Source of the DNA: Flavisolibacter sp.
GTDB taxonomy: Bacteria; Bacteroidota; Bacteroidia; Chitinophagales; Chitinophagaceae
NCBI GenBank assembly: GCA_045805145.1
Contig: JBJMLU010000130.1
Span: forward strand, 5,392 to 69,391
Direction: 5' to 3'
Length of the DNA: 64,000 bases
Part shown: positions 1-64,000 of the stretch, piece by piece
Layout: each line of letters begins with the position of its first letter
Numbering within the stretch: position 1 is the first letter of the stretch
Translations under genes and position numbers: made by a program
The notes under the pieces: generated by a model
What the model saw: only the letters and a program-made list of their open reading frames with translations
Databases searched by the model: none
What the model was told of the DNA's origin: nothing

Positions 1-1902
1 CTGTAAAACATTTCCAGGGCACAAACTTGTATCTCGTCCAAGATCTAAGGCAGGAGGTGCATTCAATACGGCAATTTCAACAGAATCACTTAGCAAAGTA
101 CATCCGGCAACCGTTGCACTTATCTTACCCGACCATTCCTTGTTAAAGTGGAAGCTGAATGTTGAATCATTCACCTGTGTAACAGAATCAATTCCATCTT
201 CACTGTATGATAAAAACACAGTGCCACCGCACTCCTTGTTTTTATGGGCAATAAGTTCCAGGGCCTGTGTACTACAGATTTTCTGTGCACTTGCTTCCAG
301 TTTTATAGAATCGCAGTGAGATAACTGGCGACAGCCCGGCGTGTAGTTCAGAGCTTCACTGTATGCGTTCAGAAAGTTGCTCATTATCACAGAAAAATCA
401 TTTATTCCAATCGAGTCCAATTGCCAATGGATTTCCCTGAAATGATAATCTACCGTCGAAATGAAGTCTTCATCCCAACCAAGACAATCGGAAGCTGTGT
501 CTGAAATTTTCAGTTTTGTAATTTCTATCCGGCTCACACGTGTCGCACTATCAAGAAGCATCTGAGTAAAAAGGTCCGATCCTTTATTGGTTCTTACAGC
601 AAAGCTGCTGTATGGTCTTCCTTGCCCCGGATAAAACAGTTGTCTTTGCTTTAAAAGCACATCCTGCTTAAACTGGATCGAATGAATAGTAGCCGTGTTC
701 TCGCTTATGTACTGGTTGCCTACCATAATGCCCGATCCATCCGGAAATTGGGTAACACGGGAATCTAAAGAGCTGGTTTTATTCGTGAAGTAAAAACCAT
801 TGGTGAAGTTCAACCCCTCGTCAAATTCAACAAGACCATAATGATAGTAAATGCCGTTGTCGGGAATATCATTTCCCACCAAATAGCCGCCTAAGCTAAC
901 GTGGCCGTTGTTCATTTTTACAAGAGGGTCGGCACCGATGAAAGAGAGGTTCCGCGCAGGCGCATCCGATTCGGTAAAATATTTTGTTTGCAGTGTATCC
1001 CCATCTGTTTTTTTTATTCTAAACACGCTGACAATGCCATCATTACCTTGTTGGAAATGACCCCAAAGTTGAACCTCGTCCTGATGAATATCCACTCCAA
1101 AGGCGTGTTCACCAAAAGCCTGAAGGCCCGGCTTATAAAATTTGCTCCAATAAACGCTGCCATCGTTTGTATGTAAGCGGGTCAGAACAAACCCATATTC
1201 AAAACCTCCGCTAACATAAATATCGCCTGTCCATGGATCTTCCCTGATGTCTGTTATATCCCAACTTACATGAATACTACTACCATCGATTTTCTTCCAT
1301 TGCGGTGTTTCATAAGCCTGTGTCCAAGTAATGAAACCGTATGCGTTTATTTTTTCAAGTATGGGCTTCACATCTCCACTACCGTAGTCTATGATCCCTT
1401 TCAGTAAGGCCGAACCATCGCGCAGTTCAATAATCTGGTCGTAACTGATGTAATAGGCCGGATTTGAAGCATCATACCTTCTCGCCCAGAGCACAGTACC
1501 CTCATCGTTGCACTTCAGCACATAAGGTGATGTAATGTACTGGGGTGTCAGTTGTCGGTTATATGTTGCGGATATAAGTGTATTACCGTCTGCTGTACGG
1601 CAAATTGCATTTGCATAGAGGGACAAAGAGTCTTCCGTAAAGTAAAAATGTGCTGATGTATCCGGGCATGTTGTGGTTAACAAACGTGTGTCTACCGAGT
1701 GAAGATCTTTTGCATTTTTTATGATCGCCTGTTTAAACTCAAAAGGAATCGATTGAACAATATTTCTGCTGGTCAACTGATTATTATTGGAAGCTCCTTT
1801 GGTTGCATTGTTAGAAGGGACAACCTGTGCATCGCAGCAAAATGGTACCTGCAGCAGCAGCACCGACAAAATCTCAAAAAAACGATGGTTAGGGTGCCTC
1901 AA
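1..1902 (-). CDS. Large secreted protein, N-terminal part (runs off the window edge); paralogue of the T9SS type B protein at 8642-11950
   Basis: Translated by hand because it is absent from the ORF track. TTG at 1902 gives a signal peptide (MRHPNHRFFEILSVLLLQVPFCCDA-Q) and the frame appears open to base 1. Shares HCDSIKLEAS..HKNKECG and LDLGRDTSLCPGN motifs with 8642-11950. Confidence 0.75.
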   Translation of the reverse strand, partial: MRHPNHRFFEILSVLLLQVPFCCDAQVVPSNNATKGASNNNQLTSRNIVQSIPFEFKQAIIKNAKDLHSVDTRLLTTTCPDTSAHFYFTEDSLSLYANAICRTADGNTLISATYNRQLTPQYITSPYVLKCNDEGTVLWARRYDASNPAYYISYDQIIELRDGSALLKGIIDYGSGDVKPILEKINAYGFITWTQAYETPQWKKIDGSSIHVSWDITDIREDPWTGDIYVSGGFEYGFVLTRLHTNDGSVYWSKFYKPGLQAFGEHAFGVDIHQDEVQLWGHFQQGNDGIVSVFRIKKTDGDTLQTKYFTESDAPARNLSFIGADPLVKMNNGHVSLGGYLVGNDIPDNGIYYHYGLVEFDEGLNFTNGFYFTNKTSSLDSRVTQFPDGSGIMVGNQYISENTATIHSIQFKQDVLLKQRQLFYPGQGRPYSSFAVRTNKGSDLFTQMLLDSATRVSRIEITKLKISDTASDCLGWDEDFISTVDYHFREIHWQLDSIGINDFSVIMSNFLNAYSEALNYTPGCRQLSHCDSIKLEASAQKICSTQALELIAHKNKECGGTVFLSYSEDGIDSVTQVNDSTFSFHFNKEWSGKISATVAGCTLLSDSVEIAVLNAPPALDLGRDTSLCPGNVLQ

Positions 1903-2406
1903 GGCAATTCGTTTTACAAACCTGGAAAAGCAAAGATAATTCCGGCAAACCTGTTATGCAAGCGAACAGGAACAAGTCCAATCGAAGAACCTTTACTAAA
2001 AAACATATCAGTTTCTTTCAAATTCCAGACAGGTTGGATTCGATAGTGAGTCAATCAGGCTTTGTTTACAGGTGGATACCGAAATCCCGGGAGCAGACAG
2101 ATCCAACCCGGTCAATGCTTGCTAAAGAATAGACGGATCCAAATCCTTGATTTATTCTTATCCAAAAATCATTTTTATTGAACCAAATATTTTTTCTTCC
2201 CACCAGATATTGATTCAACCACACCATCTATGAACCGGCACTGATCATCCGCATTTTTACGCAGTAGCTTAGAAGTTTCACAGCAATTGCAGTCTACTCC
2301 ATGAAGGCCGCATCGTCACTCAGAATTAAAAAACGTTTTCGATGCGATACCGTCTTTGCATCAATTGCTTACTGAAAGTTCTATTAAACTCAAAAATGAA
2401 CAGAAT

Positions 2407-3189
2407 ATGAAAAAAACATTTATTCTTTTGATCACCGTGTTTTCGCTTGTATACGGTTGTAAAAAAGACACCAAACTTGTGACGCGTGTTTTTCCAAAAC
2501 AACAATGGATCGGTGGTTTAAGCAGCATTTTTACTGGCATGAAACTGCACCTCAATAACTACACCCCTATAAAACACAATTATGAACAGGATGATAATTA
2601 TGCTTACGATAATCCGAACTCCAGCTCCTTATCCATTCCATCTTTAGGCATTGTTCCCTGGGCCTTTGACGTGCCGGTTACCCGCAATAATCCCTATTCC
2701 ATTTATCTGAATGATATAAACTCCACGCGGTTTACAACGGATGCTCACGACGGCTATGCCTACATCACCATTAACTTTGAAAGCGATGGCACTGAAATTA
2801 TCGGCGATTGCGTCAATAATATTATTTGCGTCTGCGGTTCACCGAAAATGGACCTTGGCAATATCGTAACGTCCATACCCCTAGCCTTTGTGCCTAAAGA
2901 TGGCGCGGCCAGTGTGGGTTCTGGCGATGTCTCCTTCTCTAGTGATGTTGCAGAAACCGGACCCTGTGTCAATAATGCCTGCGCATTTTTTTGCGAGATT
3001 TTCGCGCCCAACCGGAATACCGATATGCAGAAAGCCATCCAAAATTATATAGGAGATTTTATCGATCAAAATAGTGGACTGATCTCAACACCGTTTACTC
3101 AATATCTGAAAACACTGGGCGTGAGTGGCGCCATAGTAGCTATCCAGATAAAACCTAACGGTGACCTGATGGTGGAAGACAAGGAGTAG
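2407..3189 (+). CDS. Hypothetical lipoprotein, Cys-rich
   Basis: ATG at 2407 gives MKKTFILLITVFSLVYG-C, a lipobox-type signal. Two CVNNxxC motifs. Confidence 0.75.
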   Translation: MKKTFILLITVFSLVYGCKKDTKLVTRVFPKQQWIGGLSSIFTGMKLHLNNYTPIKHNYEQDDNYAYDNPNSSSLSIPSLGIVPWAFDVPVTRNNPYSIYLNDINSTRFTTDAHDGYAYITINFESDGTEIIGDCVNNIICVCGSPKMDLGNIVTSIPLAFVPKDGAASVGSGDVSFSSDVAETGPCVNNACAFFCEIFAPNRNTDMQKAIQNYIGDFIDQNSGLISTPFTQYLKTLGVSGAIVAIQIKPNGDLMVEDKE

Positions 3190-3702
3190 AAACTGTTACA
3201 ATCTTTGATAACAAAGCCCTTGTTGTATTTTTCTGCTGCCATGAATAAAATGACATTGACCCACCGTAGACGTCCAGGGAGTCGGACTCACTATTTAAGC
3301 GATGAAGATTTGACCCGGATCGACAACACAATCACTCATTAAAAATGAACTCAGGCCGTCCCTGTCCTATCAGTAATCTGATTCCTTCAACCTTCAATGA
3401 CTCAGGGGAAACAACCCGAATTTCATTGAAGCTGTTTGACAAACCGAACCAACTGGTTTGACGAGTTGTTGATTCATTCCATTTGACAAGCTATAGGTCA
3501 GTCAATCCAATTTTCATAATTCCAATGATTTGGTGCAACAAATATGTTTTCAATCTGGCGAATGGCTTATGTTGACCTCTACGCGTTGAATTTGGTTGTT
3601 GATTTTGGCTAAACACCACATAGGCTGCAGTTGCCACGATACAAATGGGATACATACTCATGCATTTTCTTTTGGCTTCACCTTTGTTGTATCAAGCCAA
3701 AT

Positions 3703-4197
3703 ATGGCTTCACCGTTTGAACTTGAAAAAATAGAACACCCCCTTGAACTTGAAGAAGACATACCTCTTCAATCAAAAGCATGGAGGCTGCGTAGAATAGC
3801 CTGGTGTATGTTGTTTGCATTCGTCATTGCAGCTGCTGTCGGCTTTTTTGGAACGGGAACCATCAGCCATAAAAAAATTACAACCGGCACCGATACGCTG
3901 CAATACGAACATTTTTTGCGCAACGAAGCTCAAACTGAAATCAAAATTCAAACGCAACCCGCTGCCGTGACCAGTGTGAGCATTCCTCTTCAGTATATGA
4001 AGCATTTTCAACTGGAAAAGGTTTTCCCCGAAACAAATCAGGTATTTGAAGCAAATGGAATGATCAATTACCTGTTCACTGCAAAAGGTAACTATCATAT
4101 TGGTTTTTATCTGCTGCCACAAACTGTTGGGGACGTTAACGGCGAAATAATCATCAACAATAAACTCTATTCTTTTTCCCAATTTATATATCCATAA
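3703..4197 (+). CDS. Hypothetical single-pass membrane protein, operonic with the DUF421 gene
   Basis: ORF 3631-4197, likely start MASPFELEK. One hydrophobic helix. Stop is 1 nt before the next ATG. Confidence 0.7.
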   Translation: MASPFELEKIEHPLELEEDIPLQSKAWRLRRIAWCMLFAFVIAAAVGFFGTGTISHKKITTGTDTLQYEHFLRNEAQTEIKIQTQPAAVTSVSIPLQYMKHFQLEKVFPETNQVFEANGMINYLFTAKGNYHIGFYLLPQTVGDVNGEIIINNKLYSFSQFIYP

Positions 4198-4198
4198 T

Positions 4199-4645
4199 AT
4201 GAACCCTGTTCTTAAGGCCATGGCGATTTATGTGTTTGTTTTATTGATGTTGCGCATTGTAGGTAAAAAAACGGTGGGCGAAACCACCACCTTTGATTTT
4301 ATTTTGCTGCTGATCATTGCAGAAGTAACCGAACATGCAATGGTGGGCGAAGACACCTCAGTCATAAATTGTTTTATTTTAATTGCCACGCTGGTGTGTA
4401 TGAATCTTTTGCTGACCCTGGTAAAAAACCGCTGGAAGTTTTTTGAAGATCTTACCGAGAGCGTGCCGCTGATCATTGTTCAAAATGGCAAGCTCTTAGA
4501 AAGACGGATGAAATATGCAAATATTGGTAAAGACGATATATTGGAAGCGGCACGTAAAAAACATAGCCTCGGCAAACTGGAAGAAATTGAATATGCCGTT
4601 CTTGAAAAAGATGGAAGCATATCAATCATTCCGCAAAAAACTTAG
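4199..4645 (+). CDS. DUF421 (YetF-like) membrane protein
   Basis: Three TM segments, TFDFILLLIIAE, then PLIIVQNGKLL and IEYAVLEKDGSISIIP, typical of the family. Confidence 0.9.
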   Translation: MNPVLKAMAIYVFVLLMLRIVGKKTVGETTTFDFILLLIIAEVTEHAMVGEDTSVINCFILIATLVCMNLLLTLVKNRWKFFEDLTESVPLIIVQNGKLLERRMKYANIGKDDILEAARKKHSLGKLEEIEYAVLEKDGSISIIPQKT

Positions 4646-4682
4646 TTGAACGATCGCTCAGGCTGGCGGTAAAACCTGTCTT

Positions 4683-7043
4683 TCACAACTCCACCTTGTT
4701 TGCCCTGCCTTTCAACATAATTTCATCTGTGGTAGCGACGAATCGTTTACCATTCAGCAGGTAGCTCTTGCCCGCAAGACCTTTAATGTGTAAAGTATAT
4801 TTCCAACCGGATGCAACAGAAGTTAAGGAATAACTGGTCGTACCTCCATTTTTTAGAAGCACAAATGAAATGGTGTTGTTGCCTATGGGCAGATCATATA
4901 TTGCTCCGTGGTCCCAACCGGTTGGGAGATGAGGTGAGATCACAATGGACTTATTGAACGCATCCGGATGAATCCCAAAGAAACGGGTGACCAGCGGAGT
5001 AGCCAATCCATAAATTGTCCAGGCCTGAACAGGACAACCATAATCGGGCATCATTTCAGAAATAGAACCCGGCAGGACCCTGCCGAACGTCTGCACAATC
5101 TTATCTACATACCACTTGGCCTGGTCTATACGATCGTAAGCACATTCGGCCATGGCCTGCACACCAGTGGAAATGGTCATCATATAACGCCGCTCCACAG
5201 CCGAAAGCCAGGGACCGTATTCACCACAATCTTCTTTGCGCACTTTGTTCAGCAAGCGAATGGCTTTGTCCCTGGGCGCTATACCTGTTTCTGCCGGTGT
5301 GCTGATGACCCAGTTTTTATTGGTAAACCATCCTCTTTCTGTTTCAGGAGGAAGAGCAGAGAATTGCCCGATCAGTTTCTCATAAAACTTCTTCTTGTCC
5401 AACAGGAGTCCGGAATCCTTTGCATCAGTCGCACCCACATACAATTGTTCCAGGGCTCCTTTGACGACAGACAAGGCCTGCTCCCGGCTTCCATAAAAAT
5501 CGCAATAGCTTCCTTCCGCCTCATCCCAAAATTGTTCATTGATCTTTTTCTGCAGGACCGATGCTTTTTGATGATAGTCCTGTTCCAATTCTTTCTCTCC
5601 AAATATTGCCGCCATCTTCGCTGTTACTTCCAGGTCCTGCTGCGTGTATACCGCCACATCAATCAGTTCGGCACTGAGTCCTTTTACTTCCATGATCCCA
5701 TAACCTTCGGGAAAGAAGTTTTTGTTTTGATCCTGTTTGGTCAGCAGCCAGTTGATGCCCTTGCGGATGTAGGGATACATTTCGCGGAGAAAGCTTGTAT
5801 CGCCTGTCCACTCGAATACCTTCCAAACCGCCAGAGCAAAATGTGGCGTCTCCTGGGCATTTCCTTTGTTGTACACGAATCCGTTCGAAGACATTTCATG
5901 AATGATGCGTCCATTCCCATTGGCTTTTTCAGAAACCTTTTTAAGGAGCCGGAGCGTGGACTTCGCCAGTTCCGGATCGCCCGATGCCACTACACCCTGT
6001 AAGGCATAGGAATTATCACAACCAAAAAGCCAGGGATATTCTATGGCCCCTGCGCCCAGAAAGCGGCCCAATCCGGGAAGCTCACTCACCAGCCATTCGG
6101 TATTCAGTTTCCCCCAGGTATAAGCCTGTTGCAGGTCCTTGTCTGGAATATCAACCCTTGCACGATGGATGATGGCTGCGTAATGTTCTTTTTTCCTGTT
6201 CAATAATTGCCTGTAGTTCTTTAAAATGTTTTCATAATTGGCGTGTGCCGTTGAAAAATCTTTATTGGAGCCAGTGATGACAAATACTGCGGTCAGCGTT
6301 TGTTGTGGCTCGATTGTCAACCGATAACTAATGGATGCGGTTTGGCCCATCCCCATGGTTTCAATAGGAGCCATGGCCTTTGTGTGATGATGGACCGCGG
6401 GTAAGGGCGATCCCAGTAAGGTGAACCAGGGATGACGTGTATCTTTTGCCACCAACATGTTTTTATCTCTCATCCAATAAACGGTATCTACAGCGTCGAT
6501 GATGTTATTTTCTTTGGAGAACCATACGGGGCTGAGATCTGATTTGATCACAAACTCTAATTGCAGCACACGCAACCGTGCAGTTGTATTTTTCAGTTGG
6601 TATTGAACCACCATGCCCTCCTTGCCCTGCGGACAAAACTGAAATCGCTGCGCTTCAATGCCGTCTAACACCGGCGCATACCTGAATCGATTACCATAGG
6701 GATAGTTGGTGAATTCACGGGCATCCTTCAACCAGGCTTCTGAGGTTCCGTCCGCATCGGTAAGCTTTAGCCAAAAGCCATCCATTAGTTTGAGGGGAGG
6801 CATCCACAATCCGCCCATTTCTCCTGGTACATGCCCACCCAGGTCAGGAAAATTTCCATCTTGTGTTCCCACCATATAAGTTCTGTCACCTGCGGTGAGA
6901 TAGGGCTTATTCCTGTTCTGTCCTTTGTTGGAAATACCAGCCATGATTTGATTCACGTACGTTTCACTGCTTTGCGCAAAGGCCTGCTGCAGCTGTAGCA
7001 GGAACGCAAGGATCATGATACCGATTTTGCCATCTGTTGCCAT
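4683..7043 (-). CDS. Secreted (alpha/alpha)6-barrel glycoside hydrolase (amylo-alpha-1,6-glucosidase / GH63-like)
   Basis: Signal peptide ending AFA-Q. YPWLFGCDNSY, GRIIHE and GSISEMMPDYG..QAW motifs. Exact GH family uncertain. Confidence 0.72.
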   Translation of the reverse strand: MATDGKIGIMILAFLLQLQQAFAQSSETYVNQIMAGISNKGQNRNKPYLTAGDRTYMVGTQDGNFPDLGGHVPGEMGGLWMPPLKLMDGFWLKLTDADGTSEAWLKDAREFTNYPYGNRFRYAPVLDGIEAQRFQFCPQGKEGMVVQYQLKNTTARLRVLQLEFVIKSDLSPVWFSKENNIIDAVDTVYWMRDKNMLVAKDTRHPWFTLLGSPLPAVHHHTKAMAPIETMGMGQTASISYRLTIEPQQTLTAVFVITGSNKDFSTAHANYENILKNYRQLLNRKKEHYAAIIHRARVDIPDKDLQQAYTWGKLNTEWLVSELPGLGRFLGAGAIEYPWLFGCDNSYALQGVVASGDPELAKSTLRLLKKVSEKANGNGRIIHEMSSNGFVYNKGNAQETPHFALAVWKVFEWTGDTSFLREMYPYIRKGINWLLTKQDQNKNFFPEGYGIMEVKGLSAELIDVAVYTQQDLEVTAKMAAIFGEKELEQDYHQKASVLQKKINEQFWDEAEGSYCDFYGSREQALSVVKGALEQLYVGATDAKDSGLLLDKKKFYEKLIGQFSALPPETERGWFTNKNWVISTPAETGIAPRDKAIRLLNKVRKEDCGEYGPWLSAVERRYMMTISTGVQAMAECAYDRIDQAKWYVDKIVQTFGRVLPGSISEMMPDYGCPVQAWTIYGLATPLVTRFFGIHPDAFNKSIVISPHLPTGWDHGAIYDLPIGNNTISFVLLKNGGTTSYSLTSVASGWKYTLHIKGLAGKSYLLNGKRFVATTDEIMLKGRANKVEL

Positions 7044-7246
7044 GTATCATTAAAGATACGGCTGGCCGTAGTGATGTTGTGGAATGCTCACCAGTGAAAG
7101 ATGGTATCCTGGTAAGGAAATTCGTCCATACACAAAACCTTCTGCCAGCTAACCTGCTTCTTCATCCATTGAAAGAATAGTTCGGCTGGAAGCATTTGGT
7201 TGATGTAAATTATAAGCACAAAAATTCATTGACCAAATCAGCCATT

Positions 7247-8320
7247 ATGAGAAAATATTTTGCAATGGGCATTGCCCTTGTGACAGGTCTGGCCACAATT
7301 GCCCAACCCATTACTACACCAAGAACACCAAGTCCTGCCGCTTCCATATCGCAAACCATTGGCATATCACAGGTAACGGTCAGCTATTCGAGGCCTTCGG
7401 TAAAAGGGCGTGAGATCTGGGGCAAGCTGGTACCTTATGGATGGAACGCGCAAAATTTTGGTAACGGAAATCCAGCTCCCTGGAGAGCCGGCGCCAATGA
7501 AAATACCACCATTAGATTCTCAAATGATGCCACCGTGGAAGGGAAACCCGTGCCCGCGGGCGAGTACGGACTGTTCTTCGTGGTCAATGAAGACAATACC
7601 GCCGACCTGATTCTCTCCAGGGATCACCGCTCCTGGGGCAGCTTTTTTTATAACCCCGACCAGGATTTGTTGAGAGCTAAAATACAACTGCGTGAAAATT
7701 CATTTACCGAAATGCTTACGTACGATTTTATCAACAGCACCAGGACTTCATCGGAGCTGGTGTTGAACTGGGAGAAAAAACAATTTCCGGTAAAGATTGC
7801 ATTTGACGTAGACAAAATTGTATTGGCCAATGCAGCAGAAGAATTGAAGAATACCACCGGGTTCAACGCGCAGGGATTCATCAGTGCCGCCAATTATGCG
7901 GTGCAAAACAAAACCGATTATGAACAGGCCTTAAAATGGATTGACCAGGCCATTGCCATGAACAAGACCTTTGCAGCCTTGAATGTAAAATCAACGATTC
8001 TACGGGAGATGAACAAGACCACAGAAGCAGACAAGACGATGGCCGAAGCCATAGCCCTGTCCAGTGAAACGGAGTTGAACCAATACGGTTACCAGTTGTT
8101 GGGCAGCGGGCAAACCGATAAAGCCATAGAAATACTGGCAATGAATGCAAAGCGCTTTCCAAACAGCGCCAACTGTTTTGATAGTCTGGGTGAGGCTTAT
8201 GCAAAGAAGGGCGATAAAAAAAATGCCATTGCCAATTTCAAAAAATCGTTGAGCATGAACCCTCCAGAAAATGTAAAGGCCAACTCAGAAAAGTTTTTGA
8301 AGGACCTGGGTGCCTTGTAA
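7247..8320 (+). CDS. DUF2911 domain protein with C-terminal TPR
   Basis: PRTPSPAASISQTIG..YSRPSVKGREIWGKLVPYG..PWRAGANENT signature. C-terminal NCFDSLGEAYAKKGDKKNAIANFKKSL TPR. Start moved to MRKYF. Confidence 0.88.
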   Translation: MRKYFAMGIALVTGLATIAQPITTPRTPSPAASISQTIGISQVTVSYSRPSVKGREIWGKLVPYGWNAQNFGNGNPAPWRAGANENTTIRFSNDATVEGKPVPAGEYGLFFVVNEDNTADLILSRDHRSWGSFFYNPDQDLLRAKIQLRENSFTEMLTYDFINSTRTSSELVLNWEKKQFPVKIAFDVDKIVLANAAEELKNTTGFNAQGFISAANYAVQNKTDYEQALKWIDQAIAMNKTFAALNVKSTILREMNKTTEADKTMAEAIALSSETELNQYGYQLLGSGQTDKAIEILAMNAKRFPNSANCFDSLGEAYAKKGDKKNAIANFKKSLSMNPPENVKANSEKFLKDLGAL

Positions 8321-8641
8321 AAAGAATTTTTGAGATAGCGTGCTAAGAAAGAAATATTTCTGATACTGGCGGGAAAGTACTTGACGTATTAACAAGCGCA
8401 GCATTCGCCAGTCATCTACAGACGCGTGAATTTTTAATTAAGAGAAAAAATCTAACCAACAACTATAAATTTATTCATGACGCTGAATGCATGCGCAATC
8501 CAAATGGCATCGCGATGACATCAATTTAGCCCCTGATCTGTACTTCAAACAAGATAGAAGGTCGATTGACAAATCAAATCCTCAAATCATACCACTATCG
8601 CAGACATTCAATAAACTTCCATTATTTCCTGGACAAGATCT

Positions 8642-11600
8642 TTACCGTATCAACATTACTGTACCCCTTTCTGTTTTCAATTCTCCACCTTCCAATTGAA
8701 AACTACACAACCATATATACACATTGGAATCCTGCGTTATGCCCGATATGGTTCCATCCCATCCTCTTTGCAACTCCGTCGTTTCAAATATTTGCCTTCC
8801 CCAACGATTATAGATGCTGAAGCGATATTTGACCACACGACCAAAAAGAAGTGGCAGGAACACGTCGTTTTTATTGTCATGATTGGGCGTAAAAGCTGAT
8901 GGAATATAAAAGCCCTGCATGCAATCTTTGGGAGTTACAAGCAAACTGTCTTTACCCACGCAGCCCTTCGCGTCTGTTACCTGCAGCCAATATAGTCCCG
9001 GCTGAGAAATGGTGATGGCAGAAGCAACGCCTCCCGTGTTCCATTGATAGCTATTGAAAGGCCGCAGCGATGAAACGGTGAGCTTGTCGTAAGAACACAA
9101 TAAAGTATCAGCAGGAAGAAAATCAGATGGGACCGGAAGCACGGTGGTAATTTTCGTTGAGTCCTTTCCTTTGCAACCATGCGTGTCCGTTACTTCCACT
9201 GTATAGCTGCCCGTATCTTTTACGGTGATCTTCTGCCCTGTACTGCCATCGCTCCAGAGGTAAGAAGTATACATGCCCGCATCCAGAATGCGCGAGGTTC
9301 CTGCACAAAGCGCCTGGTCATGGTTTAACGAAACAACCGGGTTGGAAAAAACATTGACGACTCTTACCGTATCATAACTTTTACAACCCTGCGCGGTCAC
9401 TCCTATTATGGAATAGGTCCCCGTTGTCTTCACCACTAATGTTGAAGAATTGTTTCCATTGCTCCAACTGTACTGACTAAAACCTCCGCCTGGATTCAAT
9501 ACCGCACTGTCGCCACTGCAAAAACTTTTGTCTGCACCGAGATCAATGGGCGGTGAAGTATTTACATGGACCCTCACTGTATCATAGGCAAAACAACCCG
9601 GAGTTTTTTCGGCTTTAATGTAATAAACCGTATCGGTCAGAGGATTGACCACAATGTTTGCAGCAGTGGTCGAACTGATATTGTAATTATTGGTCCAGGT
9701 GTAATTTAAAAATCCCGAAGGCGCGTCTAAATGCACGGTATCCCGGTTGCATTTGCTGCGGTCGGGCCCTGCACTGAATGGAATGGGAGCATGTGCCATT
9801 ATGGAAACCGTATCGTGGTACACACCGCCACAACTATTTACTGCGGTCAGATAATAAACTCCAGGTGTCGTAACCGTATAACTTGAATCTGTTGACCCAT
9901 CCTGCCACTGGTAAGAAGCAAAACCTTTGCCCGCACGAAGCACCAGGCTGTTGCCTGGACAAATCACTGTGTCCTTTCCCAGGTCCAGCGAATTACGGAC
10001 CGGCAATACTTCTATCAATACCGAATCTTCTCTTAGTCTGCAACCCAGCAGACTGGCATGAATCCATTTTTTTCCAGCCTGGTCTATCTGGAATAAATAA
10101 CTGCTGTCACTGGTTTGTGTTACACTACGCACCCAGGTGGTATCATACACCAATGGCACCAGGCTGCCGCATTCCTTATTCTTATGAATGGATAGGGTAA
10201 CACCTGTTCCAGGACAAACAACGGCAGCACTGGCTTGCAGAGATAGGGTATCGCAATGAGAGATCACCTGGCATGCCGGATCAATCCTTGTCGTGAAATC
10301 GTGCGCCACAAAGCTTTTCGGGCGGCTCTCGCTCATTACATTTTTCTGGATGGAGTAAACACGGAGGTTGTAATTGGGTTCAAAATTGAAATACCAGATG
10401 GACGTAGAAGAATCTTTCACGCCCAGGCAAAGAGAAGCGGTATCAGAAGTATGCATCCGGTAATAATCAATACGGGCCCCGTCCAGTGCTGTTTTCGTGC
10501 TGTCGCCCATGGTCTTGATATTCAAAAACCCACCATCGGGCATTCGAAGATTGTTCGGCTCATTGGGTATGCCCTCATTGATATGAATGCGCTTGCGCTG
10601 GTGATAGATCTGGTCATTTTTAAAGAGGCTGATATAGGCATCGGCATTGTATCCCGAGAAAAAATGCAGCATGGTGAAAACTCCGGTTCCATCAGGGAAA
10701 AGACTGATTCTTGTATTGTATGAATTACCTTCATGGCGGTTTTTAAATCCGTATGCTTTTACAAAATTTAAATGCTCGTCCAGTTCAATGATACCGGCGT
10801 GATAGAGGTCTTTGGTACCGGTAAAAGCGGGGAACTCAAAACTTCCAGTGGTGGGACCGCTCATAAGATAATGTCCATTGTCTTGTTGCACTACCTGGAA
10901 GGTACCGTATAAGCGTGCTGCATAGCGGTCGCATGTTTGTACAATTGATTTTGTAAACGTAGTATCACCATCGGTTTTACGAACGCCATAGACATCGATA
11001 TAAGAATCGTTGTAATATCCATTTCCCAATAAAAACAATAAAACGTTGCCGCCATTAAATTCAATTCCAAAAGGATAATGACTATCGTAGCCCTCATAAC
11101 CCTGGCTCCAGAAGATGTGACCATCCAGGGGATCAATTTTTGTCAGCGTCGGGGGACCAGACCAGTGAGAACCGAGAAAATAGATCTCGCCGGTTGTAGG
11201 ATCTTCTTTTAGTGCTGCCAGATCAAAATAATCACCACTTCCATGGTATCCCTGCCAATACCTCGAAGCATAGGTCTTTAACCAGATGATATTCCCCTGA
11301 GCATCTGTTTTCATCAGCGCCAGGTCTTCATTACCCGAAATATCATTTTCGGTACGTCCGGCTAATAGGATGTTTCCGTCGTGCAATTCAAGGGACTCAA
11401 AAAAATTCATGAAATCAAAATCTTTATGCCCGCTGCTGTCGTATAATTTGCTCCAGATCACATTGCCCTCATCATCCGTTTTCATACACAAACCCCCGGA
11501 TATCAGCGGCGTTTTTGAATAATCGGCATATTCTCCAGATAGGATCACATGACCATCAGCGGTACGCGTCGGATCCCCCGTCCAGATGTTCACCGAATCC

Positions 11601-11950
11601 TGGTACAGAAAATCTCTCCCCGAAATCGTATAACAGATCTCATTGGTGCGGTTAGGGTGAACCGAAGATGGTTGTGTTGTTTCATGCGAATGCTGAAACC
11701 GTGCAGGAACAGCGCTTGCTCTGAGGCTTTGAAGCTTCGGCTGACCTGGAAAAAATTGCGAAGGTGGAACGTAAAACTTTTGTAAGCGAACCATGGAGTC
11801 AACAGATAAGACACGCATCGGATCAACGAAGCGATTAGCCGGGCGATTGACTGCCATTCCCGGAGATTGCGCCACTGCCACCTGAAAGAGGATACAGGTG
11901 AAGAGCAGGCAGGCAGTGAGTTGTGGTCGGATCCTGAAAGAAGAAGGCAT
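8642..11950 (-). CDS. T9SS type B cargo (gliding motility-associated / CHU_C C-terminal domain) surface protein
   Basis: Signal peptide, repeated LDLGxDxxxC Ig-like units, C-terminal IPSAFTPNHDNKNDVF..IYNRWG..GWDG..GTVMLIR. Confidence 0.9.
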   Translation of the reverse strand: MPSSFRIRPQLTACLLFTCILFQVAVAQSPGMAVNRPANRFVDPMRVLSVDSMVRLQKFYVPPSQFFPGQPKLQSLRASAVPARFQHSHETTQPSSVHPNRTNEICYTISGRDFLYQDSVNIWTGDPTRTADGHVILSGEYADYSKTPLISGGLCMKTDDEGNVIWSKLYDSSGHKDFDFMNFFESLELHDGNILLAGRTENDISGNEDLALMKTDAQGNIIWLKTYASRYWQGYHGSGDYFDLAALKEDPTTGEIYFLGSHWSGPPTLTKIDPLDGHIFWSQGYEGYDSHYPFGIEFNGGNVLLFLLGNGYYNDSYIDVYGVRKTDGDTTFTKSIVQTCDRYAARLYGTFQVVQQDNGHYLMSGPTTGSFEFPAFTGTKDLYHAGIIELDEHLNFVKAYGFKNRHEGNSYNTRISLFPDGTGVFTMLHFFSGYNADAYISLFKNDQIYHQRKRIHINEGIPNEPNNLRMPDGGFLNIKTMGDSTKTALDGARIDYYRMHTSDTASLCLGVKDSSTSIWYFNFEPNYNLRVYSIQKNVMSESRPKSFVAHDFTTRIDPACQVISHCDTLSLQASAAVVCPGTGVTLSIHKNKECGSLVPLVYDTTWVRSVTQTSDSSYLFQIDQAGKKWIHASLLGCRLREDSVLIEVLPVRNSLDLGKDTVICPGNSLVLRAGKGFASYQWQDGSTDSSYTVTTPGVYYLTAVNSCGGVYHDTVSIMAHAPIPFSAGPDRSKCNRDTVHLDAPSGFLNYTWTNNYNISSTTAANIVVNPLTDTVYYIKAEKTPGCFAYDTVRVHVNTSPPIDLGADKSFCSGDSAVLNPGGGFSQYSWSNGNNSSTLVVKTTGTYSIIGVTAQGCKSYDTVRVVNVFSNPVVSLNHDQALCAGTSRILDAGMYTSYLWSDGSTGQKITVKDTGSYTVEVTDTHGCKGKDSTKITTVLPVPSDFLPADTLLCSYDKLTVSSLRPFNSYQWNTGGVASAITISQPGLYWLQVTDAKGCVGKDSLLVTPKDCMQGFYIPSAFTPNHDNKNDVFLPLLFGRVVKYRFSIYNRWGRQIFETTELQRGWDGTISGITQDSNVYIWLCSFQLEGGELKTERGTVMLIR

Positions 11951-12176
11951 CGGAACGCAAAATAATAACTGGAGGCTGAACTACATAGCGATACGACCAG
12001 TCAATATCGGAAAAAAAGCAAAGGGCAAACGCCAAAAGGAGCTATAAAAAATAGCGGCTGTTCGTTCTCATAGCCCATCTCACCTCTCTCCTGTCATCTT
12101 TCATCCTCCCTCATCATTCCTGTCTTCGGATTTTTAAGAACATCGCTTATCTTGATAGTCCTAACTGTTGCAAACC

Positions 12177-15100
12177 ATGATCAAATATTCCGGCCTGCTT
12201 GCGATTCTAACGATTTTCGTCGGCTTCAGTGTTTTCTCTCAACCCATCATCAAAAGTTTTTCTCCCTCAGGCGGTCCGGTTGGAACCATCGTCACACTGA
12301 AAGGAAAAGGCTTTGATACGGTTGCTTCGCACAACATTATTTTCTTTGGCGCCGTTCGATCAATCGCTTCTGCCAGCACGGATTCCACCATCGTCACCGC
12401 TGTGCCTTCCGGAACTTCTTACCAACCGGTCACCGTTACAAATAATTCAGGTACGGCTTATTCTTTGCTTCCCTTTGTCGTCACATTTGCCGGTGCATCC
12501 GGTCCTTTTACTTCCAGTAGCTTTCTGCCGAAAATCGATGTAACCACCAGCTACTATCCACATGCCCTCTCCATTGCCGATTTTAATAATGATGGCAAAC
12601 CCGATGTGGTGGTGGCTAAAGGAAGTTCTGCAACCGTTTCTGTACTAACCAATACCAGCAGCAATGGCGCGATCTCCTTTGCAGCGCCCAAAGAGTTGAC
12701 CGCAGCAGGCAATAGCCACGAATGTTCCGCCACTGGTGACCTGGATGGAGATGGAAAAATTGATTTGGTTACCGCGAACACCTGGAACACCAATACCATT
12801 TCTGTTTTTCGCAACACCACCATCAACACCACCATCAGCTTTGCTTCGAAAATAGATCTGGCCACCGACAGCAGTGCCTACTCTGTCGCCATCAATGACC
12901 TCGATGGCGACGGCAAGCCTGACATCATCGTGGCCAACAATGCTTCCAACAAAATTTCTTTATACAAGAACAGGAGTACAGCGGGAAACATTTTATTTGA
13001 CAACCGCATTGATCTGTTGGCAGGCACCAATCCTTTTAGCATAGCAGTGAATGACCTGGATGGCGACGGCCTTCCTGAATTGATCTATACCACGCAAAAC
13101 ACCAGCTCTAATTTATCGGTCATGAAAAACAATTCGGTGAAGGATAGTCTTTCCTTTGATGCTCCCATTGTCCTTGCCAATTTCCCGGCGCCTTTTGTAG
13201 TAGCAGTGGGCGATCTCGATGGAGATGGTCTTCCTGATCTGGCAGCGGCTTCCGGAGGCGACCTGGTCATCGTCAAGAAAAATTTAAGCACACCGGGTAA
13301 CCTTGCGTTTTCAGGACTGCAACTATCCTATGCAACGGCCAGTTACGCAAACGGTGTTGCTATTGCCGATATAGATGGTGATGGGAAACCAGACCTCGCC
13401 GTATCCAACCGGATGTCCAATAATATTTCCCTGTTCCGCAACACAGGCTCACCCGGCTCTATTTCTTTTGAAAGCCGCGTGGATTATGCGGTGGGTGAAT
13501 TACCAATTTATCTCGCAGTGGCCGATTTGAACGGTGACCAGCGACCCGACATTATTTCCGCGAATTCTTCTTCCACCTTCATTAGCATTCTTACCAATAT
13601 TATCGGAGCGAATGTGGCTCCCACGGTTCAATCCTTCAGTCCTGCTTCTGGCGTGCAGGGAACTTCTGTTGTCATCAAAGGAACCAATTTTAACGGAACC
13701 ATTTCAGTCACATTTGGTGGCGTTCGGGCGGCTTCGTTTACTGTGAATTCAGACAGCACCATAACAGCGGTTGTTGCACAGGGAAATTCAGGAGCTGTAG
13801 CCGTTACTACGCCCACCGGTTCTGCATCGCAGCCTGGCTTCAACTTCACCGGGCCTACCATTACTTCTTTCACACCATCCACGGGCGTATCGGGAACAAC
13901 CGTTAATATTTATGGAACCAATTTTACCAATGCCAGTTCTGTAAAATTTGGAGGAACGCCTGCTGCTGCCTTTACCGTAAATGTGCCGACTTATATTACG
14001 GCCGTTGTAGGAACTGGCGCGAGTGGTGACGTATCGGTGACCACACCCAATGGTACGGCAACACTGAGTGGATTTAGTTATGGAGCGCCTGTGATTACCA
14101 GTGTTGATCCGCGCTCGGCACCAGTAGGAGCTACAGTTCTGATCCAGGGAAAAAATTTCAGTGCCACTGCCAGCGATAATATTGTTTTTTTCGGATCGGT
14201 AAAAGCCCGTGTTGACTCTGCATCGTCCAACCTGCTGAAATTAACCGTGCCCGCAGGCGCGCGGTATGGTCCAATTACGGTTACTGTTAACCGTTTGACG
14301 GCTTACTCGTCGATGTTTTTCAGCATTAGTTTTGCGGATTCCACTGCGCTCTCAGCTGGTTCATTCAGCAATGTGGGCTCGTATAGTGCGGGTAATTATC
14401 CTTCCGCTGTCACCATTTGTGATTTGAATGATGATGGCATGCCAGATCTCATGACCGCAAATGCTTTGGGCAATAGTATTTCGGTGATAAAGAATATCAG
14501 TACGGTAGGAAATATTTCCTTTCTGCAAAAGGTGGATCTCCCCGCAGGAACGGATACCAAAAAAACAGTGACCGGAGATTTGGATGGTGATGGAAAGCCC
14601 GATGTAGTAGCCGTCAATTTCAATTCCGGAAATGCCAGCACCATTTCTGTATTCCGCAATACTTCTACTGCGTCCACTATTTCCTTTGCGGCAAAAACTG
14701 ATTATGCTACCGGCAATGGAACGTTTGGACTTGCCATTGGAGATATCAACGGTGATGGCAAGCCGGATGTGGTGACCAGCAGTGGCAACTCGGGATTCTT
14801 CTCGATATTTTTAAATACAACTGCGGCTACAGGTACAATTAGTTTTGCTCCCAGGCAGGACATCATCAATTTGAATCATGCCGATAATCTGGCCCTGGCT
14901 GACATGGACGGAGATGGCAGGACCGATATCGTTCTCGCAGAAATGGCTGCCAGCGCCGTTTCTGTTTATCGGAATATCAGTTCGGGTGGCAACCTCCAGC
15001 TCGATGGTCGCACAGCTTTTGCAGTGGGAGCGGGTCCTTTCAGTGTGGAAGTAGCGGATCTGGACCAGGATGGAAAGCTGGATGTGATCGCCAGGGGTTA

Positions 15101-16373
15101 CTCCGCAATTTTTGTTTTAAAAAATAACAGCAATACAGGTGCATTGGCTTTGCAACCGGTCTATGATTTTCCTCTGAGTACCATGAATGCTTCTCTGTCT
15201 GATTTGAATGGAGATGGCAGGCCGGATATTTTATTGGGACAGTCCACCACAGGAATTATCTCGATGATGGAAAATAAAACCGTGGCTTCGGGCCCGATCG
15301 CTTTTGGCAATCACGTGGATCTGAAGCCGGGGAATTTCGACACGTTTGTAGCAGCGGGTGACCTGGATGGAGATGGAAAGCCCGAACTGACAGCAGCGAA
15401 TACTTTGTTGTACACGGTGACCATCTACAGCAACAAGAGCGGCGCGCCGCGCATTGATTCTTCTTCTGCAGCAACCATCAGATCCGGCGATACGCTTCAA
15501 CTAACAGGAGGCGATTTTACCGGAGCCAGCTCTGTAAAATTCGGGGGCACACCGGCAGCGTCGTTTAAAGTGAATGATGCCACGCACATGGAAGCCGTGG
15601 TGGGTGGTGGTGCCTCGGGGAATATTACCGTGACCACTCCAAAAGGAACCGCGGACTATCCGGGAATTAAATTCATTCCGGTGATCAAGGTGAACGGACC
15701 CAGTACTGTTTGCGGTGATGCCTCGGTGCCCCTCACTTCTTCCGCTGATGCCAACAACCAATGGTATAAAAACAATGCAATCATTGCCGGCGCGAATGCC
15801 AAAACCTATAATGTTGTAACAACAGGCAACTATACGGTAAGGACCACGAGCAATGGTGTAACCACCACGTCTGTGACGGGTGTTGACATTACGGTTACTT
15901 CTGTTCCTACGCCTTCCATAACTGTGAATGGCAGTTCATTGGTGTCCAGTGCCGCTTCGGGTAATCAATGGTTCCTCAATGGCGCGGCCATCCAGGGTGC
16001 CACGGCACAAACCTATCAGCCCACGCAATCGGGAGATTATACGGTTCAAGCATCGGTGAATGGTTGCCTCAGTGCGACTTCACCCGCGCGCAGCTTTGTG
16101 ATCACTGCACTGATCGATCTTCCCAATGGGCAGTTCATTCATCTCTATCCCAACCCTGTCGTAGATCAACTGGTGATCCGGTATCAATTGAACAATACAA
16201 ATGTGATCACCCTAGAAATTTTTGACGGCAATGGAAGGTGGATCAAAACAGTGAAGGGATTGCACTCGGGTGATGTAGTTCACACAGAAGAACTATCTGC
16301 AGGGATGTACCTGATAAAAATCGAATCGAAAGGACATTCATTTGGAACGATGAAGATGATTAAAATAGAGTAA
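12177..16373 (+). CDS. FG-GAP/VCBS repeat and IPT/TIG domain protein with T9SS type A C-terminal domain
   Basis: Many DLDGDGKPD repeats, several PTITSFTP..G..V.I.G.NF IPT domains, C-terminal HLYPNPV..LSAGMYLIKI. Confidence 0.92.
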   Translation: MIKYSGLLAILTIFVGFSVFSQPIIKSFSPSGGPVGTIVTLKGKGFDTVASHNIIFFGAVRSIASASTDSTIVTAVPSGTSYQPVTVTNNSGTAYSLLPFVVTFAGASGPFTSSSFLPKIDVTTSYYPHALSIADFNNDGKPDVVVAKGSSATVSVLTNTSSNGAISFAAPKELTAAGNSHECSATGDLDGDGKIDLVTANTWNTNTISVFRNTTINTTISFASKIDLATDSSAYSVAINDLDGDGKPDIIVANNASNKISLYKNRSTAGNILFDNRIDLLAGTNPFSIAVNDLDGDGLPELIYTTQNTSSNLSVMKNNSVKDSLSFDAPIVLANFPAPFVVAVGDLDGDGLPDLAAASGGDLVIVKKNLSTPGNLAFSGLQLSYATASYANGVAIADIDGDGKPDLAVSNRMSNNISLFRNTGSPGSISFESRVDYAVGELPIYLAVADLNGDQRPDIISANSSSTFISILTNIIGANVAPTVQSFSPASGVQGTSVVIKGTNFNGTISVTFGGVRAASFTVNSDSTITAVVAQGNSGAVAVTTPTGSASQPGFNFTGPTITSFTPSTGVSGTTVNIYGTNFTNASSVKFGGTPAAAFTVNVPTYITAVVGTGASGDVSVTTPNGTATLSGFSYGAPVITSVDPRSAPVGATVLIQGKNFSATASDNIVFFGSVKARVDSASSNLLKLTVPAGARYGPITVTVNRLTAYSSMFFSISFADSTALSAGSFSNVGSYSAGNYPSAVTICDLNDDGMPDLMTANALGNSISVIKNISTVGNISFLQKVDLPAGTDTKKTVTGDLDGDGKPDVVAVNFNSGNASTISVFRNTSTASTISFAAKTDYATGNGTFGLAIGDINGDGKPDVVTSSGNSGFFSIFLNTTAATGTISFAPRQDIINLNHADNLALADMDGDGRTDIVLAEMAASAVSVYRNISSGGNLQLDGRTAFAVGAGPFSVEVADLDQDGKLDVIARGYSAIFVLKNNSNTGALALQPVYDFPLSTMNASLSDLNGDGRPDILLGQSTTGIISMMENKTVASGPIAFGNHVDLKPGNFDTFVAAGDLDGDGKPELTAANTLLYTVTIYSNKSGAPRIDSSSAATIRSGDTLQLTGGDFTGASSVKFGGTPAASFKVNDATHMEAVVGGGASGNITVTTPKGTADYPGIKFIPVIKVNGPSTVCGDASVPLTSSADANNQWYKNNAIIAGANAKTYNVVTTGNYTVRTTSNGVTTTSVTGVDITVTSVPTPSITVNGSSLVSSAASGNQWFLNGAAIQGATAQTYQPTQSGDYTVQASVNGCLSATSPARSFVITALIDLPNGQFIHLYPNPVVDQLVIRYQLNNTNVITLEIFDGNGRWIKTVKGLHSGDVVHTEELSAGMYLIKIESKGHSFGTMKMIKIE

Positions 16374-16670
16374 TGCATGGATGTTTGGAAGCATCGTTCA
16401 AGGTTTGTCTATTCCGCAAGCACTGATTCGGCGGACAATGGAAAGGATGCAGGTTGACAAACTGGTGGGACAGAGAAAAAAGTCGGGATACCACCGGCGG
16501 GACAGCGGTTTGAATTTGTAGTAATTTAAATCGATACCGTAGAAGTCCTCATTTTTTATTTCAATAAATGTCCAACCTTTATAGAGGGTACTGAAAGGGA
16601 TTCGTACTCCAACGATCCTTCTCACGGAAATTTCCACTCTTGCTGAAGATCACTTTTTAAATTACCGGCC

Positions 16671-18059
16671 ATGCTCCTTCTTCACAAAGCATCAATGATT
16701 TTTTGCTACGGCGAAAGAAAAAAATTCATCTTACCACTCTGCCTGATCCAAGTTATTTTTTTGTTTGTTACGATCAACGCAACAGCACAAGTTAAAAAAG
16801 CAATCGATAGAAGCCGGTATGTAACGAGGATGAATGATACGGTGCCTAAAGTTCGAACTACCAGTACAGCAGTACTCACCTATCAACCACCGGTTACTGG
16901 CACGCAACAGAATCCAAAAGCTATTGACAAAGAACTGATCTTACAACACTACCATAAACCGGATACCACGGTGAAATTTCAGGTCATTAAAAATGGAGCG
17001 GTGGTTCGTACAGAAACTTCGAAACTCAATGCGATCAGGTTGGGTGCAGGGGAAAAATTAATTCTTCAACCCAAAAAAGAAATTACACCAGTAGACCAGG
17101 CGACGGTGAACAAATTAAGATCGGTTTCTTCCATACAGTTTGACCGGTACAGTCTCAAAAAGCTTCCGGAAGTAACGATTGAAACCAAAGATTCCAGTAA
17201 CCAGCAAATCAGTTATCAATTATATTTTTTCCCTTATGAACCATTTACCTACAACGACACCAGCAAAAAATTCCAGTCCAGAATGGGATTTTTTTTCCTG
17301 AGGTCTGATTCAGCATCGGCAGTGAATCCAATTGATCCGGTAAATATTATTATTACTTCAGACGATTTAAAGCTGGCGAGTCAACTGTCTTTGAAAATTG
17401 ATCATCTGAATTTTCCACCGACAGATGTAGACCTCGCAGGCGATGATCTGAGTGATTCCGTGGAGATCCGGGTGATTACGGCCTCCAGGCCCGAGGGATA
17501 TCAAACCTTTTTGAAGATCAAACCTGCACTGGAAATCTCTACCACGGCTTCTTCCCTCCAGGGATACGGGGTTCAGAAAATTCCGGTGGATGTAAGAATG
17601 ATCGGATCGACTTCTGCAGATTCAATCAGGGTTACCCTCACTCCTTCGAAAGGAAAGCTGACAAATGAATCGATGATGCTCCGGTATAATACACCGCAAA
17701 TCGTTTACCTGACTTCGGCAGGCACTGGCCAAACGCTGATCTCGGCAAAGTCCAGCAACCTGGAGTCTCACCTGTATTTGCAGTACGATTTTCCCTGGTA
17801 TTTTTTACTGGCTTCTCTTCTTGGCGGATTATTAGGAGGGTTTGCTCAATTCTTTACAGGCGATAATAAAAAGTTTTCCGCGCGGCCCATCGTTGGTGGC
17901 GTGTTCGCCGGACTTGTTGGTGCGATGGCCTACTATGGGCTTGGCATCAGTCTTTTGAATTTTAAGTTCAGCGCTGAAATGAATGAATTTTCTGTACTTG
18001 CACTCAGTGCCTTGTTTGGTTATTTTGGAATACCGAAAAGCAAACCGGTAACCCCATGA
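16671..18059 (+). CDS. Hypothetical protein with N-terminal signal-like segment and about three C-terminal TM helices
   Basis: 462-aa ORF with Gly-rich hydrophobic C-terminal helices (LLASLLGGLLGGFAQFF, IVGGVFAGLVGAMAYYGL). True start uncertain. Confidence 0.7.
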   Translation: MLLLHKASMIFCYGERKKFILPLCLIQVIFLFVTINATAQVKKAIDRSRYVTRMNDTVPKVRTTSTAVLTYQPPVTGTQQNPKAIDKELILQHYHKPDTTVKFQVIKNGAVVRTETSKLNAIRLGAGEKLILQPKKEITPVDQATVNKLRSVSSIQFDRYSLKKLPEVTIETKDSSNQQISYQLYFFPYEPFTYNDTSKKFQSRMGFFFLRSDSASAVNPIDPVNIIITSDDLKLASQLSLKIDHLNFPPTDVDLAGDDLSDSVEIRVITASRPEGYQTFLKIKPALEISTTASSLQGYGVQKIPVDVRMIGSTSADSIRVTLTPSKGKLTNESMMLRYNTPQIVYLTSAGTGQTLISAKSSNLESHLYLQYDFPWYFLLASLLGGLLGGFAQFFTGDNKKFSARPIVGGVFAGLVGAMAYYGLGISLLNFKFSAEMNEFSVLALSALFGYFGIPKSKPVTP

Positions 18060-18175
18060 AACCGTGGTCGGGTGAAGTGATTCATCTAGAAAATCTTCCT
18101 GCGGGTGTGTACATGATAAAGATGGATGTAAGGGCCGGTCGTTTGAAACGGGTGAAGATGATCAAGGTGGGGTAA
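18056..18175 (+). pseudogene. Orphan fragment of a T9SS type A C-terminal domain
   Basis: Hand translation MKPWSGEVIHLENLPAGVYMIKMDVRAGRLKRVKMIKVG* aligns with the end of 12177-16373 (HSGDVVHTEELSAGMYLIKIESKGHSFGTMKMIKIE*). Confidence 0.65.
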
Positions 18176-18348
18176 TGAGCAACCCATACAGATGGTAGTC
18201 GATGTTGAAAAAATTGTTTTCCGTTGGGGTTGAATTTGGTTTCATGAAATGGAGTATCTATATAAATACAGTGATATAATTCAAAAATTTCTTCTGACTT
18301 GCAAAATCAGCTTTACTTTTCTTATACGTTGCCTATTTTAAAGACTTC

Positions 18349-18406
18349 ATGACAGAACCCTGAACAGCTGGCGAGAGACCGCATTGACCAACAATTAATT
18401 GACTAA
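18349..18406 (+). pseudogene. Putative 5' remnant of a type I restriction subunit (HsdR)
   Basis: ATG, one extra base, then QNPEQLARDRIDQQLID*. Resembles the NPEQxARDxID N-terminus of EcoAI/EcoEI-type HsdR as I recall it. Very short, not verified by search. Confidence 0.5.
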
Positions 18407-18519
18407 AGCAAAGTATTTTAAAAAAGGCTTTTGAAGGAATATTGGTAAAGAATGAAAAATAAAGTAAATTTTAAAATTGGTTTTATTCAGCAACATACTC
18501 ATCAAACAAGAATTAAGTA

Positions 18520-19428
18520 ATGACCGGACAACTACCATCAAAAGAGCAAAGAAAATATTTCTACACAATTATTTTTTTGATGTTAATTGCGATATTCTTA
18601 ATACGACATATGCTTATGCCTTACTTAAGTGGTCAAAAAATAGAATTGAATAACGAAGTTTTATATAAAATTTTAGATGACCTTTTTACAAGTATATTAG
18701 TAACTATTGGCTTGGGAATTTTTTTGTTTTGGCTAACGCCAAAGAATAAGGCGAATGCACAAATCAAAATATTGCAACCTATAGAAATAGGTTCAACAAT
18801 GACGAAAGCCAGGCTGGAAACTGAAAAATGGTGGTTCAATGGTGGTAGTGGAAGATATACAAGATCGCAAACTCTTCCATATCTGGCTAATTTGGCTCGA
18901 CAAAGAGGCAAATCAATCGAGGTCGTTATACAAATAATGAATCCAAATAATCAAAAAACATGTAGACGTTATGCAGAATATAGAAATAGTTTAAAGTCCG
19001 GTATGCGAAACAAGAAATCAGAAAAGAGTGTTCAGATCGATTTGCTATCTACCATAGTCGCTGCATATATGTGGAGATACGAGCAGCCCTTGCTCGATAT
19101 TACATTAGGTTTAAAAGATAGTTTCTCATTGTTTCGTACGGATATATCATCTACTACTGCCCTTATTACTAAGGAAGATCCAATTGAGCCTGCACTATTG
19201 TATGAAAATGGAACCTTTTTTTATGATGCATATTGCCAAGATCTAAAACAAAGTTTAAACCAGGTCACCAGATTAGATATGTCTATTTCATTTGTTGGAG
19301 TGAATGAAATTGCAGTCTCGAATACAAAGGAACTTTTACAGCATTTAGGATTTAGTGATTTAGTAAATGACTCAGAAATTGGTGATATAATTTCTAAGGC
19401 CAAGAGTAACGAGAATCCATATGGATAG
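18520..19428 (+). CDS. Hypothetical protein with two N-terminal TM helices and a cytoplasmic alpha/beta domain
   Basis: Hydrophobic segments YFYTIIFLMLIAIFLI and FTSILVTIGLGIFLFWL, then WWFNGGSGRYTRSQTLP..VVIQIMNPNN. AT-rich. Overlaps the next gene by 8 nt. Confidence 0.8.
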   Translation: MTGQLPSKEQRKYFYTIIFLMLIAIFLIRHMLMPYLSGQKIELNNEVLYKILDDLFTSILVTIGLGIFLFWLTPKNKANAQIKILQPIEIGSTMTKARLETEKWWFNGGSGRYTRSQTLPYLANLARQRGKSIEVVIQIMNPNNQKTCRRYAEYRNSLKSGMRNKKSEKSVQIDLLSTIVAAYMWRYEQPLLDITLGLKDSFSLFRTDISSTTALITKEDPIEPALLYENGTFFYDAYCQDLKQSLNQVTRLDMSISFVGVNEIAVSNTKELLQHLGFSDLVNDSEIGDIISKAKSNENPYG

Positions 19429-20059
19429 ATGCTTGAATAACTTATATAAAAGTTTAGAAGCTGAAAGACCTGTACAAGAAGTTAAGAGAAATATCTTGTC
19501 ATGTTTTCCCGATTTTAAAATCATTGCCAAATATCATCCTCTTGGTTTTTATGCTTTTACTCTTGGAAAATTAGATGATATCGTAACAGTAAGACTGCAC
19601 GTATGGCCTGTTGAGGCAAAAGTCCAAAATGAAAACTTGCTAATTCATAATCATGTTTTCAATTTTAAAAGTTTGGTTTTGTTTGGTGCAATTACTAACA
19701 AAACTTATACGGTTCAAGAATCAAATGAAGGCGATGGCAATTTATTTAAAGTTGAGTACTTCGAAAAAGGTTCTCGGTTAACAAAGTTGGCAGGTAATTA
19801 CCGATTGTTACCCCCTGTCATTACTCAAGTCAGCGAAGGACAATATTATTCAGTTATGTCAACCGAATTTCACGAGTCATTAAATACTGGTAAACGATTT
19901 TCGGTTACTATTTTGTATACTAAATCCGTTTCCAACAGTACACCTCTTGTTTTTGGCAAGAATTTCAAAGAGGACTCTATTGAATTTGAAAGAAACGAAT
20001 TGCCGGTTGATGAATTTGATTCAATAAAAAATAAAGTAGTAGAAGTCCTTCAGACATAA
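19421..20059 (+). CDS. Cupin-fold, probably metal-binding, hypothetical protein
   Basis: HPLGF..RLHVW..IHNHVFNFKSLVLFG..FHES gives an HxH motif plus a distal His, as in cysteine-dioxygenase-like cupins. AT-rich. Confidence 0.78.
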   Translation: MDRCLNNLYKSLEAERPVQEVKRNILSCFPDFKIIAKYHPLGFYAFTLGKLDDIVTVRLHVWPVEAKVQNENLLIHNHVFNFKSLVLFGAITNKTYTVQESNEGDGNLFKVEYFEKGSRLTKLAGNYRLLPPVITQVSEGQYYSVMSTEFHESLNTGKRFSVTILYTKSVSNSTPLVFGKNFKEDSIEFERNELPVDEFDSIKNKVVEVLQT

Positions 20060-20111
20060 ATTATTAAATCTATGCCTAGTTTGAAATTTATACTTTTATT
20101 TAAACTTAAAA

Positions 20112-20183
20112 ATGTCTACCTATCAAATCATATCCAAAGTCCGGGCTTTCCGCAATACCCTTCGTGATGCGAATGAAAAATAA
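20112..20183 (+). pseudogene. Putative 5' remnant of a type I methyltransferase (HsdM)
   Basis: MSTYQIISKVRAFRNTLRDANEK*. Two T>C changes (TGG>CGG, TGC>CGC) would convert the IISKVWxFCNTLRD N-terminus I recall for EcoEI-type HsdM into this sequence. Confidence 0.6.
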
Positions 20184-20225
20184 ATCAGAAAAATTATTTA
20201 TGCAAGTCTGCAACGCTCAAGGCTA

Positions 20226-21114
20226 CTAAGTCAAACCAAATTGATACCTATGTCTTTCTAGATAAACCTGATTATACTCGCTTAACTTTCTTATTTGTTC
20301 ATCTCCTCTAATTCCGATCTTATTAAATGCTGTCATTTCTATTGAATCATGCAGCAAGATTTTACCCTTTTGATCAAAGCTTATAAGATGCTTATCAAAT
20401 AATGCGTCAAAATGTGGCGACAAGAGAATACCATTATGCACGTCCAGCCTTTCGTCACTGGTAGCGCCAGACCAGGGAACAATATGAGAGGCAATCAAAA
20501 CCTCCAGCTTATTAAAATCTGTAACCGCACACTTGTATTCCCATCGGTGAATAATGCTTTTCCGGTAAGCACCTTGTCCCACGCGAGAAGTAACCAAGCC
20601 TAATCGCTCCGTGATCGAAGGTTTCTTGTAATTCAAATATTCAGATGGGCCTTCTTCTACTTGTGTAAGTTCTACTGCAGAAGGAATATTGATTACGTGC
20701 ACGCCCAATCTTGTAAAAAAGAATTTGATGGCTTTTTCGAAGATTTCTATTTGCATCTGGTGCTTCGAAGTAGCCCATGTCATAGAACTGTAATTCTGTA
20801 ATAAATTTTACATACCCCTTCGATTGGTACTCGAACAGGAAAACTCTTTTGCCACTGTTGATGTGTTCCCGAAGCGCCAGGTTTCCCTTGGTAAACTTCA
20901 TATCTCCTTCTCGGCCTTCACCTGTATAACTAAATACATCGGGATTTTCCCAACCATCCTGATAACCATATTGCGTTCCGGTTTTTCCTGAAAAAATAAA
21001 TATGTAAGGAAACTGTGCACTGGGTGCAATTCCGCCCTGTCTTGTGCCTCCATACTGGTCATGGATATCCGACCTTTTGTAAACTTGTGTTGGTATGAAG
21101 GGCCACTGAGGCAT
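20226..21114 (-). pseudogene. SRA-like/HNH modification-dependent (type IV) restriction endonuclease, split by a 1-nt frameshift
   Basis: ORF 20641-21114 has YGGTRQGGI..YTGEGREGDMKFTKGN (ScoMcrA-type SRA-like). ORF 20226-20783 has RVGQGAYR..CAVT..LIASHIVPW..NGILLSPHFDALFD (HNH). Deleting one A of the A5 run (plus-strand T5 at 20733-20737) fuses them into 295 aa. Confidence 0.8.
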
Positions 21115-21686
21115 TGATTGTTATCGAATAAAAAGCAATATAATCAGTTGATCAATTGATTGGCCCCTCTGATAATTTAGATCATCCGCTTTCAACTGTA
21201 TCAACTATTCCGTTCCGTATCTGCTTCCGCCGTCTCCAATTTCAAGCGGTCACCGGATATGCCCTGTTCATTGATCAAGCAATCCGTGATCGTCTCCTAC
21301 AGTTTTTTGATCACTTCTCTCCTTTCCTTTATTCTAAAAAAATCCAAAACTCCAGAAAGTCCCTTCTCCCAGAACATTCATCGCATTTCAGCCCTGCTCG
21401 CAGGGAGAAAGAACCGTGAGTCGAACGGTCCTGGACTTTTTCATGGCGATTTAAGATAAAACTTTTCCGCTTTATGAAAAATTAGGATCCGAAGCGCTAC
21501 ATGCATCCAGTAGTCTTTAAAAACTACCAGAGAATAAATAAACCAGAAGTCTGGCAAAGATTCCTTTTCACGAAATCAATAATTCACTGGCCCATTCCTC
21601 CCTATTACACCACTTTTCCCAGCCGCCTTCAAAACCTTCTTTCACCATTAGAATTTGTTTCGAATTTTTCTATTTTGTGTGGGCTT

Positions 21687-24600
21687 ATGAGGCTTTGCAT
21701 CCTGATTTTATTGTTATCCGTCTCTATCATTTCTTTGGCCCAAAAAGAAACCACCCACTGGTTCTTCTCCGGTGACCAAGCTCTCATTACGCCCTCCGGC
21801 ATCAGCAATGCCAACCCTTCCGGCATCTCCCAACAATTTTATCCCGGAGCGGCCAGCACTTCGGTCTCCGATGCTGCAGGCAACCTGCTGTTCGCTGCCG
21901 ATGAAGCCACCATCATCGATCAAAACTATTCGGTCATGCCCGCACTGGTGAACAATAAATTGCAGGGCGGCTCTAAAGTTCTTTCCATCAAAATTCCAGG
22001 CTCGCAACGCTACTATGTTTTTTATGCCAACACCACGAGCTATTCTGCCAACAGCCAGTGGAACCTGAACTACGCCATCGTGGACCTTTCCCTGAATAAT
22101 GGCAAGGGTGATGTCACCATCTTCAATCAACTGATCGACAGCAATCTTTCGCGGGCCTTCACCCTGGTGCAATCAACGAACAGCGAAGATGCCTGGCTGG
22201 TCACACACCGCTGGGGAACCACCCAGTTTCTTTGCTACAAGATCACGAGCGCTGGTTTGAACAGCACGCCGGTCGCCTGCAACGCAGGCACGGTGGCCAC
22301 CACGGGAAATTATATTTTTGCAGACCTGAAAACTTCCCATGACGGGTCCATGATCGCCGGTCTCGCCTACCGCGATTACACCGTCTTCTTCGCCGAAACA
22401 CATGACTTTCTGGAAGTATTCAATTTTGATTTTGCCAGCGGAACCCTCACCAGCAAGGTCAGAACGCTTCGGGACGTCAGGTATTTCAACTCGCTTCAAT
22501 CCGTCGAGTTTTCTCCCGACAACCGCCTGTTGTATGCTGGCTTCATGACCCGTGTGGACGGACTCCAACCCTGCGGCTTCGGCGCAGGAAATATTTTCCA
22601 GTACAATTTATGTTACACCGATTCTGTCACCTTCACCCTAAACGCCATGGTGGTCGCTACCGACTTCCAGTTCTGTGGACCATCGGTATCCTGGGGCCGG
22701 CTGCAGATCGGCGCAGATAAAAAGATCTATGTTCCCTATACAGGAACCATGATCTCCCGGATCAACAATCCTAACAGAATTGGTAGCTCCTGTAATTTTG
22801 AATTCGATGCGCACCGCCTGCAAAATGGCAATTACGCCAACATGGTCACTCCGAATTTTCATCACAAGCTGGTGGAAAAGGCGGTAAAAAATAATATCAA
22901 TTATAAAGGCGGCTGCTTTCCCAATCCCACCAGTTTTTCTATCACCAACGACACCATTACTTCCGTTCAATGGGATTTTGGTGATCCTTCCAGCGCTTCC
23001 AATACATCAACCCTGCTCAACCCACAACACAGTTTCAGTCATCCAGGTGTCTTTACAGTGAAGGCAAATTTGTTCAATACCCTCGGAAGCCTAATCGATA
23101 CCCTATCGGAGCTTGTCGACATCAAGGACCCTGCCCTTCGCCTGCTGCATGAATATCCAAAGGACACGAGTTTTTGTTCGGGCAACAGCCTGCAGTTGAA
23201 ACTGCAGGTGGTAAATGGCATCTTCGTTTGGAAGACGCGATATGCCTGGGATGGACAACTTCATTACAACGCTACCGCCGACAACTTTTACATCAATGGC
23301 ACAGGAACCTATGTCGTGGAGCTCCACCAGAACGATTGTGAGGGTTGTACCCTCATTGATTCCATTCATGTGACAGTACTACCGGTTCCTGTTGCCAACC
23401 TGGGTTACGACCGCAACCTATGCACCGGTGATTCGCTGGAGCTGAAATTTTTTGATACGTCCGCCAGATACATATGGAGCACAGGCGATACATCGATGGG
23501 GATTTGGGTTCACCAGGGCGGAAGCTATTGTGTGCAAGCGGAAATCGACCACAATGGATGTCCCAAACGGGATACGATCGTGATCAACTCTGTTCCCGGC
23601 GTTCATTTTTCATTGCCCAATGATACCACCTTATGCAACAACTCCAGTTTGCGGCTAGACCCCGGCGTTAATAACGCCGGTTATTCCTGGCAAAACGGAT
23701 CGGCACAAAACTTCTTCACGGTCACGAAGCCCGGAACCTATTGGGTGCAGATCACCAATTCCAATTTTTGCAAGGCTTCTGATACCATCCATGTGTCCTA
23801 CGTGAATGCACAACAGGTTTTTCTGGGGAACGATACCACTTTGTGCCTCGGTGATTCATTGCTTCTGCAAACCAGTGTGGACCATGCACACTATTTATGG
23901 AGTTCGGGGAGCACCGATAGTTTACTGATAGTCCATCAAACCGGAACGTACTGGATCTATGTGGACAATGGCAGTTGTGCGGTGAACGACAGCATCAATA
24001 TAAGTTTCCATCCACCACCTTCCGTTCAACTCGGAGCGGATACGCTCTTGTGCCAGGGATCCTCACTCACACTAAAGATGCCTTTACCTAATTCAACTTA
24101 TTTGTGGAGCAATGGTTCATCAACAGACTCCTTACCGGTAAACAGCGCAGGACTTTACTGGTTACAAGTAAACCAGGCAGGGTGCAAGGCCAGGGATAGT
24201 ATCCAGATAAACTATCAACCCAGGCCTCTGCTGAACCTGGGTAAGGACACCTCGCTTTGCAGCAACAGCAGTCTCGCCCTGAATGTGTATCAACCATCCA
24301 TCACCGCCTATCTCTGGCAGGATGGAAGCATTCAGTCCAATTACCTCGTAACAAAAAGTGGATGGTACTGGGTTCAGGTCCGGGGAAACAATGGCTGTAC
24401 CAATAGGGACAGTCTGCTCGTTCAATCCCTTCCCTTGCCTTCGTTCAGTCTCGGACAGGATACAATACTATGTGAAGGAGATACCAGATCCTATCAGTTC
24501 AATTTGTCCAACGCTGCTTATCTGTGGAGCAACAACAGCACGTCCAATTCCATGGTGATCCATCAGTCGGGGCTCTATTGGTTAGACGTCATGCAGAATG

Positions 24601-25331
24601 GTTGTGAAAGAAAAGACAGTGTGCTGATTTCTTACAAGCCGATGCCAGTTGTGTCCCTGGGAAATGATACTACCTTATGCGAAGGTCAGACAGTGATGTT
24701 AAACGCGTTTAGTGCAGGTGCCAGTTACAATTGGGACAATGGAGCAACTGCTCCTTCTATCACCGCCGACCATCCTGGAACATATTCTGTGGTTGTGGAC
24801 CTTAATGGATGCCGTACAAAAGACAACATCCAGGTTTCTTATCTCTACCTGCCGCGATTTTCTTTGGGCGCTGACACCAGTTTGTGCAAAGGACAAAGTC
24901 TTGTCTTGAAGCCAGGTGTCACTGGCGTTGGTTATCTATGGCAGGATGGATCTACCAGTTCCAGCTATATGGTTCAACAACCCGGTATCTACTCGCTAAC
25001 GCTCACCAACAGCTGCGGTTCGGTGGCGCACACCATGCACGTCATCGAAGGCCTTTGTTCTTTGTACATGCCCAGCGCCTTTACACCGAATCAGGATGGA
25101 TTGAACGATGTGTTCCGCGTGCGGTATCCCCAGTTCATCAAAACCTTTCGGATGCAGGTCTTCAACCGCTGGGGACAGTTGGTCTTCAGTACCACCAACC
25201 CTTATTCGGGCTGGGATGGAAGTTATGCAGGTCTGATGCAGCCAACGGCAAATTATATTTGGATGATCACCCTAACAGATCTCGATGGGCACAACGCCCG
25301 CTACCGGGGAAGCGTATTGTTGATCCATTAA
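21687..25331 (+). CDS. T9SS type B cargo protein with PKD domain and Ig-like repeats
   Basis: Signal MRLCILILLLSVSIISLA-Q, WDFGDP..NPQHSFSHPG PKD, repeated LGxDTxLC units, C-terminal MPSAFTPNQDGLNDVF..FNRWG..GWDG. Confidence 0.9.
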   Translation: MRLCILILLLSVSIISLAQKETTHWFFSGDQALITPSGISNANPSGISQQFYPGAASTSVSDAAGNLLFAADEATIIDQNYSVMPALVNNKLQGGSKVLSIKIPGSQRYYVFYANTTSYSANSQWNLNYAIVDLSLNNGKGDVTIFNQLIDSNLSRAFTLVQSTNSEDAWLVTHRWGTTQFLCYKITSAGLNSTPVACNAGTVATTGNYIFADLKTSHDGSMIAGLAYRDYTVFFAETHDFLEVFNFDFASGTLTSKVRTLRDVRYFNSLQSVEFSPDNRLLYAGFMTRVDGLQPCGFGAGNIFQYNLCYTDSVTFTLNAMVVATDFQFCGPSVSWGRLQIGADKKIYVPYTGTMISRINNPNRIGSSCNFEFDAHRLQNGNYANMVTPNFHHKLVEKAVKNNINYKGGCFPNPTSFSITNDTITSVQWDFGDPSSASNTSTLLNPQHSFSHPGVFTVKANLFNTLGSLIDTLSELVDIKDPALRLLHEYPKDTSFCSGNSLQLKLQVVNGIFVWKTRYAWDGQLHYNATADNFYINGTGTYVVELHQNDCEGCTLIDSIHVTVLPVPVANLGYDRNLCTGDSLELKFFDTSARYIWSTGDTSMGIWVHQGGSYCVQAEIDHNGCPKRDTIVINSVPGVHFSLPNDTTLCNNSSLRLDPGVNNAGYSWQNGSAQNFFTVTKPGTYWVQITNSNFCKASDTIHVSYVNAQQVFLGNDTTLCLGDSLLLQTSVDHAHYLWSSGSTDSLLIVHQTGTYWIYVDNGSCAVNDSINISFHPPPSVQLGADTLLCQGSSLTLKMPLPNSTYLWSNGSSTDSLPVNSAGLYWLQVNQAGCKARDSIQINYQPRPLLNLGKDTSLCSNSSLALNVYQPSITAYLWQDGSIQSNYLVTKSGWYWVQVRGNNGCTNRDSLLVQSLPLPSFSLGQDTILCEGDTRSYQFNLSNAAYLWSNNSTSNSMVIHQSGLYWLDVMQNGCERKDSVLISYKPMPVVSLGNDTTLCEGQTVMLNAFSAGASYNWDNGATAPSITADHPGTYSVVVDLNGCRTKDNIQVSYLYLPRFSLGADTSLCKGQSLVLKPGVTGVGYLWQDGSTSSSYMVQQPGIYSLTLTNSCGSVAHTMHVIEGLCSLYMPSAFTPNQDGLNDVFRVRYPQFIKTFRMQVFNRWGQLVFSTTNPYSGWDGSYAGLMQPTANYIWMITLTDLDGHNARYRGSVLLIH

Positions 25332-25500
25332 GCAACGGTGAATCACTCATGCAGACCAATCGATCTATATTTTTCAATACTGGTGCGGCTTCAAAAAAAA
25401 TTGACGGACAATGTTCATGATTTTTTTTGAAAGAACAATCAAAGTGGGATGTTGAACCACTAAAAGATCTTGCTCTTATTGAAACAGAATTTTCAGAGGT

Positions 25501-25530
25501 CAAAAAAAATGCCCCCAACTGGGGGCACTT
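25501..25530 (-). terminator. Intrinsic terminator after the small membrane ORF
   Basis: Minus strand GTGCCCCC-AGTT-GGGGGCAT hairpin followed by a T run, 5 nt after the stop at 25535. Confidence 0.75.
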
Positions 25531-25534
25531 CTGT

Positions 25535-25657
25535 TTATGAAAGCGAATCCATTTTTTTCTCCGCTCTTTTTTGGTCCCGCCTGTGCACCCACATCAGCAG
25601 CAGGATTGCTCCTGTTAGTATGCCCAGCACAATGAGGGCCGTAATGATCGTAGCCAT
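25535..25657 (-). CDS. 40-aa small single-TM protein (not in ORF track)
   Basis: MATIITALIVLGILTGAILLLMWVHRRDQKRAEKKMDSLS*. Hydrophobic helix, basic tail, AT-rich upstream sequence and its own terminator. Confidence 0.55.
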   Translation of the reverse strand: MATIITALIVLGILTGAILLLMWVHRRDQKRAEKKMDSLS

Positions 25658-25715
25658 AAAAAATTTTTGATGATAAAATCGCCTTGCGGCAAATGAAACT
25701 CAAAGAGGACAACGA

Positions 25716-26042
25716 TCACCAGAACTGATGGAAAGGATAATTATATGTAAGGTATCTCTTGCAGGAATAAATACATTGATGCCTGACCTTTATATTGTTT
25801 GTATACAGCCTGCGCATGTGGAGGGCCAACCCGCCTGCCATGTCAAGCGATGCCACCGGATGCCGAACCTTGCCTTGAGGAAGCGAAGCTGGGTGCATCC
25901 ATTCGATTGATGAAAAAAGCTGACCTACTTCTGGCTTCGATGATGTGATGACGATCTCAGCGCTGTGAAAGCCCGATCCTCGCGCGCTCACATCGGGAGA
26001 GGCCATCAAAAAAGAAATGAATAAAAGAAAGGTCAGACGCAT
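25716..26042 (-). CDS. Small hypothetical protein ending YPFHQFW
   Basis: From ATG 26042: signal-like MRLTFLLFISFLMASPDVSA. Lies in the same-strand run between the lipoprotein and the 40-aa ORF. Confidence 0.5.
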   Translation of the reverse strand: MRLTFLLFISFLMASPDVSARGSGFHSAEIVITSSKPEVGQLFSSIEWMHPASLPQGKVRHPVASLDMAGGLALHMRRLYTNNIKVRHQCIYSCKRYLTYNYPFHQFW

Positions 26043-26307
26043 TTTCACGAAGATAGGTCCCGGAAATCCCTGGTGATTCAACTTAACAGTTTGATGGGTT
26101 TTAGTCAGGCTGTTGGCCATCGCCGATTCAACAAGCATTTTAATGCAATTCTCTGCCTCCACTGCGAAGTTCCTTGCGGTTAAACCGTTTTTGTTCCCGG
26201 TAGCATTGAGTTCCCAGATGCCATCAACCATTGAAAAATATTCGCCGCGCCCTATGAAACAAATGATATGGAGTTATGAAAATACAACCAACGTGACGCT
26301 TTCCACA

Positions 26308-27741
26308 TCACATGGGCGTAACAAGAATATAGGTAAAGGAGCTAAATGCTCCTTCTGTCAACAGATAGGCCCTTCTTTGATTCAACCACAATTTAAACTG
26401 GGTGGGAATACCAAAGCCCGACATGGGCCTGGGTGGGTTGTTGACAAAAATACTTCCATCAGCTCCCTTCATTAGCCAGCCCGGATAGTTTGTTTTTTCA
26501 TGCGTGACATTGAACTGAATAATGGAATCAGCAGGCATGGCCGGTGTATATTCCAGTTTCACATCTGTAATATTTGTTTCTCCATAAGGATCTGCGATCC
26601 AGCTAAACGTCTCCGTATGGTAAGTCTTTACAGCTGGTGTTACAGTGGGCGCTCCATTTTTGATGTTGGATGCCGTGGCGACAATAGGAGTTGACATTTT
26701 CACAGCCAGGTCAAAACTCGCTGTGTCCAAATAAGCAGGTATATCCGGAATGCCGCCAAACCCTGATAAGGTACTGTCTACCACGCGTACCAAAACATGA
26801 TAGCTATAAGTTGTGTCTGGCCTTAAGGTAATATCAATACCTCGCTCAATGCTGTTTAGATGGCTGACATTTATTCCCTTCTTCCAAATGTTTTGTTGAA
26901 TGTCCATCCTTACTGTAATGCGTACATCTTTTTCATGGTCGATTTGATCGGGCGCCCGGTAAATCACTTTATTCCCCTGTCGTATAATTTTACCTAATGC
27001 ATCGGAGCCATTTTCCAGTCCATTTACCATCCAGGATTTTTGCGCGCTGGCAGGAATTTCGGTTAACTGTGTTAGCGCTCCGAATCCTTCACCTCCTGTA
27101 CCTGGCAATAAAGTTTCGCTCTCTATACTTATCTGGCTGGTCTCCCTGGCATGGAGGCTGCCCTTATCGGCGCTGAGTCGGATTGCAGCCCCAAAAACAT
27201 AAGGTGTAAAATGACTGATGCCCAGGCTCACTGTTTTTGCAATGGAATCAAAATCCCGGTCATGCATATCCGCTATCCATTTTCCTGAATTGTCCTGATA
27301 GGCGATGTAGAGAAAATACGGGAGGTTATCCGGTAGTTCTTCCTTTGCATAATGAAAACGAAGCATGGCCGGTTTACTGAATGTAGTTCCGTTGGGCAAC
27401 AGGTCGTAACCCAATCCGGCTCCGCCCGGCGCATTATTGGTGATGGGTTGAATGGTGATGTTCGTATTGTTCGCGAGGGCACCGGAAGGAATGTCCAGAT
27501 GCACCCTGCCATCGGGAGATTCAATGAACCCGCCTGCAGGTCCGATATTCTTGCTCACCGGATTGCCCACTGGCGTGCCCGGGGAAGTAATCATGGCTTG
27601 CACATTCGGTGGGATATTATTCTGATTATTGTTTGTTGCATCATTTTTTTTGCATCCGGTTAAAACAAGGATCAATGCGATGATCAGGATCAGCGCCGAT
27701 TGCAACAGTGGCTTGAGTGGTTTGGAAAAATTGTCTGACAT
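26308..27741 (-). CDS. Lipoprotein with ZU5-like N-terminal domain
   Basis: Lipobox ILVLTG-C. IGPAGGFIESPDGRVHLDIPSGAL..ITIQPITN..YDLLPNGTTFSKP..ISHFT pattern. Confidence 0.8.
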   Translation of the reverse strand: MSDNFSKPLKPLLQSALILIIALILVLTGCKKNDATNNNQNNIPPNVQAMITSPGTPVGNPVSKNIGPAGGFIESPDGRVHLDIPSGALANNTNITIQPITNNAPGGAGLGYDLLPNGTTFSKPAMLRFHYAKEELPDNLPYFLYIAYQDNSGKWIADMHDRDFDSIAKTVSLGISHFTPYVFGAAIRLSADKGSLHARETSQISIESETLLPGTGGEGFGALTQLTEIPASAQKSWMVNGLENGSDALGKIIRQGNKVIYRAPDQIDHEKDVRITVRMDIQQNIWKKGINVSHLNSIERGIDITLRPDTTYSYHVLVRVVDSTLSGFGGIPDIPAYLDTASFDLAVKMSTPIVATASNIKNGAPTVTPAVKTYHTETFSWIADPYGETNITDVKLEYTPAMPADSIIQFNVTHEKTNYPGWLMKGADGSIFVNNPPRPMSGFGIPTQFKLWLNQRRAYLLTEGAFSSFTYILVTPM

Positions 27742-27880
27742 AAAAAATAATTCAGTGCAGAATAAGTAAACTTCATTATCAAAGTATCGTTCAATGGCCT
27801 GCTAATCTATTTTGAAAGAAGATGCAAGTCAATAGTATGAAAGTTAGGGCCGTAATTGTACGGCAGTGGAATGTGAAAGA

Positions 27881-28544
27881 AAAGCTGCGAGCTGCGGCTA
27901 CGAGAGCTGATGGCTGATAGCTGTTGGCTGATGGCTTTTTGTTGGGAGTAGCCTGTGGTGCAGACATTGTTGGGCATAGTGTGTTCTTATTGAAGGTGGT
28001 TTATTATTTGGGGGAGAAGTTTTTTTGGAAGAGTTTTTTTTGGAAGAGTTTTTTTTGGACCCTGTTTTTTTGCCTTCATCTGTATTATGAAGCGGTCTTA
28101 GTCCTGATGCTCGCTTCGCTTGCAAGGAGATTGCCGCGCTGCGCTCGCAATGACGACTAAACTACGATGCTCACTACGGGTTTCAACCTTGCCACATAAT
28201 TAGAGGTGTTACTTTATAATTTAGAGTATGTACTTACGCAAATACTCAATTAGTATGATCGAAACAGTAATGCATTTTCGATTTGGCGTCATTGCGAGCG
28301 TAGCGCGGCAATCTCCTTGCAAGCGAAGCGAGCATCAGGTCTAAGACCGCTTCATAGTACAGATGAAGGCAAATAAACAGAGTCCAAAAAAAACCACATT
28401 GCCAAAAACCTCTTCCAAAAAATAAGCAACCTCAAAAAATCATCCTATGCCCACCAATGTCTGCGCTGCAGGCTACTTCCAACAAAAAGCCATCAGCCAA
28501 CAGCTATCAGCCATCAGCTCTCATAGATCACAGCTCGCAGCTTT
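27881..28544. repeat. 664-bp nested palindrome, arms 27881-28155 and 28287-28544
   Basis: Arms are reverse complements over an outer GCTGAT(G/A) heptamer module, a diverged T-rich middle, and an inner CTGATGCTCGCTTCGCTTGCAAGGAGATTGCCGCGCT(G/A)CGCTCGCAATGACG module. Confidence 0.92.
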
Positions 28545-28547
28545 CCC

Positions 28548-29174
28548 CTATTTCCCCATTGCTTTATTAATGGCTTCTGTTCTGTTTTGAACATGCAGCT
28601 TATCGTAGATCTTATGTATGTGCTGGCGCACGGTACTTACAGAAATTGTGAGTTGGTCAGCAATCTCTTTATATAATAATCCTTTGGAGAGGTGGTAAAG
28701 AATTTCGTTTTCACGCACACTCAGAGTTTCCATTTCTGCTACGTTTTTTTCTTTTTCACGGAACATGGTCACGAGCTTGCGGGCGATATTGGCACTCATG
28801 GGAGAACCACCGTTGTGTAATTCCTTCACAGCCTCAATGAGCTGCATCAGTCCTGTATTTTTCAGTAGATAACCCGACGCACCGGCCTTGAGCGCTTCAA
28901 AAACTTTTTCATCATTCTCATATACTGTGAACATCATGAACTGGGTTCTGGGAACCTTGCTTTTTACCTGGCGGATGCACTCGATGCCATTGATGCCGGG
29001 AAGATTAATGTCCATGATGACGATATCAGGCTTGAGTGCGGGTAAATCGCAAATCGCTTCTTCTGCAGTCTTGAATGTATCAAGCACTTTAAATTCGGGA
29101 TTCAGGGAAAGAAAACGGTTCAATCCTTCTCTTACTTCATCAAGATCTTCCACTATCGTTAGTGTTATTCCCAT
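28548..29174 (-). CDS. NarL/LuxR family response regulator
   Basis: REC domain (IVEDL, PDIVIMDINLPG, GASGYLLK) and LuxR HTH (LSVRENEIL..YKEIADQL..IHKIYDKLHV). Confidence 0.95.
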   Translation of the reverse strand: MGITLTIVEDLDEVREGLNRFLSLNPEFKVLDTFKTAEEAICDLPALKPDIVIMDINLPGINGIECIRQVKSKVPRTQFMMFTVYENDEKVFEALKAGASGYLLKNTGLMQLIEAVKELHNGGSPMSANIARKLVTMFREKEKNVAEMETLSVRENEILYHLSKGLLYKEIADQLTISVSTVRQHIHKIYDKLHVQNRTEAINKAMGK

Positions 29175-29256
29175 GTGCCTTACCGAATGTAGGCTCTCAG
29201 AGCCTTGTGATCAATAGAACGAAAGTTATTTGCTTCCACAACAGGCGGAAGCTGTT

Positions 29257-29370
29257 TATAGTTTATGGTTTGTGATTTCTGGTTGTTTAGATCGAAGAAG
29301 TCTATGGACATGGTGTAGTTATTAAAGTTGATCGATCTAAAAAACCAGAAACCATAAATTATAAACTATA
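29257..29370. repeat. Heptamer-built inverted repeat, arms 29257-29295 and 29332-29370
   Basis: TATAGTTTATGGTTTGTGATTTCTGGTTGTTTAGATCGA versus TCGATCTAAAAAACCAGAAACCATAAATTATAAACTATA. The right arm contains the kinase stop codon. Confidence 0.75.
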
Positions 29371-32308
29371 CCAATGGCGCAGACAATTTCACACTGGTTC
29401 CTTCATGATTACGGACCTCTGAATATCCACCGATCTCTTTCATCCGGTTCTCCATATTCGAAAGTCCATTGCTGAAAGGACGAATATGCGCCAGGTCAAA
29501 ACCCTGTCCATCATCCCTGATCATCACCTCAAGACTTTTTCCTGTACTGATTACGATCTGCACCGAATTGGCCTGTGCATGTTTTACAACATTGTGCAGT
29601 GCTTCCTTTACTGAAAGAAAAATATTTCTGCGGAACTCACCACTCAGAAAAATATTTTCCGTCTGCTCGGGTATATTCACCTTGCAGGCAATGCCATTCT
29701 GTTCGAGGTATTCCATCGCATAAGCCCTCGTATAGGCCAGCAGATCACTGAGCGAATCATTTCTTTCATTAAGGGCCCACACAATCTCTCCCATCTTGTC
29801 GATCATCTGGTGCGAATACTCCCTGATCTTGCTGATCTCTTCTTCGATGGGTTGTTGCTGCTGCTTCTTGATGCCAATGGTCTCGCTGAGAAATTTAATG
29901 CGCGACAGTCCCGCGCCCAGGTCATCGTGCATGTCGGTTGCGATTCGTGTACGTTCTTTCTCGATGGCCTGCTTTTTTTCCAACATGATCCGCTCGCGCT
30001 CAAATTTTCTTCTGAAATAATTTTTTATCGAGATGGTGATCATGCCTACAGTCAAAAGCCCTAAAGAAAGACGGAACCACCAGGTCTCCCACCATGCAGG
30101 CAGAATGGTAAAAACATAGCTGATGGTTTGAGGCGCATACATGGCATCGGAAAATTCTGCTTTCACATGAAGCACATAAGATCCAGGCAGAAGATTGACG
30201 AAATTAAAACTGGATACATTGGAAGCGGCACTCCATCCCGTATGCGCGCCGCCTTCCAGAAAATAACTGTATCGAACAGATCGTTCATCCAGGAAAGAAG
30301 GTGCAGCTACGCTGAAAGAAAAATTATTCTCCTGAAAAGAAAAACGGTTTTTATTTTTTTCAATTGGAACATCGTTTACCCGAACCGAAGTGAGAAGCAG
30401 TGAAGGAGAAGGACTGATCACCGGTTGCGAAAATTTGATCCTGATCAGCGAGCCATCTTTGTTCAATGCCCACACCGTACTGTCTTTTAACGCAGCAATG
30501 CGAAACACAGACTGAAATATATTGTTGTTCTTGCTCGTATTCGCAATCATGTAAGCGCCCTGCTTGATGAACATGCGATCCAGCCCACTCTGCGTTCCAA
30601 CCCATACATTCCCTGCTGCATCACAGGACAGCGAATAAATGAAATTGTCGGTCAGACCATCTTTGGTTGTATACTGTTTCACAAATATGGGCTTCAACCC
30701 GTTCAGCTTGAAATGAAAGAGTCCATTGTATCTCGTGCCGATCCACAGGTCATTCTTTTTTATGGCAATGGACCGAGGATCCATCTTCGGCACGCCGGTT
30801 GAATAATGTGCAGCAAACTGTAAATAATGCACAGGAGATTCAGGATGAACGCTCAAACACAAAAGTTCATTGTTCCTGGAAGCGATCCATAACCTTCCTT
30901 CTTCATCGATGGCCATCTGATCGTTCATATAATTTACAGGATAATGCATGATGAACCTGTGGTTGTGCAGCACAGAAATAGAAAATCCAATAGCCGGCCT
31001 TCCTGTTAAGATGATGAGATTACCGTAGCGATCTACCAAACCATTTGCAAAATTAGGCAGACTGTCCTCCGCTATCACTTTCGGATGTACGTAAGCGGCA
31101 TCACTATTCTTGTCTTCAATGCAAATAATTTTTTCAACATCCGACACATAAAGCCGCTCACCATCTGGATAGATATTCATTGGTATGATAGGATAGAGAA
31201 AGGGAAATCTTTTTATTTCCTTTTTTACAACACGGAAAATTGAACGATCAAAAAAACTGAAGAACCAAGTTGTATCACCAGCCTGTCCCATGCTTGTAAA
31301 CTGCATCTGCCTGTCGCTGTTGAATCCTGCGAGCAGCCTGACGCCGGTGGTTTTTAATTTCACTGCTCCCAACCCCGGCGATACCATCCACATCGTTTCT
31401 TCCCGGTCCTCAAAAAGATCAACCACGCCTCCGCCTTGCAAACCCTGTTCGGATGTGATCAGCTCTTTTTTGAAATCGGGTGTGATCTTCTGAATGCGGT
31501 TGGCCGAATAAAACCATCCATTTCCTTCGCGGTCAAAAAAAACACCATCACAGGGATCTATTATTGCTGCATATTCCGCTGGCACTTTGACCAAATGGAT
31601 TTTTCCCTGTTGCATTGAAGCCGAATCCATGATCCACATCTTTCGCCCGGCAAGCACCCAGATCCTGTTCTTCATATCCATGGCATACATCGGAGTATTT
31701 TCATCGATCAATACATCTTTCACTTCTTTCTTATCCCTGTCATAAACAATCATTCTAACTCCCTGTGGACTGTCCCAGGGAATCATCAGAAAATAATTTT
31801 TCCATTCAAGAATATAATCCAGAAAGAGTCCGATATCCTGTCCCTTCCAGGAAAAGGGAAGCCGTGTAAATTTTTGATCCTTAAACAGGAAGAGTCCTTC
31901 ATCCGCAACAGCGTACCATTGACCGTTGGTGCTTTTTAAAAATCGGTTGATGATGGGATAATAATGATCCGCTGTCTGGTATTCACTGATCTTTCCATCC
32001 ACAAGCATATTGAGCCGTGTAGTATTTGTGGAAACAAGAATCGTGTCAGGAGAAAGTTCTGCAACATCGTTTACCACTTCATTGGCAAGTCCATCCTGCG
32101 TGCTGTAGTTGTTGAACCTTGTGCCATCGTACACGCTCAGGCCCCCATAAGTAAGAAAGTACATCCGGCCCTTGCTGTCCTGCCTGAGACCACGGACACG
32201 GCTGTTGATCAGGCCTTCACGGGGTGTGTAATAAACAAAGGGATATTGTTGTGCAAAACTGCAAACAGAAATAAAAGAACATGCAAGAAAGAAGAGACTT
32301 CTCTGCAT
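29366..32308 (-). CDS. Sensor histidine kinase with beta-propeller and Y_Y_Y periplasmic domains (HisKA_3 type)
   Basis: YTTKDGLTDNFIYSL propeller repeats, NFVNLLPGSYVLHVKA, TM after WWETWWF, H-box ERTRIATDMHDDLGAGLS, DDGQGF..NGLSNM. Confidence 0.92.
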   Translation of the reverse strand: MQRSLFFLACSFISVCSFAQQYPFVYYTPREGLINSRVRGLRQDSKGRMYFLTYGGLSVYDGTRFNNYSTQDGLANEVVNDVAELSPDTILVSTNTTRLNMLVDGKISEYQTADHYYPIINRFLKSTNGQWYAVADEGLFLFKDQKFTRLPFSWKGQDIGLFLDYILEWKNYFLMIPWDSPQGVRMIVYDRDKKEVKDVLIDENTPMYAMDMKNRIWVLAGRKMWIMDSASMQQGKIHLVKVPAEYAAIIDPCDGVFFDREGNGWFYSANRIQKITPDFKKELITSEQGLQGGGVVDLFEDREETMWMVSPGLGAVKLKTTGVRLLAGFNSDRQMQFTSMGQAGDTTWFFSFFDRSIFRVVKKEIKRFPFLYPIIPMNIYPDGERLYVSDVEKIICIEDKNSDAAYVHPKVIAEDSLPNFANGLVDRYGNLIILTGRPAIGFSISVLHNHRFIMHYPVNYMNDQMAIDEEGRLWIASRNNELLCLSVHPESPVHYLQFAAHYSTGVPKMDPRSIAIKKNDLWIGTRYNGLFHFKLNGLKPIFVKQYTTKDGLTDNFIYSLSCDAAGNVWVGTQSGLDRMFIKQGAYMIANTSKNNNIFQSVFRIAALKDSTVWALNKDGSLIRIKFSQPVISPSPSLLLTSVRVNDVPIEKNKNRFSFQENNFSFSVAAPSFLDERSVRYSYFLEGGAHTGWSAASNVSSFNFVNLLPGSYVLHVKAEFSDAMYAPQTISYVFTILPAWWETWWFRLSLGLLTVGMITISIKNYFRRKFERERIMLEKKQAIEKERTRIATDMHDDLGAGLSRIKFLSETIGIKKQQQQPIEEEISKIREYSHQMIDKMGEIVWALNERNDSLSDLLAYTRAYAMEYLEQNGIACKVNIPEQTENIFLSGEFRRNIFLSVKEALHNVVKHAQANSVQIVISTGKSLEVMIRDDGQGFDLAHIRPFSNGLSNMENRMKEIGGYSEVRNHEGTSVKLSAPLV

Positions 32309-32316
32309 GATTAAAT

Positions 32317-33684
32317 TTAATTCTTTTCATAACACACTTCATTGGGCTTTCCGTCCAGCATTTCCAGCATGAACAATTGATCTTTCCATCCAGTTCCACC
32401 ACGATTCACCTGGCCAAGGCGGTATTGTATGAACTCCGGATTTTCACCCTTCTTCAAAATGGTCAGCTGGTTTCCTTTGAGTGAATAGGTTCCATCGCCC
32501 TTAAATGCTGAAGTGCGCAATTCCACCATGGTTGGCGAAATCAGGCTGGTTGTTCCATATGCGCCGATGAATTCATAATGACCATTGGCCGCAAATATGT
32601 ACTGGCCCGACATGCTTTCGGCCTGCAGCTTCCAGGACCCTACGATTGTTTTGGCATCACCTGAAGATTCTGTTTTTTTCGGAGGCACGCTCTTTACCAC
32701 AAAGCTGTTGAAAAAACGGCTCCAGTGTTCGTACTGGTAGGTGCAGAAACAGGGCATTTCTCCTCGCTCGTGCTGGCCAATGATCACGAAAATCCTGTCA
32801 TCCGAACCAATCACCAACACCTGTCCGTTCTCATAATCGTAATAATATCCATCAGGTCTTTGCTTTTGCATGGGCGCTTCAATCATATAGTAATCCAGTC
32901 CCTGGAGCGTTTTTCCTCTCGACTGGGCATCTTTTTTTTCGCCGGTGTACCGGTACTGCCACGTGCCATAGATTTTATTAAAGACGGCACGCGCGTCATT
33001 TTCCAAACTTCCGGATGAAGCCTGAGGCGGAAGAATTGTGATCAGACATCCTGATTTCACATCCCCTGTTTGCGACATCATGATCGCCTCATTGCTTTTC
33101 TGAATCTGCCAGGTCTCCGGTACAATAAAATCATAGTCCTGCAACCAGGAACCATTGTTTGACAGAGCAGTGCCTGTTTTATTGGGAGCAGCCGTATTTC
33201 CGTCCAGGTCAAGATCGTCCAGAAATTTTTGAACTGTGGTCATGTAGTCCTGTCCTGCAACATTCACCATCACGCTGAAAGCTTTTCCAAATCCGGAGGC
33301 GGTTACCAGCATACAGGTATACGTGATGCCCATGTGATTGATGTTGGCGTATCCCGTAGTGACTTCCCAACCCTCGGGGGATTTTGCTGACTGAACCTGT
33401 GGTTGTTCCCTCGTGGCTGTAGCCTTCACCACTTTTGCATTCCACGCGGACTGAAAATCGGAGGAAGCCAGGCCTGTGCTTTGAACGCTTGGATAAATAA
33501 ATATCTGGCAAAAACTTGTTTTTCCGTTTTCTGTTTTTGAATCAAGGAAGGCAATGATGCCATTGGAGTCGATGCGTTGCCAGTTCTGTGGCGGAATAAA
33601 GCTGGCAATGTCGAACTTTTCTTTCTGTGCAAAGAGCTGTAGAAAAATAAAAGAGGCGACCAGGTGCAGGAATATTTTTTTCAT
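32317..33684 (-). CDS. Secreted hypothetical protein with two related N-terminal domains
   Basis: Signal peptide ending LFA-Q. FIPPQNWQR and FIVPETWQI repeats. Stop is 8 nt from the kinase start. Confidence 0.75.
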   Translation of the reverse strand: MKKIFLHLVASFIFLQLFAQKEKFDIASFIPPQNWQRIDSNGIIAFLDSKTENGKTSFCQIFIYPSVQSTGLASSDFQSAWNAKVVKATATREQPQVQSAKSPEGWEVTTGYANINHMGITYTCMLVTASGFGKAFSVMVNVAGQDYMTTVQKFLDDLDLDGNTAAPNKTGTALSNNGSWLQDYDFIVPETWQIQKSNEAIMMSQTGDVKSGCLITILPPQASSGSLENDARAVFNKIYGTWQYRYTGEKKDAQSRGKTLQGLDYYMIEAPMQKQRPDGYYYDYENGQVLVIGSDDRIFVIIGQHERGEMPCFCTYQYEHWSRFFNSFVVKSVPPKKTESSGDAKTIVGSWKLQAESMSGQYIFAANGHYEFIGAYGTTSLISPTMVELRTSAFKGDGTYSLKGNQLTILKKGENPEFIQYRLGQVNRGGTGWKDQLFMLEMLDGKPNEVCYEKN

Positions 33685-33690
33685 GACCGT

Positions 33691-36672
33691 TCAATTGGAA
33701 GGTTTGAAAATTTTTACTTTTTTATTGACTTGTTGTTCCGGAGGGATGTCGAAAATTTTATCTGCGAGTGAACTCAGTTGTCCTTCTGCTGTGTAACCTT
33801 TTACGATGGCCCAGGTGAAATTTTGTTTGAGCTCCGCAGGTTTGCCGATTCCCTTGAGGTCTATTTCGGCCTCCCAAAGAAATCCGCCATCCATCAAAGT
33901 GCTTCCTTCAAAGGTGAAAAACAATTGTCCTTTTGCGTTCACATCCAACCCAGGATTGACAGAGTTGCTGATCTTTGATGTTGTATAAAAACTTTCCCCT
34001 ACGCCCAGGGCTATTGTGCTTTCCCCTCCAAACTTGTGATCGATGTTCACAACAATGCCCTCACCCAGCTCCAGCCCCCAGCTTACGCAGTCGAAAGAAA
34101 TTTTTCCGACCACAAGAGGGATCTCCACGCCTACAGGAAGCGGACAATCCGGCTGTTTTAATTTCAGCTCCTCCGCTTTTGCCTGTTGAATTTCATCCAT
34201 ATTGCAAGCCTCATGCAATGTGGTCAACTGAAGTTTTTCTAAAACTTCGATCATCATCAGGGAAACTTTATAATATTCGAGCTTGTACTCCTCTTCTCCC
34301 CAGGATCCCAGTCGCACCCAATAGAGATAATCATTCAGATAATCACGATAGGCGTGTAGAATTTTTGTAAATCTTAATTCATTATTGTCCGCAAAGAGAG
34401 GCAGATAATGATTCACCACTCCGTTCTTTGCCGCGCAGATATCTTCATCCAATGTTGGATCGGAATTTCCTTCGCCCAGCTTGTCTAATCTTTCTTCAAA
34501 TGCAGCGAGCGTCATTTTCATCACGGTATCATATTCCATTTTGAGCGCGAGCTTTTGTTTTTCCAGTTCAAGCAATTCTTTCTGCAGTCGCGGCAGTGCC
34601 GATTCAAATTCCTTTTGCACGGCAATCATCATGGCCCCGGCAAAAGGCAGAAAAGGCTTGACACCCACCTTACCTTGTTGTCCTTTTATAATTACTTGTT
34701 TTGACTCTTTGTCTGCCAATGCATACTGGGCATCACGCAGTTTTTGCATTTTCTGATGCGCAGCATCGAGCATTTTCTGATAAACCTCGTGTTGGTTTTT
34801 CCGGATTTCTGTTTCTTCTGCCCTCATGCATTGTGCAGGAACCTGGAACTTGTCGAAATTGAGATAGTCGGGCTGATGATAGCGATGGCGCACATAGTCC
34901 ATGAGTTTCAGGGTCAGCTCTGGTTTCAATCTTCTGAGTCCATTATAGCCTTCGAGCGTAAAGCTGCCGCGAAGTGAATTCTCATAACATTGGATGGCTT
35001 CATTCTTTCTTCCCTGCGATTCATAAATCAATCCCAGTGTATTGTTGGCATGGTGATGATAGGGGGAAGAAGCGACTGCTTTTTTCAAATAATTTTCTGC
35101 CTGCACCTGATCGCCAAGCGCCAGCCATGACTGTCCGATGTTGTTGGTGATGGTGCTGTTGTCCGGCTCTTTTTTCAGGCAAACGATATAAAGAGGAATG
35201 GCCATGTAGTCGATGCCACAAACACTCAGGTTGGAGCCGAGGTTATTGAGCAAACAATTATCGTCCGGCCTTTGTTTGGCGGCCTTTATGGCCAGGATGA
35301 GCGACTGTCCTGGTTGGTCCATAAGCCAGTAGCCATAGGATGCCGAGTTGTTTTCGGAAGCAGTGTTATACATTTTTGTAGAGCCCAACTGAGCGGAAAT
35401 TTTCTGATCCAGTTCGTCAAGGTATTGAACCAGTTCTTCGCGGGTATTGAGTCTTCGTGCAGCCAGCTGCAGTTTTTTTGAAGAAGAAGCAGGAATGGAA
35501 AATGGAGGTGGCAAGGCCGAGGGCAAAGAGCCAGCGCCTGAGGGAACAGAAGGAAGTGCAATGGTGTGATTCTTAAAAACCGAATCCACAATATGGTTGA
35601 TATATGTTCGGTCGAGGGGTTTTACTGAAAATGGCGGTGACGGTGTTGTTTTCTTTTGATTACCCGCGATCATTGATCCATTTTTTCCGAGCATTTGTTG
35701 CAGGCTCCCAAGCAGGTTGGTGTTGCGCACAATATGGTTCAACCTATCTGTTCTGGCTTTTAGTCCCTCCAATTCCTGGCGTGTAGGAGCAGCGGCCGAA
35801 TAGGAAGAACGTCCTTGTTTTCTTTCGATCACAATTACCTGATAGCTGGTGCGCGGAAGACTGCGGTCATAAAAATTTTCGTTGATCGTCACCAGTTGTT
35901 CCGCATTGGTATCAGAAGCATCTCTGAAGCCTTCCCATTTGGCGTATCCAAATTCAGCGAAAAGAATATTCTTTTTTTTCAGATAAGCAATCTCTTTTTT
36001 TTGTGAGGCAGACAGCGAAGCAAGAAGTTGTTGGGCGGATTCGATCTGCTGTTTTTCAAAGCTACCGGGCACATTGTTTCTTTTCTCTTCGATAAAATTC
36101 TGCAGATATTCTTCCTTCGTTGCAGGACGCCAGGGTAGCGCACTTCCAGGTGCAAGTATCAGGATCATGTTGTTAAATTTCGGAAATCCATTTACTGCGA
36201 TGCCTGGTCGGGGTAATCTAAAGACGCGGTCATTGCCTGAACTGACCGGATTGGCCTGAAGTATATAGCGCACCTGATTGATCCATATCGCCAGGCTGGA
36301 TTCGTATTCTCCATTGGCCTCTGTGGCTCCTGTTTTTGTTTTGTAATGTTCGTAAAAGGGAAGCGTCAGGTACACTGCATAAGGTCCGCCCTGAACTTCG
36401 GATGGGCCCCGGTAATTTTCCCTGATACCGCCATAGGGTCCAACATCTGCGCCTATTGGTTGCGGATAGGCATTTTTGAAAACTTCAACCACAGCGTCCA
36501 TCATCTGGTTGGCTTTTTTGTTATCGGCACCGGAAATTGATCGCACGGTATGATGAGAAGTTGGATAATAGGTCCCCGGATCAAAGGAGGCGCGTTCCGG
36601 CGCACTGCTCTGCGCCCTCGTATCAGCATGCGCTTGCAAAAAGATCAATAAGAAGAAACAGGTTCTCATCGC
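33691..36672 (-). CDS. Large secreted TPR-containing hypothetical protein
   Basis: Start moved to MRTCFFLL. TPRs at LLNNLGSNL, ITNNIGQSWLALGD, ANNTLGLIYESQG, followed by a long helical region and a Cys/Gly-rich beta C-terminus. Confidence 0.8.
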   Translation of the reverse strand, partial: AMRTCFFLLIFLQAHADTRAQSSAPERASFDPGTYYPTSHHTVRSISGADNKKANQMMDAVVEVFKNAYPQPIGADVGPYGGIRENYRGPSEVQGGPYAVYLTLPFYEHYKTKTGATEANGEYESSLAIWINQVRYILQANPVSSGNDRVFRLPRPGIAVNGFPKFNNMILILAPGSALPWRPATKEEYLQNFIEEKRNNVPGSFEKQQIESAQQLLASLSASQKKEIAYLKKKNILFAEFGYAKWEGFRDASDTNAEQLVTINENFYDRSLPRTSYQVIVIERKQGRSSYSAAAPTRQELEGLKARTDRLNHIVRNTNLLGSLQQMLGKNGSMIAGNQKKTTPSPPFSVKPLDRTYINHIVDSVFKNHTIALPSVPSGAGSLPSALPPPFSIPASSSKKLQLAARRLNTREELVQYLDELDQKISAQLGSTKMYNTASENNSASYGYWLMDQPGQSLILAIKAAKQRPDDNCLLNNLGSNLSVCGIDYMAIPLYIVCLKKEPDNSTITNNIGQSWLALGDQVQAENYLKKAVASSPYHHHANNTLGLIYESQGRKNEAIQCYENSLRGSFTLEGYNGLRRLKPELTLKLMDYVRHRYHQPDYLNFDKFQVPAQCMRAEETEIRKNQHEVYQKMLDAAHQKMQKLRDAQYALADKESKQVIIKGQQGKVGVKPFLPFAGAMMIAVQKEFESALPRLQKELLELEKQKLALKMEYDTVMKMTLAAFEERLDKLGEGNSDPTLDEDICAAKNGVVNHYLPLFADNNELRFTKILHAYRDYLNDYLYWVRLGSWGEEEYKLEYYKVSLMMIEVLEKLQLTTLHEACNMDEIQQAKAEELKLKQPDCPLPVGVEIPLVVGKISFDCVSWGLELGEGIVVNIDHKFGGESTIALGVGESFYTTSKISNSVNPGLDVNAKGQLFFTFEGSTLMDGGFLWEAEIDLKGIGKPAELKQNFTWAIVKGYTAEGQLSSLADKIFDIPPEQQVNKKVKIFKPSN

Positions 36673-36766
36673 ATAGTTTATTGCACGATCAATTATTGAA
36701 TTCACCAGATCTTTTATAATGTCTTATCACAGACTACATGGATCCAGTAAAGATTTTACAAAGAGA

Positions 36767-37377
36767 TGATTTCATAGAAACCAGCTCTCCCAATTCCCAA
36801 TTCCTAATTCCTTCCGACCTCTCTCATCTCTCATCCCACATCCCACATCTTCTCTCTTCTACCAACGATCAACTGATCCCAATATCCTCCATCCCGGCTT
36901 CTTGTTCAATAGAACAAAAGTTATCGGTTGTTGTTGATACAATTTTTAATGTGAAAGTTTCCAGTGAGGCAGTGAGGTACAGGAATAGATATTTTTCAAT
37001 GAGGGTGGGAAAACATCAATGGTTATGTTTTCTTTTGTCTTCTTTTTCTTCTACCAACGTGGCCCCGAATTTCTGGATGGCCATATCAATTTCGCGGTTT
37101 GTGCAATAGCAGATCGCCTTTAGTTCTTTTACATTGATCTCAATGGACTGGTTCTTTATGAGCTGTTTGAATTGCCATAAATCCTGAGCAGAACGGAATT
37201 GAAGCGTAACCTTATTCATACCCGTTTGGTTAAATTGATAAGGTTAGGATGAAGCCAGTATAAGTTACGAAGAAATTTAGGGATTGGGTGGTGAGGTATT
37301 AGGGTATTAGGGTAATAAGGTAATAGGGTGGAATTGGGAATTGGGAATTGGGCGAGAACTAGGTTTCTATGAAATCA
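36767..37377. repeat. Inverted GGAATT(G/A)-heptamer arms (36767-36811 and about 37290-37377) bracketing a small gene
   Basis: TGATTTCATAGAAACC..CCAATTCCCAATTCC versus GGAATTGGGAATTGGG..GGTTTCTATGAAATCA. Same family as 53553-53990. Confidence 0.8.
37016..37219 (-). CDS. Small hypothetical protein
   Basis: 67 aa, MNKVTLQFRSAQDLWQFKQ..CYCTNREIDMAIQKFGATL, globular composition, AT-rich 5' region. Confidence 0.62.
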   Translation of the reverse strand: MNKVTLQFRSAQDLWQFKQLIKNQSIEINVKELKAICYCTNREIDMAIQKFGATLVEEKEDKRKHNH

Positions 37378-37486
37378 ACTGTTTGGAGAGTTGGTAGTTG
37401 ATAGAAGGTAGTTGGTAGAAGGAAAGAGAGATTAACCGTAGCACCTGTTCCGGTCTGCAGAAGGAAAAAGAGCATGGAGCTATGTT

Positions 37487-37994
37487 GGGGGATTGCTTGC
37501 GCCACCGCTATAGCTTTAGCGCACGCGGTCGCTGTGCTCGCAATGACGTTCACAGGATTCCAGGTCCTTCTTGATTCGAGTGCCTGCCTTCCGCTATGAA
37601 ATGCTAGATTTTACATGTAGGCATCGGGTAAAGCTGACTGTAGTTTAGTTTGTCATTGCGAGCGCAGGGACCCCGCACAGTGCGGGGCTAAAGCTATAGC
37701 GGTGGCGCAAGCAATCCCCCGCCGACATAGTTTTAATGCGCGGCATCGCAATGACTAAAATTTTAAAAAACGCGAAAGATCTCAGGCTGAACTTTTAAGT
37801 GAAGGAGCAAGCGGACGTAAGGGCACCACAAAAAATAAGTCAACTTAGATACCTGTGAACGTCATTGCGAGCGAAGCGAAGCAATCCCCCGCCAACCTGT
37901 AGTAAGCATCTTAACTACGAGTAATTATAATCAGCGAAAAAGGGCAATCATGTTGAACCATAGTATGGGATTGCTTCGCTTCGCTCGCAATGAC
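37487..37994. repeat. Cluster of GTCATTGCGAGC..GCAATC REP-like units in alternating orientation
   Basis: Pair 37487-37547 / 37652-37719 shares a perfect 33-bp inverted match. Pair 37861-37888 / 37967-37994 is a perfect 28-bp inverted repeat. A partial unit lies near 37745-37755. Confidence 0.88.
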
Positions 37995-38281
37995 GAACTA
38001 AACTACAGCCAGAACTACAGCTCTCAATGAGCCTTCTTGGATGTGAGGGCACGGAGGACAGATGTGAGAAGGACAGAACACAGATGAGAAGAGGACGGAT
38101 TTGAGAAGAGAGCTATCACCTATTAGATGTAAATCTGGTATCTGGTTGCACAAACCCTCTTCAATTTAAAATCTGATCCTATCGGACCAAGTTTTTTTGT
38201 CAAGCCTTTTTTATCTGTAAAAGGGTATTGCCAGGAGAATAATTATGGCAGAAGCGGTCAGCTGAAAGTCTCCTTTACTAC

Positions 38282-39973
38282 TCAAATGTCAATCGTTAGT
38301 TTCTTTCTCCTTTCATCTGTCATCTCTCCTCCCACATCTTCTCTCCGATCCTCATTCATTTCTCCTCCCGCATCTTCCTTTCCATCACCAAGAAGTTCAT
38401 GTTCAGAATGATTGAGCAGTTCTACTCCTCTTAGTTTTCGTTGAATGGCCCTGGTACGAACTCCTACTACATCTTCGAGTTGATTGAGCCCTATTTGAAT
38501 ATTGTTCTGGGCTTTTTCCAGCAAACCTCCGAACTGTCCGAATTCTTTTTTTACAGCTGCCAGAATTTGCCATACCTCGCTGCTTCTTTTTTGAATAGCA
38601 AGAGTGCGGAAACCCATTTGCAAACTATTCAAAATAACTGCCAGTGTTGTAGGACCCGTGATCACCACATGGCAATCGCGCTGGATCTCTTCGAGCAGGC
38701 TTGCCTTGCGCACCACTTCTGCAAATAATCCTTCGAAGGGAAGGAACATGATGCCAAAACTGGTGGTGTTGGGCGCATCCAGATATTTTTCACAAATGTC
38801 TTTGGCCATTTTTCTGATCACGGCTTCGAGAGATTTTTGTGCCGATTCAATGGATGCAGCGTCTGCTGATTCATAAGCATTCTGCAACAATTCGTAAGCA
38901 TCCTTGGGAAACTTAGCGTCAATCGGAAGCCATACATAATCACGATCATTTTCCTTGTTGGGAAACTTCACTGCAAATTCAACCCTTTCACTGCTTCCTT
39001 TTTTTGTGGCCACCTTCGATTCAAATTGTTCGGGAGCCAGAATATTTTCCAACAACATATGTAACTGTACTTCTCCAAATCCGCCACGCATCTTCACATT
39101 ACTCAACACTCTTTTTAATCCACCCACGTCCTGGGCCAGGGTCTGCATTTCTCCAAGTCCCTGCTGAACGGCCGTGAGTTGTTTGCTCACCATTTCAAAG
39201 GATTGTCCCAATCTTTCCTGGAGGGTCTTCTGAAGTTTTTCTTCTACGGTTTCTTTTATATTTTCCAGTTTCTTTTCTGTAGCCTCCACCAGTTTGGTCT
39301 GTTTTTCTTCAAGCTGTCCGAATTTTTCTCTTTGAAGAAGATTGAAAGAGTTTACACTTTTTTCAAAATTCTCCTGGAAACCTTTGATGGATGCTTCCAG
39401 TGTTTGTCGCGACAATTGGCTTTCTGTTCTGGTCTGGTCTTGAATCAGCAATAACCTCTCATCAATTTTAGAAGTGATCTTTGATAGTGCATCGCCAAGC
39501 ATGGCTGCATTTTCTTTTTGTTCAGATTTTAATTCGTCGAATTTATTTCTCTGTTCCAGTGAAAAATCTTTAAGATTATGGGTTACGGTCTCCCTGTTTT
39601 CTTTGTTGCTCACTTCCACTTTTGTCATCAGCGCTGTAATTTTCTCATCCAGAGTTTTATTGATCTGGTCCATAGCCGTACGATTATGTAAGGTGATCTG
39701 GTGAAGAGTTTCCGTCATTTCCTTTCTGAACTGGTAGAGCAGATCTGATAATTCTTTCCGGTTCTGAGCAGAAGAGGTCTCGTTTTCCTGGCGGTTGGTT
39801 TTGAAATCCTCGCGAAGGTTAAGGGTGAGCGTATCGAGTTTTTTAAATAGTTCATCCATCTTTTGCGAAAGGGCGAATAAATTATTATTGGGACGGGGAC
39901 GGAAAAGAATCACCAGGACCAGCACGGCAAGCACCAGTGAGGATAACACCATCAAAAGAATTTCCATAATCAA
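38282..39973 (-). CDS. rmuC: DNA recombination protein RmuC
   Basis: N-terminal TM, long coiled coil, RGGFGEVQL, VWLPIDAKFP, MFLPFEGLFAEV, GPTTLAVILNSLQMGFRTLAIQKRSSEVW. Confidence 0.93.
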   Translation of the reverse strand: MIMEILLMVLSSLVLAVLVLVILFRPRPNNNLFALSQKMDELFKKLDTLTLNLREDFKTNRQENETSSAQNRKELSDLLYQFRKEMTETLHQITLHNRTAMDQINKTLDEKITALMTKVEVSNKENRETVTHNLKDFSLEQRNKFDELKSEQKENAAMLGDALSKITSKIDERLLLIQDQTRTESQLSRQTLEASIKGFQENFEKSVNSFNLLQREKFGQLEEKQTKLVEATEKKLENIKETVEEKLQKTLQERLGQSFEMVSKQLTAVQQGLGEMQTLAQDVGGLKRVLSNVKMRGGFGEVQLHMLLENILAPEQFESKVATKKGSSERVEFAVKFPNKENDRDYVWLPIDAKFPKDAYELLQNAYESADAASIESAQKSLEAVIRKMAKDICEKYLDAPNTTSFGIMFLPFEGLFAEVVRKASLLEEIQRDCHVVITGPTTLAVILNSLQMGFRTLAIQKRSSEVWQILAAVKKEFGQFGGLLEKAQNNIQIGLNQLEDVVGVRTRAIQRKLRGVELLNHSEHELLGDGKEDAGGEMNEDRREDVGGEMTDERRKKLTIDI

Positions 39974-40129
39974 ATTTTAAGGATACAAAATAGGGAAAGG
40001 CAATTTAGCTGAACGATAAATTAGAAAATTAATTGCTGCTTTAAAAATGGATATAAAAATTCAAGCTCGTTTTGTAACGAGGTCGAGAAGATTGGTTTGC
40101 CAAACAAATTGGATGAAGACCAATGATAT

Positions 40130-40387
40130 CTAGAGTTTCCAGAAAAATTTATGGAAAGCAAGGGGTAATTCCTCCAGTCGATCGGTAGCCCAGGCTCCTG
40201 AATTTGTGTCCTGGAAATGTTGGAGATCACGAATACGGGAACAAAAATGTTCAAATCCGGAAAAGGACATTCGGCGGATGGCATCAATCAATTCGGTTTT
40301 ATCGAAATGTTCTCCCTGCATGCATTGCTGAATCACTACGGCTGGTTCGTTCTGATTTTCGGGAGTCTCCCGGATATGATAATTCAT
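40130..40387 (-). CDS. Small hypothetical protein
   Basis: 85 aa from MNYHIRET, inside track ORF 40130-40468. Several overlapping alternative ORFs make the call uncertain. Confidence 0.42.
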   Translation of the reverse strand: MNYHIRETPENQNEPAVVIQQCMQGEHFDKTELIDAIRRMSFSGFEHFCSRIRDLQHFQDTNSGAWATDRLEELPLAFHKFFWKL

Positions 40388-40745
40388 AATGAGGCAGTCC
40401 CAAAAAACAATCCTTTCCCCAAAAAACGACAGAAGGCTTTTACCACCAGTTATAAACAGAATTATCAACAGGAAAGCAAGCGGAAAAAGGTAAAAGCGAA
40501 ACTATGGATTGGCGTCAGGGCCGGAAGAAGATTTAATAATGTGCGACCCACATATATCTTTTACCTGCCTATTATAAAAACTATAAAGCCCCGCTATCCC
40601 GAAGGCCACGCAGAGCTTTACACGTCTTTTGTTTTTAGTTGTGAAATAATTACTTAAATAATCATGCCATAGCCCTGACGCGAGGCGGTAAATTCCTGGA
40701 GCCCTTTTAACCCTTAGGCCTCCTGTTGATAAAATTATCGACTGA

Positions 40746-40764
40746 TTGCTAAATATTTTAGTAA
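40746..40764. promoter_or_regulatory. Palindromic operator upstream of imuA, candidate SOS box (CTAA-N5-TTAG)
   Basis: TTGCTAAATATTTTAGTAA, a near-perfect palindrome ending 22 nt before the imuA ATG. Confidence 0.6.
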
Positions 40765-40786
40765 TCTTGTTCCCGATGTACCCCTT

Positions 40787-41515
40787 ATGCAGCAAGGCAA
40801 AGCCCATATTCTTTCAGATTTAAAAAAACAGATCCTTCCTCTCCAGGGCCTCAAACCCCTATTGCAGGATGCGCTTCCAGAAATAGGACTAGGCTCCCTG
40901 AACTTTGCTTTCCCCCATGCTACATTCCCGCTCGGCTCCCTCCATGAATTTATTTGCGAAGGAGAAGAATCATCTGCGGCTTCGCTTGGGTTTGTCTCCT
41001 GTATAACAGGCATCCTTATGCGAAAAAGCGATCCTGTAGTCTGGATCAGTTCCCGGAAAAATATTTTTCCATCTTCGCTGGTTTCTTTTGGCATGCGTCC
41101 GGAAAAAATCATTTTCATCCATCTTCAAAAAGAAAAAGATATTCTGTGGGCCATTGAGGAATCGCTCAAATGCGAAGGGCTTGCTGCCGTAATTGGAGAA
41201 ACACGTCAATTGAGCTTCGATGCCTCCAGGCGCATGCAACTGGCCATTGAAAAAAGCAGGGTAACAGGTTTTCTTATCCTCCATTCCCTTCATGCCCAGA
41301 TCACCTCCTCTGTTGGAAAGTGGCGGATCAAATCACTTCCCAGTGAAACGGAAGACGGACTTCCTGGAGTAGGCTTTCCGCGGTGGAATGTGGAATTGCT
41401 CAAGATCAGAAATGGAAAGCCGGGTTGCTGGCAACTGGAATGGAGAGAAGGAAAATTCAAAGAGCTGCTCACCATTCAAATTCCACAGGAAGAGCAACAA
41501 AAAAAAGCCGGATAA
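40787..41515 (+). CDS. imuA: ImuA-like RecA-superfamily mutasome accessory protein
   Basis: FPLGSLHEF..VVWIS..FGMRPEKIIF..WAIEESLKCEGLAAVIGE..SRRMQLAIEKS. First gene of an imuA-imuB-dnaE2 cassette. Confidence 0.9.
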   Translation: MQQGKAHILSDLKKQILPLQGLKPLLQDALPEIGLGSLNFAFPHATFPLGSLHEFICEGEESSAASLGFVSCITGILMRKSDPVVWISSRKNIFPSSLVSFGMRPEKIIFIHLQKEKDILWAIEESLKCEGLAAVIGETRQLSFDASRRMQLAIEKSRVTGFLILHSLHAQITSSVGKWRIKSLPSETEDGLPGVGFPRWNVELLKIRNGKPGCWQLEWREGKFKELLTIQIPQEEQQKKAG

Positions 41516-43017
41516 TGTCCAAACGTTTTGTATCTGTCTGGTTTCCGCACCTCATTACAGACTGGTTTGTGATCAGCAATCCATCCCTGCGTGGTAAAAA
41601 TTTTGTCGTGACCTCAATAGTGCATGGACAGATGATGGTTACTGCAGCAAATCCTTCTGCCCTTGCGCAGGGCATTGAAACTGGAATGGTTTTAAACAAT
41701 GCCCGGGCCCTGGTTTCAGATCTTGTAGTGTTGGATGAAAAGCCCGGACTCAAGGAAAATCTTTTAAAACGCCTGGCCCTCTGGTCTGTCCGCTTCACTC
41801 CCTTCACGGCTATCGACCTTCCTGATGGATTGATCCTGGACGCTTCGGGATGTTCGCATCTCTGGGGAGGCGATCAAAATTATATTCTTGAGATTGGACT
41901 GAGGCTTCGCGAAAGAGGTTATCAATTGCGCATAGCCATGACCGATACCATTGGCTCTGCCTGGGCCCTGTCACGTTTTGGAAATCCACCCTTGGTAATT
42001 GAAAAAGGAAAACAAACAGAAGCCCTTCTCAATTTGCCTGCAGCCTCACTTCGCCTGCCAATGGAAACAACAGAGCTGCTGAACAAACTCGGACTCCACC
42101 GTGTCAGCGACTTTCTTCACCTTCCCCGTCCTTCATTGCGCAGACGGTTTGGCCATGTCCTTCTTCAAAGGATCGACCAGGCCTTGGGCAATGAGGAAGA
42201 AAATATCGAGCCTGTCCGAATACCAGAACCTTATAGCGAAAGATTAAATTGTCTCGAGCCGATCATCACCCACACTGGAATTGAAATCGCACTGAAAAAA
42301 TTATTGGAGATGATCTGCCAGCGATTGCAAAAAGAAGAAAAAGGACTCCGATCCGCGGTATTCCGTGCCTACCAGATGAATGGAGCAATGGCGCAGATCG
42401 TTATTGAAACAGGAAGATCTTCTTCCCATGCAGAACATCTGTTCAAACTCTTCGAGATCAAGCTGCCCATTCTTCAACCCGAATCTGGTATCGAACTCTT
42501 TGTACTCGAAGCAAAAAGAATTGAAGACCATGGGGCAAGACAGGAAAAATTCTGGAACCTTTCTCCGGATGCGCAGCATATTCAATTAACAGAATTACTT
42601 GACCGGCTTTCAGCAAAATATGGAGCGCAAAATATTCAACGATACATCCCTGATGAACATCACTGGCCGGAGCGTTCCTTTCAACCTGCCTCCTCTTTAA
42701 GTGAAGTTGAAGAAACAATTTGGAAACAGGACCGGCCAAGACCTTTGCAGATGCTCACAAAACCAGAACCTATTTTGGTTACGGCACCCATTCCCGATTA
42801 TCCTCCCATGCTGTTTCGATACAAAGGGAAATTGCACAAAATTGTAAAGGCCGATGGACCGGAAAGAATTGAACAGGAATGGTGGATCCAGCAAGGTGAA
42901 CACCGTGATTATTATTATGTGGAAGATGAAGAAGGTTGTCGTTACTGGATTTTCAGGCTGGGCCATTATGATGCTCCGGAAACAAAAGGCTGGTTCCTTC
43001 ATGGATACTTTGCTTGA
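41515..43017 (+). CDS. imuB: ImuB, Y-family polymerase-like protein
   Basis: Start at the TAATG overlap (MSKRFVSVWFP). RFTPF..DGLILDASGCSHLWGG and GPERIEQEWW..RDYY motifs. Confidence 0.92.
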   Translation: MSKRFVSVWFPHLITDWFVISNPSLRGKNFVVTSIVHGQMMVTAANPSALAQGIETGMVLNNARALVSDLVVLDEKPGLKENLLKRLALWSVRFTPFTAIDLPDGLILDASGCSHLWGGDQNYILEIGLRLRERGYQLRIAMTDTIGSAWALSRFGNPPLVIEKGKQTEALLNLPAASLRLPMETTELLNKLGLHRVSDFLHLPRPSLRRRFGHVLLQRIDQALGNEEENIEPVRIPEPYSERLNCLEPIITHTGIEIALKKLLEMICQRLQKEEKGLRSAVFRAYQMNGAMAQIVIETGRSSSHAEHLFKLFEIKLPILQPESGIELFVLEAKRIEDHGARQEKFWNLSPDAQHIQLTELLDRLSAKYGAQNIQRYIPDEHHWPERSFQPASSLSEVEETIWKQDRPRPLQMLTKPEPILVTAPIPDYPPMLFRYKGKLHKIVKADGPERIEQEWWIQQGEHRDYYYVEDEEGCRYWIFRLGHYDAPETKGWFLHGYFA

Positions 43018-43025
43018 AACGAGAA

Positions 43026-43106
43026 AGCTATGAGCTGTGAGTTTGGAGCTGTGAGAAGCTTCGAGACTCGCGGCTCCTCGTAGCTCAAAGCTCACAGCCC
43101 GCAGCT
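43026..43106. repeat. GAGCTGT/ACAGCTC heptamer hairpin between imuB and dnaE2
   Basis: AGCTATGAGCTGTGAG.. inverted against ..CTCACAGCCCGCAGCT. Same family as 62325-62405 and the outer arms of 27881-28544. Confidence 0.75.
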
Positions 43107-43165
43107 ACATGACACCAAAATATAACCAGGATCATTTAATCAAGCCAGACCACTAAAAACAATAT

Positions 43166-46100
43166 ATGACCTATGCCGAACTTCAGGTAACCTCCAATTT
43201 CAGTTTTCTACAGGGTGCTTCTCATCCTGAAGAACTGATGGAACAGGCTGCAGGCCTGGGTCTGCAGCAAATAGCAATAACCGATGAAAACAGTTTTGCA
43301 GGACTGGTTCGTGGACACATGGCAGCAAAAAAATCCGGACTTCGCTTTATTCCAGGTGTCCGGCTTCAATTGCTTGATGGAGCAGGACTACTGGCTTATC
43401 CAACCGATAAAAATGCTTATTCCAGACTTAGTGCACTCCTTACCAAAGGAAACCTTCGTACAGAAAAAGGAAACTGCCATTTATATAAACAGGATGTGTA
43501 TGAACATGCAGAAGGATCTGAATTCATCGTCATTCCTCCCTGCTGTTTAAATGAACGTTTTGATTTTGCTGATTCATTTAAAAACCTTCTTAACGAATAC
43601 AAACAATCACTGGGTGAACATCTCTACCTCGCAGCTACCAGACACTATCTTGGTGATGACAGCAAACAACTACACCGTATTTCCCAATTATCTTCCTCCT
43701 TCGACATTCCGATGGTTGCCACGAACAATGTTTTTTATCATCACCCCGATCGAAGACAGCTTCAGGATGTTCTCACCTGCATTCGTGAAAAATGTACCAT
43801 TCAAACAGCAGGGTTCCGTCTTCATCCCAATGCTGAACGTCACCTGAAACCGGCGCAGGAAATGATTCGACTGTTTCGCCAGTATCCTGAAGCCATTCGG
43901 AACACAGAAAAAATTGCAGGGCTGTGCCGGTTTTCTCTGGACAGTCTTCAATATGAATATCCCCGTGAGATTACAACCGACGGCCGTACACCGCAGGAAG
44001 AACTATGCTACCGGGTATGGATATGCGCAAAGGAAAGGTTTGGCGAAAACATACCAGAAAAGATTACCCAGAACATTCACTATGAACTTTCCTTTATTGA
44101 GCAAATGAATTATGCGGCTTATTTTCTTACAGTTTACGACCTGGTTCGTTTTGCAAGAGAGCGCGGCATACTTTGTCAGGGAAGAGGATCTGCTGCTAAT
44201 TCAACAGTTTGTTATTGCCTGGGCATTACTTCGGTTGATCCCACAAAATTTGATTTACTATTTGAGCGTTTTATTTCTTCTGCACGCAATGAACCTCCGG
44301 ATATTGATGTAGACTTTGAACACGAAAGAAGGGAAGAAGTGATCCAGTACATCTATGAAAAATATGGACGCGACCGTGCGGCCATCGTTGCCACCGTTAC
44401 CTGTCAGCATCTCAAAGGAGCCATCAGGGATGTAGGAAAGGTCATGGGTTTATCCATTGATACCATCAACCATCTTTCCGGTTCCGCATGGTTTACCGAT
44501 GAACAGTTTGGAGAAAGCCAGCTTGCAGAACAGGGACTCAATCCGCACGATCAGCATCTTCAGAAAACTTTGATGCTCACAAAAGAGTTCATGGGGTTTC
44601 CAAGGCAATTGGGTCAGCATACCGGAGGATTCGTGATCACGGAATCAAAACTTTCTGATCTCTGTCCCATTTTGAATGCAAGAATGGAAAACAGAACTTG
44701 TATCGAATGGGACAAGAATGATATTGACGCATTGGGATTTTTGAAGATCGATGTACTGGCCCTGGGCATGCTTACCTGCATTCGTAAAGCTTTTGATCTG
44801 GCAAAAGAACATTATGATCTTGATCTTACATTGGCCAATATTCCCCAGGATGACAAGGCTGTATATGATATGATCTGCAAAGCAGATACTATTGGTGTAT
44901 TTCAGATTGAAAGCCGCGCGCAACAGGCCATGCTTCCGCTGCTAAAGCCCAGAAATTTTTATGATCTGGTGATTGAAGTGGCCATTGTTCGTCCGGGTCC
45001 CATTCTTGGAGACATGGTGCATCCTTATCTGCGAAGAAGAAATGGAGAAGAGCCGGTGGATTATCCATCCAAAGAACTGGAAGAAATTCTGGGACGCACA
45101 CTAGGCATTCCTCTTTTCCAGGAACAGGCGATGAAGATCGCTATTGTTGCTGCAGGTTTTTCTCCAACAGAAGCAGATGCCCTGCGAAGAAGCATGGCCA
45201 CTTTCAAATTGCAGGGAATGGTATCGAAGTTCCAGGAAAAACTCACCAGCGGAATGAAGCGCAATGGTTATAGTGCTGAATATGCGCAAAGGGTGTTTCG
45301 TCAGCTCGAAGGATTTGGCAGCTATGGATTTCCCGAAAGTCATGCGGCGAGCTTTGCTCTTTTGGTCTATGTTTCTTCCTGGATCAAATGTTATTACCCC
45401 GATGTATTTGCCTGTGCTCTGTTGAATAGTCTGCCCATGGGATTTTATCAGCCCGCGCAAATAGTAGATGATGCCAAAAAACATGGAGTGGAATTAAGAC
45501 CAGTCGATATCAATTTTTCAAATTGGGACAACAGGCTGGAAGAACGATCAGGAAGTTATTGTGCACTTCGATTGGGCTTTCGACAAATCAATGGATTGCG
45601 GGAGGAGGATGTGAAAGTATTGATCGCAGCCAGAGAAAATAATTATTCTGGCGTCACGGCTCTGAGAGATACAGGGCTTTCAAAATCAGCACTGGAAAAA
45701 CTTGCGGATGCCGATGCCTTCCGTTCCATTGGACTGGACAGAAGAGCAGCACTTTGGGAAATTTCCACGATGGATCATCCGGAAGCTTTATTCAAAGGAA
45801 AGAAGACAGAAGAGGAAGCAGTTGACTTGCCGCAAATGACATTGCCGCAACATGTGGTGCAGGATTATCAGAGCCTTTCTCTTTCACTAAAAGCACATCC
45901 TGTGAGCTTTTTGAGATCCAAACTCGATCAGTTGCATGTGGTTCCTGCAAAAAAATTAATGGAATACAAGGATGGCATGATGATCAAAGTTGCGGGACTC
46001 GTTCTCGTGCGACAGCGTCCGGAAACCGCCAAGGGCGTGTGTTTCATGACCATTGAAGATGAGGGAGGTTTTGTGAACCTGGTGATTTTTCAAAACCTGT

Positions 46101-46333
46101 TTGAAAAATATAAGAAGCAGGTATTGCAGTCAAAACTGATCATGGTGGAAGGAAGGCTGCAACGTGAAGGTGATGTGATCCATGTCATTGCCTCTTGTTG
46201 TCATGATCTTACCAAATGGTTGCGCGTTCTGCATAGGCCTGAAAATGTTGCAACAAAAATTCCGACACTGGAATTTAACCAGAAGAATGATGTTAAAAAA
46301 GATGTATTTCCTGGATCAAGAAATTTTAGGTGA
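43166..46333 (+). CDS. dnaE2: Error-prone DNA polymerase III alpha subunit DnaE2 (ImuC)
   Basis: YAELQVTSNFSFLQGASHPEEL, QGRGSAANS, EPPDIDVDFEHERREEVIQY, GFPESHAASFA, OB fold RQRPETAKGV, C-terminal SRNFR. Confidence 0.96.
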   Translation: MTYAELQVTSNFSFLQGASHPEELMEQAAGLGLQQIAITDENSFAGLVRGHMAAKKSGLRFIPGVRLQLLDGAGLLAYPTDKNAYSRLSALLTKGNLRTEKGNCHLYKQDVYEHAEGSEFIVIPPCCLNERFDFADSFKNLLNEYKQSLGEHLYLAATRHYLGDDSKQLHRISQLSSSFDIPMVATNNVFYHHPDRRQLQDVLTCIREKCTIQTAGFRLHPNAERHLKPAQEMIRLFRQYPEAIRNTEKIAGLCRFSLDSLQYEYPREITTDGRTPQEELCYRVWICAKERFGENIPEKITQNIHYELSFIEQMNYAAYFLTVYDLVRFARERGILCQGRGSAANSTVCYCLGITSVDPTKFDLLFERFISSARNEPPDIDVDFEHERREEVIQYIYEKYGRDRAAIVATVTCQHLKGAIRDVGKVMGLSIDTINHLSGSAWFTDEQFGESQLAEQGLNPHDQHLQKTLMLTKEFMGFPRQLGQHTGGFVITESKLSDLCPILNARMENRTCIEWDKNDIDALGFLKIDVLALGMLTCIRKAFDLAKEHYDLDLTLANIPQDDKAVYDMICKADTIGVFQIESRAQQAMLPLLKPRNFYDLVIEVAIVRPGPILGDMVHPYLRRRNGEEPVDYPSKELEEILGRTLGIPLFQEQAMKIAIVAAGFSPTEADALRRSMATFKLQGMVSKFQEKLTSGMKRNGYSAEYAQRVFRQLEGFGSYGFPESHAASFALLVYVSSWIKCYYPDVFACALLNSLPMGFYQPAQIVDDAKKHGVELRPVDINFSNWDNRLEERSGSYCALRLGFRQINGLREEDVKVLIAARENNYSGVTALRDTGLSKSALEKLADADAFRSIGLDRRAALWEISTMDHPEALFKGKKTEEEAVDLPQMTLPQHVVQDYQSLSLSLKAHPVSFLRSKLDQLHVVPAKKLMEYKDGMMIKVAGLVLVRQRPETAKGVCFMTIEDEGGFVNLVIFQNLFEKYKKQVLQSKLIMVEGRLQREGDVIHVIASCCHDLTKWLRVLHRPENVATKIPTLEFNQKNDVKKDVFPGSRNFR

Positions 46334-46345
46334 GAGAAAAATAAA

Positions 46346-46393
46346 AAACGCAAAGGACGCGGGGGACGCAAGGAGGGAGACGCAAAGGTTCGC
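46346..46393. repeat. Isolated CGCAAAG-family arm after the dnaE2 stop
   Basis: 48 bp with one mismatch to 47725-47772 (direct), and an inverted match to 48086-48130. Confidence 0.85.
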
Positions 46394-46532
46394 AAAGCTT
46401 TGTATGTAAAATTCCCCTGCTTTCATTCCCGCCGGGCAGAACAAATTTTTCTTTCTCCTCGCTCCTTGGTTTTAAATTCTTCATGATTCACGTTTCCCCA
46501 TTCATGAAACGATTGAGGCTTGACGATATTAT

Positions 46533-47003
46533 TCACGCTTGACGCTTGACGATTGACGTCTTTATTCTCAGATCATAGACAAAATCAGTTTTGGAAATGA
46601 TCTTCACCCATTGAATATCCTTATGAAGTGGGTTGATGAGAAAATTATTTTCTTCCGGAAGAACCGCAGAAGGAAGTTGGATGATGAGATGTGACTTCAA
46701 CAATTCTGTTCCGAAATCACGGGTGGAAGCAGGAGCAGGACTGTCGCGCCAGTTGCCGGGAATCTCACTGATAGCAGCTGAATAAATTTTCTTGTCGGGA
46801 ATTTCCAGCGTGATCATGCTGAGGGCTCTTGGAATTTCATCGATACCCACATTCACAGTGTACTCGAGCAAGGCCAGCGCGCGGCTTTCCGAAGCATAGA
46901 TGCAAGGAATGCCTGTCTGATTCCATCTTCCTCCATGAAGCCTGGCTCCTTCTCCACTCAGGTCATCCGACCATTTGGTTCTTGCCAATCGGTACACCAG
47001 CAT
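46533..47003 (-). CDS. RES domain toxin (ParT/MbcT-like NAD+-consuming family)
   Basis: MLVYRLA (R), SGEGARLHGGRWN..IYASESRALALLE (E), PSAVLPEENNFLINPLH (S/N). Confidence 0.92.
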   Translation of the reverse strand: MLVYRLARTKWSDDLSGEGARLHGGRWNQTGIPCIYASESRALALLEYTVNVGIDEIPRALSMITLEIPDKKIYSAAISEIPGNWRDSPAPASTRDFGTELLKSHLIIQLPSAVLPEENNFLINPLHKDIQWVKIISKTDFVYDLRIKTSIVKRQA

Positions 47004-47004
47004 A

Positions 47005-47529
47005 TCAGGAGTATACACCGTAGTCGATACGGCCAATGAGGTTTTTCACTTCTTCGCGGCCAAACTGGTTGTGCAGCAGTTCAAAGGGCGTTGATCCACC
47101 AAGTGCCTTATTCTCACGGAAGATCCATTCATTGAAATCTTCACTGTTACCAAATACTTCATAGCCATAGGAATAAATATCCGCGAGTCCCATGATGCGT
47201 TCACTAAGATCTCCGGAAAACTTAGCTGCACCTTTTTTATTGATCAGGGTGGAACGCGCTACATTCAAGACAGTAGCCAATTGATCGTAATCCAGTCCTG
47301 CTTTTTGTTTGAGCTGCTCGAGGTGCTTTTTTGAAAGTCCCCCTTCAATCAGTTTCATTTTTTCCATGGAAGTAAGCTTGCTCTCAGGAATGGAGCTGGC
47401 TTCCATCAGCACAACACGTGCAGGCGCGCCTACCGGTTTTTTTGCCGCACTCTTCCCTCTTCGGGGAAGCAGGGTCACTGATTTTGCAGGAGGAGAATAG
47501 GCTTTTGATTTTTTTTGATTCCGTGCCAT
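47005..47529 (-). CDS. Xre/MbcA/ParS family antitoxin
   Basis: HTH region GLDYDQLATVLNVARSTL. C-terminal EVFG..FNEWI..NKALGGSTPFELL..GREEVKNLIGRIDYGVYS. Confidence 0.92.
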   Translation of the reverse strand: MARNQKKSKAYSPPAKSVTLLPRRGKSAAKKPVGAPARVVLMEASSIPESKLTSMEKMKLIEGGLSKKHLEQLKQKAGLDYDQLATVLNVARSTLINKKGAAKFSGDLSERIMGLADIYSYGYEVFGNSEDFNEWIFRENKALGGSTPFELLHNQFGREEVKNLIGRIDYGVYS

Positions 47530-47567
47530 AGTATGAATTCATACTAAAGATAGTATAATTTTATACT
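47530..47567. promoter_or_regulatory. Two AGTAT-N6-ATACT operators flanking a -7-like box of the TA promoter
   Basis: AGTATGAATTCATACT (47530-47545) and AGTATAATTTTATACT (47552-47567), 22 bp apart. Minus-strand TATCTTTAG at 47544-47552. Confidence 0.72.
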
Positions 47568-47575
47568 TATCCAAG

Positions 47576-48258
47576 GGGTTTCACGCAAACCTGCCTGCCG
47601 GTAGGCAGGGACGCAAAGGAAAGGAAGACGCGAAAGTGTTCGCTTCGCTCAAGTGAAGGGAGTTTTTAAATGCAGTGGGTGCAAAGTGTGGATGTTTTTT
47701 TTAAAGCGGGGGGGGAGAGGTTTTAAACGCAAAGGACGCGGGGAACGCAAGGAGGGAGACGCAAAGGTTCGCGTGGCTCAAGGGTTGTATATGGGAATAT
47801 TTTTTAGAGCAAGAGCGTGCGTTGCAAAGAGATTAAATGCCTCACAGGGTTTATGTTATTTATTTTAGGTGTCTTTGGAACCGGCTGCACTGCTACCAGC
47901 AGCTTTACTTGTATCAGTCACTTGTACTGTAGTGATTCTATTCAGCAAGGCACTACACAATAAATTTAACTTCCAATTCAAAAATCAACTACAACCTATT
48001 TTCACCAACCACCCACAAGGAGTACACTCCCAATTAAAAAAATAAATTAGCCACCCGAAAGCGACATGAACCATTTCTTTCTCTCACCTTTGCGTCTCCC
48101 TCCCTTGCGTCCCCCGCGTCCTTTGCGTTTAAAACCTCTCCCCCCCGCTTTAAAAAAAACATCCACACTTTGCACCCACTGCATTTAAAAACTCCCTTCA
48201 CTTGAGCGAAGCGAACACTTTCGTGTCTTCCTTTCCTTTGCGTCTTGGCGTGAAACCC
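47576..48258. mobile_element. 683-bp non-coding inverted-repeat element (MITE/REPIN-like), copy A1
   Basis: Arms 47576-47768 and 48086-48258 are near-identical reverse complements starting GGGTTTCACGC. Core is homologous to 52230-52522. No target duplication seen. Mobility is inferred. Confidence 0.75.
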
Positions 48259-48341
48259 TATTGACAAAATTTCTTAGAGATGATTCTACTTCCTTCATGC
48301 ATCGGTTCAGGAGAGTTTGGTGTCAGGGAAAAGAAAAGCGA

Positions 48342-48959
48342 ATGCGAAAGGTTTATGCCATCCTTTTGATGCTTTACTGGTGCATTACAACGCATCCACA
48401 GGAAAATAAAGTCCGTTACGAAAATCAGGTCTGGGTCAATCTACCGAGGCTGATTGATCCGGCAAACCCTGGGATAGAAATGGGATATGAAAGAGCTTTG
48501 AGTAGAAAGTTTTCACAAGATGTCATCATAGGGTGGATGCGCCCGGTCTTTCAAACCAATAAGTTTGAAGGCTATCGATTCGGATTAGAAGAAAAAATTT
48601 TTTTGAATAGGCATGAACCGGCACTTTACTTAGCAGCCCAATTGATATACAATCATTCGGCGCTATACCACGTCGATAATTATGGCTATGACAGCACCGC
48701 TAATGCATTCGTTAATGCACCATTTACAATCGTACAGGAAAACCTTTCCCTGAACTTCATATCGGGACTTGTAGCGCATTGGAGAAGAGTTGTGTTGGAC
48801 CTGTATATGGGAATTGGAATCAAATACAGAACCATTCGTCATATCAATAGGAAATATCCCATTCAACCCCGGCTCGGGTTTGATCCCTATCGATCGAGGG
48901 AGGGATCGTCCTGGCAACCAAATCTTCCAATATCCATTCGCATTGGTTTCGCCTTTTAA
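48342..48959 (+). CDS. Putative outer-membrane beta-barrel protein (DUF3575-like)
   Basis: Signal-like N-terminus from MRKVYAILL, alternating beta-strand pattern, C-terminal IRIGFAF. Confidence 0.65.
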   Translation: MRKVYAILLMLYWCITTHPQENKVRYENQVWVNLPRLIDPANPGIEMGYERALSRKFSQDVIIGWMRPVFQTNKFEGYRFGLEEKIFLNRHEPALYLAAQLIYNHSALYHVDNYGYDSTANAFVNAPFTIVQENLSLNFISGLVAHWRRVVLDLYMGIGIKYRTIRHINRKYPIQPRLGFDPYRSREGSSWQPNLPISIRIGFAF

Positions 48960-49096
48960 TTCAGTATTTCGTCCACTTGATCACGACATTCACGTTTGCC
49001 GAATTGACTTCCTGATTCATTCAGTATTAAGGTCTATCAATTATCAACTTTGCCTTGCCGCACACAGACATCAACTTCAAAAAAAATCTCCGAAAT

Positions 49097-49260
49097 GAAC
49101 TTTGCGTTCTTTTGCCCCGCATTTGCGGGGATTATTTCTTTATCTTAAACTTTCCGCATCAAACCACCAGTAACACCAAAAAAATCTCCATCATCCCTCG
49201 CTCTACCCAAAAAATATTTGCGTCTTTGCCTCTTCGCATCTTTGCGTGAAACCCTATTGA
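49097..49260. repeat. Degenerate right arm of the CGCAAAG family
   Basis: CTTTGCGT modules ending GCGTGAAACCCTATTGA (49244-49260), identical to 48248-48264. Confidence 0.7.
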
Positions 49261-49303
49261 AGATTGACGATTTCCGTCTTATATTGAGAGAAATCAATTC
49301 TTC

Positions 49304-50638
49304 TTGTCATCACCCGGATTCAAACGAACACTCAACGCCACCATGCTCTGGGGTCTTGGTGTGGGCTATGTGATCTCGGGGATGTATTTCGGGTGGAACT
49401 TAGGCCTGGAGAAAGGAGGTACATTAGGCTTTGCAATCGCTACTTTCTTCATTGTGCTGATGTATGTGGCCTTTACTTTTAGCTACACGGAGCTGGCCTG
49501 TTCTATTCCAAAGGCAGGTGGTGCTTTTGATTATGCGCACCGTGCATTTGGAAAAAACCTGGGCTTCCTTGCAGGCATGGCCCAGAACATTGAATTTATT
49601 TTTGCTCCCCCAGCAATCGCTTTTGCCATCGGAGCCTATTTCAATTTGTTCTTTCCGCAATTTTCTGTTTTGTCCATCGCCATTTTTGTTTATCTCGTCT
49701 TCACTGCATTAAATATTTATGGAATAAAAGCCGCCGCTTCATTCGAATTGATCATCACCATTCTTGCTGTGTTCGAACTCCTGCTGTTTGCCGGCCTCAC
49801 GCTTCCACATTTTGATGTGGCCAATTTGAAGCACAATGCCTTTCCGCAAAAATGGGTGGGCGTCTTTGCTTCCATTCCTTTTGCCATCTGGTTTTTTCTT
49901 GGCATCGAAGGAGTGGCCAATGTAGCGGAGGAAACCCTCAATCCACAAAAAACCATTCTGCGTGGATTTGGTTCAGCCATTCTTACCCTGGTCGTTCTTT
50001 GTTTTCTTACGTTCGGTGGATCTGTTGGACTTGCTGGCTGGGAAGCCGTAGTGTACAAAGCTGATGGAACAACTTCTGACTCTCCTCTACCACTTGCACT
50101 TTCTCATGTAGTGCCGTCAGGACATTTTTTATACCATCTGCTCATCTCCATTGGACTGTTGGGACTGATAGCATCTTTTCACGGGATCATTCTTGCAGCA
50201 GGAAGATCGAGCTATGAATTTGGACGGGTAAGATGCGCACCACCTATCCTGGGCAGGCTGCATCCGCGATTTCAAACACCGGCAGCTGCCCTTGTATGCA
50301 ATATGTTTATTGGAATTCTGGCCCTGCTCAGTGGTAAAACTTCAGAGATCATTACCATTTCTGTTTTCGGCGCGCTTACGCTCTATATTCTTTCCATGTT
50401 TGCACTATTGCGACTGCGAAAAAAAGAACCTTCGCTTCAAAGGCCCTTCAAGGTTCCCATGTATCCGCTATCTCCCCTGGTTGCACTGATCATTGCTTTG
50501 GTCTCCTTTGTTGCGATGACGATTTATAACCTGGAGCTTGCCCTCATTTATGCCGCTTTGTTGCTTGGATCGTTTTTCATTTTTAAATTGATAGACAGGA
50601 ACAATGCCATCGATCACCATCAAACAAGCCTTCCATGA
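49304..50638 (+). CDS. eat: Ethanolamine permease-like APC transporter
   Basis: LWGLGVGYVISGMYFGWNLG, ELACSIPKAGG, WFFLGIEGVAN.AEE, about 12 TM segments. TTG start. Confidence 0.8.
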   Translation: MSSPGFKRTLNATMLWGLGVGYVISGMYFGWNLGLEKGGTLGFAIATFFIVLMYVAFTFSYTELACSIPKAGGAFDYAHRAFGKNLGFLAGMAQNIEFIFAPPAIAFAIGAYFNLFFPQFSVLSIAIFVYLVFTALNIYGIKAAASFELIITILAVFELLLFAGLTLPHFDVANLKHNAFPQKWVGVFASIPFAIWFFLGIEGVANVAEETLNPQKTILRGFGSAILTLVVLCFLTFGGSVGLAGWEAVVYKADGTTSDSPLPLALSHVVPSGHFLYHLLISIGLLGLIASFHGIILAAGRSSYEFGRVRCAPPILGRLHPRFQTPAAALVCNMFIGILALLSGKTSEIITISVFGALTLYILSMFALLRLRKKEPSLQRPFKVPMYPLSPLVALIIALVSFVAMTIYNLELALIYAALLLGSFFIFKLIDRNNAIDHHQTSLP

Positions 50639-51993
50639 ACACGGATGAAATCATTCAGTATGTCAACGACCATCCTTCCGGAAAAGTGAAGATCGCCTAC
50701 AGCGATGTGGATGGAATACTCCGGGGAAAATATATTGCGCGGGAAAAATTTCTTTCTGCAGTAGAAGGCAATACCAGCTTTTGTGATGTGATCTTTGGAT
50801 GGGACGCAGCAGACCTTGTATACGATAACAGCAAATTTACCGGATGGCATACAGGCTATCCTGATGCTCCTGCAAGAATTGATCTTTCTACTTTCCGGAA
50901 AATTCCGTGGGAAAACAATCTTCCTTTTTTTCTAGGCGAACTGTTGGATGAAAAAGGAGGGCCTTGCGAAATTTGCCCGAGACAACTCCTGAAAAAATTG
51001 ATGCGCACAGCAGATGAAATGGGGTTCACGCCTGTGTTCTCTCAGGAATTTGAATGGTACAATTTTGCAGAGACACCACAAACTGCAAACGAAAAACAAT
51101 TCAGGAACCTGGTTCCGCTCACACCTGGCATGTTTGGATATTCCATTCTTCGCAGCACATTAAAGAATGATTTTTTCTCTGACCTCTTTGAACTCCTCAA
51201 AAATTTTGGCGTTCCCCTCGAAGGACTGCATACCGAAACCGGTCCCGGTACCTATGAAGCAGCCATCATGTATGCCACGCTTCCCGAAGCCTCAGACCGT
51301 GCGATATTGTTCAAGACCGCAGTAAAAGAAATTGCTTACCGTCATGGCATCATGGCCAGCTTCATGGCGAAGATCAGCGAAAATCTTCCAGGTTGCGGTG
51401 GACATATTCATCAAAGCCTTTGGAATAAAGAAGCCGACACCAATTTGTTTTACTCGGAAAAAGATGCGATGAAAATGAGTGAGCTGATGAAGCAATATAT
51501 CGCTGGTCAACTCTATTGTCTTCCTCAAATCCTTCCCATGTTTGCCCCAACCATCAATAGTTATAAACGTTTGGTGGAAGGAGCCTGGGCGCCTACGACG
51601 CTCACCTGGGGTATTGACAACCGCACCGTTGCCCTTCGCGTGTTGAACAACAGTAAAAAAACCTGCAGGCTGGAAACGAGGGTCGTGGGTGCAGATGTCA
51701 ATCCTTACCTGGCCATGGCTGCAGCACTCGGAGCCGGACTTTATGGTATTCGTCACAAGCTGGAATTGAAGCAACCCACAACTAAGGGCAATGGCTATCT
51801 TGATTTTTCCAATGGCCAACTGCCGCGCACACTCGAGGAGGCCACACAGATGATGAAATCATCAGCAGTAGCAAAAGAAATATTTGGAGCAGGATTTACT
51901 GAACACTTCACGCTCACCCGCGAATGGGAATGGAAGCAACACCTAAAAGCCGTTACGGACTGGGAATACCGCAGGTACTTCGAAATTATCTAG
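50635..51993 (+). CDS. Glutamine synthetase-like (gamma-glutamylating) enzyme
   Basis: DVDGILRGK, HTETGPGTYE, PGCGGHIHQSL, NSYKRLV..WAPT..WGIDNRT..RLETRV.GAD.NPYL. Confidence 0.9.
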   Translation: MNTDEIIQYVNDHPSGKVKIAYSDVDGILRGKYIAREKFLSAVEGNTSFCDVIFGWDAADLVYDNSKFTGWHTGYPDAPARIDLSTFRKIPWENNLPFFLGELLDEKGGPCEICPRQLLKKLMRTADEMGFTPVFSQEFEWYNFAETPQTANEKQFRNLVPLTPGMFGYSILRSTLKNDFFSDLFELLKNFGVPLEGLHTETGPGTYEAAIMYATLPEASDRAILFKTAVKEIAYRHGIMASFMAKISENLPGCGGHIHQSLWNKEADTNLFYSEKDAMKMSELMKQYIAGQLYCLPQILPMFAPTINSYKRLVEGAWAPTTLTWGIDNRTVALRVLNNSKKTCRLETRVVGADVNPYLAMAAALGAGLYGIRHKLELKQPTTKGNGYLDFSNGQLPRTLEEATQMMKSSAVAKEIFGAGFTEHFTLTREWEWKQHLKAVTDWEYRRYFEII

Positions 51994-52029
51994 GAGGTTT
52001 CAGGCAAAGGCGTTCCGCCCGCTGGAGTG

Positions 52030-52660
52030 GTTTCACGCAAAGACGCAAAGATTTGAAGGCGCAAAGGGATTTTTTAAATGTAGAGGGTAGGGTTTTTTTA
52101 ATGCAAGGAGAGAGTCTTTTAAATGTAAAGAGAGAGTTTTTTAAATGTAAAGAGAGAGTTTTTTAAACGCAAAGGACGCAGGGAGCGCAAGGAGAGAGAC
52201 GCAAAGGTGTTCGCTTCGCTCACGGGTGGTTGATTTTATTCTTTTGATTCGGAGTGTAGTCTTTTTAATTCTGAGTGTACTGCTTATAGTTAATTACTTA
52301 AAGTAGGTTGAATTGATTTTTGGATTCGATCATGTAGTTCATTTGTGAGATGCCCCGCTGAAAGAACCACTACAGCACAAGTGAGTGACATAAGAAAAGC
52401 TGCTGGCAGTACTGCAGCTGATTACATGAACTTCTTAAATATAAAAAAGGATAAATACTATGAGACATTTTAGTCATCTTATCCAGCGCACGCTGGTCGC
52501 CTTCAGAAAATAATTCCCATACCCACCCGTGAGCGAAGTGAACACCTTTGCGTCTCTCTCCTTGCGCTCCCTGCGTCCTTTGCGTTTAAAAAAACTCTCT
52601 CTCCTTACATTTAAAAAAATCCCTTTGCGTCTTTGTCCTCTTTGCGTCTTGGCGTGAAAC
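52030..52660. mobile_element. 631-bp non-coding inverted-repeat element, copy A2
   Basis: Arms 52030-52229 and 52523-52660 start GTTTCACGC. The left arm carries a tandem expansion of a TTTTAAATGTAAAGAGAGAG-type unit. Core is in opposite orientation to A1. Confidence 0.75.
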
Positions 52661-52665
52661 ACAAA

Positions 52666-53550
52666 CTACCCTGCCTCAACGAGCAGCACCTGCCATGCAT
52701 CTTCCACCCTTCCCTGGTCCAGAAGTTTGGCCGCATAACGGTGAAGTTCTTTTTCCATTTCTTCAGGAGTGATCGAAAAATACTGGATGATATTTTTCAG
52801 ATGATCATCATCGAAAGAAGCGCTTATCACCGGTAGCTCGTGTACATTCGCCAATTGTCCGAGCTGGTTACCAGTGAGTATTGTACTGTTGCGAACACTC
52901 AATGGCAGTGCGTCCATTCCAATCCCGAGAAGAGAGTTGGGCTTGGGAACCACAAAAAGATTTTCCTGCGTCACCCTGCAATACCAATCTCCTCCCAGCC
53001 GGGCAACAAGATCAAGTTTGGATTGATCGAATTTTTTTTCAGCATTGAGCAATTCATTATCGATATGAAGCACCAGCACTTCGCAAATCACAAGTTGACC
53101 GGCTCCTCCTTCTTCACCCAATGATTTTATTTCCAGCACCCGGCATTCCATCTTTGCCCTACTTTCTTTTACCATTGGCGGACGAACCCTGCTTGCATCC
53201 TCTTTGGTAAAACCTGCCTTGACAAATTCGTCCACACCTTTGGGATAGCTGCAACTGGCCAGTGAAGTCTGTTGAACCATGTCATAACTCACAATATTGA
53301 TCACGACTTCGGGCACTTCCATGACATTCTCCAGTGTATGCTTGATGGAATTGTTTCGAACACTACGTGCGGGAGAAAAAATAACAACAGGAGGTGAAGT
53401 AGAAAAAATATTGAAAAAGCTAAAGGGACTCAGATTGGCCTTCCCATCTTTATTCACTGTTGAAGCAAAGCAGATGGGTCTCGGCGCCACAACATGCTGC
53501 AAATAGTATTGTTTCTCAGACGCTTTAAGTTCCTGCAGGTTGAAGATCAT
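52666..53550 (-). CDS. Flavin reductase family (DIM6/NTAB) protein
   Basis: VAPRPICFASTV..NLSPFSFFN..KHTLENV..VINIV..RPPMVKES..ECRV..RLGGDWY. Confidence 0.9.
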   Translation of the reverse strand: MIFNLQELKASEKQYYLQHVVAPRPICFASTVNKDGKANLSPFSFFNIFSTSPPVVIFSPARSVRNNSIKHTLENVMEVPEVVINIVSYDMVQQTSLASCSYPKGVDEFVKAGFTKEDASRVRPPMVKESRAKMECRVLEIKSLGEEGGAGQLVICEVLVLHIDNELLNAEKKFDQSKLDLVARLGGDWYCRVTQENLFVVPKPNSLLGIGMDALPLSVRNSTILTGNQLGQLANVHELPVISASFDDDHLKNIIQYFSITPEEMEKELHRYAAKLLDQGRVEDAWQVLLVEAG

Positions 53551-53552
53551 AT

Positions 53553-53990
53553 GGTATTAGGTGGAATTGGGAATTAGGAATTAGGAATTAGGAATTAGGA
53601 ATTAGGAGAGAACGGCTTTCTATGAAATTATCAATCCTATTAAATTTATCAAATCTATCTGTGAAGTCTTTTTTTAGTCCGAAAATCCGTATTTAGAGTT
53701 TGGGAGGAAACTGGTAGTTATGAAATCAACAATCTGTAAAATCCCTGATTGTATGGAATGAAACGTTCGGGCGGGCATATTTAGTCCGTGCAATCCGTGA
53801 TATGAAATAGGAAGAGCGTTGCAATAGCAGACAGGCAAGAATAATCGTTTACCGGAAAAATTAATTCTCTTCAACATCTCTTCTTAAACAGGATTGATAA
53901 TTTCATAGAAAACAGTTCTCTCCAAATTTCCAATTCCCAATTCCAAATTCCACCCAATACCCCCAATACCTCAATACCTTAATACCACCC
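53553..53990. repeat. Palindromic element with GGAATTA heptamer arrays
   Basis: Six heptamers at 53563-53604. Perfect 22-bp inverted repeat at 53617-53638 / 53890-53911. Mirrored CCAATTC/CAATAC arrays at 53925-53990. Confidence 0.85.
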
Positions 53991-54116
53991 TTCCCCGCCA
54001 TTCGCCCAAACCATTAGCCGTTGGTACATTTTCTCCCGGATGCCGTATCAAAGAGGGGGTTATCTTCGTTATACGAAACATTTCGTCAAAAAATAGATCA
54101 ACCTAAAATCAGGAGT

Positions 54117-54827
54117 ATGAGAAAAATCTTTTTTTTATCAGCCATCTTTTTTGCGGGTACACTTGCTGCGCAGGACAAGAAAGAAAGCATTGAAGGCAAC
54201 GGCAAACTTGTGACCCGCGAAGTACCTGTTTCATCATTCGACGCGCTTAAAGCCAGTGGCATCTATGAACTGAAGCTCTCCCAGGGCGACCGCGAATCAG
54301 TGAAAATAGAAGCAGATGAAAACCTTCAGCAATATTTCAATGTCCACAATGAAGGCACTAAGCTGGTCATCGACATGGACAAACTCAAAGACAAGAACCT
54401 GCAAATGCACAATAAGAACCAGATGAAAGTGTATGTTACGTTTAAGAACTTAAAAGAAATGGAGTTGAGCACTGTGGGTAATGTGGCTTCAGAAAAATCC
54501 CTTTCCTTTCAGGACCTGGATCTGAAAAATAAAAGCGTGGGTAATGTAGATCTTCAATTCACTGCCAACAAACTTGACATGAGTAATACCAGTGTGGGTG
54601 ATGTGAAATTGAGTGGCAAGGCACAGAATGCGGTGTTGAAAAATTCTGGTGTAGGCTCCCTGCAGGCCGGAAACTTCGTGGTGCAAACCATGAATATTGA
54701 AAACACCGGTGTAGGCAGCGCCGAAGTAAACGCACAAAAAGACCTGAAAGTAAAAGACTCCTTCCTGGGTAAAGTAAAAAACAAGGGCAATGCGCCTACC
54801 CGAAGAATGAATAAGGTGAGAGTGTAA
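54117..54827 (+). CDS. DUF2807 / head GIN domain protein
   Basis: Signal ending LAA-Q, IEGNGKLVTRE..FDALKASG..VKIEADENL, repeated SVG(N/D)V beta-helix motifs. Start moved to MRKIFF. Confidence 0.88.
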   Translation: MRKIFFLSAIFFAGTLAAQDKKESIEGNGKLVTREVPVSSFDALKASGIYELKLSQGDRESVKIEADENLQQYFNVHNEGTKLVIDMDKLKDKNLQMHNKNQMKVYVTFKNLKEMELSTVGNVASEKSLSFQDLDLKNKSVGNVDLQFTANKLDMSNTSVGDVKLSGKAQNAVLKNSGVGSLQAGNFVVQTMNIENTGVGSAEVNAQKDLKVKDSFLGKVKNKGNAPTRRMNKVRV

Positions 54828-54962
54828 GGCGCGATGATCGTAAAAGGCGGAAGGAATTCAACGCAAAGGCGCCATGACGCGAAGAATATTTTTGGAGGTT
54901 AAAGAAAGTAAGGGCAGAAGGATTGATTGTAATAAAAACTGGAGGAAAGATTCCGGTATGGT

Positions 54963-55349
54963 TCAATAGTTATTCACTTTTCTTTTAAAGCCCTCCTTTA
55001 ACAGCGATACATTAAAATTGATCAAAAAGCCCAGTTGTTTGTTTGCCAATCTCAGGTAAGACAGCAATTGGGCTTCGTGTACTGTAAGCAATACTTCTAC
55101 TGATTTGATCTCAACGATAATTTCATCTTCCACAAGCATATCAATGTAAAAAGATTTTCCTGTATGCTGCCCCTTATAAACCAAAGGCATATGTAGTTGA
55201 TACTTTACTTGAATATTTCTTAATTGAAGTTCTTTCAGTAAAGCATATTCGTAAATAGATTCTAACAGTCCTGGTCCAAGGTATTTATGAACTTCCAGTG
55301 CTGAAAGAAAAATTTGCTTTCCCAAAAATTCACACCTTTCTTTTTCCAT
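54963..55349 (-). CDS. GxxExxY protein (PD-(D/E)XK nuclease-like)
   Basis: VHKYLGPGLLESIYEYAL, IDMLVEDEIIVEIKS, AQLLSYLRL..GFLINF. Confidence 0.93.
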   Translation of the reverse strand: MEKERCEFLGKQIFLSALEVHKYLGPGLLESIYEYALLKELQLRNIQVKYQLHMPLVYKGQHTGKSFYIDMLVEDEIIVEIKSVEVLLTVHEAQLLSYLRLANKQLGFLINFNVSLLKEGFKRKVNNY

Positions 55350-55453
55350 GATTTAAATTCCTTTCTAATCGATCTAGATTATTCTAGTAATCTAGCTCAT
55401 GGAATAAGTCATTCCTTGGTTTTTTTCTATTAAATCCTGGGAAAATTCTCTGG

Positions 55454-55906
55454 CTATTTTGTTGGTTGCTTATACTTAATTCTGGGAAAATTTATAACAT
55501 AGAAAAGGACAAAGACAAGTAGTTGAATTAGGAAAAATAAATAAGGCATCCGACTTGTCGCTACGCTACTATAATTTCTCCAGGCCGTGTATTTTGGGGG
55601 TTGAACCTGAGAATGAGTAGTTAACATGTACCAAGGAAAGAAAAACACAAGGACGACTAAACCACCCAATAAAAAATAAACAATCTTTTGGAGGATAGCG
55701 TTTTTTATAAGATAGGAAAACCGAAATAGGCAACAAAACACCGCCCAGGAAATCAGTTTTGCAATTAATCCTAAGTAAGGATTCATACCAATAACGAACC
55801 AGTGGTGAAACAAACCAGAAGGAATTCCCTGATAGAATAGAAATGTTAGTAGTTCAAACAGGAAAACAATGGCAAAAAAATACCACCAATCTATGATTTG
55901 TCTCAT
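55454..55906 (-). CDS. Hypothetical multi-pass membrane protein
   Basis: About four hydrophobic segments, AT-rich, no family recognised. Confidence 0.62.
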   Translation of the reverse strand: MRQIIDWWYFFAIVFLFELLTFLFYQGIPSGLFHHWFVIGMNPYLGLIAKLISWAVFCCLFRFSYLIKNAILQKIVYFLLGGLVVLVFFFPWYMLTTHSQVQPPKYTAWRNYSSVATSRMPYLFFLIQLLVFVLFYVINFPRIKYKQPTK

Positions 55907-55987
55907 GTATTGTAGTATTCTGTTAGCTCCGCTAATACTCCTAGCGCCCTTGCGCCCTCGCGTTAAATTCCTTGCGCCCCCTCACAT

Positions 55988-56992
55988 TTACTTTTTCCTT
56001 TTAAGCAAACTCCAATCACTCTCCTCACCCACAATGGTATTTGATAAAACGCCCAGCTGGTCGATTTCCAGTTCCACTACATCACCAGGCTTCAACCATT
56101 GTTCGATGAAGTTGGGATCATTGAGTTTTCCGGTTCCATTCAATTCGAGAAAACATCCGGTGCCCACGGTTCCACTTCCAATGACATCTCCCGGATAAAG
56201 ATCTACTCCATAAGAAGCGCGTTCAATGATCTCGGCAAACGTCCAGTCCATATCTGAGAGGTTGCCCTGACTCACTTGCACACCGTTTACTTTGCAGCTC
56301 ATATTCAGGTTCCAGCTCTTTCCAATATGACCAGGTTTGGCATTAACCAAAAATTCTTCAAGTTCCTCCAAGGTCACCAGCCAGGGACCGGTGCTCGTTG
56401 CAAAATCTTTTCCTTTAGCCGGTCCAAGGTTCAACAGCATTTCTTCCATCTGCAATCTTCGGGCGCTGAGGTCATTCATGATCATCAGCCCGCCAATATA
56501 TTCATCGGCTTCCTCTGCCCGGATATTGCGTCCATACTTGCTGATAACGATGGCTGCCTCGAGCTCAAAATCCAGTTTCTCGAGATGATCGGGCATGCAA
56601 TTGATTTCACCCGGGCCTTTAACTCCATGATGGTTGGTAAAATAAAAAACCGGGTACTGATCGAATTCGGGGATCATATCCAGCTTCCGGTTCTTTCTTG
56701 CAGAAGCCACGTGTTGACGGAAGGCGTAAGCATCGCGACAGGAAGTTGGAAAGGGCACAGGAGCCAAGACCTGCACACTATCGTAATCAATACCTTTGTT
56801 CTGTGAAATATTTCCTTCTTCAATCATCATCACACCTCCCAGAGCCATGGGAAGGGAATCCTCCCAATAATTGAGAAACATGCTCATGGTATTGGGCAGA
56901 TCGGGATGGAGGAACTCCATGTCGTATAGTAGTCCGTCTACCAGCACGGCTAGTTGGTCGTGTTCTTCTTTGAGATAGGAAACCAGTTTCAT
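55988..56992 (-). CDS. Fumarylacetoacetate hydrolase family protein
   Basis: RDAYAFRQH, LDFELEAA, IMNDLSARRLQ, KGKDFAT..GPWLVT, GSGTVGTGC. Confidence 0.92.
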   Translation of the reverse strand: MKLVSYLKEEHDQLAVLVDGLLYDMEFLHPDLPNTMSMFLNYWEDSLPMALGGVMMIEEGNISQNKGIDYDSVQVLAPVPFPTSCRDAYAFRQHVASARKNRKLDMIPEFDQYPVFYFTNHHGVKGPGEINCMPDHLEKLDFELEAAIVISKYGRNIRAEEADEYIGGLMIMNDLSARRLQMEEMLLNLGPAKGKDFATSTGPWLVTLEELEEFLVNAKPGHIGKSWNLNMSCKVNGVQVSQGNLSDMDWTFAEIIERASYGVDLYPGDVIGSGTVGTGCFLELNGTGKLNDPNFIEQWLKPGDVVELEIDQLGVLSNTIVGEESDWSLLKRKK

Positions 56993-57082
56993 GTTCTTTG
57001 ATTTGGCGGGGCCAAAGTTAACTCTGATGGTGGCTTGTTTCCTTGCTATTTTGGCTTTTCTCGCCCTGGACTAATCTTTGCC

Positions 57083-57125
57083 GGGGGTAACCTTATAGGT
57101 CTTATAAACCTATAAGGTTACCCCC
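57083..57125. repeat. Perfect 18-bp-stem hairpin between divergent genes
   Basis: GGGGGTAACCTTATAGGT-CTTATAA-ACCTATAAGGTTACCCCC. Confidence 0.85.
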
Positions 57126-57187
57126 CGAAAGAATCATACCAGCCCTAATTAGATTTTAAACCCAGACAGTACTCCTATTTTTGAAAC

Positions 57188-58459
57188 ATGAGATCAGCCT
57201 TTTACATTTCGATCCTGATTTTTTGTATGGCCCCGGGTATCCGCTCCTTTGCTCAGGAAAAAACAGATGGCTGGCTGCAGGACCTGATTTTTAAAAATGC
57301 TTCTCCGCTTTTGAAGAATGTTCTGTTGCATCCCGACAGCTTCCATTATCAATTGATCTATACAAAAATTGAACGCGATAAACACAATCATCCGCATTTT
57401 CAAAATTTTTATTACCGCTATAATCCAAATGACTATTTCAATCCGGCTTCCACTGTAAAAATGCCTCTGGCCTTCCTCGCTCTGGAAAAAATGAACGGAC
57501 TAAAAAACTACGGCATCGACAAATACACACCCATGCTCACCGACAGTGCCTACAGCGGTCAGTCATCTGTGTGGTACGACAGCAGTTCTGTGAATGGACT
57601 TCCTTCGCTTGCACACTATATCAAAAAGATTTTCCTGGTGAGTGACAATGATGCGTACAACCGGCTCTATGAATTCCTCGGACAAAAACAGATCAACGAA
57701 CGTCTCTGGCAAATGGGCTACAGCGATGTGCGCATTACCCGCCGCTTTGTTCCCATGACAGAAGAAGAAAATCGCCACACCAATCCGATACGATTTGTAT
57801 CTAATGGACAATTGCTTTACCAACAGCCACCTGCCTCAAGCGATCTTTCTTTTCATTTTCCTGCTCCCATTCTTGTTGGCCGTGCGCATCTCGATCGGAA
57901 CGACTCGCTGGTGAATAGTCCCATGGACTTTACGACGCATAACAATATTTCTTTGCTCGACCTTCAGCAAATTCTTCAGTCAGCTCTCTTTCCGGAATCT
58001 CTTTCTCCCGAAAAACGATTTCATTTATCCAGTGAAGATGATTCTTTTCTGCTGCGTGTCATGTCGGAGTATCCTTATGAAAGTCTTCATCCGCATTACG
58101 ACACTTCGGAATATTTTCAGAGCTATGCCAAATTTTTCATGTTCAAATCGGGAAGAACAGCTATTCCTTCCTACATCCGCATTTTCAATAAACCCGGATG
58201 GTCGTATGGGTACCTGACGGATGTAGCCTATATCGTAGATTTTAAAAACAAGGTGGAGTTCATGCTCAGTGCAGTGATTTATGTGAACAGTGATGGCGTG
58301 CTGAACGACAATAAATATGAGTACGATGAGATCGGATATCCTTTTTTCAAGGAGGTAGGAAATATTATGTATCAGTATGAACTGGGAAGAAAAAGAAAAT
58401 ATAAACCCGAACTAAGCAGATTTGTTATTGACTATCGTGAAGAGAAGGGAAGAGAGTAA
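57188..58459 (+). CDS. Serine hydrolase, class A beta-lactamase-like fold
   Basis: PASTVK (SxxK), VSDNDAYN (SDN), NKPGW (KxG). Signal peptide. Activity on beta-lactams is not implied. Confidence 0.82.
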   Translation: MRSAFYISILIFCMAPGIRSFAQEKTDGWLQDLIFKNASPLLKNVLLHPDSFHYQLIYTKIERDKHNHPHFQNFYYRYNPNDYFNPASTVKMPLAFLALEKMNGLKNYGIDKYTPMLTDSAYSGQSSVWYDSSSVNGLPSLAHYIKKIFLVSDNDAYNRLYEFLGQKQINERLWQMGYSDVRITRRFVPMTEEENRHTNPIRFVSNGQLLYQQPPASSDLSFHFPAPILVGRAHLDRNDSLVNSPMDFTTHNNISLLDLQQILQSALFPESLSPEKRFHLSSEDDSFLLRVMSEYPYESLHPHYDTSEYFQSYAKFFMFKSGRTAIPSYIRIFNKPGWSYGYLTDVAYIVDFKNKVEFMLSAVIYVNSDGVLNDNKYEYDEIGYPFFKEVGNIMYQYELGRKRKYKPELSRFVIDYREEKGRE

Positions 58460-58710
58460 ACGCAAACCACGCAAAGGATGCGCAGGGAGCGCAAAGTTTT
58501 TTGGTATTGCAGCTTAACCTTTTTTTCGGTTCCCTGCGTCTCACTGCGCCTTTTGCGTTTAAGCTTCGTCTACCATAATATCTTTCCAAATAAGTATTAC
58601 ACCCGATTCTGAAACACTCGTTCTCCGCTCTCTTTCTAGCTCCCGCTTGCTGCCCGTCTGCATCTTCAACTCTTTGCGTCCGTGCCTGCCGGCAGGCAGG
58701 TTTGCATGAA
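58459..58710. repeat. CGCAAAG-family element with local hairpin and terminal arm carrying the 20-bp palindrome
   Basis: AACGCAAA..GCGCAAAG inverted against ..CTTTTGCGTTT. Reverse complement of the right end reads TTCATGCAAA-CCTGCCTGCCGGCAGGCACG-GACGCAAAG. Confidence 0.72.
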
Positions 58711-58747
58711 TTAATTTTGGCTTGAAACAAATTCTTAATTTCCACGC

Positions 58748-61213
58748 ATGAGAGCATCACTCATTGTTCTATTGATTTGCCTGATCTCTTTTTCAAGACA
58801 TAAGGATGAAGACTCCTGGATCAGGATCAACCTGCTGGGATATAAGCCGGGTGGAATTAAATCTGCTGTGTGGTGTTCCAAAGAAAATAAAGAGATCACC
58901 CGTTTCCAATTGATCGACTCCGCAACAAAAAAAATAGTATTCGAAGGAGAAGCAGGAAAAGCTTTTGGAAGCTACGGCCCTTTTGTCCAAACTTATCGCC
59001 TCGATTTTTCTGCGTTCCGCGCTCCCGGCAAATATTATCTGAAAGTGGCCGATGCTGAGTCGCCGAATTTTACCATTTCCGAAAATGTATATAAAGGCGC
59101 CGCAGATTTTTGCCTTCGCTACATGCGTCAGCAACGTTCGGGATTCAATCCTTTTCTCAAAGACAGTTGCCACACCCATGATGGATATACAATGTACGGA
59201 CCTATGCCCGACAGCACACACATAGATGTTGTTGGCGGCTGGCATGATGCAACAGACTATCTGCAATATGCTACCACCTCCGCCAATGCTACCTATCATC
59301 TTCTGATGGCATGGCGCGATTTTCCGCAGGTATTCTCCGACGAAAAATCTGCGAATGGCCTTGATGGAAAAAATGGCTTGCCTGATGTGGGAGATGAAGC
59401 AAAATGGGGACTGGACTGGCTGCTGAAAATGCATCCGCGAAAAGAATGGATGTTCAACCAGATTGCCGATGACCGCGATCATATTTCGATGCGCATGCCT
59501 GCGCAGGACAGCCAGTATGGGCGCGGATTTGAGCGACCTGTCTATTTTATCAATGGCAAACCGCAACAAAGAGGACAGTTCCTCAACCGTACTACGGGCA
59601 CTTCTTCTACTGCTGGAAAATTTGCCAGCGCGTTTTCACTTGGATCTTTTTTATTTAAAGAAAGAAATAAAAAATACAGCGCCCTTCTTAAAGAAAAATC
59701 CGGAACTGCTTATGCTTTTGCACTGCAAAAGCCAGGCGTCACACAAACCGTGTCGGTAAGGTCGCCCTATATTTATGAAGAAGACAACTGGACTGATGAC
59801 ATGGAACTGGCTGCTGCTTCCAGGAATTTGCTGGGTGATGCGCTCTGTTATGCAAGACAGGAGCCAGTTACTCCCTGGCTGGGCGCGGATACGGCAAGGC
59901 ACTATCAATGGTATCCCTTTATTAACCTTGGTCATTATGAGCTGGCGAAAAAACTAGGAGGAAAACAAAAAGATTCCATCATAAGTTTTTACAGAGAGGG
60001 TATTGAAAGAGTCTGGAATAAAGCAGGCCAGAATGCTTTTTATCGTGGTGTTCCTTTTATCTGGTGCAGTAATAATCTTACAACATCGTTTGCTATCCAG
60101 TGCTACTGGTACCGGCAATTGAGTGGCGACCACCGGTTTGAACAACTGGAACAGGCCTGCTTCGACTGGATCTTTGGATGCAATCCCTGGGGCACATCCA
60201 TGGTCTATGGACTTCCTTCTTATGGAGACACACCCACTGACCCACATTCCTCTTTTACTCACCTCAAACATTATCCTATTGATGGCGGCCTGGTGGACGG
60301 TCCTGTATATGGAAGCATCTTCAACAGTCTCAAAGGAATCACTCTGTACAACGGCGATAGCTATGCGCTTTTTCAAAGTAATCTGGCCGTATATCACGAC
60401 GACTACGGCGATTACAGCACCAATGAACCCACGATGGATGGAACGGCATCGCTGATTTATTTACTTGCTGCGAAAGAAACGGAATTATTTTCGAAAAAGC
60501 GGGTTCCTGAACGAAGGCTTACCATAGATCAGGGAGCCATTGTTCGTGGCGACTCTACAAAAAAAGAGCTCGCCCTGGTATTTACCGGTGATGAATTTGG
60601 AGAAGGAGGAAATTTCATTCTTCACAGTCTGGCAAAAGAAAAGATCAGGGCTTCATTTTTTTTAACTGGCAGGTTTTACCGGAACAGTCAATTCAAATCA
60701 GTTATTAGCCAGCTCAAATCTTCGGGGCATTACCTTGGTCCCCACAGCAACAATCACCTTCTTTATTGCGACTGGACGAAAAGAGATAGTCTGCTGGTCA
60801 GTAAAAAAGAATTCAGAACGGACCTTCAAAAAAATTATAGCGAGTTGAGTCGATTCGGCATCTCTCAAAAACAGGCTCTGTATTTTCTTCCTCCTTATGA
60901 ATGGTACAACGATTCCATTGCACAATGGACAAATGAATTGGGATTGAAACTGGTAAACCTTACACATGGCACACTGAGTGCTGCTGATTATACCATTCCC
61001 AGCGACAACAATTATCGTAGTTCTGAAACCATCGTTCAATCAATCATGAACTATGAATCTACGCATGCTTCCGGATTGAACGGATTTATTCTTCTGATGC
61101 ACATCGGCAGTGGTCCAAACAGAAAAGATAAGTTATACGAACGCCTCCCGGAATTGCTTCATTGGCTGAAATCGAAAGGATACCAATGCAAAAGGATTGA
61201 TGAACTGCTTTGA
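58748..61213 (+). CDS. GH9 glycoside hydrolase fused to a C-terminal polysaccharide deacetylase (NodB-like) domain
   Basis: WIRINLLGY Ig-like start, DVVGGWHDATD, FGCNPWG..MVYG, YSTNEPTMDGTA, then LVFTGDE..SFFLTG..HSNNH..FLPPYEW..ILLMH. Confidence 0.88.
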   Translation: MRASLIVLLICLISFSRHKDEDSWIRINLLGYKPGGIKSAVWCSKENKEITRFQLIDSATKKIVFEGEAGKAFGSYGPFVQTYRLDFSAFRAPGKYYLKVADAESPNFTISENVYKGAADFCLRYMRQQRSGFNPFLKDSCHTHDGYTMYGPMPDSTHIDVVGGWHDATDYLQYATTSANATYHLLMAWRDFPQVFSDEKSANGLDGKNGLPDVGDEAKWGLDWLLKMHPRKEWMFNQIADDRDHISMRMPAQDSQYGRGFERPVYFINGKPQQRGQFLNRTTGTSSTAGKFASAFSLGSFLFKERNKKYSALLKEKSGTAYAFALQKPGVTQTVSVRSPYIYEEDNWTDDMELAAASRNLLGDALCYARQEPVTPWLGADTARHYQWYPFINLGHYELAKKLGGKQKDSIISFYREGIERVWNKAGQNAFYRGVPFIWCSNNLTTSFAIQCYWYRQLSGDHRFEQLEQACFDWIFGCNPWGTSMVYGLPSYGDTPTDPHSSFTHLKHYPIDGGLVDGPVYGSIFNSLKGITLYNGDSYALFQSNLAVYHDDYGDYSTNEPTMDGTASLIYLLAAKETELFSKKRVPERRLTIDQGAIVRGDSTKKELALVFTGDEFGEGGNFILHSLAKEKIRASFFLTGRFYRNSQFKSVISQLKSSGHYLGPHSNNHLLYCDWTKRDSLLVSKKEFRTDLQKNYSELSRFGISQKQALYFLPPYEWYNDSIAQWTNELGLKLVNLTHGTLSAADYTIPSDNNYRSSETIVQSIMNYESTHASGLNGFILLMHIGSGPNRKDKLYERLPELLHWLKSKGYQCKRIDELL

Positions 61214-61312
61214 GCAGAAAAAGAAGAGAACGGGAAAAACAGAGAGAAGAGGAAGGGTTTAATGTATCGAAGTGATAAGAGTTTATCTAGCGAGATTATC
61301 ATGCGGCAAGAG

Positions 61313-61387
61313 ATTTAACCGTAAGGAACTCGGGGAAAGACCAGACTGCAATTCAATATAAATCCTTCGCGAGTTCTGGGGTTAAAT
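61313..61387. repeat. Imperfect hairpin related to the AACGC/AACCG-type repeats
   Basis: ATTTAACCGTAAGGAACTCGGGGAAAG inverted against CCTTCGCGAGTTCTGGGGTTAAAT. Confidence 0.5.
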
Positions 61388-61624
61388 AACGTCGTTGTTC
61401 ATTTAAACGCCCCATTCAACCTGGACGCCCAACTAATGGCCAGAAGCTAAGAGCTTTCCGGACAGATTAACAATTCATTAAAACGCTGCAAAATCAAAGC
61501 AGTAAAGATCTTTCCGCCTGAGGCGCAGCGATTATTTCACCAAACGCAGCTTCTGCTTCAACGTAGCGCAAGGCCATTCAGCCGAAAGCCGGGCCTGGCT
61601 TTTTATCATTCCCTCTTCCATTTG

Positions 61625-61632
61625 TACATTTG
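61625..61632 (+). promoter_or_regulatory. Bacteroidetes -7 promoter element (TAnnTTTG)
   Basis: TACATTTG ending 18 nt before the ATG at 61651. The -33 TTTG is not clearly matched. Confidence 0.5.
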
Positions 61633-61650
61633 CCTTTCAATTGCCAAAGC

Positions 61651-62319
61651 ATGAAGTTTGAGAAAATTCACAACAAGGGACAGGCAAGGTTGTTTCAGCA
61701 TCCTGCCCTGGAATTCCTGACCAAGACCCACCCGCTGGTAATCTGGGGTATTTATCTTCCGGTGGTCCTGGGTTTTCCTTACTATGCGGCATCCCATTTT
61801 GACTTGGGTACCATGAGTATCGGCGTGCTTTTTTTATTGGGAATGTTCTTCTGGACTTTCTTTGAATACATCATGCACCGCTGGGTATTTCATATGGTAG
61901 CTGAAAGTGAAAAAGCGCAGAAGATCATTTATGTGATGCATGGCAACCACCACCATTTTCCCAGGGACAAGGAAAGACTGTTCATGCCTCCTGTTCCGAG
62001 CCTGATCATTGCTTCAATCATTTTTGCCCTGATGTTCCTCATCATGCGTGAAAATGCTTTTGTATTTTTTCCCGGTTTCATGCTGGGTTATCTGATGTAT
62101 GGATCCATGCACTATGCAATTCATGCCTGGAATCCGCCTTTCAGGTGGATGAAACCCTTGTGGCGCAATCATCATCTCCATCACTACAAGGATGATCACA
62201 AAGGATTTGGTGTAAGCACCACCATCTGGGACCGGGCCTTCGGTACCATGTTCGATCTGAAAAAAGAAAAAGAAGACAAAGAGAAGGTGCAACAACTCAT
62301 GTTCAAACAAAATGTCTAA
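61651..62319 (+). CDS. Fatty acid hydroxylase / sterol desaturase family protein
   Basis: His boxes EYIMHRWVFH, HGNHHHFP, HYAIH, HHLHH. Confidence 0.92.
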   Translation: MKFEKIHNKGQARLFQHPALEFLTKTHPLVIWGIYLPVVLGFPYYAASHFDLGTMSIGVLFLLGMFFWTFFEYIMHRWVFHMVAESEKAQKIIYVMHGNHHHFPRDKERLFMPPVPSLIIASIIFALMFLIMRENAFVFFPGFMLGYLMYGSMHYAIHAWNPPFRWMKPLWRNHHLHHYKDDHKGFGVSTTIWDRAFGTMFDLKKEKEDKEKVQQLMFKQNV

Positions 62320-62324
62320 CAATG

Positions 62325-62405
62325 AGCAGCGAGCTGTGAGTCACGAGTTGCGAGAAGCTACGAGGCTCGCAGCTACTCAGAGCTCATAACTCACAGCTCC
62401 AAGCT
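62325..62405. repeat. GAGCTGT heptamer hairpin
   Basis: GAGCTGTGAGT inverted against ACTCACAGCTC. Same family as 43026-43106. Confidence 0.75.
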
Positions 62406-62413
62406 TTTCCATT

Positions 62414-63124
62414 ATGGGTCAGAAAAAACTGATTCGTTTTGCTGAACTGGAAAGTTTTTCCAATGTATTGCAATTTCCGGTAGCCATGCCCGGGACCTGG
62501 TACCAGTTTTTCGAAAACCACAATCCCATAGTACTAGAACTGGCTTGCGGAAAAGGAGAATACACTACGGGACTTGCAGAGATTTATCCCAACAAAAATT
62601 TTATTGGAGTAGATATCAAAGGAAACAGACTTTGGGTGGGTGCAAAAAAAGCCACCCAACGCAATCTTAATAATGTGGCCTTCCTGCGCATACAAATTGA
62701 CCGCATCACTGATTTTTTTGGAACAGAAGAAGTAGACGAGATCTGGATCACATTTCCAGATCCGCAGCTTCGGATTTCCAAATCAAAAAAAAGATTGACC
62801 CATCCGAAATTTCTGCGACTGTACTACCAGATCCTCCAACCCGGAGGAAAGATCCATCTCAAAACAGACAGTCCTGATCTTTATTCTTTTACCAAAAAGG
62901 TGATCGATATGTATGGATGCAAACTGCGCAAAGATCTTTATGATGTGTATGCCGAACCCGGAATTCCCCCCGACCTCCGCATCAAAACCCATTATGAATC
63001 GCTGGATATTGCCGGAAGCAGAAAAGTCTACTATCTATGTTTCTCATTGCCCGAACGTTTGCCCTCCAGGGAAATGGATCAGGCTTTACAGCAGTTTTTA
63101 AAAGATGAAGCAGGAATTGATTGA
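62414..63124 (+). CDS. trmB: tRNA (guanine-N7)-methyltransferase
   Basis: LELACGKGEY, IGVDIKGNR, ITFPDP, IHLKTDS, IKTHYE. Confidence 0.95.
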   Translation: MGQKKLIRFAELESFSNVLQFPVAMPGTWYQFFENHNPIVLELACGKGEYTTGLAEIYPNKNFIGVDIKGNRLWVGAKKATQRNLNNVAFLRIQIDRITDFFGTEEVDEIWITFPDPQLRISKSKKRLTHPKFLRLYYQILQPGGKIHLKTDSPDLYSFTKKVIDMYGCKLRKDLYDVYAEPGIPPDLRIKTHYESLDIAGSRKVYYLCFSLPERLPSREMDQALQQFLKDEAGID

Positions 63125-63299
63125 AGGAGAAGACTATTATTTTAATGAAAAAGGTTTGATCACCTTTACGTCAAAATATCTGCTGGAACGCGGATATTGT
63201 TGCGGCAACGGATGCAGGCATTGTCCCTATCATTATGAAGCCGTTCCCGAACCCAGAAGAACTGAGCTCCTCAATCAACATTCAAATAAGAAGGATTAA
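63105..63299 (+). CDS. Small Cys-rich protein (DUF5522-like)
   Basis: EGEDYY..FTSKYLLERGYCCGNGCRHCPY. Confidence 0.85.
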   Translation: MKQELIEGEDYYFNEKGLITFTSKYLLERGYCCGNGCRHCPYHYEAVPEPRRTELLNQHSNKKD

Positions 63300-63313
63300 T
63301 TTTTCACGACACG

Positions 63314-63694
63314 ATGGCAAAAAAATCGAAAACAGAAAAACTTCATACCGTAAAGCCTTCGGGTGGAAAGGATGAATCTTTTTTTGAACTCGTTTTTGAA
63401 GTGGTGCGACAGATACCAAGAGGAAGGGTTACTTCTTATGGAGCCGTTGCCGCAACATTGGGAACAAAAATGTCGGCGCGCATGGTGGGCTGGGCTATGA
63501 ACAGCGCGCACAGGGTAAAACCTAAAGTGCCGGCCCACCGTGTTGTTAACCGCCAGGGACTGCTCACAGGAAAAATGCATTTTGCTTACCCGGAACAGAT
63601 GCAGGAGCTACTGGAGAAAGAAGGAATAAAAATAAAAGACGACCAGGTGCAGGATTTTCGAAAAGTTTTTTGGAACCCAATGCAGGAAAGCTGA
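63314..63694 (+). CDS. MGMT family protein (alkyltransferase-like, YbaZ/Atl1 type)
   Basis: IPRGRVTSYG, ARMVGWAM, VPAHRVVN with Ala in place of the catalytic Cys of PCHR. Confidence 0.9.
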   Translation: MAKKSKTEKLHTVKPSGGKDESFFELVFEVVRQIPRGRVTSYGAVAATLGTKMSARMVGWAMNSAHRVKPKVPAHRVVNRQGLLTGKMHFAYPEQMQELLEKEGIKIKDDQVQDFRKVFWNPMQES

Positions 63695-63773
63695 AAGCTA
63701 TTGGCTATTGGCTGTTAGCTGTTGGTAGTTAGAGAGAAAGATTAACCGCAGGAATTTCACAAAATAATTTGCC

Positions 63774-64000
63774 ATGACCCATGCTTTTCGTCTGAAGCCA
63801 GGAGACGATCTGAAGAATGAGATTAGTGTTTTTGTAAAAACAAATAAGATTGAAGCGGGATATATTGCTTCTGCTGTTGGCAGTCTCACAGATTACCACA
63901 TTCGGTTTGCTGACCAGGAAAATGGAAATAAGGGATCGGGGCATTTTGAGATCCTGAGTTTAAACGGAACGGTTTCTATTCACGGACTTCATCTGCATAT
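63774..64000 (+). CDS. PPC/DUF296 domain protein, partial (runs off the window)
   Basis: Hand translation MTHAFRLKPGDDLK..SAVGSL..FEILSLNGT..LHLH. Confidence 0.85.
   Translation, partial: MTHAFRLKPGDDLKNEISVFVKTNKIEAGYIASAVGSLTDYHIRFADQENGNKGSGHFEILSLNGTVSIHGLHLH

Follow-up and report, generated by a model that had tools for sequence, protein, structure and literature searches.

Two overlapping genes, referred to here as A and B, form what we tentatively interpret as an undescribed, self-contained conflict module that moves horizontally. Its most likely role would be anti-phage defence of the abortive-infection type. They lie in a 64,000-nucleotide stretch of Flavisolibacter sp. DNA (hereafter the window, meaning the whole stretch at its full length). 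The two genes are obligately adjacent, have recognizable folds, are rare, have moved across phyla, and frequently reside in defence islands, on plasmids or in an integrative element. Judged from its sequence, the pair is a credible candidate for a new defence system, as the initial annotation of this DNA had proposed.

Both genes are intact plus-strand open reading frames, and B starts inside the last codons of A, with an overlap of 8 bp. This geometry would allow translational coupling. The cassette measures about 1.55 kb and sits in an AT-rich island, where GC content at 18–20 kb is 0.34 compared with 0.44–0.50 around it; for A and B together, GC content is 0.333 versus 0.446 in the remaining window. 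The initial annotation's description of two intact, overlapping and AT-rich genes thus holds. Scans upstream of A for sigma-70 promoters, terminators and the Bacteroidota −7 motif TAnnTTTG gave nothing above chance, and we found no tRNA within the window. Repeats bordering the cassette are short and AT-rich, and they probably reflect chance. The features of the pair and its flanks are as follows.

18062–18175, plus strand: type IX secretion (T9SS) C-terminal sorting-domain remnant (…LPAGVYMIKM…KMIKVG*) at the left island border, with a weak Por_Secre_tail match (E 0.056)
18349–18406, plus strand: "HsdR-like" micro-frame of the initial annotation, 17 residues, identity unsupported
18520–19428, plus strand: gene A, 302 aa, from the open reading frame
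19421–20059, plus strand: gene B, 212 aa, soluble cupin, from the open reading frame
20113–20183, plus strand: "HsdM-like" micro-frame of the initial annotation, 23 codons, identity unsupported
20226–21114, minus strand: SRA-HNH restriction nuclease (type IV, modification-dependent) in two frames, adjoining the pair
20226–20783, minus strand: HNH frame of the split nuclease, with a Pfam HNH_2 match
20641–21114, minus strand: SRA frame of the split nuclease, with a Pfam SAD_SRA match

The flanks supported one part of the initial annotation and gave no support to another. The neighbouring SRA-HNH nuclease had been described as frameshifted, and in the assembly it does fall into two minus-strand frames, with the shift near A5 and T6 runs inside the frame overlap at 20641–20783. 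In addition to the Pfam matches, PADLOC's HNH model (2.4e-23) and mREase_IV model both matched this nuclease. The pair had also been placed within the scar of a type I restriction-modification operon, in the order hsdR–cargo–hsdM, because the two micro-frames seemed to resemble HsdR and HsdM N-termini. That identification is not supported. Neither micro-frame matched Pfam even at E≤10, and comparison with the HsdM N-termini of related genomes yielded no alignment and nothing better than shuffles, since 188 of 200 and 58 of 200 shuffled micro-frames scored equal or higher. A DNA search of 40 relatives returned only short chance matches in unrelated frames. The T9SS remnant, which is similar to the C-terminus of a 1401-aa protein, stands outside the A and B system and marks an insertion or deletion border.

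Whether homologues of the two genes stay together had been suggested as a check on the proposal, and they do. Among 25 independent loci there was no exception: A always lay immediately upstream of B, usually with the same 8-bp overlap. These loci span Bacteroidota, Pseudomonadota, Bacillota and Actinomycetota, include two plasmids, and have only A and B in common, with flanks that differ everywhere. The two proteins co-evolve, with strongly correlated pairwise distances (Mantel r=0.815; 0 of 5000 permutations as high). They are also under purifying selection, with dN/dS of about 0.2–0.3 for B, and dN of 0.19–0.41 for A against saturated dS.

The pair is rare and compositionally distinct from its surroundings. 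About 0.4% of the species genomes sampled carry it. Individual phylum samples gave 2 of 401 in Bacteroidota, 5 of 401 in Pseudomonadota and 1 of 401 in Bacillota. Closer to the window, one of 41 relatives carried it, and it was absent from 24 genomes of the same genus. In 14 of 17 loci the pair has a lower GC content than its flanks, and in 13 of them the difference is 3 points or more. No homologue of A or B was found among 50,697 phage genome records, so nothing suggests that the pair serves prophage superinfection exclusion.

Searches against established families were consistent with the earlier statement that the pair matches no named system. Neither A nor B matched anything in Pfam or NCBIfam, and the window proteins matched no PADLOC-DB v2.0.0 family at E≤1, as was the case for the Methylobacterium pair at E≤0.01. 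Profiles of the two families searched against PDB sequences recovered no cupin, the sole match being a chance one to COMMD3 (E 0.12). A literature search for a cupin-based antiphage system found none.

Protein A is predicted to combine a membrane hairpin with a degenerate phospholipase D (PLD)-like domain. The initial annotation had noted two N-terminal transmembrane helices in this 302-aa protein, and two methods agree on them: hydropathy places hydrophobic helices at residues 14–32 and 55–73, and the AlphaFold model (pLDDT 89) places helices at 8–37 and 45–72. The modelled architecture is an N-in transmembrane hairpin followed by a single cytoplasmic PLD/TrmB-like domain at about residues 83–250. 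Such a fold had been named beforehand as supportive of the defence proposal, and Foldseek recovered it from two databases. In the PDB, matches included TrmBL2 (2.3e-5), PssA (2.3e-4) and SauUSI (3.4e-4), as well as PLD2, BfiI and Zucchini, in a range of E 2e-5 to 1e-3 with modest TM-scores of 0.3–0.4, and in BFVD, PLD proteins ranked first. An alignment of 34 A homologues contained the conserved features GGSGRYTR, FRxD, ITKED and a C-terminal NPYG tail, which across the family takes the form P-Y-(G/A); the broad invariants were G111, R115, R206 and T217. The catalytic HxK(x)4D motif is absent, and there was no conserved histidine in the 34 sequences or in a set of 18. I216-T217-K218 lies at the place of HxK, and K218 is replaced by R or V in distant members. 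Given the missing HKD residues and this variable lysine, the sequence of A gives no indication of a killing activity that is enzymatic. A winged helix was likewise absent, as the N-terminus consists of the two transmembrane helices and no Pfam HTH family matched.

According to a confident structural model, protein B is a metal-binding cupin, as the initial annotation had suggested. Its AlphaFold model (pLDDT 96.6) is a cupin double-stranded beta-helix barrel, and Foldseek agreed, with 183 PDB matches at E≤1e-3, of which the top 50 listed were essentially all cupins. The best matches were thiol dioxygenases (8vni, 4qm9, 3eqe, ADO, PCO4 and MDO), with E 3e-6 to 2e-4 and probability 1.0, and with TM-scores of only about 0.45. 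The HPLGF, RLHVW and HNH…H151 motifs that had been noted are present and correspond to invariant columns of the family. Among 20 diverse sequences, H76, H78 and G89 were invariant and H151 was found in 95%; in the window protein, N155 follows H151 (motif 2, H(x)3N). Further invariants were H39, H60, W62, S84 and Y143. We assign the modelled metal site as 3-His (H76, H78 and H151), since the motif-1 glutamate expected 3–4 residues past H78 is absent (H-N-H-V-F-N-F-K-S).

By sequence, B stands apart from annotated cupins. The window protein matched no Pfam family, and only two of 75 family members matched Cupin_2 (best E 0.002). For CDO_I (PF05995) and PCO_ADO (PF07847), there was no match at E≤1 with the window protein or at E≤0.1 with the 75 members. 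A word-index search with B returned only itself, and with the family profile 12 proteins; we interpret these few matches as a limit of sensitivity rather than absence, because an exhaustive search recovered 983 cluster representatives at E≤1e-3.

These predicted folds suggest how an abortive-infection module of this kind might work. B, as a cytoplasmic 3-His thiol-dioxygenase-type metal cupin, would be the enzymatic or sensing component, and A would be its membrane partner. The disabled PLD/TrmB-like domain of A has a pocket rich in Arg and Thr (R115, R206 and T217, with a Gly-rich loop at 108–111), whose binding partner is probably either an anionic ligand or B, and the domain may control the two-helix hairpin. 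Once activated, the hairpin would perturb the membrane, and the infected cell would be stopped. The C-terminal P-Y-(G/A) tail of A could serve as a docking peptide for B. A more detailed version, which we consider improbable in its full form, would have infection lead an O2- and metal-dependent B to oxidise or otherwise convert a thiol, a nucleotide or a peptide (possibly the P-Y-G tail of A); the degenerate pocket of A would read either the resulting product or the altered tail, the hairpin would open or oligomerise, and two-transmembrane effectors could be swapped. A distant B-like cupin in genome G125 has as its upstream neighbour an unrelated two-transmembrane protein of 373 aa. Homology of that protein to A was ruled out (hhalign probability 0.5%).

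Defence and mobile-element genes were frequent neighbours of the pair across diverse loci. Clear defence genes lay within 9 kb in 9 of 25 loci, or in about 13 of 25 if weaker hints are counted, with flanks that are partly annotated. The types at clear loci were a type IV restriction enzyme, Shedu, Lamassu, Qat/AbiC, YobI and a Dam-Metallophos-ORC-CARF6 cluster. Individual neighbourhoods contained the following genes.

Pnkp/Hen1, Macro, WYL and N6_Mtase-HATPase
Shedu SduA_C and an integrase
LmuB_C
A relaxase, T4CP and an integrase (an integrative mobilisable element)
KAP, QatB, TatD, putAbiC and Fic
A YobI-ATPase
Dam, Metallophos (wHTH), an ORC/CDC6-like ATPase and CARF6 (three loci in two phyla)

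Several other loci lie in mobile elements. Roughly 8 of 25 loci lay amid housekeeping or unrelated genes, with nothing suggestive. A PADLOC scan of uncharacterised neighbouring open reading frames gave no matches. Classical defence-island screens have used a neighbourhood criterion of roughly 65%, and our 9 of 25 clear loci fall below it, with the flanks partly annotated. On the initial suggestion to look for enrichment of homologues near defence genes, such neighbours are frequent, clear cases are limited to those nine loci, and the association is moderate, not overwhelming. On both plasmids, serine recombinases adjoin the pair, and these have been reported as markers of defence cassettes (PMC12632615).

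Some of the same observations would fit a toxin-antitoxin or addiction module that lacks dedicated phage sensing and stabilises plasmids or islands, with A as a membrane toxin and B as its neutraliser, or the reverse. We consider this unlikely, although it is the best placed of the alternatives. The two genes overlap and co-evolve, the cassette moves alone, both plasmid copies lie near ParA, BrnTA and recombinase genes, and another copy sits inside the integrative mobilisable element. Copies with one broken partner also exist: A carries an in-frame TGA in three loci (L014–L016), and in L006 the C-terminal half of B fails to match the family. In L014, the TGA in A is a nonsense mutation rather than a recoded codon, since a neighbouring open reading frame of at least 1057 aa requires no TGA read-through. 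However, proteins of 302 and 212 aa would be large for such a pair, and a full metal-enzyme site with five invariant histidines in B would be unneeded by a simple antitoxin. In addition, B is intact in 11 contigs of the L014 lineage despite the broken A, which is odd for a mere antitoxin, and many copies are chromosomal and outside mobile elements.

An accessory metabolic or stress module serving a particular niche is, in our view, somewhat less probable still. Here, a membrane-tethered, PLD-like A that binds lipid or phosphate would act with a thiol-dioxygenase-like B, for example in detoxifying or oxidising thiols or other small molecules at the membrane. The best structural matches of B are true metabolic thiol dioxygenases, and those of A include phosphatidylserine synthase and lipid enzymes of the PLD type. 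Metabolic genes also occur near some loci, including sarcosine oxidase, aconitase with glyoxalase, and DoxX, and directly upstream of the pair are genes of nucleotide metabolism at two loci, a 5'-nucleotidase at one and a Tmk-like kinase at the other. On the other hand, no metabolic neighbour, transporter or regulator is conserved over the 25 loci, and the low prevalence, the jumps between phyla and the AT-rich composition are also at odds with this explanation. By sequence, B falls outside the CDO and PCO/ADO Pfam families, and the HKD residues on which PLD chemistry depends are missing from A.

We consider it highly improbable that the pair belongs to a larger Dam-Metallophos(wHTH)-ORC/CDC6-like-CARF6 system as an accessory or effector module. 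This four-gene cluster does adjoin the pair at three loci: Mucilaginibacter (L010), Pedobacter jejuensis (L012, with the cluster truncated by an IS21 element) and a Methylobacterium plasmid (L022), in two phyla and two relative orientations. However, the window and 22 of the 25 loci lack the cluster, and the pair moves alone. As the orientation is tandem in one locus and divergent in another, co-transcription of cluster and pair is not conserved. We did not assign this cluster to MADS, since the P-loop matches of its ORC/CDC6-like member to mad8 and mad3 are no more than weak.

If the pair does protect against phages, two families without a Pfam, NCBIfam or PADLOC model would join the immune repertoire. 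One would bring a 3-His thiol-dioxygenase-type cupin, a fold that our literature search did not find in described bacterial defence systems, and oxygen- or metal-dependent immune sensing would become a testable possibility. The other would offer a compact case of a catalytically dead PLD/TrmB-like domain working as a membrane-tethered switch. Should the dioxygenase-signalling version be true, it would represent a new immune signalling chemistry. Even as a toxin-antitoxin or stress module, strict pairing in four phyla makes A and B a clean and small experimental target.

As a candidate anti-phage module, the pair is best compared with two-gene abortive-infection systems that use small transmembrane effectors, such as CBASS Cap15 and other two-transmembrane effectors, Pycsar PycTM and Kiwa, together with some retron and Zorya-type membrane components. 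Like these systems, it joins a soluble enzyme or sensor to a protein with N-terminal transmembrane helices, in compact, overlapping and mobile genes found in defence islands. It differs in that its soluble partner is a cupin, with no cyclase, CARF/SAVED domain, reverse transcriptase or ATPase, and in having no PADLOC match.

The closest structural relatives of B are the thiol dioxygenases (CDO, ADO, plant cysteine oxidases, and 3-mercaptopropionate, mercaptosuccinate and ergothioneine dioxygenases), which supplied its top Foldseek matches in the PDB. Shared features are the cupin barrel, the motif-1 HxH, the motif-2 histidine and the lack of a motif-1 glutamate in B. The layout of B, a hydrophobic strand ending in W, a loop and then IHxH, is one that we take to resemble the CDO family. 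By sequence, B has no match to CDO_I, PCO_ADO or any PDB chain, and it carries additional invariant histidines (H39 and H60) and N- and C-terminal helices. It also behaves as a mobile accessory gene whose membrane-protein partner is obligate.

Protein A shares the alpha/beta fold of its cytoplasmic domain with the C-terminal domain of TrmB and TrmBL2 and with PssA, SauUSI, BfiI and Zucchini; as in TrmB-type domains, the catalytic HKD histidine is missing. Whereas TrmB carries a winged helix-turn-helix, the domain in A is fused to a two-helix membrane hairpin. Compared with other PLD relatives, A has a single such domain, unattached to nuclease or helicase modules, and within the superfamily it is set apart by motifs of its own (GGSGRYTR, FRxD and PY(G/A)), with I-T-K-E-D replacing HxK.

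We tentatively interpret genes A (a 2TM membrane protein) and B (a cupin) as a two-gene conflict module that is mobile and most likely serves antiphage defence of the abortive-infection type. The pair lies in an AT-rich island with the following features.

18062-18175, forward strand: orphan T9SS C-terminal sorting domain tail (…LPAGVYMIKM…KMIKVG-stop) with no gene ahead of it, at the left border of the island
18520-19428, forward strand: gene A, ORF of 302 aa
19421-20059, forward strand: gene B, ORF of 212 aa
20641-21114 and 20226-20783, reverse strand: SRA-HNH nuclease split over two frames, directly downstream of the pair (Pfam, PADLOC)

The two genes overlap by 8 bp, with the ATG of B set within the last codons of A (…AAT CCA TAT GGA TAG), a geometry that would allow translational coupling. 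GC content is 34-38% at 18-21 kb compared with 44-50% on both sides, and 33.3% in A and B compared with 44.6% in the remainder of the window. Because no gene precedes the T9SS tail, we place the island in a zone of T9SS cargo gene truncation, which suggests that such a gene was truncated at the start of the AT-rich island. The tail lies just 3' of the stop of a 462-aa ORF and is similar to the C-terminus of a 1401-aa protein encoded at 12168-16373. A 16-nt AT-rich word (AATGAAAAATAAAGTA) occurs in three copies, 88-100% identical, at 18451-18466, 20023-20038 and 20172-20187, flanking the conserved cassette; DNA homology between the window and L005, the closest relative's locus, spans ~18501 to 20019. 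These repeats probably reflect chance in AT-rich DNA, and could be cassette border marks. The nuclease frames match Pfam SAD_SRA and HNH_2, PADLOC HNH (2.4e-23) and also type IV mREase. Their frame change falls near an A5 and a T6 run inside the 20641-20783 overlap of the two frames; the gene may be a genuine pseudogene or phase-variable, or the assembly may be wrong here.

The initial annotation placed the pair inside a type I R-M scar, in the order hsdR-cargo-hsdM, reading short frames on either side as HsdR and HsdM. These micro-frames are present, but their identity found no support. Pfam searches at E<=10 were empty, alignments with 35 long frames, taken from 12 hsdM loci in related genomes, were no better than those of shuffled versions and did not fall at N-termini, and short DNA matches in relatives lay in unrelated frames. 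We regard the scar as unsupported.

The pair is rare and widely scattered. In a set made up of its own genome and those of 40 relatives, 24 of them congeneric, only the own genome carried the pair or B family (1/41). In Bacteroidota species genomes it was found in 2 of 401, the own genome and G125, a variant without A; in Pseudomonadota in 5 of 401, four of them besides the centre genome; and in Bacillota in the centre genome only (1/401). Named hosts included a Bacteroidetes MAG, a Roseivirgaceae MAG, Pedobacter, Mucilaginibacter and Algibacter, with further occurrences in Halobacillus, Cytobacillus, an Ectothiorhodospiraceae MAG, Alkanindiges, Nonomuraea, and plasmids of Methylobacterium and Rhodococcus. 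The locus sample combined 12 loci, distant B relatives, three Pseudomonadota genomes, two plasmids, Nonomuraea and five more metagenomic contigs, which gave 25 independent loci after removal of duplicates. Of 17 loci, 14 had a pair poorer in GC than the flanking DNA, and in 13 the gap was 3 points or more (up to 21), the hallmark of an accessory cassette that moves horizontally.

Within these loci, A and B are strictly paired and evolve together. A lies directly upstream of B on the same strand in every readable locus, mostly with an identical 8-bp overlap, and the two genes were the sole content shared between the whole window island and the loci compared with it (DNA and translated comparison). 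Distances between genomes for A and B were strongly correlated (r=0.815), a value reached by none of 5000 permutations. B is under purifying selection (dN/dS ~0.2-0.3); for A, dN is low and dS saturated. An A-type partner was absent only from the two weakest B-like matches, in genomes G125 and G652. In G125 (L021 10404-12237) the distant B-like cupin scores E 6e-22 against the family profile, and the gene ahead of it encodes a 373-aa protein that has two TM helices and is unrelated to A; in G652 no partner was seen. G125, a single case, hints that the cupin may stay constant while its membrane partner is exchanged. Decayed copies also occur. In one lineage, seen on 11 contigs, gene A is interrupted by a single in-frame TGA and B remains whole (L014 4421-4423; also L015 and L016). 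We considered recoding of TGA and rejected it, since an adjacent large ORF stays open without TGA read-through; the TGA in A is a nonsense mutation. In L006, the C-terminal half of B is unlike the family.

As in the initial annotation, the pair could be matched to no named system: Pfam, NCBIfam and PADLOC v2 scans of A and B were empty, and family profiles of both had no match among PDB sequences. The 34 homologues of A in the word-indexed collection are all ~300 aa and annotated as hypothetical. They share the blocks W-x-F-x-G-G-S-G-R-Y-T-R-x-x-T-(L/I)-P, F-R-x-D-(L/I)-S, I-T-K-E-D-P-x-E-P-A and a C-terminal N-P-Y-(G/A). Across 18 sequences from four phyla, only G111, R115, R206 and T217 are invariant, with G108, P120, Y151, T178 and D208 at 94%. 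A is membrane anchored, with TM segments at 14-32 and 55-73 (hydropathy), and positive charges before the first and after the second place its body in the cytoplasm. In the AlphaFold model (pLDDT 89, pTM 0.73), residues 8-37 and 45-72 form a helical hairpin and residues 83-250 an alpha/beta domain, and the C-terminus is small and helical. A PLD/TrmB-like fold, raised for the cytoplasmic domain in the initial annotation, is what AlphaFold and Foldseek returned. Foldseek matches of the alpha/beta domain were TrmBL2 (2.3e-5), E. coli phosphatidylserine synthase (2.3e-4), SauUSI (3.4e-4), BJ-TSA-9, PLD2, BfiI and Zucchini, and the two best matches in a viral structure library were PLD-domain proteins. 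TM-scores were modest (0.3-0.4), so we consider the PLD fold class established and not the exact relative. A has no conserved His anywhere; I216, invariant in the close set of 34, stands in place of the HxK His, and K218 is R or V in some of the 18 wider-set sequences, so we regard the domain as degenerate and infer that a role in binding or switching is more plausible than phosphodiesterase activity. The C-terminal P-Y-(G/A) is kept also in L011, L024 and L050, where the two genes lack an overlap, which indicates constraint at the protein level, and B may dock on this tail or use it as a substrate.

The B family is much larger than the set for A. An exhaustive search gave 983 cluster representatives at E<=1e-3, 253 of them at E<=1e-10, and nearly all of the best 150 of the 983 are ~200-230 aa long. 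H39, F43, H60, H76, H78, S84 and G89 are invariant in 20 diverse members, and W62, Y143 and H151 are at 95%. The AlphaFold model is very confident (pLDDT 96.6, pTM 0.91), with a cupin barrel between two N-terminal helices and one C-terminal helix. Its top Foldseek matches are without exception 3-His thiol dioxygenases, including mercaptosuccinate dioxygenase, B. subtilis cysteine dioxygenase (YubC), human ADO, plant cysteine oxidases, 3-mercaptopropionate dioxygenase and ergothioneine dioxygenase; other cupins rank after them. B has the cupin HxH and motif-2 His without the motif-1 Glu, the 3-His arrangement.

Under the antiphage reading, B would be a metal enzyme or metal-dependent sensor that controls A or is controlled by it. 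The dead PLD-like domain of A would read a ligand or B itself, and would then drive the TM hairpin, leading to membrane damage.

Clear defence genes were present within the flanks examined, which are partly annotated, in 9 of 25 loci.

Window: SRA-HNH nuclease
L001/L005: Macro-ADP-ribosylglycohydrolase, KptA, Pnkp/Hen1 RNA repair, WYL-WCX, N6_Mtase-HATPase_c
L017: ResIII and SduA_C (Shedu), integrase
JGI contig: LmuB_C
L010, L012, L022 (Methylobacterium plasmid): common cluster of Dam, Metallophos(wHTH), ORC/CDC6-like and CARF6
L057, 1-6846, upstream of the pair: dense defence island of KAP NTPase, QatB, a 454-aa ORF and TatD (Qat-like), putAbiC and DUF4172-Fic, then three small unknown ORFs
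L058: 1242-aa YobI-type ATPase

Four loci gave weaker hints: PIN_12, a Schlafen AlbA_2 fragment, a trypsin-like protease with LmuA- and HamA-type matches, and an AAA_33/DUF3644/DUF7002 group. In L005, ORFs of 276 aa (9689-10519; 145 bp downstream of the pair in L001/L005) and 280 aa (10994-11836) lie 3' of the pair in the defence island, with no Pfam or PADLOC match and no counterpart in the window.

Mobile-element settings were common. One locus sits between an integrase and a group of excisionase, MobC, relaxase and T4CP genes, and another adjoins a DnaD/DnaB-type replication module. On both plasmids the pair is followed, ~400 bp further downstream, by a same-strand gene for a small serine recombinase of ~200 aa (L022 9808-10410, L023 9724-10326); a 2025 preprint (PMC12632615) reports that such recombinases mark antiphage cassettes. 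In our judgement, made on partly annotated flanks, the association with defence and mobile-element genes clearly exceeds that expected of an ordinary gene, but its strength is moderate. A TA or addiction module seems unlikely to us.

Roughly eight loci had nothing suggestive nearby, their neighbours being Tc/RHS toxins; NadAB and erythromycin esterase; aconitase and glyoxalase; a GNAT acetyltransferase; YkuD and DoxX; or DUF2202 and Tll0287. In two loci the gene just ahead of A, on its strand, belongs to nucleotide metabolism: a PF06189 5'-nucleotidase in L009 (1065-2006, 25-nt gap) and a thymidylate-kinase-like gene in L053 (5756-6433, 3-nt gap). These genes may offer a clue to what the Arg-rich pocket of A binds. 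We judge a niche metabolic or stress pair rather improbable. That the pair is an accessory of the Dam-Metallophos-ORC-CARF6 cluster, found in three loci, is very doubtful, and the cluster looks like a separate defence system of its own. PADLOC names only its CARF6 (1.9e-108 and 1.8e-42) and MTase parts; it lies at L010 9631-14379 (Mucilaginibacter), L022 1728-6626 and L012 9473-9784 (Pedobacter jejuensis, truncated by IS21).

Full-text literature search found no description of a cupin-based antiphage or defence system, and cupin chemistry would be unusual for immunity if the defence role is true. The antiphage reading makes A and B a candidate compact defence pair of an enzyme and a TM protein, drawn from two undescribed protein families, with the function a prediction. 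Compared with known proteins, the model of B resembles 3-His thiol dioxygenases in fold and predicted site, but B does not belong to CDO_I or PCO_ADO by sequence. A resembles PLD/TrmB-type domains in fold but does not carry the HKD signature, and its PLD-like domain is degenerate, like that of the TrmB family.

Follow-up and report, generated by a model that had tools for sequence, protein, structure and literature searches.

Palindromic intergenic elements in a Flavisolibacter genome and their possible link to GxxExxY nuclease-fold genes

Two long palindromic elements, A1 and A2, lie in the 64,000-nt stretch of Flavisolibacter sp. DNA that was analyzed (the window). They belong to a family with 17 copies genome-wide, each 550 to 720 bp long, which share an asymmetric centre of about 290 bp. 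Our data show that the elements are true insertions without target duplication, and that such elements underwent a massive expansion in this lineage. By analogy with known systems, we consider it about an even bet that A1 and A2 belong, as gene-less and non-autonomous members with swapped cargo, to a hairpin-repeat system associated with a nuclease.

Layout of A1, A2 and their family

The first-pass annotation had described A1 and A2 as palindromic elements without an ORF or a target duplication. Both were found at the positions given there and their palindromic nature was confirmed, and neither a conserved ORF nor a duplication was detected. The arm strings quoted for them were also correct: both arms of A1 read GGACGCGGGG(G/A)ACGCAAGGAGGGAGACGC, and both arms of A2 read GGACGCAGGGAGCGCAAGGAGAGAGACGC. 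The conserved centre, its inversion in A2, the unequal arms, a 20-bp palindrome present on one side only, and the size of the family had been overlooked. The features are as follows.

46321..46393, + strand: solo inner-arm module, sharing 98% identity with that of A1 and overlapping the dnaE2 stop
47576..48258, no strand: whole foldback element A1, GG-GTTTCACGC ... GCGTGAAAC-CC
47578..47586, + strand: A1 left end, GTTTCACGC
47590..47609, no strand: 20-bp perfect palindrome CCTGCCTGCCGGTAGGCAGG, at the A1 left end only
47610..47768, + strand: A1 left arm, containing CGCAAAG-type units plus two modules, one TTCGCTTCGCTCA and one T-rich
47769..48085, + strand: A1 centre, non-palindromic, common to 17 copies
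47908..47927, + strand: A1 core motif CTTGTATCAGTCACTTGTAC, its form of the motif CTTGTGTCACTCACTTGTAC found across Chitinophagales
48086..48244, - strand: A1 right arm, of which 156 of 159 positions pair with the left arm
48248..48256, - strand: A1 right end, GCGTGAAAC
49100..49252, - strand: solo right-type arm, terminating in GCGTGAAAC
52030..52660, no strand: whole foldback element A2
52030-52130: A2 left arm, outer part, with extra TTTTAAATGTAAAGAGAGAG units
52131..52229, + strand: A2 left arm, best-matched inner part
52231..52522, - strand: A2 centre, in the orientation opposite to that of A1
52375..52394, - strand: A2 core motif CTTATGTCACTCACTTGTGC
52523..52624, - strand: A2 right arm

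Folded as single-stranded DNA, A1 has an energy of -254 kcal/mol (z = -30.6). In A2, 96 positions match between the best-matched parts of the arms, which include a 71-nt core matching at 99%, and the centre is 88 to 92% identical to those of the copies on contigs C187 and C168. A2 sits between two convergent genes, a glutamine synthetase gene ending at 51993 and a flavin reductase gene with its stop at 52666. The number of modules differs between the two arms of an element. The CCTGCCTGCCGGTAGGCAGG palindrome, which is missing from the A1 right end, constitutes a small repeat in its own right and occurs at about 60 sites of the genome.

A genome-wide copy census, which the first-pass annotation had proposed, raised the family from two members to 17, and all 17 centres are bounded by GTTTCACGC...GCGTGAAAC. 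The elements occupy entire intergenic gaps; 14 of the 17 adjoin the 3' end of at least one gene, and three lie between divergent gene starts. The arms are arrays of 7- to 11-nt units, 90 to 225 nt in length, with an irregular unit spacing of 9 to 13 nt. Arm ends of the GTTTCACGC/CGCAAAG type numbered 205 here versus 11 in the control with a relaxed pattern, and 137 versus 0 with a stricter one, which gave 0 to 10 in 40 relatives. Furthermore, at least 67 other palindromes in this genome are closed by GTTTCACGC-type ends and have different interiors. The arms are the generic part of the elements. The end sequence extends as GTTTCACGC-AAGACGCAAAG, and arm types other than GTTTCACGC were also seen (GGATTTCACGGATT and TAACCACAAAG).

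Identity among the centres does not exceed 92.5%, indicating that the copies are old; recent movement is not supported. Palindromy often runs past GTTTCACGC into further repeat modules, so the moving unit is not sharply bounded. Sequence and keyword searches of the literature returned no description of the family, and exact-protein look-ups for close strains returned nothing on record.

Insertion sites, arms and centre

Orthologous sites could be resolved for two elements (the copies C168 and C177), with an occupied length of about 600 to 660 nt in this genome. At C168, 1 nt separates one stop codon from the start of a 659-nt element and 5 nt separate the end of this element from the other stop codon, whereas the same convergent genes in the congeners G006, G014 and G002 are 8, 1 and 1 nt apart and the core is absent. 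At C177, 659 nt here correspond to 67 nt in G006; in G015 and G007, the same intergenic region contains a core-type unit without arms, which differs from that of the present genome in type and orientation. For A2, no empty site was found, its flanking genes not being syntenic in relatives. No target duplication was detected at about 60 end pairs or at the two resolved sites; the flanks of the end pairs were inverted-complementary or unrelated and never direct repeats. The first-pass description of non-autonomous elements without an ORF was supported: the elements are non-coding, dispersed, non-autonomous-looking insertions with empty sites in congeners, and C168 and C177 show presence/absence variation.

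The first-pass annotation had further proposed that the two arms of an element evolve in concert. This held only in part. The A1 arms differ by 2%, compared to approximately 20 to 25% between A1 and its nearest copies, and some copies exceed in this way what independent decay would give. The partner arm was the best match for only 10 of 34 arms. Grouping by side, which had been named as the contrary pattern, was seen in one subfamily; another mixes sides, and two elements have chimeric arms. Subfamily-specific variants occur in both arms. Among A2-like copies, what is a left-type arm and what is a right-type arm changes places with respect to the orientation of the centre, as flipping of the centre predicts.

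Arm mismatches comprised 56 G·U versus 59 A·C in the A family and 14 G·U versus 16 A·C in the 205-bp family. Selection on the arms at the RNA level is not supported by these counts, and the lack of a G·U bias points to a cause at the DNA level. A fold-back single-stranded intermediate might be involved, as originally suggested; recombination or gene conversion between the arms accounts for the symmetry equally well.

The core motif of the centre has 20 nt (consensus CTTGTGTCACTCACTTGTAC) and was found at more than 120 loci, in our scan exclusively in Chitinophagales. It neither codes for protein nor adopts a conserved fold. Whichever frame is considered, only 18 to 26% of 122 core copies possess an in-frame ATG, and a type I toxin-like hydrophobic peptide was rejected on this basis; some copies in this genome contain a 29-aa ORF (MKPAAVLPAALLVSLTC...), and A2 has ATG-TAA. 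A structured RNA was rejected as well: the Rfam search gave no credible match, and the alifold energy was about -1.4 on both strands, with no consensus fold. Direct repeats at the core were no more similar within than between copies (P = 0.14), and we rejected them as a miniature target duplication. The orientation of the core showed no bias with respect to neighbouring genes, and long inverted repeats surrounded it in 0 of 100 loci in other genomes.

GxxExxY genes between the arm ends

The only type of gene found between GTTTCACGC-type ends encodes a GxxExxY protein. In the window, such a gene lies inside degenerate CGCAAAG-type inverted arms.

54846..54906, + strand: left arm of the GxxExxY cassette, 61 nt, 74% complementary
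54963..55349, - strand: GxxExxY / PDDEXK_3 nuclease-fold gene, 128 aa
55918..55978, - strand: right arm of the GxxExxY cassette

This window gene has matches to PF13366 / TIGR04256 (GxxExxY, PD-(D/E)XK fold). PF13366 genes between or beside GTTTCACGC-type ends were also found elsewhere in this genome (C45:21999-22340) as well as in two further genomes of the order (G037:C258 and G007:C2). Three of the four GxxExxY genes here, versus 0.75% of 400 control ORFs, have flanks whose inverted-repeat score reaches 37 or more, and 13 of 20 sampled GxxExxY loci had adjacent inverted arrays. Moreover, GxxExxY proteins sharing arm ends were the most alike (58% and 54%, versus 24 to 48% with other arm types), suggesting from the sequences that protein and arm type travel together. 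Exact GTTTCACGC ends around an intact gene occur only once in this genome. Across 41 genomes, the GxxExxY copy number did not correlate with the number of ends, and no remnants of GxxExxY genes were found in the non-coding centres.

A similar arrangement is known for Ssn (GIY-YIG) single-strand nuclease genes, which are flanked by NTS/SRM hairpin repeats with hundreds of gene-less copies near other genes (Chenal et al. 2025, PMC11893778). Here too, a small nuclease gene has a hairpin-forming repeat on both sides, and the same repeat occurs gene-less elsewhere. In contrast to Ssn, the fold is PD-(D/E)XK GxxExxY (PF13366/TIGR04256) rather than GIY-YIG; and unlike NTS, the repeats are long arrays of 7- to 11-nt units that form arms, plus cargo centres.

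In the reading that A1 and A2 belong to a nuclease-associated hairpin-repeat system, the GxxExxY protein would have the arm arrays as its cognate sites, by analogy with Ssn/NTS and RAYT/REP, and might cut or mobilize them. An element would be born as a palindrome. Its arms would then, in some copies, be kept symmetric through homologous recombination or gene conversion with each other, a process that would also flip the centre, while the remaining copies would decay or swap arms. A bolder version, to which we give distinctly less credence, is that GxxExxY genes with inverted short-unit arrays constitute an undescribed minimal selfish element. Here, a nuclease of about 130 aa would read its own arms, and gene-less derivatives would spread via cutting at, and copying through, the folded hairpin and could acquire cargo in the form of host motifs, in this case the Chitinophagales core. 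The symmetry of the arms would follow as a side effect of repair templated by the hairpin.

Other origins and implications

The elements could instead be host-serving intergenic structures (bidirectional terminators, insulators, or a regulatory or sRNA-like core) that spread by recombination and are selected to be palindromic. That they fill entire gaps and mostly abut gene 3' ends fits this explanation, as do the conservation of the core motif throughout a bacterial family and a terminator-like hairpin in each arm, inward-facing and followed by a T-run. However, terminator-like matches were no more frequent than in shuffles, three copies are at divergent gene starts, the arms show no G·U bias, the core has neither a conserved fold nor an orientation bias to its neighbours, and congeners lack the elements at the same sites. 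We regard this explanation as unlikely. Slightly less probable still are ordinary miniature inverted-repeat elements (MITEs) derived from a DDE insertion sequence, the autonomous copy of which was lost or not assembled, with the CGCAAAG units as subterminal transposase-binding sites. In favour of this origin, the elements end in inverted repeats that carry reiterated subterminal units, many internal variants share one end type, the expansion is lineage-specific and empty sites exist. Repeated IS copies also get lost in draft assemblies, and a repeated transposase gene could be absent from this one, which is a draft of 253 contigs. Against MITEs, target duplications are missing at the end pairs and at both resolved sites, and GxxExxY is the sole gene between such ends. 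Inward-facing end pairs enclosed no transposase ORF, distant end pairs enclosed ordinary genes only, and a multicopy transposase-like ORF family was not found; a transposase between distant ends and a multicopy transposase were rejected accordingly. MITEs and mosaic repeats (Correia, ERIC, BIME, BOX) resemble our elements in being non-coding, intergenic and modular, with terminal inverted repeats, variable unit numbers and presence/absence differences among relatives. Unlike them, the elements have arms several-fold longer and lack a matching IS and a target duplication.

Growth in situ, in which a resident core is wrapped in arms by template switching or quasi-palindrome correction and no finished element inserts, would account for the armless core-type unit at C177 in G015 and G007, for armless cores in other genomes, for palindromy past the nominal ends and for the unequal module numbers. 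It is at odds with an entire 290-bp centre plus arms common to 17 dispersed copies, with the spacers of 1 to 8 nt and no core in the C168 congeners, and with the different type and orientation of the orthologous C177 core, and we consider it quite improbable. The least credible origin, which we think very improbable, is the one favoured by the first-pass annotation, i.e., REPIN-like doublets moved by RAYT, a Y1 HUH transposase that acts on the folded single strand and keeps the arms complementary. REPIN doublets have a length of approximately 70 to 110 nt, and the RAYT gene is usually located between REPs. Hairpin formation, symmetric arm variants, small hairpins near the ends and the lack of target duplication agree with this origin. 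However, the Y1/RAYT profile PF01797 had no match in the 99.9%-complete assembly, although it matched control genomes. IS110 and TnpB genes were also absent from the assembly, and RAYT, IS110 and TnpB were all rejected as mobilizers. Furthermore, the ends are not GTAG/CGTC-tagged REPs of 20 to 40 nt, the elements are 5 to 7 times as long as a REPIN, with a 290-bp asymmetric centre, and the arms are not consistently paired by element.

REP/REPIN sequences and RAYT form REPtrons (Di Nocera et al. 2013, PMC3733652). Our elements share with these the dispersed extragenic palindromes, the arm symmetry (here in some copies), the absence of target duplication and one domesticated-looking enzyme gene between its own repeats; they differ in lacking a Y1 transposase and the GTAG/CGTC tag, and in their length of 550 to 720 bp with a conserved asymmetric centre. 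Intergenic heptamer arrays are known from Bacteroidetes and Cyanobacteria (STRR; TAACTGA repeats; MacGregor 2015, PMC4679880). Like those, the arrays described here fill Bacteroidota intergenic regions with short units, and at matching sites relatives carry shorter spacers free of repeats; those are mostly direct tandem repeats next to start codons, whereas ours occur in inverted orientation on either side of a centre. Intervening sequences of 23S rRNA likewise have a long stem of inverted arms and a small ORF or a non-coding loop at the tip, but our elements are located between protein genes and not in rRNA helices.

Several results matter even without a nuclease link. Elements were gained at exact gene boundaries, long bacterial palindromes can remain nearly perfect though their relatives diverge by 20 to 25%, and a 20-nt motif limited to Chitinophagales in our scan has been flagged. 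If the link to the nuclease is real, GxxExxY proteins would be a third enzyme class that maintains dispersed hairpin repeats, besides RAYT and Ssn, and such sequence-specific nucleases would be candidate molecular tools. Many unexplained palindromes and short-unit arrays in Bacteroidota intergenic regions would then be GxxExxY cognate repeats, and the very common "hypothetical" GxxExxY/PDDEXK_3 proteins would have a role.

Palindromes A1 and A2 and their superfamily

The first-pass annotation described A1 and A2 as palindromic elements, and rereading the sequence confirmed both this and the arm strings reported for them. In A1, 156/159 positions match between the arms at 47610-47768 and 48086-48244, and as single-stranded DNA the element is predicted to form one stem of ~190 bp (-254 kcal/mol; z = -30.6 against shuffles). 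In A2, the arms of ~100 nt are 94% complementary, and complementarity reaches 99% over a stretch of 71 nt. Their ~290-bp centres are non-palindromic, 71-76% identical to each other and oppositely oriented. The number of T-rich units is unequal between arms, and a 20-bp perfect palindrome is present in the left but not the right end of A1.

Features of A1 and A2 (window coordinates)
47578: end GTTTCACGC of A1
48256: complementary end GCGTGAAAC of A1
47576-48258: A1, including 1-2 further complementary bases
47908-47927 (+): core motif CTTGTGTCACTCACTTGTAC in the centre of A1
52030-52660: A2
52375-52394 (-): the same core motif in the centre of A2

In the surveyed draft genome (5.48 Mb, 253 contigs, 44% GC), the centre occurs in 17 copies (the A family; 71-92.5% identity), each between GTTTCACGC and GCGTGAAAC located 550-720 bp apart. 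The end motif is far commoner: GTTTCACGC followed by GACGCAAAG was found 205 times versus 11 in the reversed-genome control, and the stricter pattern GTTTCACGCNAAGACGCNAAG (≤2 mismatches) 137 times versus 0. Inward-facing ends form 67 pairs, which span three size classes: ~200, 250-420 and 550-720 bp. Since these classes share their ends and the ~205-bp copies enclose an asymmetric centre of their own, conserved at 70-78% identity, A1 and A2 are part of a superfamily whose members have one kind of arm in common but differ in what lies between the arms. The stricter end occurs 0-10 times in each of 40 relatives (10 in G008, 7 in G014, 6 in G004), and 2-3 copies are present in two genomes from other families of the order. 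The superfamily is old and expanded in this lineage. The A copies are clustered, with five pairs ≤6.1 kb apart against ~0.3 expected by arithmetic from copy positions; adjacent copies are not each other's nearest relatives.

Other repeats and genes were observed in and around the elements. The 20-bp palindrome of A1, CCTGCCTGCCGGYAGGCAGG (47590-47609; also 58681-58700, which is C130:64072), is found at a single fixed position within the element end (GTTTCACGCaaa^gacgc), a position taken in other ends by a second 20-nt variant, CCTGTCCCGCCAATGCGGGA. Twelve elements carry the palindrome in each arm; A1 and six further A copies have it in one arm only. It has ~60 sites in this genome and ~16 in the congener G003, which lacks GTTTCACGC ends; it is therefore an independent tiny repeat. 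Between a flavin-reductase gene and a DUF2807 gene lies a separate palindromic element (53553-53961), whose 68-nt arms consist of tandem GGAATTA heptamers and are 87% complementary. Upstream of A1, 43166-47529 comprises dnaE2 (error-prone polymerase III alpha), its stop overlapped by a solo arm module, and an opposite-strand RES toxin/Xre-MbcA-ParS antitoxin pair; A1 starts 46 nt upstream of the antitoxin start. A 232-aa ORF (48261-48959) without a match in Pfam or NCBIfam begins 3 nt past the right end of A1.

Arm evolution and the enclosed centre

The proposal that the arms evolve in concert was upheld only in part when all 34 arms were compared, each element being oriented by its centre. 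In its favor, 2% of positions differ between the two arms of A1, as against differences of ~20% (arms) and 25% (centre) from its closest relatives; substitutions specific to a subfamily, for example CGCAAAGGACGCAGGGAGCGC versus CGCGAAGAGCGCGGAGAGCGC, are found in both arms; and the 205-bp family shows a like symmetry (GCCGC/GCGGC, GACGC/GCGTC, GGCGC/GCGCC). However, the partner was the best match for only 10/34 arms (both arms of A1, C132, C177_7915 and C45, and one arm each of C208 and C240). In the subfamily C177_5479/C7_11126/C5, arms cluster by side, as ordinary descent predicts. Among A2-like copies, left and right arm types have been exchanged, as in A2, whose left arm is most similar to those on the right of C10 and C187_35589, and C7_5055 and C187_29908 each combine arms from different subfamilies.

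Among arm mismatches, G·U was not favored over A·C (56:59 in the A family, 14:16 in the 205-bp family), and selection on a one-strand transcript is therefore not supported as the cause of arm symmetry. The simplest account at the DNA level would be that the inverted arms of an element recombine and undergo gene conversion with each other, a process that would also invert the centre and yield the swapped arm types observed. The outcome would be the same with template switching on a folded strand.

The most conserved part of the centre is a block of ~85 nt around CTTGTGTCACTCACTTGTAC, with a T-run, ACCAGC and CATCGTYC. In a species-representative genome collection, the pattern YTTGTGTCACTCACTTSTRC matched >120 intergenic loci (L024-L143) versus ~9 expected by chance, and all listed matches are in Chitinophagaceae/Chitinophagales genomes or unclassified Bacteroidota MAGs, often in many copies per genome. 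The core is intergenic, and a coding function was rejected: just 18-26% of the 122 copies contain an ATG in frame, whichever frame is read, and several have stops or frameshifts. No consensus fold on either strand, Rfam match or orientation bias was detected, and in other genomes long inverted repeats flanked the core in 0/100 cases. About one-fifth of core copies are followed 30-260 nt downstream by a second related unit, GTACAAGWGTGCGACGCAAS, in inverted orientation. Approximately 22 further variant-core units in the genome form divergent pairs (GTTGTGTCACTCCCTTGTAC; ~11 pairs) around an AT-rich spacer inside ~700-bp palindromes with GATGTGA heptamers and a GAGATTGCTTCGCTCCGCTCGCAATGACG module (L170, G000:C106:48900-50000, at ~160-880; also on C10, C64, C168, C208, C222 and C245). 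In the A family, the core motif looks like cargo enclosed by generic arms.

Insertion sites and the search for a mobilizer

At both sites with traceable synteny, the A elements are insertions. On C168, a 659-nt element begins 1 nt past one gene's stop codon and ends 5 nt before that of the convergent neighbor; in congeners, the two stop codons are 8 nt (G006), 1 nt (G014) and 1 nt (G002) apart, and G013 and G005 have an extra gene instead. On C177, the element occupies a spacer (G000:C177:5250-5924) that is only 67 nt in G006. In the orthologous spacer, a repeated target of landing or growth, each congener carries a different insert: core-type units with heptamers are present in G015 (L178) and G007 (L181), and a 1.5-kb insert in G014 (L182) has two small genes, possibly a toxin-antitoxin pair.

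Direct repeats (target duplications) are absent at both C168 and C177, and at ~60 pairs of ends the immediately external bases show inverted complementarity (gg/cc, aataatt/aattatt; up to 24-40 nt), not direct repetition. Most such outer stretches are additional repeat modules, and thus the palindromes are layered. The elements fill intergenic gaps almost wholly; of the 17 copies, 5 lie between convergent genes, 9 between tandem genes and 3 between divergent genes.

Neither IS110 nor TnpB was found in the assembly, none of the end pairs encloses a transposase ORF, and the genome has no multicopy transposase-like ORF family. The assignment to REPINs mobilized by RAYT fails, since the Y1 transposase (PF01797) had no match in this assembly, estimated to be 99.9% complete, while control genomes scored. 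Of that earlier description, non-autonomous insertions, some with arm homogenization, are retained, but the elements are not REPINs. Less probable readings of the family are MITEs of an unassembled IS, structures that serve the host as terminators or insulators, and growth of the palindromes in situ.

Association with GxxExxY nuclease genes

The only gene type found between ends is GxxExxY, encoding a small PD-(D/E)XK nuclease fold (PF13366/PDDEXK_3/TIGR04256).

GxxExxY genes and their surrounding repeats
C45:21999-22340: gene of this genome, within the end pair 21946-22459
G037 (another family of the order), C258:6907-7257: between ends at 6860 and 7388
G007, C2:142293-142640: TTTCACGCAAAG on both sides
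Window 54963-55349: gene (128 aa), together with a gene for a small membrane protein, enclosed by degenerate 61-nt CGCAAAG-type inverted arms (54846-55978)
G000:C123:2714-3439 and G000:C70:19369-20137: genes of this genome with other unit types (GGATTTCACGGATT; CCAGGATT), inverted arms of 66 nt and 83 nt

A 150-aa ORF enclosed with the window's GxxExxY gene had no family match. The association of GxxExxY genes with arrays is general: short-unit inverted arrays (CGCAAAG, CACAAAG, CACAGAG or GGATTTCACGGATT) adjoin 13/20 sampled loci, and the flanks of 3/4 own genes score higher for inverted repeats than a level that 0.75% of 400 control ORFs attain. Furthermore, the proteins sharing GTTTCACGC-type ends are most alike (58%, 54%), versus 45-48% for those with other arm types and 24-44% for other own paralogues. 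The closest published parallel is Ssn, a family of GIY-YIG single-strand nucleases: NTS/SRM hairpin repeats flank the Ssn genes, are cut by the encoded enzymes and are present in hundreds of copies (PMC11893778). Counting against a nuclease link, GxxExxY copy number did not track the number of ends in the genomes compared, the non-coding centres contain no GxxExxY remnant, and the searchable literature yielded no documented activity of the family.

On balance, we consider it about equally probable and improbable that the A1/A2 family represents gene-less members of a GxxExxY-associated hairpin-repeat system, in which arm symmetry would be maintained, unevenly, by arm-arm exchange.

What the first reader, a model, noticed from the sequence alone, without database searches (positions are those of the whole stretch)
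47885..52410. Conserved two-hairpin core inside the A elements
Seen: the roughly 65-nt cores (47885-47946 reverse; 52348-52410) align as GAA(T/C)CACTACAG(T/C)ACAAGTGA(C/G)TGA..AAAGCTGCTGG..GCAGC. Stems CACT-N8-AGTG and GCTGC-N10-GCAGC are invariant, differences fall outside them, and the rest of the spacer is more diverged. Inference: a functional ncRNA or a protein-recognition or cleavage site carried in the loop of the large hairpin.
Basis: partly seen in the sequence, partly recalled or inferred. Interest (0 to 1): 0.62.

Follow-up and report, generated by a model that had tools for sequence, protein, structure and literature searches.

The report
Family-wide intergenic repeat inside foldback elements
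The conserved "core" in the two large palindromic elements is not a two-hairpin RNA; it is a copy of an apparently undescribed repeat of about 80 bases, present in tens to over a hundred copies per genome in about 60% of Chitinophagaceae genera sampled, kept by its sequence rather than by a fold.

Summary
The two cores are real, at window 47872-47949 (-) and 52354-52430 (+). They are the best-conserved 80 nt of the 13 A-type elements in this genome. The two proposed hairpins are not supported. Across 110 copies from many genera they pair in only 61-68% of cells without compensatory changes. RNAalifold finds no consensus fold on either strand, and folding energy equals that of shuffles.

The core is one member of a ~79-nt dispersed intergenic repeat. 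There are at least 58 copies in this genome and at least 144 in a complete genome of the same genus. It occurs in 93 of 150 genera of the family and in phage contigs. It matches no Rfam family and no paper in the searched library.

It has conserved sequence boxes (AATAGAATTAC; GTACAAGnG[A/T]G[T/C]GAC[A/G]CAAC; GATAGTAG; GCAGCTGG; A-rich tail). One 7-9-bp mini-palindrome exists in two compensated states. The repeat is polar, always intergenic and not positionally conserved. Copies less than 2 kb apart are always inverted (36 of 36).

In this genome it sits in the loops or arms of long palindromes, which is rare in the other genomes sampled. The most likely reading is a REPIN/MITE-like repeat read by an unknown conserved factor. 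A transcribed punctuation element is the main rival.

The parts
52354..52430 (+). Core copy in element A2 (77 nt). It holds a degenerate box A (GAA-AGAACCAC), box B (CACAAGTGAGTGACATAAG), box C/D (GCTGCTGGCAGTACTGCAGCTG) and the tail ATTACATGAA.
   Evidence: 104 bits to the core profile (C130 57712-57834, which is window 52321-52443).
47872..47949 (-). Core copy in element A1 (78 nt), with box A intact (AATAGAATCAC). It is 79-81% identical to the A2 copy.
   Evidence: C130 53360-53251.
52029..52660 (.). Foldback element A2. Arms are built of CGCAAAG-type units (52159-52229 / 52523-52593, 99% complementary; outer 52030-52051 / 52639-52660). The ~293-nt loop carries the core. It lies between convergent genes (a glutamine-synthetase-like gene and a flavin-reductase-like gene).
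   Evidence: (I2, I18).
47576..48257 (.). Foldback element A1. Arms are 47610-47714 / 48140-48244 (105 nt, 99%) plus inner arms. The loop carries the core on the minus strand. It lies between the divergent Xre-RES toxin-antitoxin operon and an ORF of unknown family.
   Evidence: (I1, I5).
52383..52391 (+). Mini-palindrome of box B (GAGTGACAT here; family states GAGTGACAC or GTGCGACGC). It is the only part of the core with compensatory variation.
   Evidence: columns 66/68/72: T-C-G 111, A-T-A 98, 4 others of 215; pair 35-39: UA 59, CG 50, UG 1, unpaired 0.
49217..49260 (.). Solitary fragment of an A-element end (…TTTGCGTGAAACCCTATTGA), without a core.
   Evidence: (D2, I8).

Best explanation
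The core is a copy of a Chitinophagaceae-wide, ~79-nt, polar, essentially hairpin-less dispersed intergenic repeat. I read it as a non-autonomous, REPIN/MITE-like DNA element. On this reading, its conserved boxes are the address for a family-conserved trans-acting factor that has not been identified. The boxes are box A AATAGAATTAC; its direct half-repeat box C (G/A)ATAGTAG(C/T)A(C/A), 43 nt downstream; and between them box B, with a 7-9-bp dyad that exists in two compensated states. That factor would copy or maintain the repeat, typically as inverted doublets.

In this genome the repeat has been built into larger palindromes. It appears as a single copy in the unpaired loop of the CGCAAAG-armed A elements (the two window copies). 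It also appears as convergent doublets inside other palindromes with GTCATTGCGAGC and heptamer arms.

Shown: family membership, the anatomy, the lack of a fold, the polarity, the inverted-pair rule and the lack of positional conservation.

Inferred: that recognition is by a protein acting on DNA, and that the repeat spreads by trans-mobilisation.
For: Copy number and spread:
- At least 58 copies in this genome; at least 144 and 54 copies in two complete genomes.
- Present in 94 of 151 genomes, which is 93 of 150 genera.
- At least 119 contigs of named genera, including Flavisolibacter, Segetibacter, Pinibacter, Foetidibacter, Terrimonas, Lacibacter and Flavihumibacter.

Behaviour of a dispersed repeat:
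- Copies are always intergenic.
- Positions are not orthologous: 0 of 46 genes that carry a copy upstream in other genomes carry one in this genome.
- Flanks are unrelated right up to sharp boundaries.
- Neighbours closer than 2 kb are inverted in 36 of 36 cases, never tandem. In other genera the doublets span 146-530 bp with the cores as outward-facing arms.
- Copies sit in convergent gaps more often than divergent ones (28 vs 14).

Sequence, not structure:
- No consensus fold on either strand, energies equal to shuffles, and no covariation in the stems.
- Blocks of 11 and 17 nt are nearly invariant.

Not coding: a 1-nt indel lies between the boxes, the reverse-strand ATG is followed by TAA, and the small ORF after the core is not kept.

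The core is the best-conserved part of the A elements.
Against: - No cognate enzyme was found. This genome has no Y1/RAYT transposase, and no protein family recurs next to the copies in 130 loci.
- No target-site duplication of 5 bp or more stands out above shuffled controls.
- No empty site could be recovered, because the nearest genomes are only about 75% identical in protein and not syntenic here.
- Conservation of ~79 nt across a whole bacterial family is unusual for a purely selfish repeat.
- In phage contigs, about 20 of 26 copies point the same way as the genes and fill the whole gap between two ORFs. In cells the upstream gene is co-oriented more often than not (67:45 in other genomes, 41:15 here). 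Both fit an RNA-level or transcription-level role.
- The only intermediates at the compensated pair are T/G, which would be a wobble pair on the forward strand. This hints at single-strand pairing rather than recognition of duplex DNA.
Confidence: 0.5

Rival explanations
1. Transcribed 'punctuation' cassette. The repeat would act on or in mRNA in the forward orientation, as an internal promoter plus leader, an intercistronic processing or stability site, or a 3'-UTR element read by host machinery. It would spread as a mobile regulatory cassette.
For: - In phage contigs about 20 of 26 copies are co-directional with the gene array. The upstream ORF often stops inside or just before box A, and the next ATG lies 5-35 nt after the A-rich tail. 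The contigs carry genuine phage genes.
- In other cellular genomes, 58 of 188 copies have a co-oriented ORF of at least 80 aa starting within 75 nt of the 3' end. The mirror-image control gives 19. The downstream genes are mostly housekeeping genes.
- The upstream gene is co-oriented 67:45 in other genomes and 41:15 here.
- T/G is the only intermediate at the compensated pair, which is a wobble on the forward strand only.
Against: - In tandem gene pairs the copy points with the genes 39 times and against them 31 times. Convergent gaps (28) outnumber divergent gaps (14).
- The 3' end is equally close to a downstream gene whether it meets the gene's start or its stop.
- The sequence contains no Bacteroidota-type TTG-N19-21-TAnnTTTG promoter (my reading of the consensus).
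- There is no U-tract terminator and no conserved fold.
- Positions are not conserved between genomes.
Confidence: 0.3
2. Terminal inverted repeat of a classical DDE-transposase MITE. The ~80-bp core would be a multi-site transposase-binding end finishing in …CA, and solitary copies would be solo ends.
For: - Outward-facing doublets of 146-530 bp occur in several genera, with both outer ends reading …GG-N2-3-CA(T)AAAA.
- Box A and box C are direct half-repeats 43 nt apart, resembling multiple binding sites.
- The 3' end abuts unique DNA, while the 5' side continues into lineage-specific repeat sequence.
Against: - No target-site duplication.
- No autonomous copy or recurrent transposase in 130 loci. 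Two pairs 1-2 kb apart enclose ordinary genes.
- Most copies are solitary.
- In this genome all 18 doublets are convergent, so the supposed termini face inwards.
Confidence: 0.12
3. One reading: a structured small RNA, or a cleavage site, with two hairpins presented in the loop of the large hairpin.
For: Both stems can form in the two window copies, and one predicted MFE structure (a 75-nt stretch of the A2 core) contains both (fifth sequence). The core is more conserved than the rest of the loop.
Against: - Stems are paired in only 61-68% of cells without compensatory change.
- RNAalifold returns no structure, and z-scores are +0.4 to +1.0.
- No Rfam family matches, even at E=10.
- In other genomes most copies (124 of 136) have no enclosing hairpin.
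Confidence: 0.03
4. A small hydrophobic peptide gene on the reverse strand (for example EPAALLPAALLVSVTCTVVILFS in A1), or a short ORF after the core (MRHFSHLIQRTL…).
For: The reverse strand is open in many copies. A 13-17-codon ORF follows the core in several A-type copies.
Against: - A 1-nt length difference between box A and box B splits the family.
- The conserved CAT (reverse ATG) is followed by TAA in the consensus.
- Conservation runs in contiguous blocks with no 3-base periodicity.
- The downstream mini-ORF loses its start or gains stops in 7 of 15 A-type copies.
Confidence: 0.02

Closest known systems
REP / BIME elements and REPINs with their RAYT transposases (Enterobacteria, Pseudomonas; GTAG- and CGTC-tagged REPs, PMC3733652)
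   Same: High-copy, strictly extragenic, and sequence-conserved within a lineage. Not positionally conserved. Commoner at gene ends and in convergent gaps. Close copies occur as inverted doublets (36 of 36).
   Different: - The unit is ~79 nt, not 20-40 nt.
- It has no stem-loop, only a 2-3-bp mini-palindrome.
- This genome has no Y1/RAYT gene.
- Conservation spans a whole family (93 of 150 genera) rather than a species or genus.
Bacterial MITEs with regulatory side-effects, such as the Correia elements of Neisseria (from my own knowledge)
   Same: Small non-autonomous intergenic repeats. They occur as inverted-arm units of 150-500 bp, often sit next to gene starts, and can supply regulatory signals.
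   Different: No target-site duplication was detected and no parental IS was found. Most copies are single arms. Orientation relative to the arms is inverted in this genome.
PeSL promoter/stem-loop 'mobile regulatory cassettes' of T4-type phages (from my own knowledge)
   Same: A short conserved cassette repeated between unrelated genes, co-directional with transcription in phage genomes.
   Different: No recognisable promoter or stem-loop. It is mainly a chromosomal repeat, and cellular copies show little orientation bias.
Flavo-1 RNA motif (Rfam RF01705), a repeated structured motif of Bacteroidota
   Same: A repeated intergenic motif of unknown function in the same phylum.
   Different: No match in the Rfam scans of the window and six loci, and no conserved fold here.

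Membership tests
REP/REPIN-RAYT | The unit is a 20-40-nt imperfect palindrome that folds into a stem-loop | tested here: not met
   RNAalifold gives an empty structure on both strands. Energies equal shuffles. Only one covarying pair, in a 7-9-nt dyad.
REP/REPIN-RAYT | Close copies form inverted doublets | tested here: met
   36 of 36 neighbour pairs under 2 kb are inverted: 18 convergent in this genome, 17 divergent plus 1 convergent elsewhere, 0 tandem.
REP/REPIN-RAYT | A cognate Y1 (HUH) RAYT/TnpA gene is present in the genome | tested here: not met
   PF01797 gives no match in the 99.9%-complete own genome, while the control genomes scored.
REP/REPIN-RAYT | Extragenic, tens to thousands of copies | tested here: met
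MITE (DDE-type) | Terminal inverted repeats bounding a unit of 50-500 bp | tested here: inconclusive
   Outward doublets of 146-530 bp exist in other genera. Most copies are solitary, and the doublets of this genome are inward-facing.
MITE (DDE-type) | Target-site duplication | tested here: not met
   The longest shared words between the flanks match the shuffled pairing. Duplications shorter than 5 bp are not excluded.
MITE (DDE-type) | An autonomous IS with the same ends | tested here: not met
   No recurrent transposase-like cluster among 830 ORFs of 130 loci. Pairs 1-2 kb apart enclose ordinary genes. This was not an exhaustive genome-wide search.
Any Rfam RNA family | Score at or near a family's gathering threshold | tested here: not met
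   No hit at gathering threshold in the window. Only noise at E up to 10 on the core and on six other loci.
   helix 1 has 0 pairs with double changes. Helix 3 is 61% paired, with its inner pair unpaired in 90 of 110 sequences.
IS200/IS605-derived PATE | A Y1 transposase in the genome and subterminal hairpins | tested here: not met
   No PF01797 and no conserved hairpin. TnpB was not searched.
Small protein / type I toxin gene | An open frame kept across copies with codon-like substitution | tested here: not met
   A 1-nt indel between the boxes, no 3-base periodicity, and the mini-ORF is lost in many copies.

The most novel reading that the evidence does not exclude
The repeat is not merely selfish. 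It would be a family-wide ~80-nt 'address' read by a conserved host factor. Its box B would be a two-state switch (GAGTGACAC or GTGCGACGC, with almost no intermediates in 215 copies from dozens of genera), read either as a tiny single-strand hairpin or by two paralogous readers. On this reading it would mark gene boundaries for transcription or RNA processing in both cells and their phages, which would make it a new class of bacterial intergenic punctuation signal.
Probability: 0.2. Interest if true: 0.8.

Novelty: new variant of a known kind. Interest (0 to 1): 0.5.

Why it matters
Chitinophagaceae are abundant soil and rhizosphere bacteria. About 60% of the genera sampled (93 of 150) carry tens to more than a hundred copies of this 79-nt sequence between their genes, and their phages carry it too. 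Yet it is absent from Rfam and from the searchable literature. A repeat kept this exact over family-level divergence implies a conserved reader that is still unknown, whether an enzyme, a DNA-binding protein or an RNA-binding protein. It could also reveal a new mobilisation or gene-boundary mechanism in Bacteroidota. For annotation, the profile lets these elements be masked or labelled rather than mistaken for small ORFs or RNAs.

Tried and rejected
- Rfam at gathering and permissive thresholds: nothing.
- Literature search by motif strings and by topic: nothing relevant.
- INPHARED phage records: no match.
- Two-hairpin fold: rejected.
- Box A as the loop of a hairpin: no covariation between its flanks.
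- Reverse-strand peptide and the downstream mini-ORF: rejected.
- "Stop codons in all three frames" as a designed feature: rejected, because shuffles close all frames at least as often.
- Hammerhead, sigma-54, ECF and Bacteroidota sigma-A promoter look-alikes: considered by eye against the consensus; none fits, and none was formally tested.
- Target-site duplication: none of 5 bp or more.
- Empty-site comparison at the A2 locus: impossible, because relatives are about 75% identical in protein and not syntenic.
- Replichore strand bias in the complete genome G015: judged by eye from the listed hits, orientation is mixed along the chromosome with at most a slight local bias, so not pursued.
- Linkage to the PDDEXK_3 (GxxExxY) nuclease near the window's end: only 4 copies in the genome, none next to a core.
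- RAYT: absent.
Full report
**1. The observation**

The two cores are present. Their shared 21-mer occurs twice in the window, against none expected by chance. Each lies in the ~300-nt middle of a 630-680-bp foldback element. The arms of these elements are built of CGCAAAG-type units and are 99% complementary (I1 105 nt, I2 71 nt). By alignment to the family, the module is 47872-47949 (-) and 52354-52430 (+).

In an alignment of 13 A-type elements from this genome, 52350-52429 is the most conserved stretch. Mean pairwise identity there is 0.79-0.88, against 0.54-0.75 for the rest of the loop. So the part of the observation that the core is better kept than the spacer is correct.

**2. The hairpins**

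Both proposed stems can form in the two window copies, but they are not special.
- Folding of the stated coordinates gives z-scores of +0.4 to +1.0 against dinucleotide shuffles.
- Across 152 copies the mean MFE equals that of shuffled sequence (-11.7 vs -11.5 kcal/mol forward, -12.8 vs -11.6 reverse).
- RNAalifold returns an empty structure on both strands.
- Stem 2 (columns 48-52 with 63-67) is paired in 61% of cells. When column 49 changes C to A, its partner G does not follow, and the inner pair is unpaired in 90 of 110 sequences.

**3. What the core is**

A BLAST search and then a profile search found at least 58 copies in this 5.5-Mb genome. All of them lie in gaps between ORFs. A covariance model built from the alignment (R1) hit 94 of 151 genus-representative genomes of the family, which is 93 of 150 genera. 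It found at least 144 and 54 copies in two complete genomes. The pattern is also in 17 IMG/VR viral contigs, and these contigs carry head-morphogenesis and HNH endonuclease genes.

Nothing in Rfam matches. No paper in the searchable library holds the motif strings, and the INPHARED phage records have no match.

**4. Anatomy**

The consensus is (T/A)TGCT(G/C)AATAGAATTAC - 5 or 6 variable nt - GTACAAG-n-G[A/T]G[T/C]GAC[A/G]CAAC - ~6 nt - GNTGATAGTAG(C/T)A(C/A)TGCAGCTGG - 2-3 nt - CA(T)AA + A-rich run.

- Box A (AATAGAATTAC) and box C ((G/A)ATAGTAG(C/T)A(C/A)) share the pattern ATAGnAnnAC and lie 43 nt apart.
- Box B contains the only compensatory signal. Three linked positions occur as A..T...A (98 copies) or T..C...G (111 copies), with 4 exceptions in 215 unique copies.
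- The pair at positions 68/72 is T-A or C-G, with T/G as the only mixed state in the 110-sequence sample and never C/A.
- Both states coexist in the same genomes, and sometimes in the two arms of one element.
- The dyad is 7-9 bp around a central A. That is too short for a stable hairpin on its own.

**5. Not coding**

A 1-nt length difference between boxes A and B splits the family. Conservation runs in contiguous blocks without 3-base periodicity. The conserved CAT at the 3' end, read as a reverse-strand ATG, is followed by TAA in the consensus. The 13-17-codon ORF after the core in A2 has no intact counterpart (no start, or early stops) in 7 of the 15 A-type copies compared. An apparent design of stops in all frames is no more than composition.

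**6. Context**

*Positions are not conserved.* None of 46 genes that have a copy just upstream in other genomes has one in this genome. No protein family recurs beside the copies. No flanking duplication of 5 bp or more exceeds the shuffled control.

*The repeat is polar.* Its 3' end lies a median of 66-78 nt from the next gene, whether it meets that gene's start or its stop. The 5' side has a median of 166-169 nt of non-coding DNA. Within a genome, homology between copies continues on the 5' side but stops at the A-rich tail.

*Orientation.* The upstream gene is co-oriented 67:45 in other genomes and 41:15 here. Within tandem gene pairs, however, the copy points with the genes only 39:31, and convergent gaps outnumber divergent gaps 28:14. 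In phage contigs about 20 of 26 non-redundant copies (my tally from the gene-order listing) are co-directional with the gene array and fill the whole intergenic gap. The upstream ORF often ends in or just before box A, and the next ATG follows 5-35 nt after the tail. In other cellular genomes, 58 of 188 copies have a co-oriented ORF starting within 75 nt, against 19 for the mirror-image control.

*Pairs.* Neighbouring copies less than 2 kb apart are always inverted, 36 of 36. In other genomes they are divergent, with tails pointing outwards (17 of 18). In this genome all 18 are convergent.

**7. What is special in this genome**

Here 45 of 54 copies are flanked by inverted repeats of at least 12 nt within 350 nt. 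Elsewhere the figure is 12 of 136. Two architectures occur:
- the A type, with one core in the loop of CGCAAAG-armed hairpins (~14 copies, including both window copies);
- palindromes with GTCATTGCGAGC and heptamer arms. In these, two cores face each other across a 54-191-nt centre (mostly 114-191 nt) that in many copies holds a GC-rich hairpin (…TCGTTGGCGGCGACGCCAACAAGAGC…).

So the core is older and far more widespread than the A elements. The A elements are a local vehicle for it, not its defining context.

**8. Mechanism**

The best-supported reading is a REPIN/MITE-like non-autonomous DNA repeat. Its boxes would be the address of an unidentified, family-conserved factor (confidence about 0.5). 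The steps that are shown and those that are inferred are listed in the explanation sections.

This genome lacks a Y1/RAYT transposase. The PDDEXK_3 nuclease gene near the window's end has only four copies, none adjacent to a core. The known REP machinery is therefore excluded, and no alternative was identified.

The main rival (about 0.3) is a transcribed punctuation cassette. It is supported by the phage data, the proximity to start codons and the T/G intermediates. It is weakened by the weak orientation bias in cells and by the lack of any recognisable promoter, terminator or fold.

**9. Relation to earlier notes of this scan**

I had already established the family-wide distribution independently when a look-up by words showed related notes. 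Several earlier follow-ups on other Chitinophagaceae genomes had described what is very probably the same ~85-nt repeat. Their descriptions mention a motif TAYAAGWG followed by a GC-rich 11-mer, which fits box B. They also report presence in phages, polarity, and no same-direction pairs under 2 kb. I re-tested the phage claim and the pair rule, and both hold in my data. These notes are unchecked AI leads, not independent evidence.

**10. Verdict**

- The two-hairpin interpretation is rejected.
- The idea of a conserved recognition module is upheld and greatly widened.
- The element is an apparently undescribed variant of the dispersed-repeat kind. This scan has now seen it repeatedly.
- New contributions here are the two-state compensated box B, the box A/box C direct half-repeat, and the finding that this genome embeds the repeat in long palindromes with the doublet orientation reversed.

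Noticed in passing
G000 C217:10739-10824 (a core copy); window 47590-47609: A 20-bp perfect palindrome (CCTGCCTACCGGCAGGCAGG) is cleanly inserted inside one core copy, between …AAAGCA and CAAGGGAG…. The same 20-mer type sits in the left arm of A1 but not in its right arm. It looks like a separate, very small mobile palindrome.
   Followed up: partly
G000 contigs C130, C168, C187, C7, C177: A-type elements tend to come two or three to a contig, 2.4-6 kb apart, bracketing a few ordinary genes. In the window they bracket an amino-acid permease gene and a glutamine-synthetase-like gene. Relative orientation varies (facing, back-to-back, direct). This could reflect insertion hot spots or recombination between elements.
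   Followed up: no
G000, e.g. C106:49377-49472, C245:20528-20622, C59:5461-5615: The centre between convergent core doublets carries a conserved asymmetric GC-rich hairpin, …CTCGTTGGCGG(C/A)GACGCCAACAAGAGCA…, in either orientation, flanked by AT-rich runs (TAAATTATTTTTCTAAAA).
   Followed up: partly
L180 (IMGVR_UViG_3300018915_000009) about 8095-8170: In one phage contig the core is truncated after box B. An HNH homing-endonuclease gene (phrog_59, E 8e-42) starts there, and its ATG replaces the core's 3' part.
   Followed up: no
window 54963-55349 (-): A 128-aa PD-(D/E)XK nuclease of family PDDEXK_3 (PF13366, E 7e-38). The genome has four such genes. None is adjacent to a core copy.
   Followed up: partly
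Loci L035, L066, L059, L023, L040, L084 (5' flanks of cores): In other genera, small GC-rich hairpins of the type GCTCCGTAGGAGC / AGCCCCGTAGGGGCT / CCCCGAAGGGG often lie within 100 nt 5' of the core. The repeat CTTCGACAGGCTCAGNGTGAC also lies there in some. This suggests that several repeat families co-locate in these gaps.
   Followed up: no
window 43166-46333 and 46533-47529: An error-prone DnaE2-like polymerase gene (DNA_pol3_alpha) is followed by a RES-Xre toxin-antitoxin pair directly beside element A1. The minus-strand core of A1 points towards the start of the Xre gene.
   Followed up: no

Follow-up and report, generated by a model that had tools for sequence, protein, structure and literature searches.

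The question raised by this locus is whether a small nuclease gene and the inverted repeats that bracket it belong together, and whether the gene-free palindromic elements in its vicinity are part of the same system. The locus lies in a window of 64,000 nucleotides of Flavisolibacter DNA, by which we mean the whole stretch that was analysed, and comprises a GxxExxY gene and a second open reading frame between two host genes (Table 1). The original prediction saw in it a small-nuclease/palindrome pair comparable to RAYT-REPIN, built around another enzyme. Our comparisons of sequences make a nuclease-repeat partnership plausible, analogous to RAYT/REPIN and to Ssn/NTS. The explanation as a whole, in which the GxxExxY gene and its repeats form a module, the repeat units would be the recognition sites of the protein and the gene-free elements its non-coding partners, has in our judgement an even chance of being correct.

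Table 1. Features of the cassette, its host neighbours and two gene-free elements, in window coordinates.
Feature	Position	Strand	Remarks
Gene-free palindromic element	47577..48260		arms of 105 nt, 99% complementary; termini colinear with the arms of the nuoF-nuoG paralogue
Gene-free palindromic element e52	52029..52660		same family as 47577..48260; ~15 genome copies, 81-93% identity
DUF2807 (GIN-domain) host gene	54021..54827	+	convergent on the cassette; PF10988, E=7.8e-39
Inverted arm, 3' side of the GxxExxY gene	54846..54906		61 nt, 74% complementary to its partner
GxxExxY gene	54963..55349	-	128 aa; matches to TIGR04256 and PF13366
AT-rich spacer	55350..55453		GC 30%; separates the orphan ORF from the start of the GxxExxY gene
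Orphan hydrophobic ORF	55454..55906	-	150 aa; not in the orthologous cassettes of other genomes
Inverted arm, 5' side of the GxxExxY gene	55918..55978		61 nt; pairs with 54846..54906
FAA-hydrolase family host gene	55988..56992	-	upstream of and co-directional with the cassette; PF01557, E=9.6e-50

The GxxExxY gene is intact, as had been predicted. Its product matches TIGR04256 (E=6.7e-39, 132.9 bits, cut-off 35) and PF13366 (E=7.3e-38, 130 bits, cut-off 22), a very large family found from Bacteroidota through methanogenic archaea. The motif that gives the family its name is present as G27-L-L-E30-S-I-Y33 and the catalytic stretch as D70...E80-I-K82. Among 51 homologues there is no exception at G27, E30, Y33, D70, K82, Q94 or Y98 and hardly any at E80. 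No solved structure was found among the sequence relatives; an AlphaFold2 model of the protein (pLDDT 96) had Cas4 SSO0001 (4ic1; probability 1.00, TM ~0.5) and lambda exonuclease as its best Foldseek matches. By this model, the protein is a minimal PD-(D/E)XK nuclease domain of the Cas4/RecB/lambda-exonuclease type, with D70, E80, K82, Q94 and Y98 intact. With the nuclease domains of the Cas4/RecB family it shares both the D...E-x-K and the Q-x-x-x-Y motif, whereas it differs from Cas4 in being only ~60% as large and in lacking the Fe-S cysteine cluster. We rejected an assignment to Cas4 proper, as there is a single cysteine in place of the four that hold the cluster and the neighbours are an FAA hydrolase and a DUF2807 protein; no CRISPR or cas genes were found among the immediate neighbours. 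PADLOC gave a weak match to Cas4a2 and, this aside, neither PADLOC nor PHROGs had a match at the cassette; the protein is therefore not a member of a known defence or phage family. Judged by its conserved catalytic residues, its predicted Cas4/lambda-exonuclease fold and a pN far below pS in its gene, the enzyme looks active. We found no report of biochemical activity for the family in the searchable literature.

The second open reading frame had been described as a membrane-protein passenger. It is real and hydrophobic, yet it had no match in Pfam, NCBIfam, PADLOC or PHROG and no homologue in 71 congeneric genomes or among 5.8 billion protein clusters, so that only an orphan ORF remains of this description. 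It lies in an insert of 30-37% GC and is missing from the orthologous cassettes L065-L082 behind the FAA-hydrolase gene; the window cassette has probably acquired the ~0.55 kb of AT-rich DNA that carries it. The upstream arm is ~570 bp distant from the GxxExxY gene.

Each arm of the cassette is built from three 8-nt CGC-N-A-R-G units (consensus N-CGC-N-A-R-G), the outermost of which is preceded by TT[AC]A[AC]C. Read from the sequence, the core of the 3'-side arm (54860-54884) is AACGCAAAG GCGCCATG ACGCGAAG; that of the 5'-side arm (55940-55964, gene strand) is AACGCGAGG GCGCAAGG GCGCTAGG. All three of the latter belong to the CGCNAGG variant, towards which the units of this cassette have probably drifted. 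The arms are degenerate, which fits a dispensable gene. Imperfect inverted arms bounding the cassette had been part of the original prediction, and they exceed chance: the pair has a local-alignment score of 21, reached by 0.2% of 474 control genes with 150-nt flanks and by 1.4% of 444 with 700-nt flanks. All four GxxExxY genes of the genome are flanked by inverted unit arrays, and with flanks of 400 nt three of them reach the 95th percentile set by 371 control genes; the window copy does so as well when wider flanks are used. That an ordinary small gene lies between inverted repeats by chance, as the modest complementarity of 74% might suggest, has a negligible probability against these control scores, the same architecture in three paralogues and the conserved arms of orthologous cassettes in eight other genomes; we rejected it on the scores, the orthologous arms and the arrays found across phyla.

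In these eight Chitinophagaceae genomes, the GxxExxY gene likewise follows the FAA-hydrolase orthologue and the arms go with the module. Their cassettes have three 8-nt units per side, which abut the start and stop codons, and the CGC and AAG positions of the units are mostly invariant, while synonymous sites of the neighbouring genes are saturated (pS ~0.8). Due to this saturation, dN/dS is not estimable against the orthologues, and pN, pS and their ratio to the neighbouring gene were used instead. Trees of the FAA-hydrolase and GxxExxY proteins show that the module has co-diverged with the FAA-hydrolase gene and fit ancestral presence followed by loss. A DUF2807 orthologue adjoins the FAA-hydrolase gene in 17 of 23 congeners examined, and in 12 of these 17 the gap between the two measures 57-162 bp and holds no GxxExxY gene. 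Three of the eight orthologous GxxExxY genes have an in-frame stop, which fits a dispensable gene. There is no sign of recent mobility of the window cassette: the cassettes of the FAA-hydrolase slot and of the nuoF-nuoG slot, the latter found in seven congeners, are orthologous across species, and neither the window cassette nor its orthologues have direct repeats or a target duplication outside the arms. One relocation with arms was seen: L067 and L069 have the same cassette lineage at a site between msrB and nth. From these genome comparisons, the window cassette has long resided in the 3' flank of the FAA-hydrolase gene and has been passed on vertically; it is not a recent insertion. Most congeners have lost the module, and in some relatives it has decayed to a pseudogene.

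A scan for promoters and terminators at the locus gave nothing above shuffled sequences, and no convincing promoter lies in the AT-rich spacer upstream of the GxxExxY gene. Across loci, the upstream neighbour is co-directional in 58 of 69 cases, with a median gap of 77 nt. The module has no visible promoter and comes directly behind a host gene of the same orientation, so that read-through probably accounts for its expression; the FAA-hydrolase gene is the likely source of transcription of the cassette. Expression of this kind, together with the nuo-operon cassettes, is also what would be seen if the module were a selfish ORF riding on host operons behind an insulating stem, comparable to the intervening sequences (IVS) of 23S rRNA: the arms would base-pair with each other, either in polycistronic RNA or in single-stranded DNA, the loop with the ORF could be processed or tolerated at no cost to the host operon, and the protein would not read the arms. 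The arms of all nine cassettes in the FAA-hydrolase slot can form duplexes at -26 to -44 kcal/mol, and four-helix-bundle genes, whose family includes the ORF of the Leptospira and Coxiella 23S IVS according to PMC4990558, share the architecture in this genome. Nevertheless, we consider this alternative quite unlikely, since compensatory change that would keep the arms complementary is not seen. Arm identity is 0.79 within and 0.78 between cassettes of the slot, and the RNA duplex energy is -31.8 kcal/mol within and -30.1 +/- 4.9 kcal/mol between them (n=8-9, hand-extracted arms). The unit sequence is constrained, rather than the pairing of the arms; because complementarity is no better within than between cassettes, the units look like putative binding sites rather than a selected stem. 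An insulating stem, moreover, needs no set sequence, yet beside this protein subfamily different phyla retain one unit grammar, which also recurs in ~100 gene-free arrays.

The conservation across phyla was established for the 77 closest homologues, which span Bacteroidota, Acidobacteriota, Planctomycetota, Chloroflexota, Pseudomonadota, Methanosarcinales and others. At least two phased CRCNRAG units were found on both sides of the gene in 38 of them and on one side in 31 more. The resulting 69 of 77 compare to 12 of 409 control windows (3%). Bacteria and archaea alike keep the grammar beside the window-like subfamily, in genomic surroundings unrelated to one another. As gene and arms are physically linked, shared descent alone yields some covariation between protein and arms, and a table of subfamily by unit within the genus is underpowered, with 55 of 59 loci in one subfamily and 4 in a second, and with many arms in variants that its regular expression does not cover, such as CGCAGCG, CGCAACG and CGCTGAG.

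Among congeners, at least two CGCNAAGRCGCNAAG arrays were present in 35 of 62 genomes with a GxxExxY gene and in none of 10 genomes without one (Fisher P=0.001; kinship ignored, many genomes incomplete), and a control pattern read backwards had ~0 matches. The number of arrays correlates with the best identity to a CGC-type paralogue (Spearman 0.50, likewise with kinship ignored and many genomes incomplete), but among gene-bearing genomes it does not scale with the number of GxxExxY copies (rho 0.05). Heptamer arrays do occur in genomes without GxxExxY, which makes the link between arrays and gene motif-specific. A putative cognate three-unit array is AACCGCAAAGACGCTAAGACGCAAAG, while CACGGATT arrays would be non-cognate.

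For the gene-free elements at 46.3, 47.6, 49.1, 52.0 and 58.5 kb, the original prediction had assumed the arm type of the cassette. This is correct for the common grammar, CGC-N-A-A/G-G, but the termini of these elements match the arms around another GxxExxY gene of the genome. The abundant GTTTCACGC palindromes of the window correspond to the arms of the nuoF-nuoG paralogue on contig C45, not to those of the window copy; the gene-free termini GGTTTCACGCnAAGACGCAAAG align colinearly with these arms, and e47, e52 and e49 share a colinear terminus of ~45 nt with the nuoF-nuoG cassette. The sequence TTTCACGCNAAG occurs 112 times in the genome. Dispersed inverted doublets of the flanking repeat are accordingly strong for the nuoF-nuoG paralogue (112 termini) and weak for the window copy, whose terminus type GGAATT[TC]A[AC]CGC has 10 genome sites, two of them its own, leaving ~8 others. 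The CGCNAGG variant and the GGAATTTACCGC terminus recur in the gene-free pairs C48:5907-6215 and C202:35908-36338. An exact-motif search with AACGCRARGGCGC matched only the two arms of the window cassette, so the link to other elements consists in the unit grammar and not in a shared long word. Rfam had no match in 45500-59500 at E<=0.1. Six-frame HMM searches with filters off found no remnants of GxxExxY, four-helix-bundle or GIY-YIG genes within the gene-free elements, which are therefore not recent deletion derivatives. In the mechanism that we propose, a Cas4/RecB-like nuclease gene is flanked closely by inverted arrays of three ~8-nt units per side, which the encoded protein most likely recognises by their sequence. 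Gene-free arrays and palindromes of the same units would be non-coding partners, like REPINs with RAYT or NTS/SRM with Ssn, which the protein would maintain or spread by binding or cutting the units.

The missing remnants, and the heptamer arrays of GxxExxY-less genomes, are also compatible with a view in which the arrays come first: host slippage or template switching at terminator hairpins, or other enzymes, would produce palindromes in which small genes land or stay, with no link between protein and arms. The genome has ~2,900 short-period arrays and ~277 inverted-repeat clusters or palindromic elements against 13 small genes of three families, unrelated palindromes occupy the same intergenic gap in different congeners, and the arms of gene-free elements evolve in concert (99% complementary), whereas cassette arms do not. 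We regard such a passenger origin as distinctly improbable. It leaves unaccounted for the absence of CGC-type arrays from all ten congeners without the gene, the grammar that window-like genes conserve in unrelated contexts, and the position of the units directly at the start and stop codons of compact cassettes; in addition, the units beside small genes rank 1, 3, 6, 7, 8, 11, 12 and 20 by abundance among the 1,255 unit families of the genome.

If the protein does read the units, it might do so in the service of the host. A domesticated reader could restrict or steer how incoming single-stranded DNA recombines, label DNA as self or shape the 3' ends of mRNAs, and its flanking arrays would then mainly be autoregulatory operators. 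The long vertical persistence at fixed slots, the low pN relative to pS and the location of arrays mostly outside genes would agree with such a role, as would the Ssn precedent, which modulates natural transformation according to PMC11893778. We think it unlikely, given the patchy presence, frequent loss and pseudogenes, the 0-10 divergent paralogues per congener genome, the AT-richness of the gene relative to the genome, and a protein tree that mixes phyla. Features of this kind are found more typically in selfish or accessory genes.

The four-helix-bundle and GIY-YIG (Ssn-like) genes of the genome likewise sit in repeat arrays. Across genomes, the link between four-helix-bundle genes and heptamers is moderate (rho 0.37; 19/34 vs 7/37), with exceptions such as G018. 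A broader and doubtful extension of our reading is that three unrelated families of ~100-130 aa (GxxExxY, Avd/23S-IVS-protein-like four-helix bundles and Ssn-like GIY-YIG proteins) might be convergent 'repeat-keeper' genes, in which every paralogue has a 7-9-nt unit or hairpin of its own on its flanks and is specific for it. A large share of the ~2,900 arrays and 277 palindromes would then be explained by the three families jointly, and GxxExxY would be the enzyme of minimal gene-plus-repeat elements that occur across domains, persist vertically, ride on host operons and seed gene-free copies. Four-helix-bundle genes, which are not nucleases, show the same habit; the arrays may thus be spread by something other than nuclease activity.

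The parallel to RAYT-REPIN drawn in the original prediction finds comparative support in the arrays around four of four genes, the grammar shared across phyla, the absence of arrays where the gene is absent, and the colinear termini. It is less apt for the window copy itself, which is not the best match to the elements listed and shows no recent mobility. If GxxExxY proteins read and cut their flanking arrays, this would provide a first functional handle on the family, explain where much of the load of short repeats and palindromes in Chitinophagaceae genomes comes from, and possibly yield small, programmable-looking sequence-specific nucleases.

Several known systems resemble the module in part. 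As in insertion sequences with MITEs and in transposons with several subterminal binding sites at their ends, terminal inverted repeats built from units bracket one ORF, and shorter gene-free elements share the termini; unlike these, GxxExxY cassettes stay in orthologous slots, have no target-site duplication and match no DDE, HUH or serine/tyrosine recombinase. The 23S rRNA IVS with an ORF also place a small ORF between inverted repeats within a host transcript (PMC4990558), whereas the GxxExxY module lies outside rRNA and its arms are constrained in unit sequence, not in complementarity.

RAYT genes differ in encoding a Y1 (HUH) transposase, the sole family matches here being PF13366 and TIGR04256, and the repeats beside GxxExxY, built as unit arrays, carry neither a GTAG nor a CGTC tag. 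According to Bertels and Rainey (2011, PMC3116915), each REP/REPIN group is paired with its own RAYT gene copy; the gene is flanked by its own repeats, and gene-free, hairpin-capable inverted doublets lie in extragenic space, often after genes (also Di Nocera et al. 2013, PMC3733652), as they do here. The vertical persistence of the GxxExxY gene in this dataset is a further likeness.

The closest parallel to the habit described here has been published for the GIY-YIG Ssn nucleases, and the belief that no such system had been described has to be qualified. Ssn genes lie between copies of a dispersed repeat that their own nuclease cuts (Chenal et al. 2025, PMC11893778). The genome studied here holds Ssn-like GIY-YIG genes of its own inside CGTCATTGCGAGCGAAGCGAAGCAATC-type repeats. 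GxxExxY differs from Ssn in its PD-(D/E)XK, Cas4-like fold, as opposed to GIY-YIG cd10448, and in a repeat of three phased 8-nt units in inverted arrays instead of a single hairpin. Taking the Ssn system as described in PMC11893778, the two agree in a single-domain nuclease gene of ~100-130 aa with a short motif on both sides and tens to hundreds of copies in the genome (NTS/SRM), in the tendency of motif-rich genomes to carry the gene, and in a specificity that varies among homologues. This analogy suggests that the GxxExxY enzyme recognises its own flanking repeats, which would make it the third enzyme fold among nuclease-repeat partnerships, after those of RAYT, a Y1 transposase, and Ssn, a GIY-YIG nuclease.

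The original prediction placed a GxxExxY gene between degenerate inverted arms, and this arrangement is real (see table). The gene matches its family profiles, and the arm-pair score of 21 (under one scoring scheme) was reached by 0.2% of 474 control genes with 150-nt flanks and by 1.4% of 444 control genes with 700-nt flanks. The interior of the cassette has a GC content of 30-37%, compared to 45-49% in its flanks, in a genome of 5.48 Mb and 44% GC (the window is C130:5392-69391, C-numbers denoting contigs). A membrane-protein passenger, which had also been proposed, found no support: the 150-aa ORF had no family match in profile searches and no homologue in 71 congeneric genomes or among 5.8 billion protein clusters, and it is missing from orthologous cassettes of other genomes. 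We regard this reading frame as an orphan within a lineage-specific insert.

Coordinates of the cassette, its neighbors and other small genes associated with inverted repeats
Feature	Position	Strand	Remarks
GxxExxY ORF	54963-55349	-	intact, 128 aa; TIGR04256 E=6.7e-39; PF13366 PDDEXK_3 E=7.3e-38
DUF2807 gene	54021-54827	+	3' end converges on GxxExxY gene region
FAA-hydrolase-family gene	55988-56992	-	3' end converges with DUF2807 gene
Hydrophobic ORF	55454-55906	-	150 aa; between FAA stop and GxxExxY start
Inverted arms	54846-54906, 55918-55978		61 nt, 74% complementary; bracket whole 1.13-kb insert
Four-helix-bundle (Avd / 23S-IVS-protein-like) genes	C106:34693-35076, C64:57924-58346, C215:26784-27173, C194:2403-2801, C51:7290-7643, C168:24671-25015		
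Ssn-like GIY-YIG / CGTCATTGCGAGCGAAGCGAAGCAATC-motif sites	window 27881-28544, 37487-38012; C27:11016-11345, C57:5013-5315		

A homologue scan with one genome per species yielded 80 loci (L-numbers) encoding close relatives. In eight Chitinophagaceae genomes (L065, L066, L070-L073, L080, L082) GxxExxY directly follows an orthologue of the FAA hydrolase. In the compact cassettes, the FAA stop is followed by a few bases, TTAACCGCAAAG ACGCTAAG ACGCAAAG and the start codon, and the GxxExxY stop codon runs into CTTAGCGT CTTTGCGC CTTAGCGG TAA, giving three 8-nt units N-CGC-N-A-A-G per side in inverted orientation. The arms in the window (AACGCGAGG GCGCAAGG GCGCTAGG and AACGCAAAG GCGCCATG ACGCGAAG) are a drifted form of this design, with three inverted units per side.

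In the FAA-hydrolase tree, the occupied loci comprise a five-member clade, two lineages that branch off below the genus, and this genome with its sister L065, the only two occupied within the genus; at this locus the gene is absent from the other 23 congeners examined. The fewest changes on this tree are three, which would fit ancestral presence and later losses. In the GxxExxY tree, the cassettes of the FAA slot form a nearly monophyletic group. Whenever this genome was compared with another, GxxExxY showed 1.2-1.4 times the non-synonymous divergence of the FAA hydrolase, with saturation at synonymous sites (pS about 0.8). The two trees and the divergence ratios argue for a long-resident, vertically inherited cassette under purifying selection in this lineage, which also seems to be dispensable. 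They argue against a fresh insertion. A domesticated host function is a rival reading to be set beside this history. One in-frame stop each occurs in three of the eight orthologues (L073, L080, L082; GxxExxY at 2501-2884 in each), representing either frequent pseudogenes or MAG assembly errors. Single stops, at differing positions in otherwise well-conserved genes, are also found in L079 and L117, and further ones in several genes flagged by the genus search.

DUF2807 adjoins FAA in 17 congeners, in 12 of them across a gap of 57-162 bp lacking GxxExxY; most of these gaps resemble plain terminator hairpins, and in a few, short inverted repeats of unrelated sequence enclose the gap. Unrelated palindromes occupy the FAA 3' gap in L011, L018, L009, L017, L023 and L027, either GAACAGA arrays or TCTGAACCATGATTTGGGTAGAT arms around a terminator hairpin. 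The convergent end of the FAA gene is probably a recurrent home of differing repeat elements.

The predicted enrichment of the repeat in GxxExxY flanks was borne out across phyla. Of the 77 loci that could be used, which span many phyla (Methanosarcinales among them) and encode proteins 46-73% identical to this copy, 38 have two or more phased C[GA]C-N-[AG]-A-G units on both sides in inward orientation and 31 others have them on one side only (together 69/77); one locus had the opposite orientation, and such arrays occurred in 12 of 409 control windows from the same loci. TT[AC]ACC usually stands before the outermost unit. The four paralogues of this genome form two pairs: this copy and that on C45 share a C-terminal NFNV..KEG motif and CGC-type units, and the C70 and C123 copies have an NFGS.SLQFKR motif and units of the CCAGGATT and CACGGATT type; a wider within-genus table was underpowered, many arms carrying further unit variants. 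Linkage of the arms to the gene means that shared descent accounts for part of this association. Non-coding units conserved at 50% protein identity would, however, need selection.

One rival explanation, an IVS-like insulating stem, predicts selection for pairing, and the arms are able to pair, at about 60% of perfect-duplex energy. Yet similarity between an upstream arm and the reverse-complemented downstream arm of the same cassette averages 0.79, no higher than with those of other cassettes (0.78 ± 0.05), and the sense-strand RNA duplexes are equally stable within (−31.8 kcal/mol) and between cassettes (−30.1 ± 4.9 kcal/mol), in a small sample of arms extracted by hand. Across the eight orthologous cassettes, CGC and A-A-G hardly change, and variation lies at the N positions. 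Selection thus appears to keep the unit sequence and not cassette-specific complementarity, a pattern that repeated protein-binding sites, but not a selected stem, would give.

The protein itself has the D..EIK residues of the original prediction. Aligning 51 homologues showed G27, E30, Y33, E40, D70, K82, Q94 and Y98 to be invariant, with E80 nearly so, yielding the GxxExxY motif, D...E-x-K and Q-x-x-x-Y. Its AlphaFold2 model is confident (pLDDT 96); Foldseek found no close structure in the PDB, the top matches of the model being Cas4 SSO0001 (4ic1, probability 1.00, TM about 0.5) and lambda exonuclease. PADLOC gave a weak match to Cas4a2, but with a single cysteine the protein lacks the Fe-S cluster of Cas4. 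The literature searched assigns no function to the family.

Cassettes resembling that on C45, which lies between nuoF and nuoG, are present at the same nuoF-nuoG position in seven congeners, and other conserved slots hold cassettes with their own unit variants; since the same slots are occupied across congeners, cassettes stay put for long periods. We found one relocation, of a lineage nested among FAA-slot cassettes, which sits with its arms between msrB and nth (L067/L069); no target duplication was seen. Phyla are mixed in the protein tree. Between upstream arm and GxxExxY start, L067 carries another inverted pair (TTAACTGATAAGAAAAGAGGTGCGAAGAATT / AATTCTTGCGACTTAGTGCCTCTACGGTTAA, 2395-2470), degenerate and without a gene, which resembles an empty duplicate of the arms inside the cassette. 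The upstream neighbor is co-directional in 58 of 69 loci (median gap 77 nt), the compact cassettes have no room for a promoter, and a promoter scan of this locus gave nothing above shuffles. GxxExxY is thus likely expressed by read-through from the host gene.

Repeats are abundant in this genome: local inverted-repeat clusters number about 277 and tandem arrays with a period of 6-12 number 2,895 (about 64% outside long ORFs), and there are 112 occurrences of TTTCACGCNAAG (backwards control pattern: 0). Of the gene-free elements listed in the original prediction, 47577-48260, 52029-52660 and a solo end near 49.2 kb have termini that match, colinearly over ~45 nt, the arms of the paralogue on C45 and not those of this cassette, after removal of a 20-nt palindromic insert from the left end of the 47.6-kb element. 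This palindrome, CCTGCCTGCCGGTAGGCAGG (47592-47611 and 58681-58700), interrupts only the left terminus and has about 50 related copies in the genome. Both elements have arms of 71-105 nt, 99% complementary and thus far more so than those of gene-bearing cassettes, around a common core of about 300 nt, with no ORF or Rfam match; about 15 copies of the 52-kb family are present, 81-93% identical. The terminus of this cassette, GGAATT[TC]A[AC]CGC with CGCNAGG units, recurs at only 8 other sites in the genome, two of them gene-free inverted pairs (C48:5907-6215, C202:35908-36338), and no GxxExxY remnants were found elsewhere in the genome. A further copy of this terminus type, GGAATTTACCGC, lies at about 40685 (C130:46076, minus). 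Between two CGCAAAG-type elements, at 46533-47529, two overlapping minus-strand ORFs (167 and 174 aa) resemble, on visual inspection, a RES toxin paired with an Xre-family antitoxin.

The expected correlation of gene and repeat across genomes held for presence and absence and for paralogue identity, but not for total copy number. In 72 genomes of the genus, with 0 to 10 GxxExxY copies each, at least two CGCNAAGRCGCNAAG arrays were present in 0 of 10 genomes without the gene and 35 of 62 with it (Fisher P=0.001, ignoring phylogeny and with many genomes incomplete). Array count correlated with the highest protein identity to the C45-type paralogue found in each genome (Spearman 0.50; 0.40 in gene-bearing genomes alone) but not with total copy number in gene-bearing genomes (0.05). 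The absence is motif-specific, because genomes lacking GxxExxY still carry (TGGTGAA)3 arrays (14 in G018, 20 in G009). A rival reading, by which the gene is a passenger in host-made palindromes, has to be weighed against this pattern.

Six four-helix-bundle and three GIY-YIG genes are also flanked by inverted repeats; when GxxExxY is included, 11 of the 13 small genes score above the 95th control percentile. Each four-helix-bundle gene has its own heptamer in inverted arrays (TGGTGAA, GGGAATT/GGAATTA, GAGATGT, AGTTCAA, GGCTGTT, CTATTGA). Those of the first five loci rank 1, 3, 6, 7, 8 and 11 among 1,255 unit families, the sixth (CTATTGA) forms one array only, and the GxxExxY units rank 12 and 20. 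Genus-wide, the association of C106-like genes with (TGGTGAA)3 arrays is moderate (rho 0.37; 19/34 vs 7/37). That a non-nuclease family has the same repeat habit cautions against nuclease activity as the spreader of arrays. A CGTCATTGCGAGCGAAGCGAAGCAATC-type hairpin motif flanks the GIY-YIG genes, and the genome has 335 occurrences of CATTGCGAGCG; this matches the arrangement described for Ssn nuclease genes with SRM repeats (PMC11893778). The window also contains large, gene-free nested palindromes made of this hairpin motif.

As the most likely reading, at about an even chance, we propose a gene-repeat module, in which a Cas4-like GxxExxY protein would recognize the units beside its own gene, the same units being dispersed as gene-free arrays and palindromes. 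That the nuclease spreads the gene-free elements is doubtful, and less likely than unit recognition. The original idea of a small-nuclease/palindrome system is plausible in its general form, but this copy is unlikely to service the elements listed as its partners. Such a module would work in the manner of Ssn/NTS or of RAYT/REPIN (PMC3116915, PMC3733652), to which GxxExxY would add a third fold.
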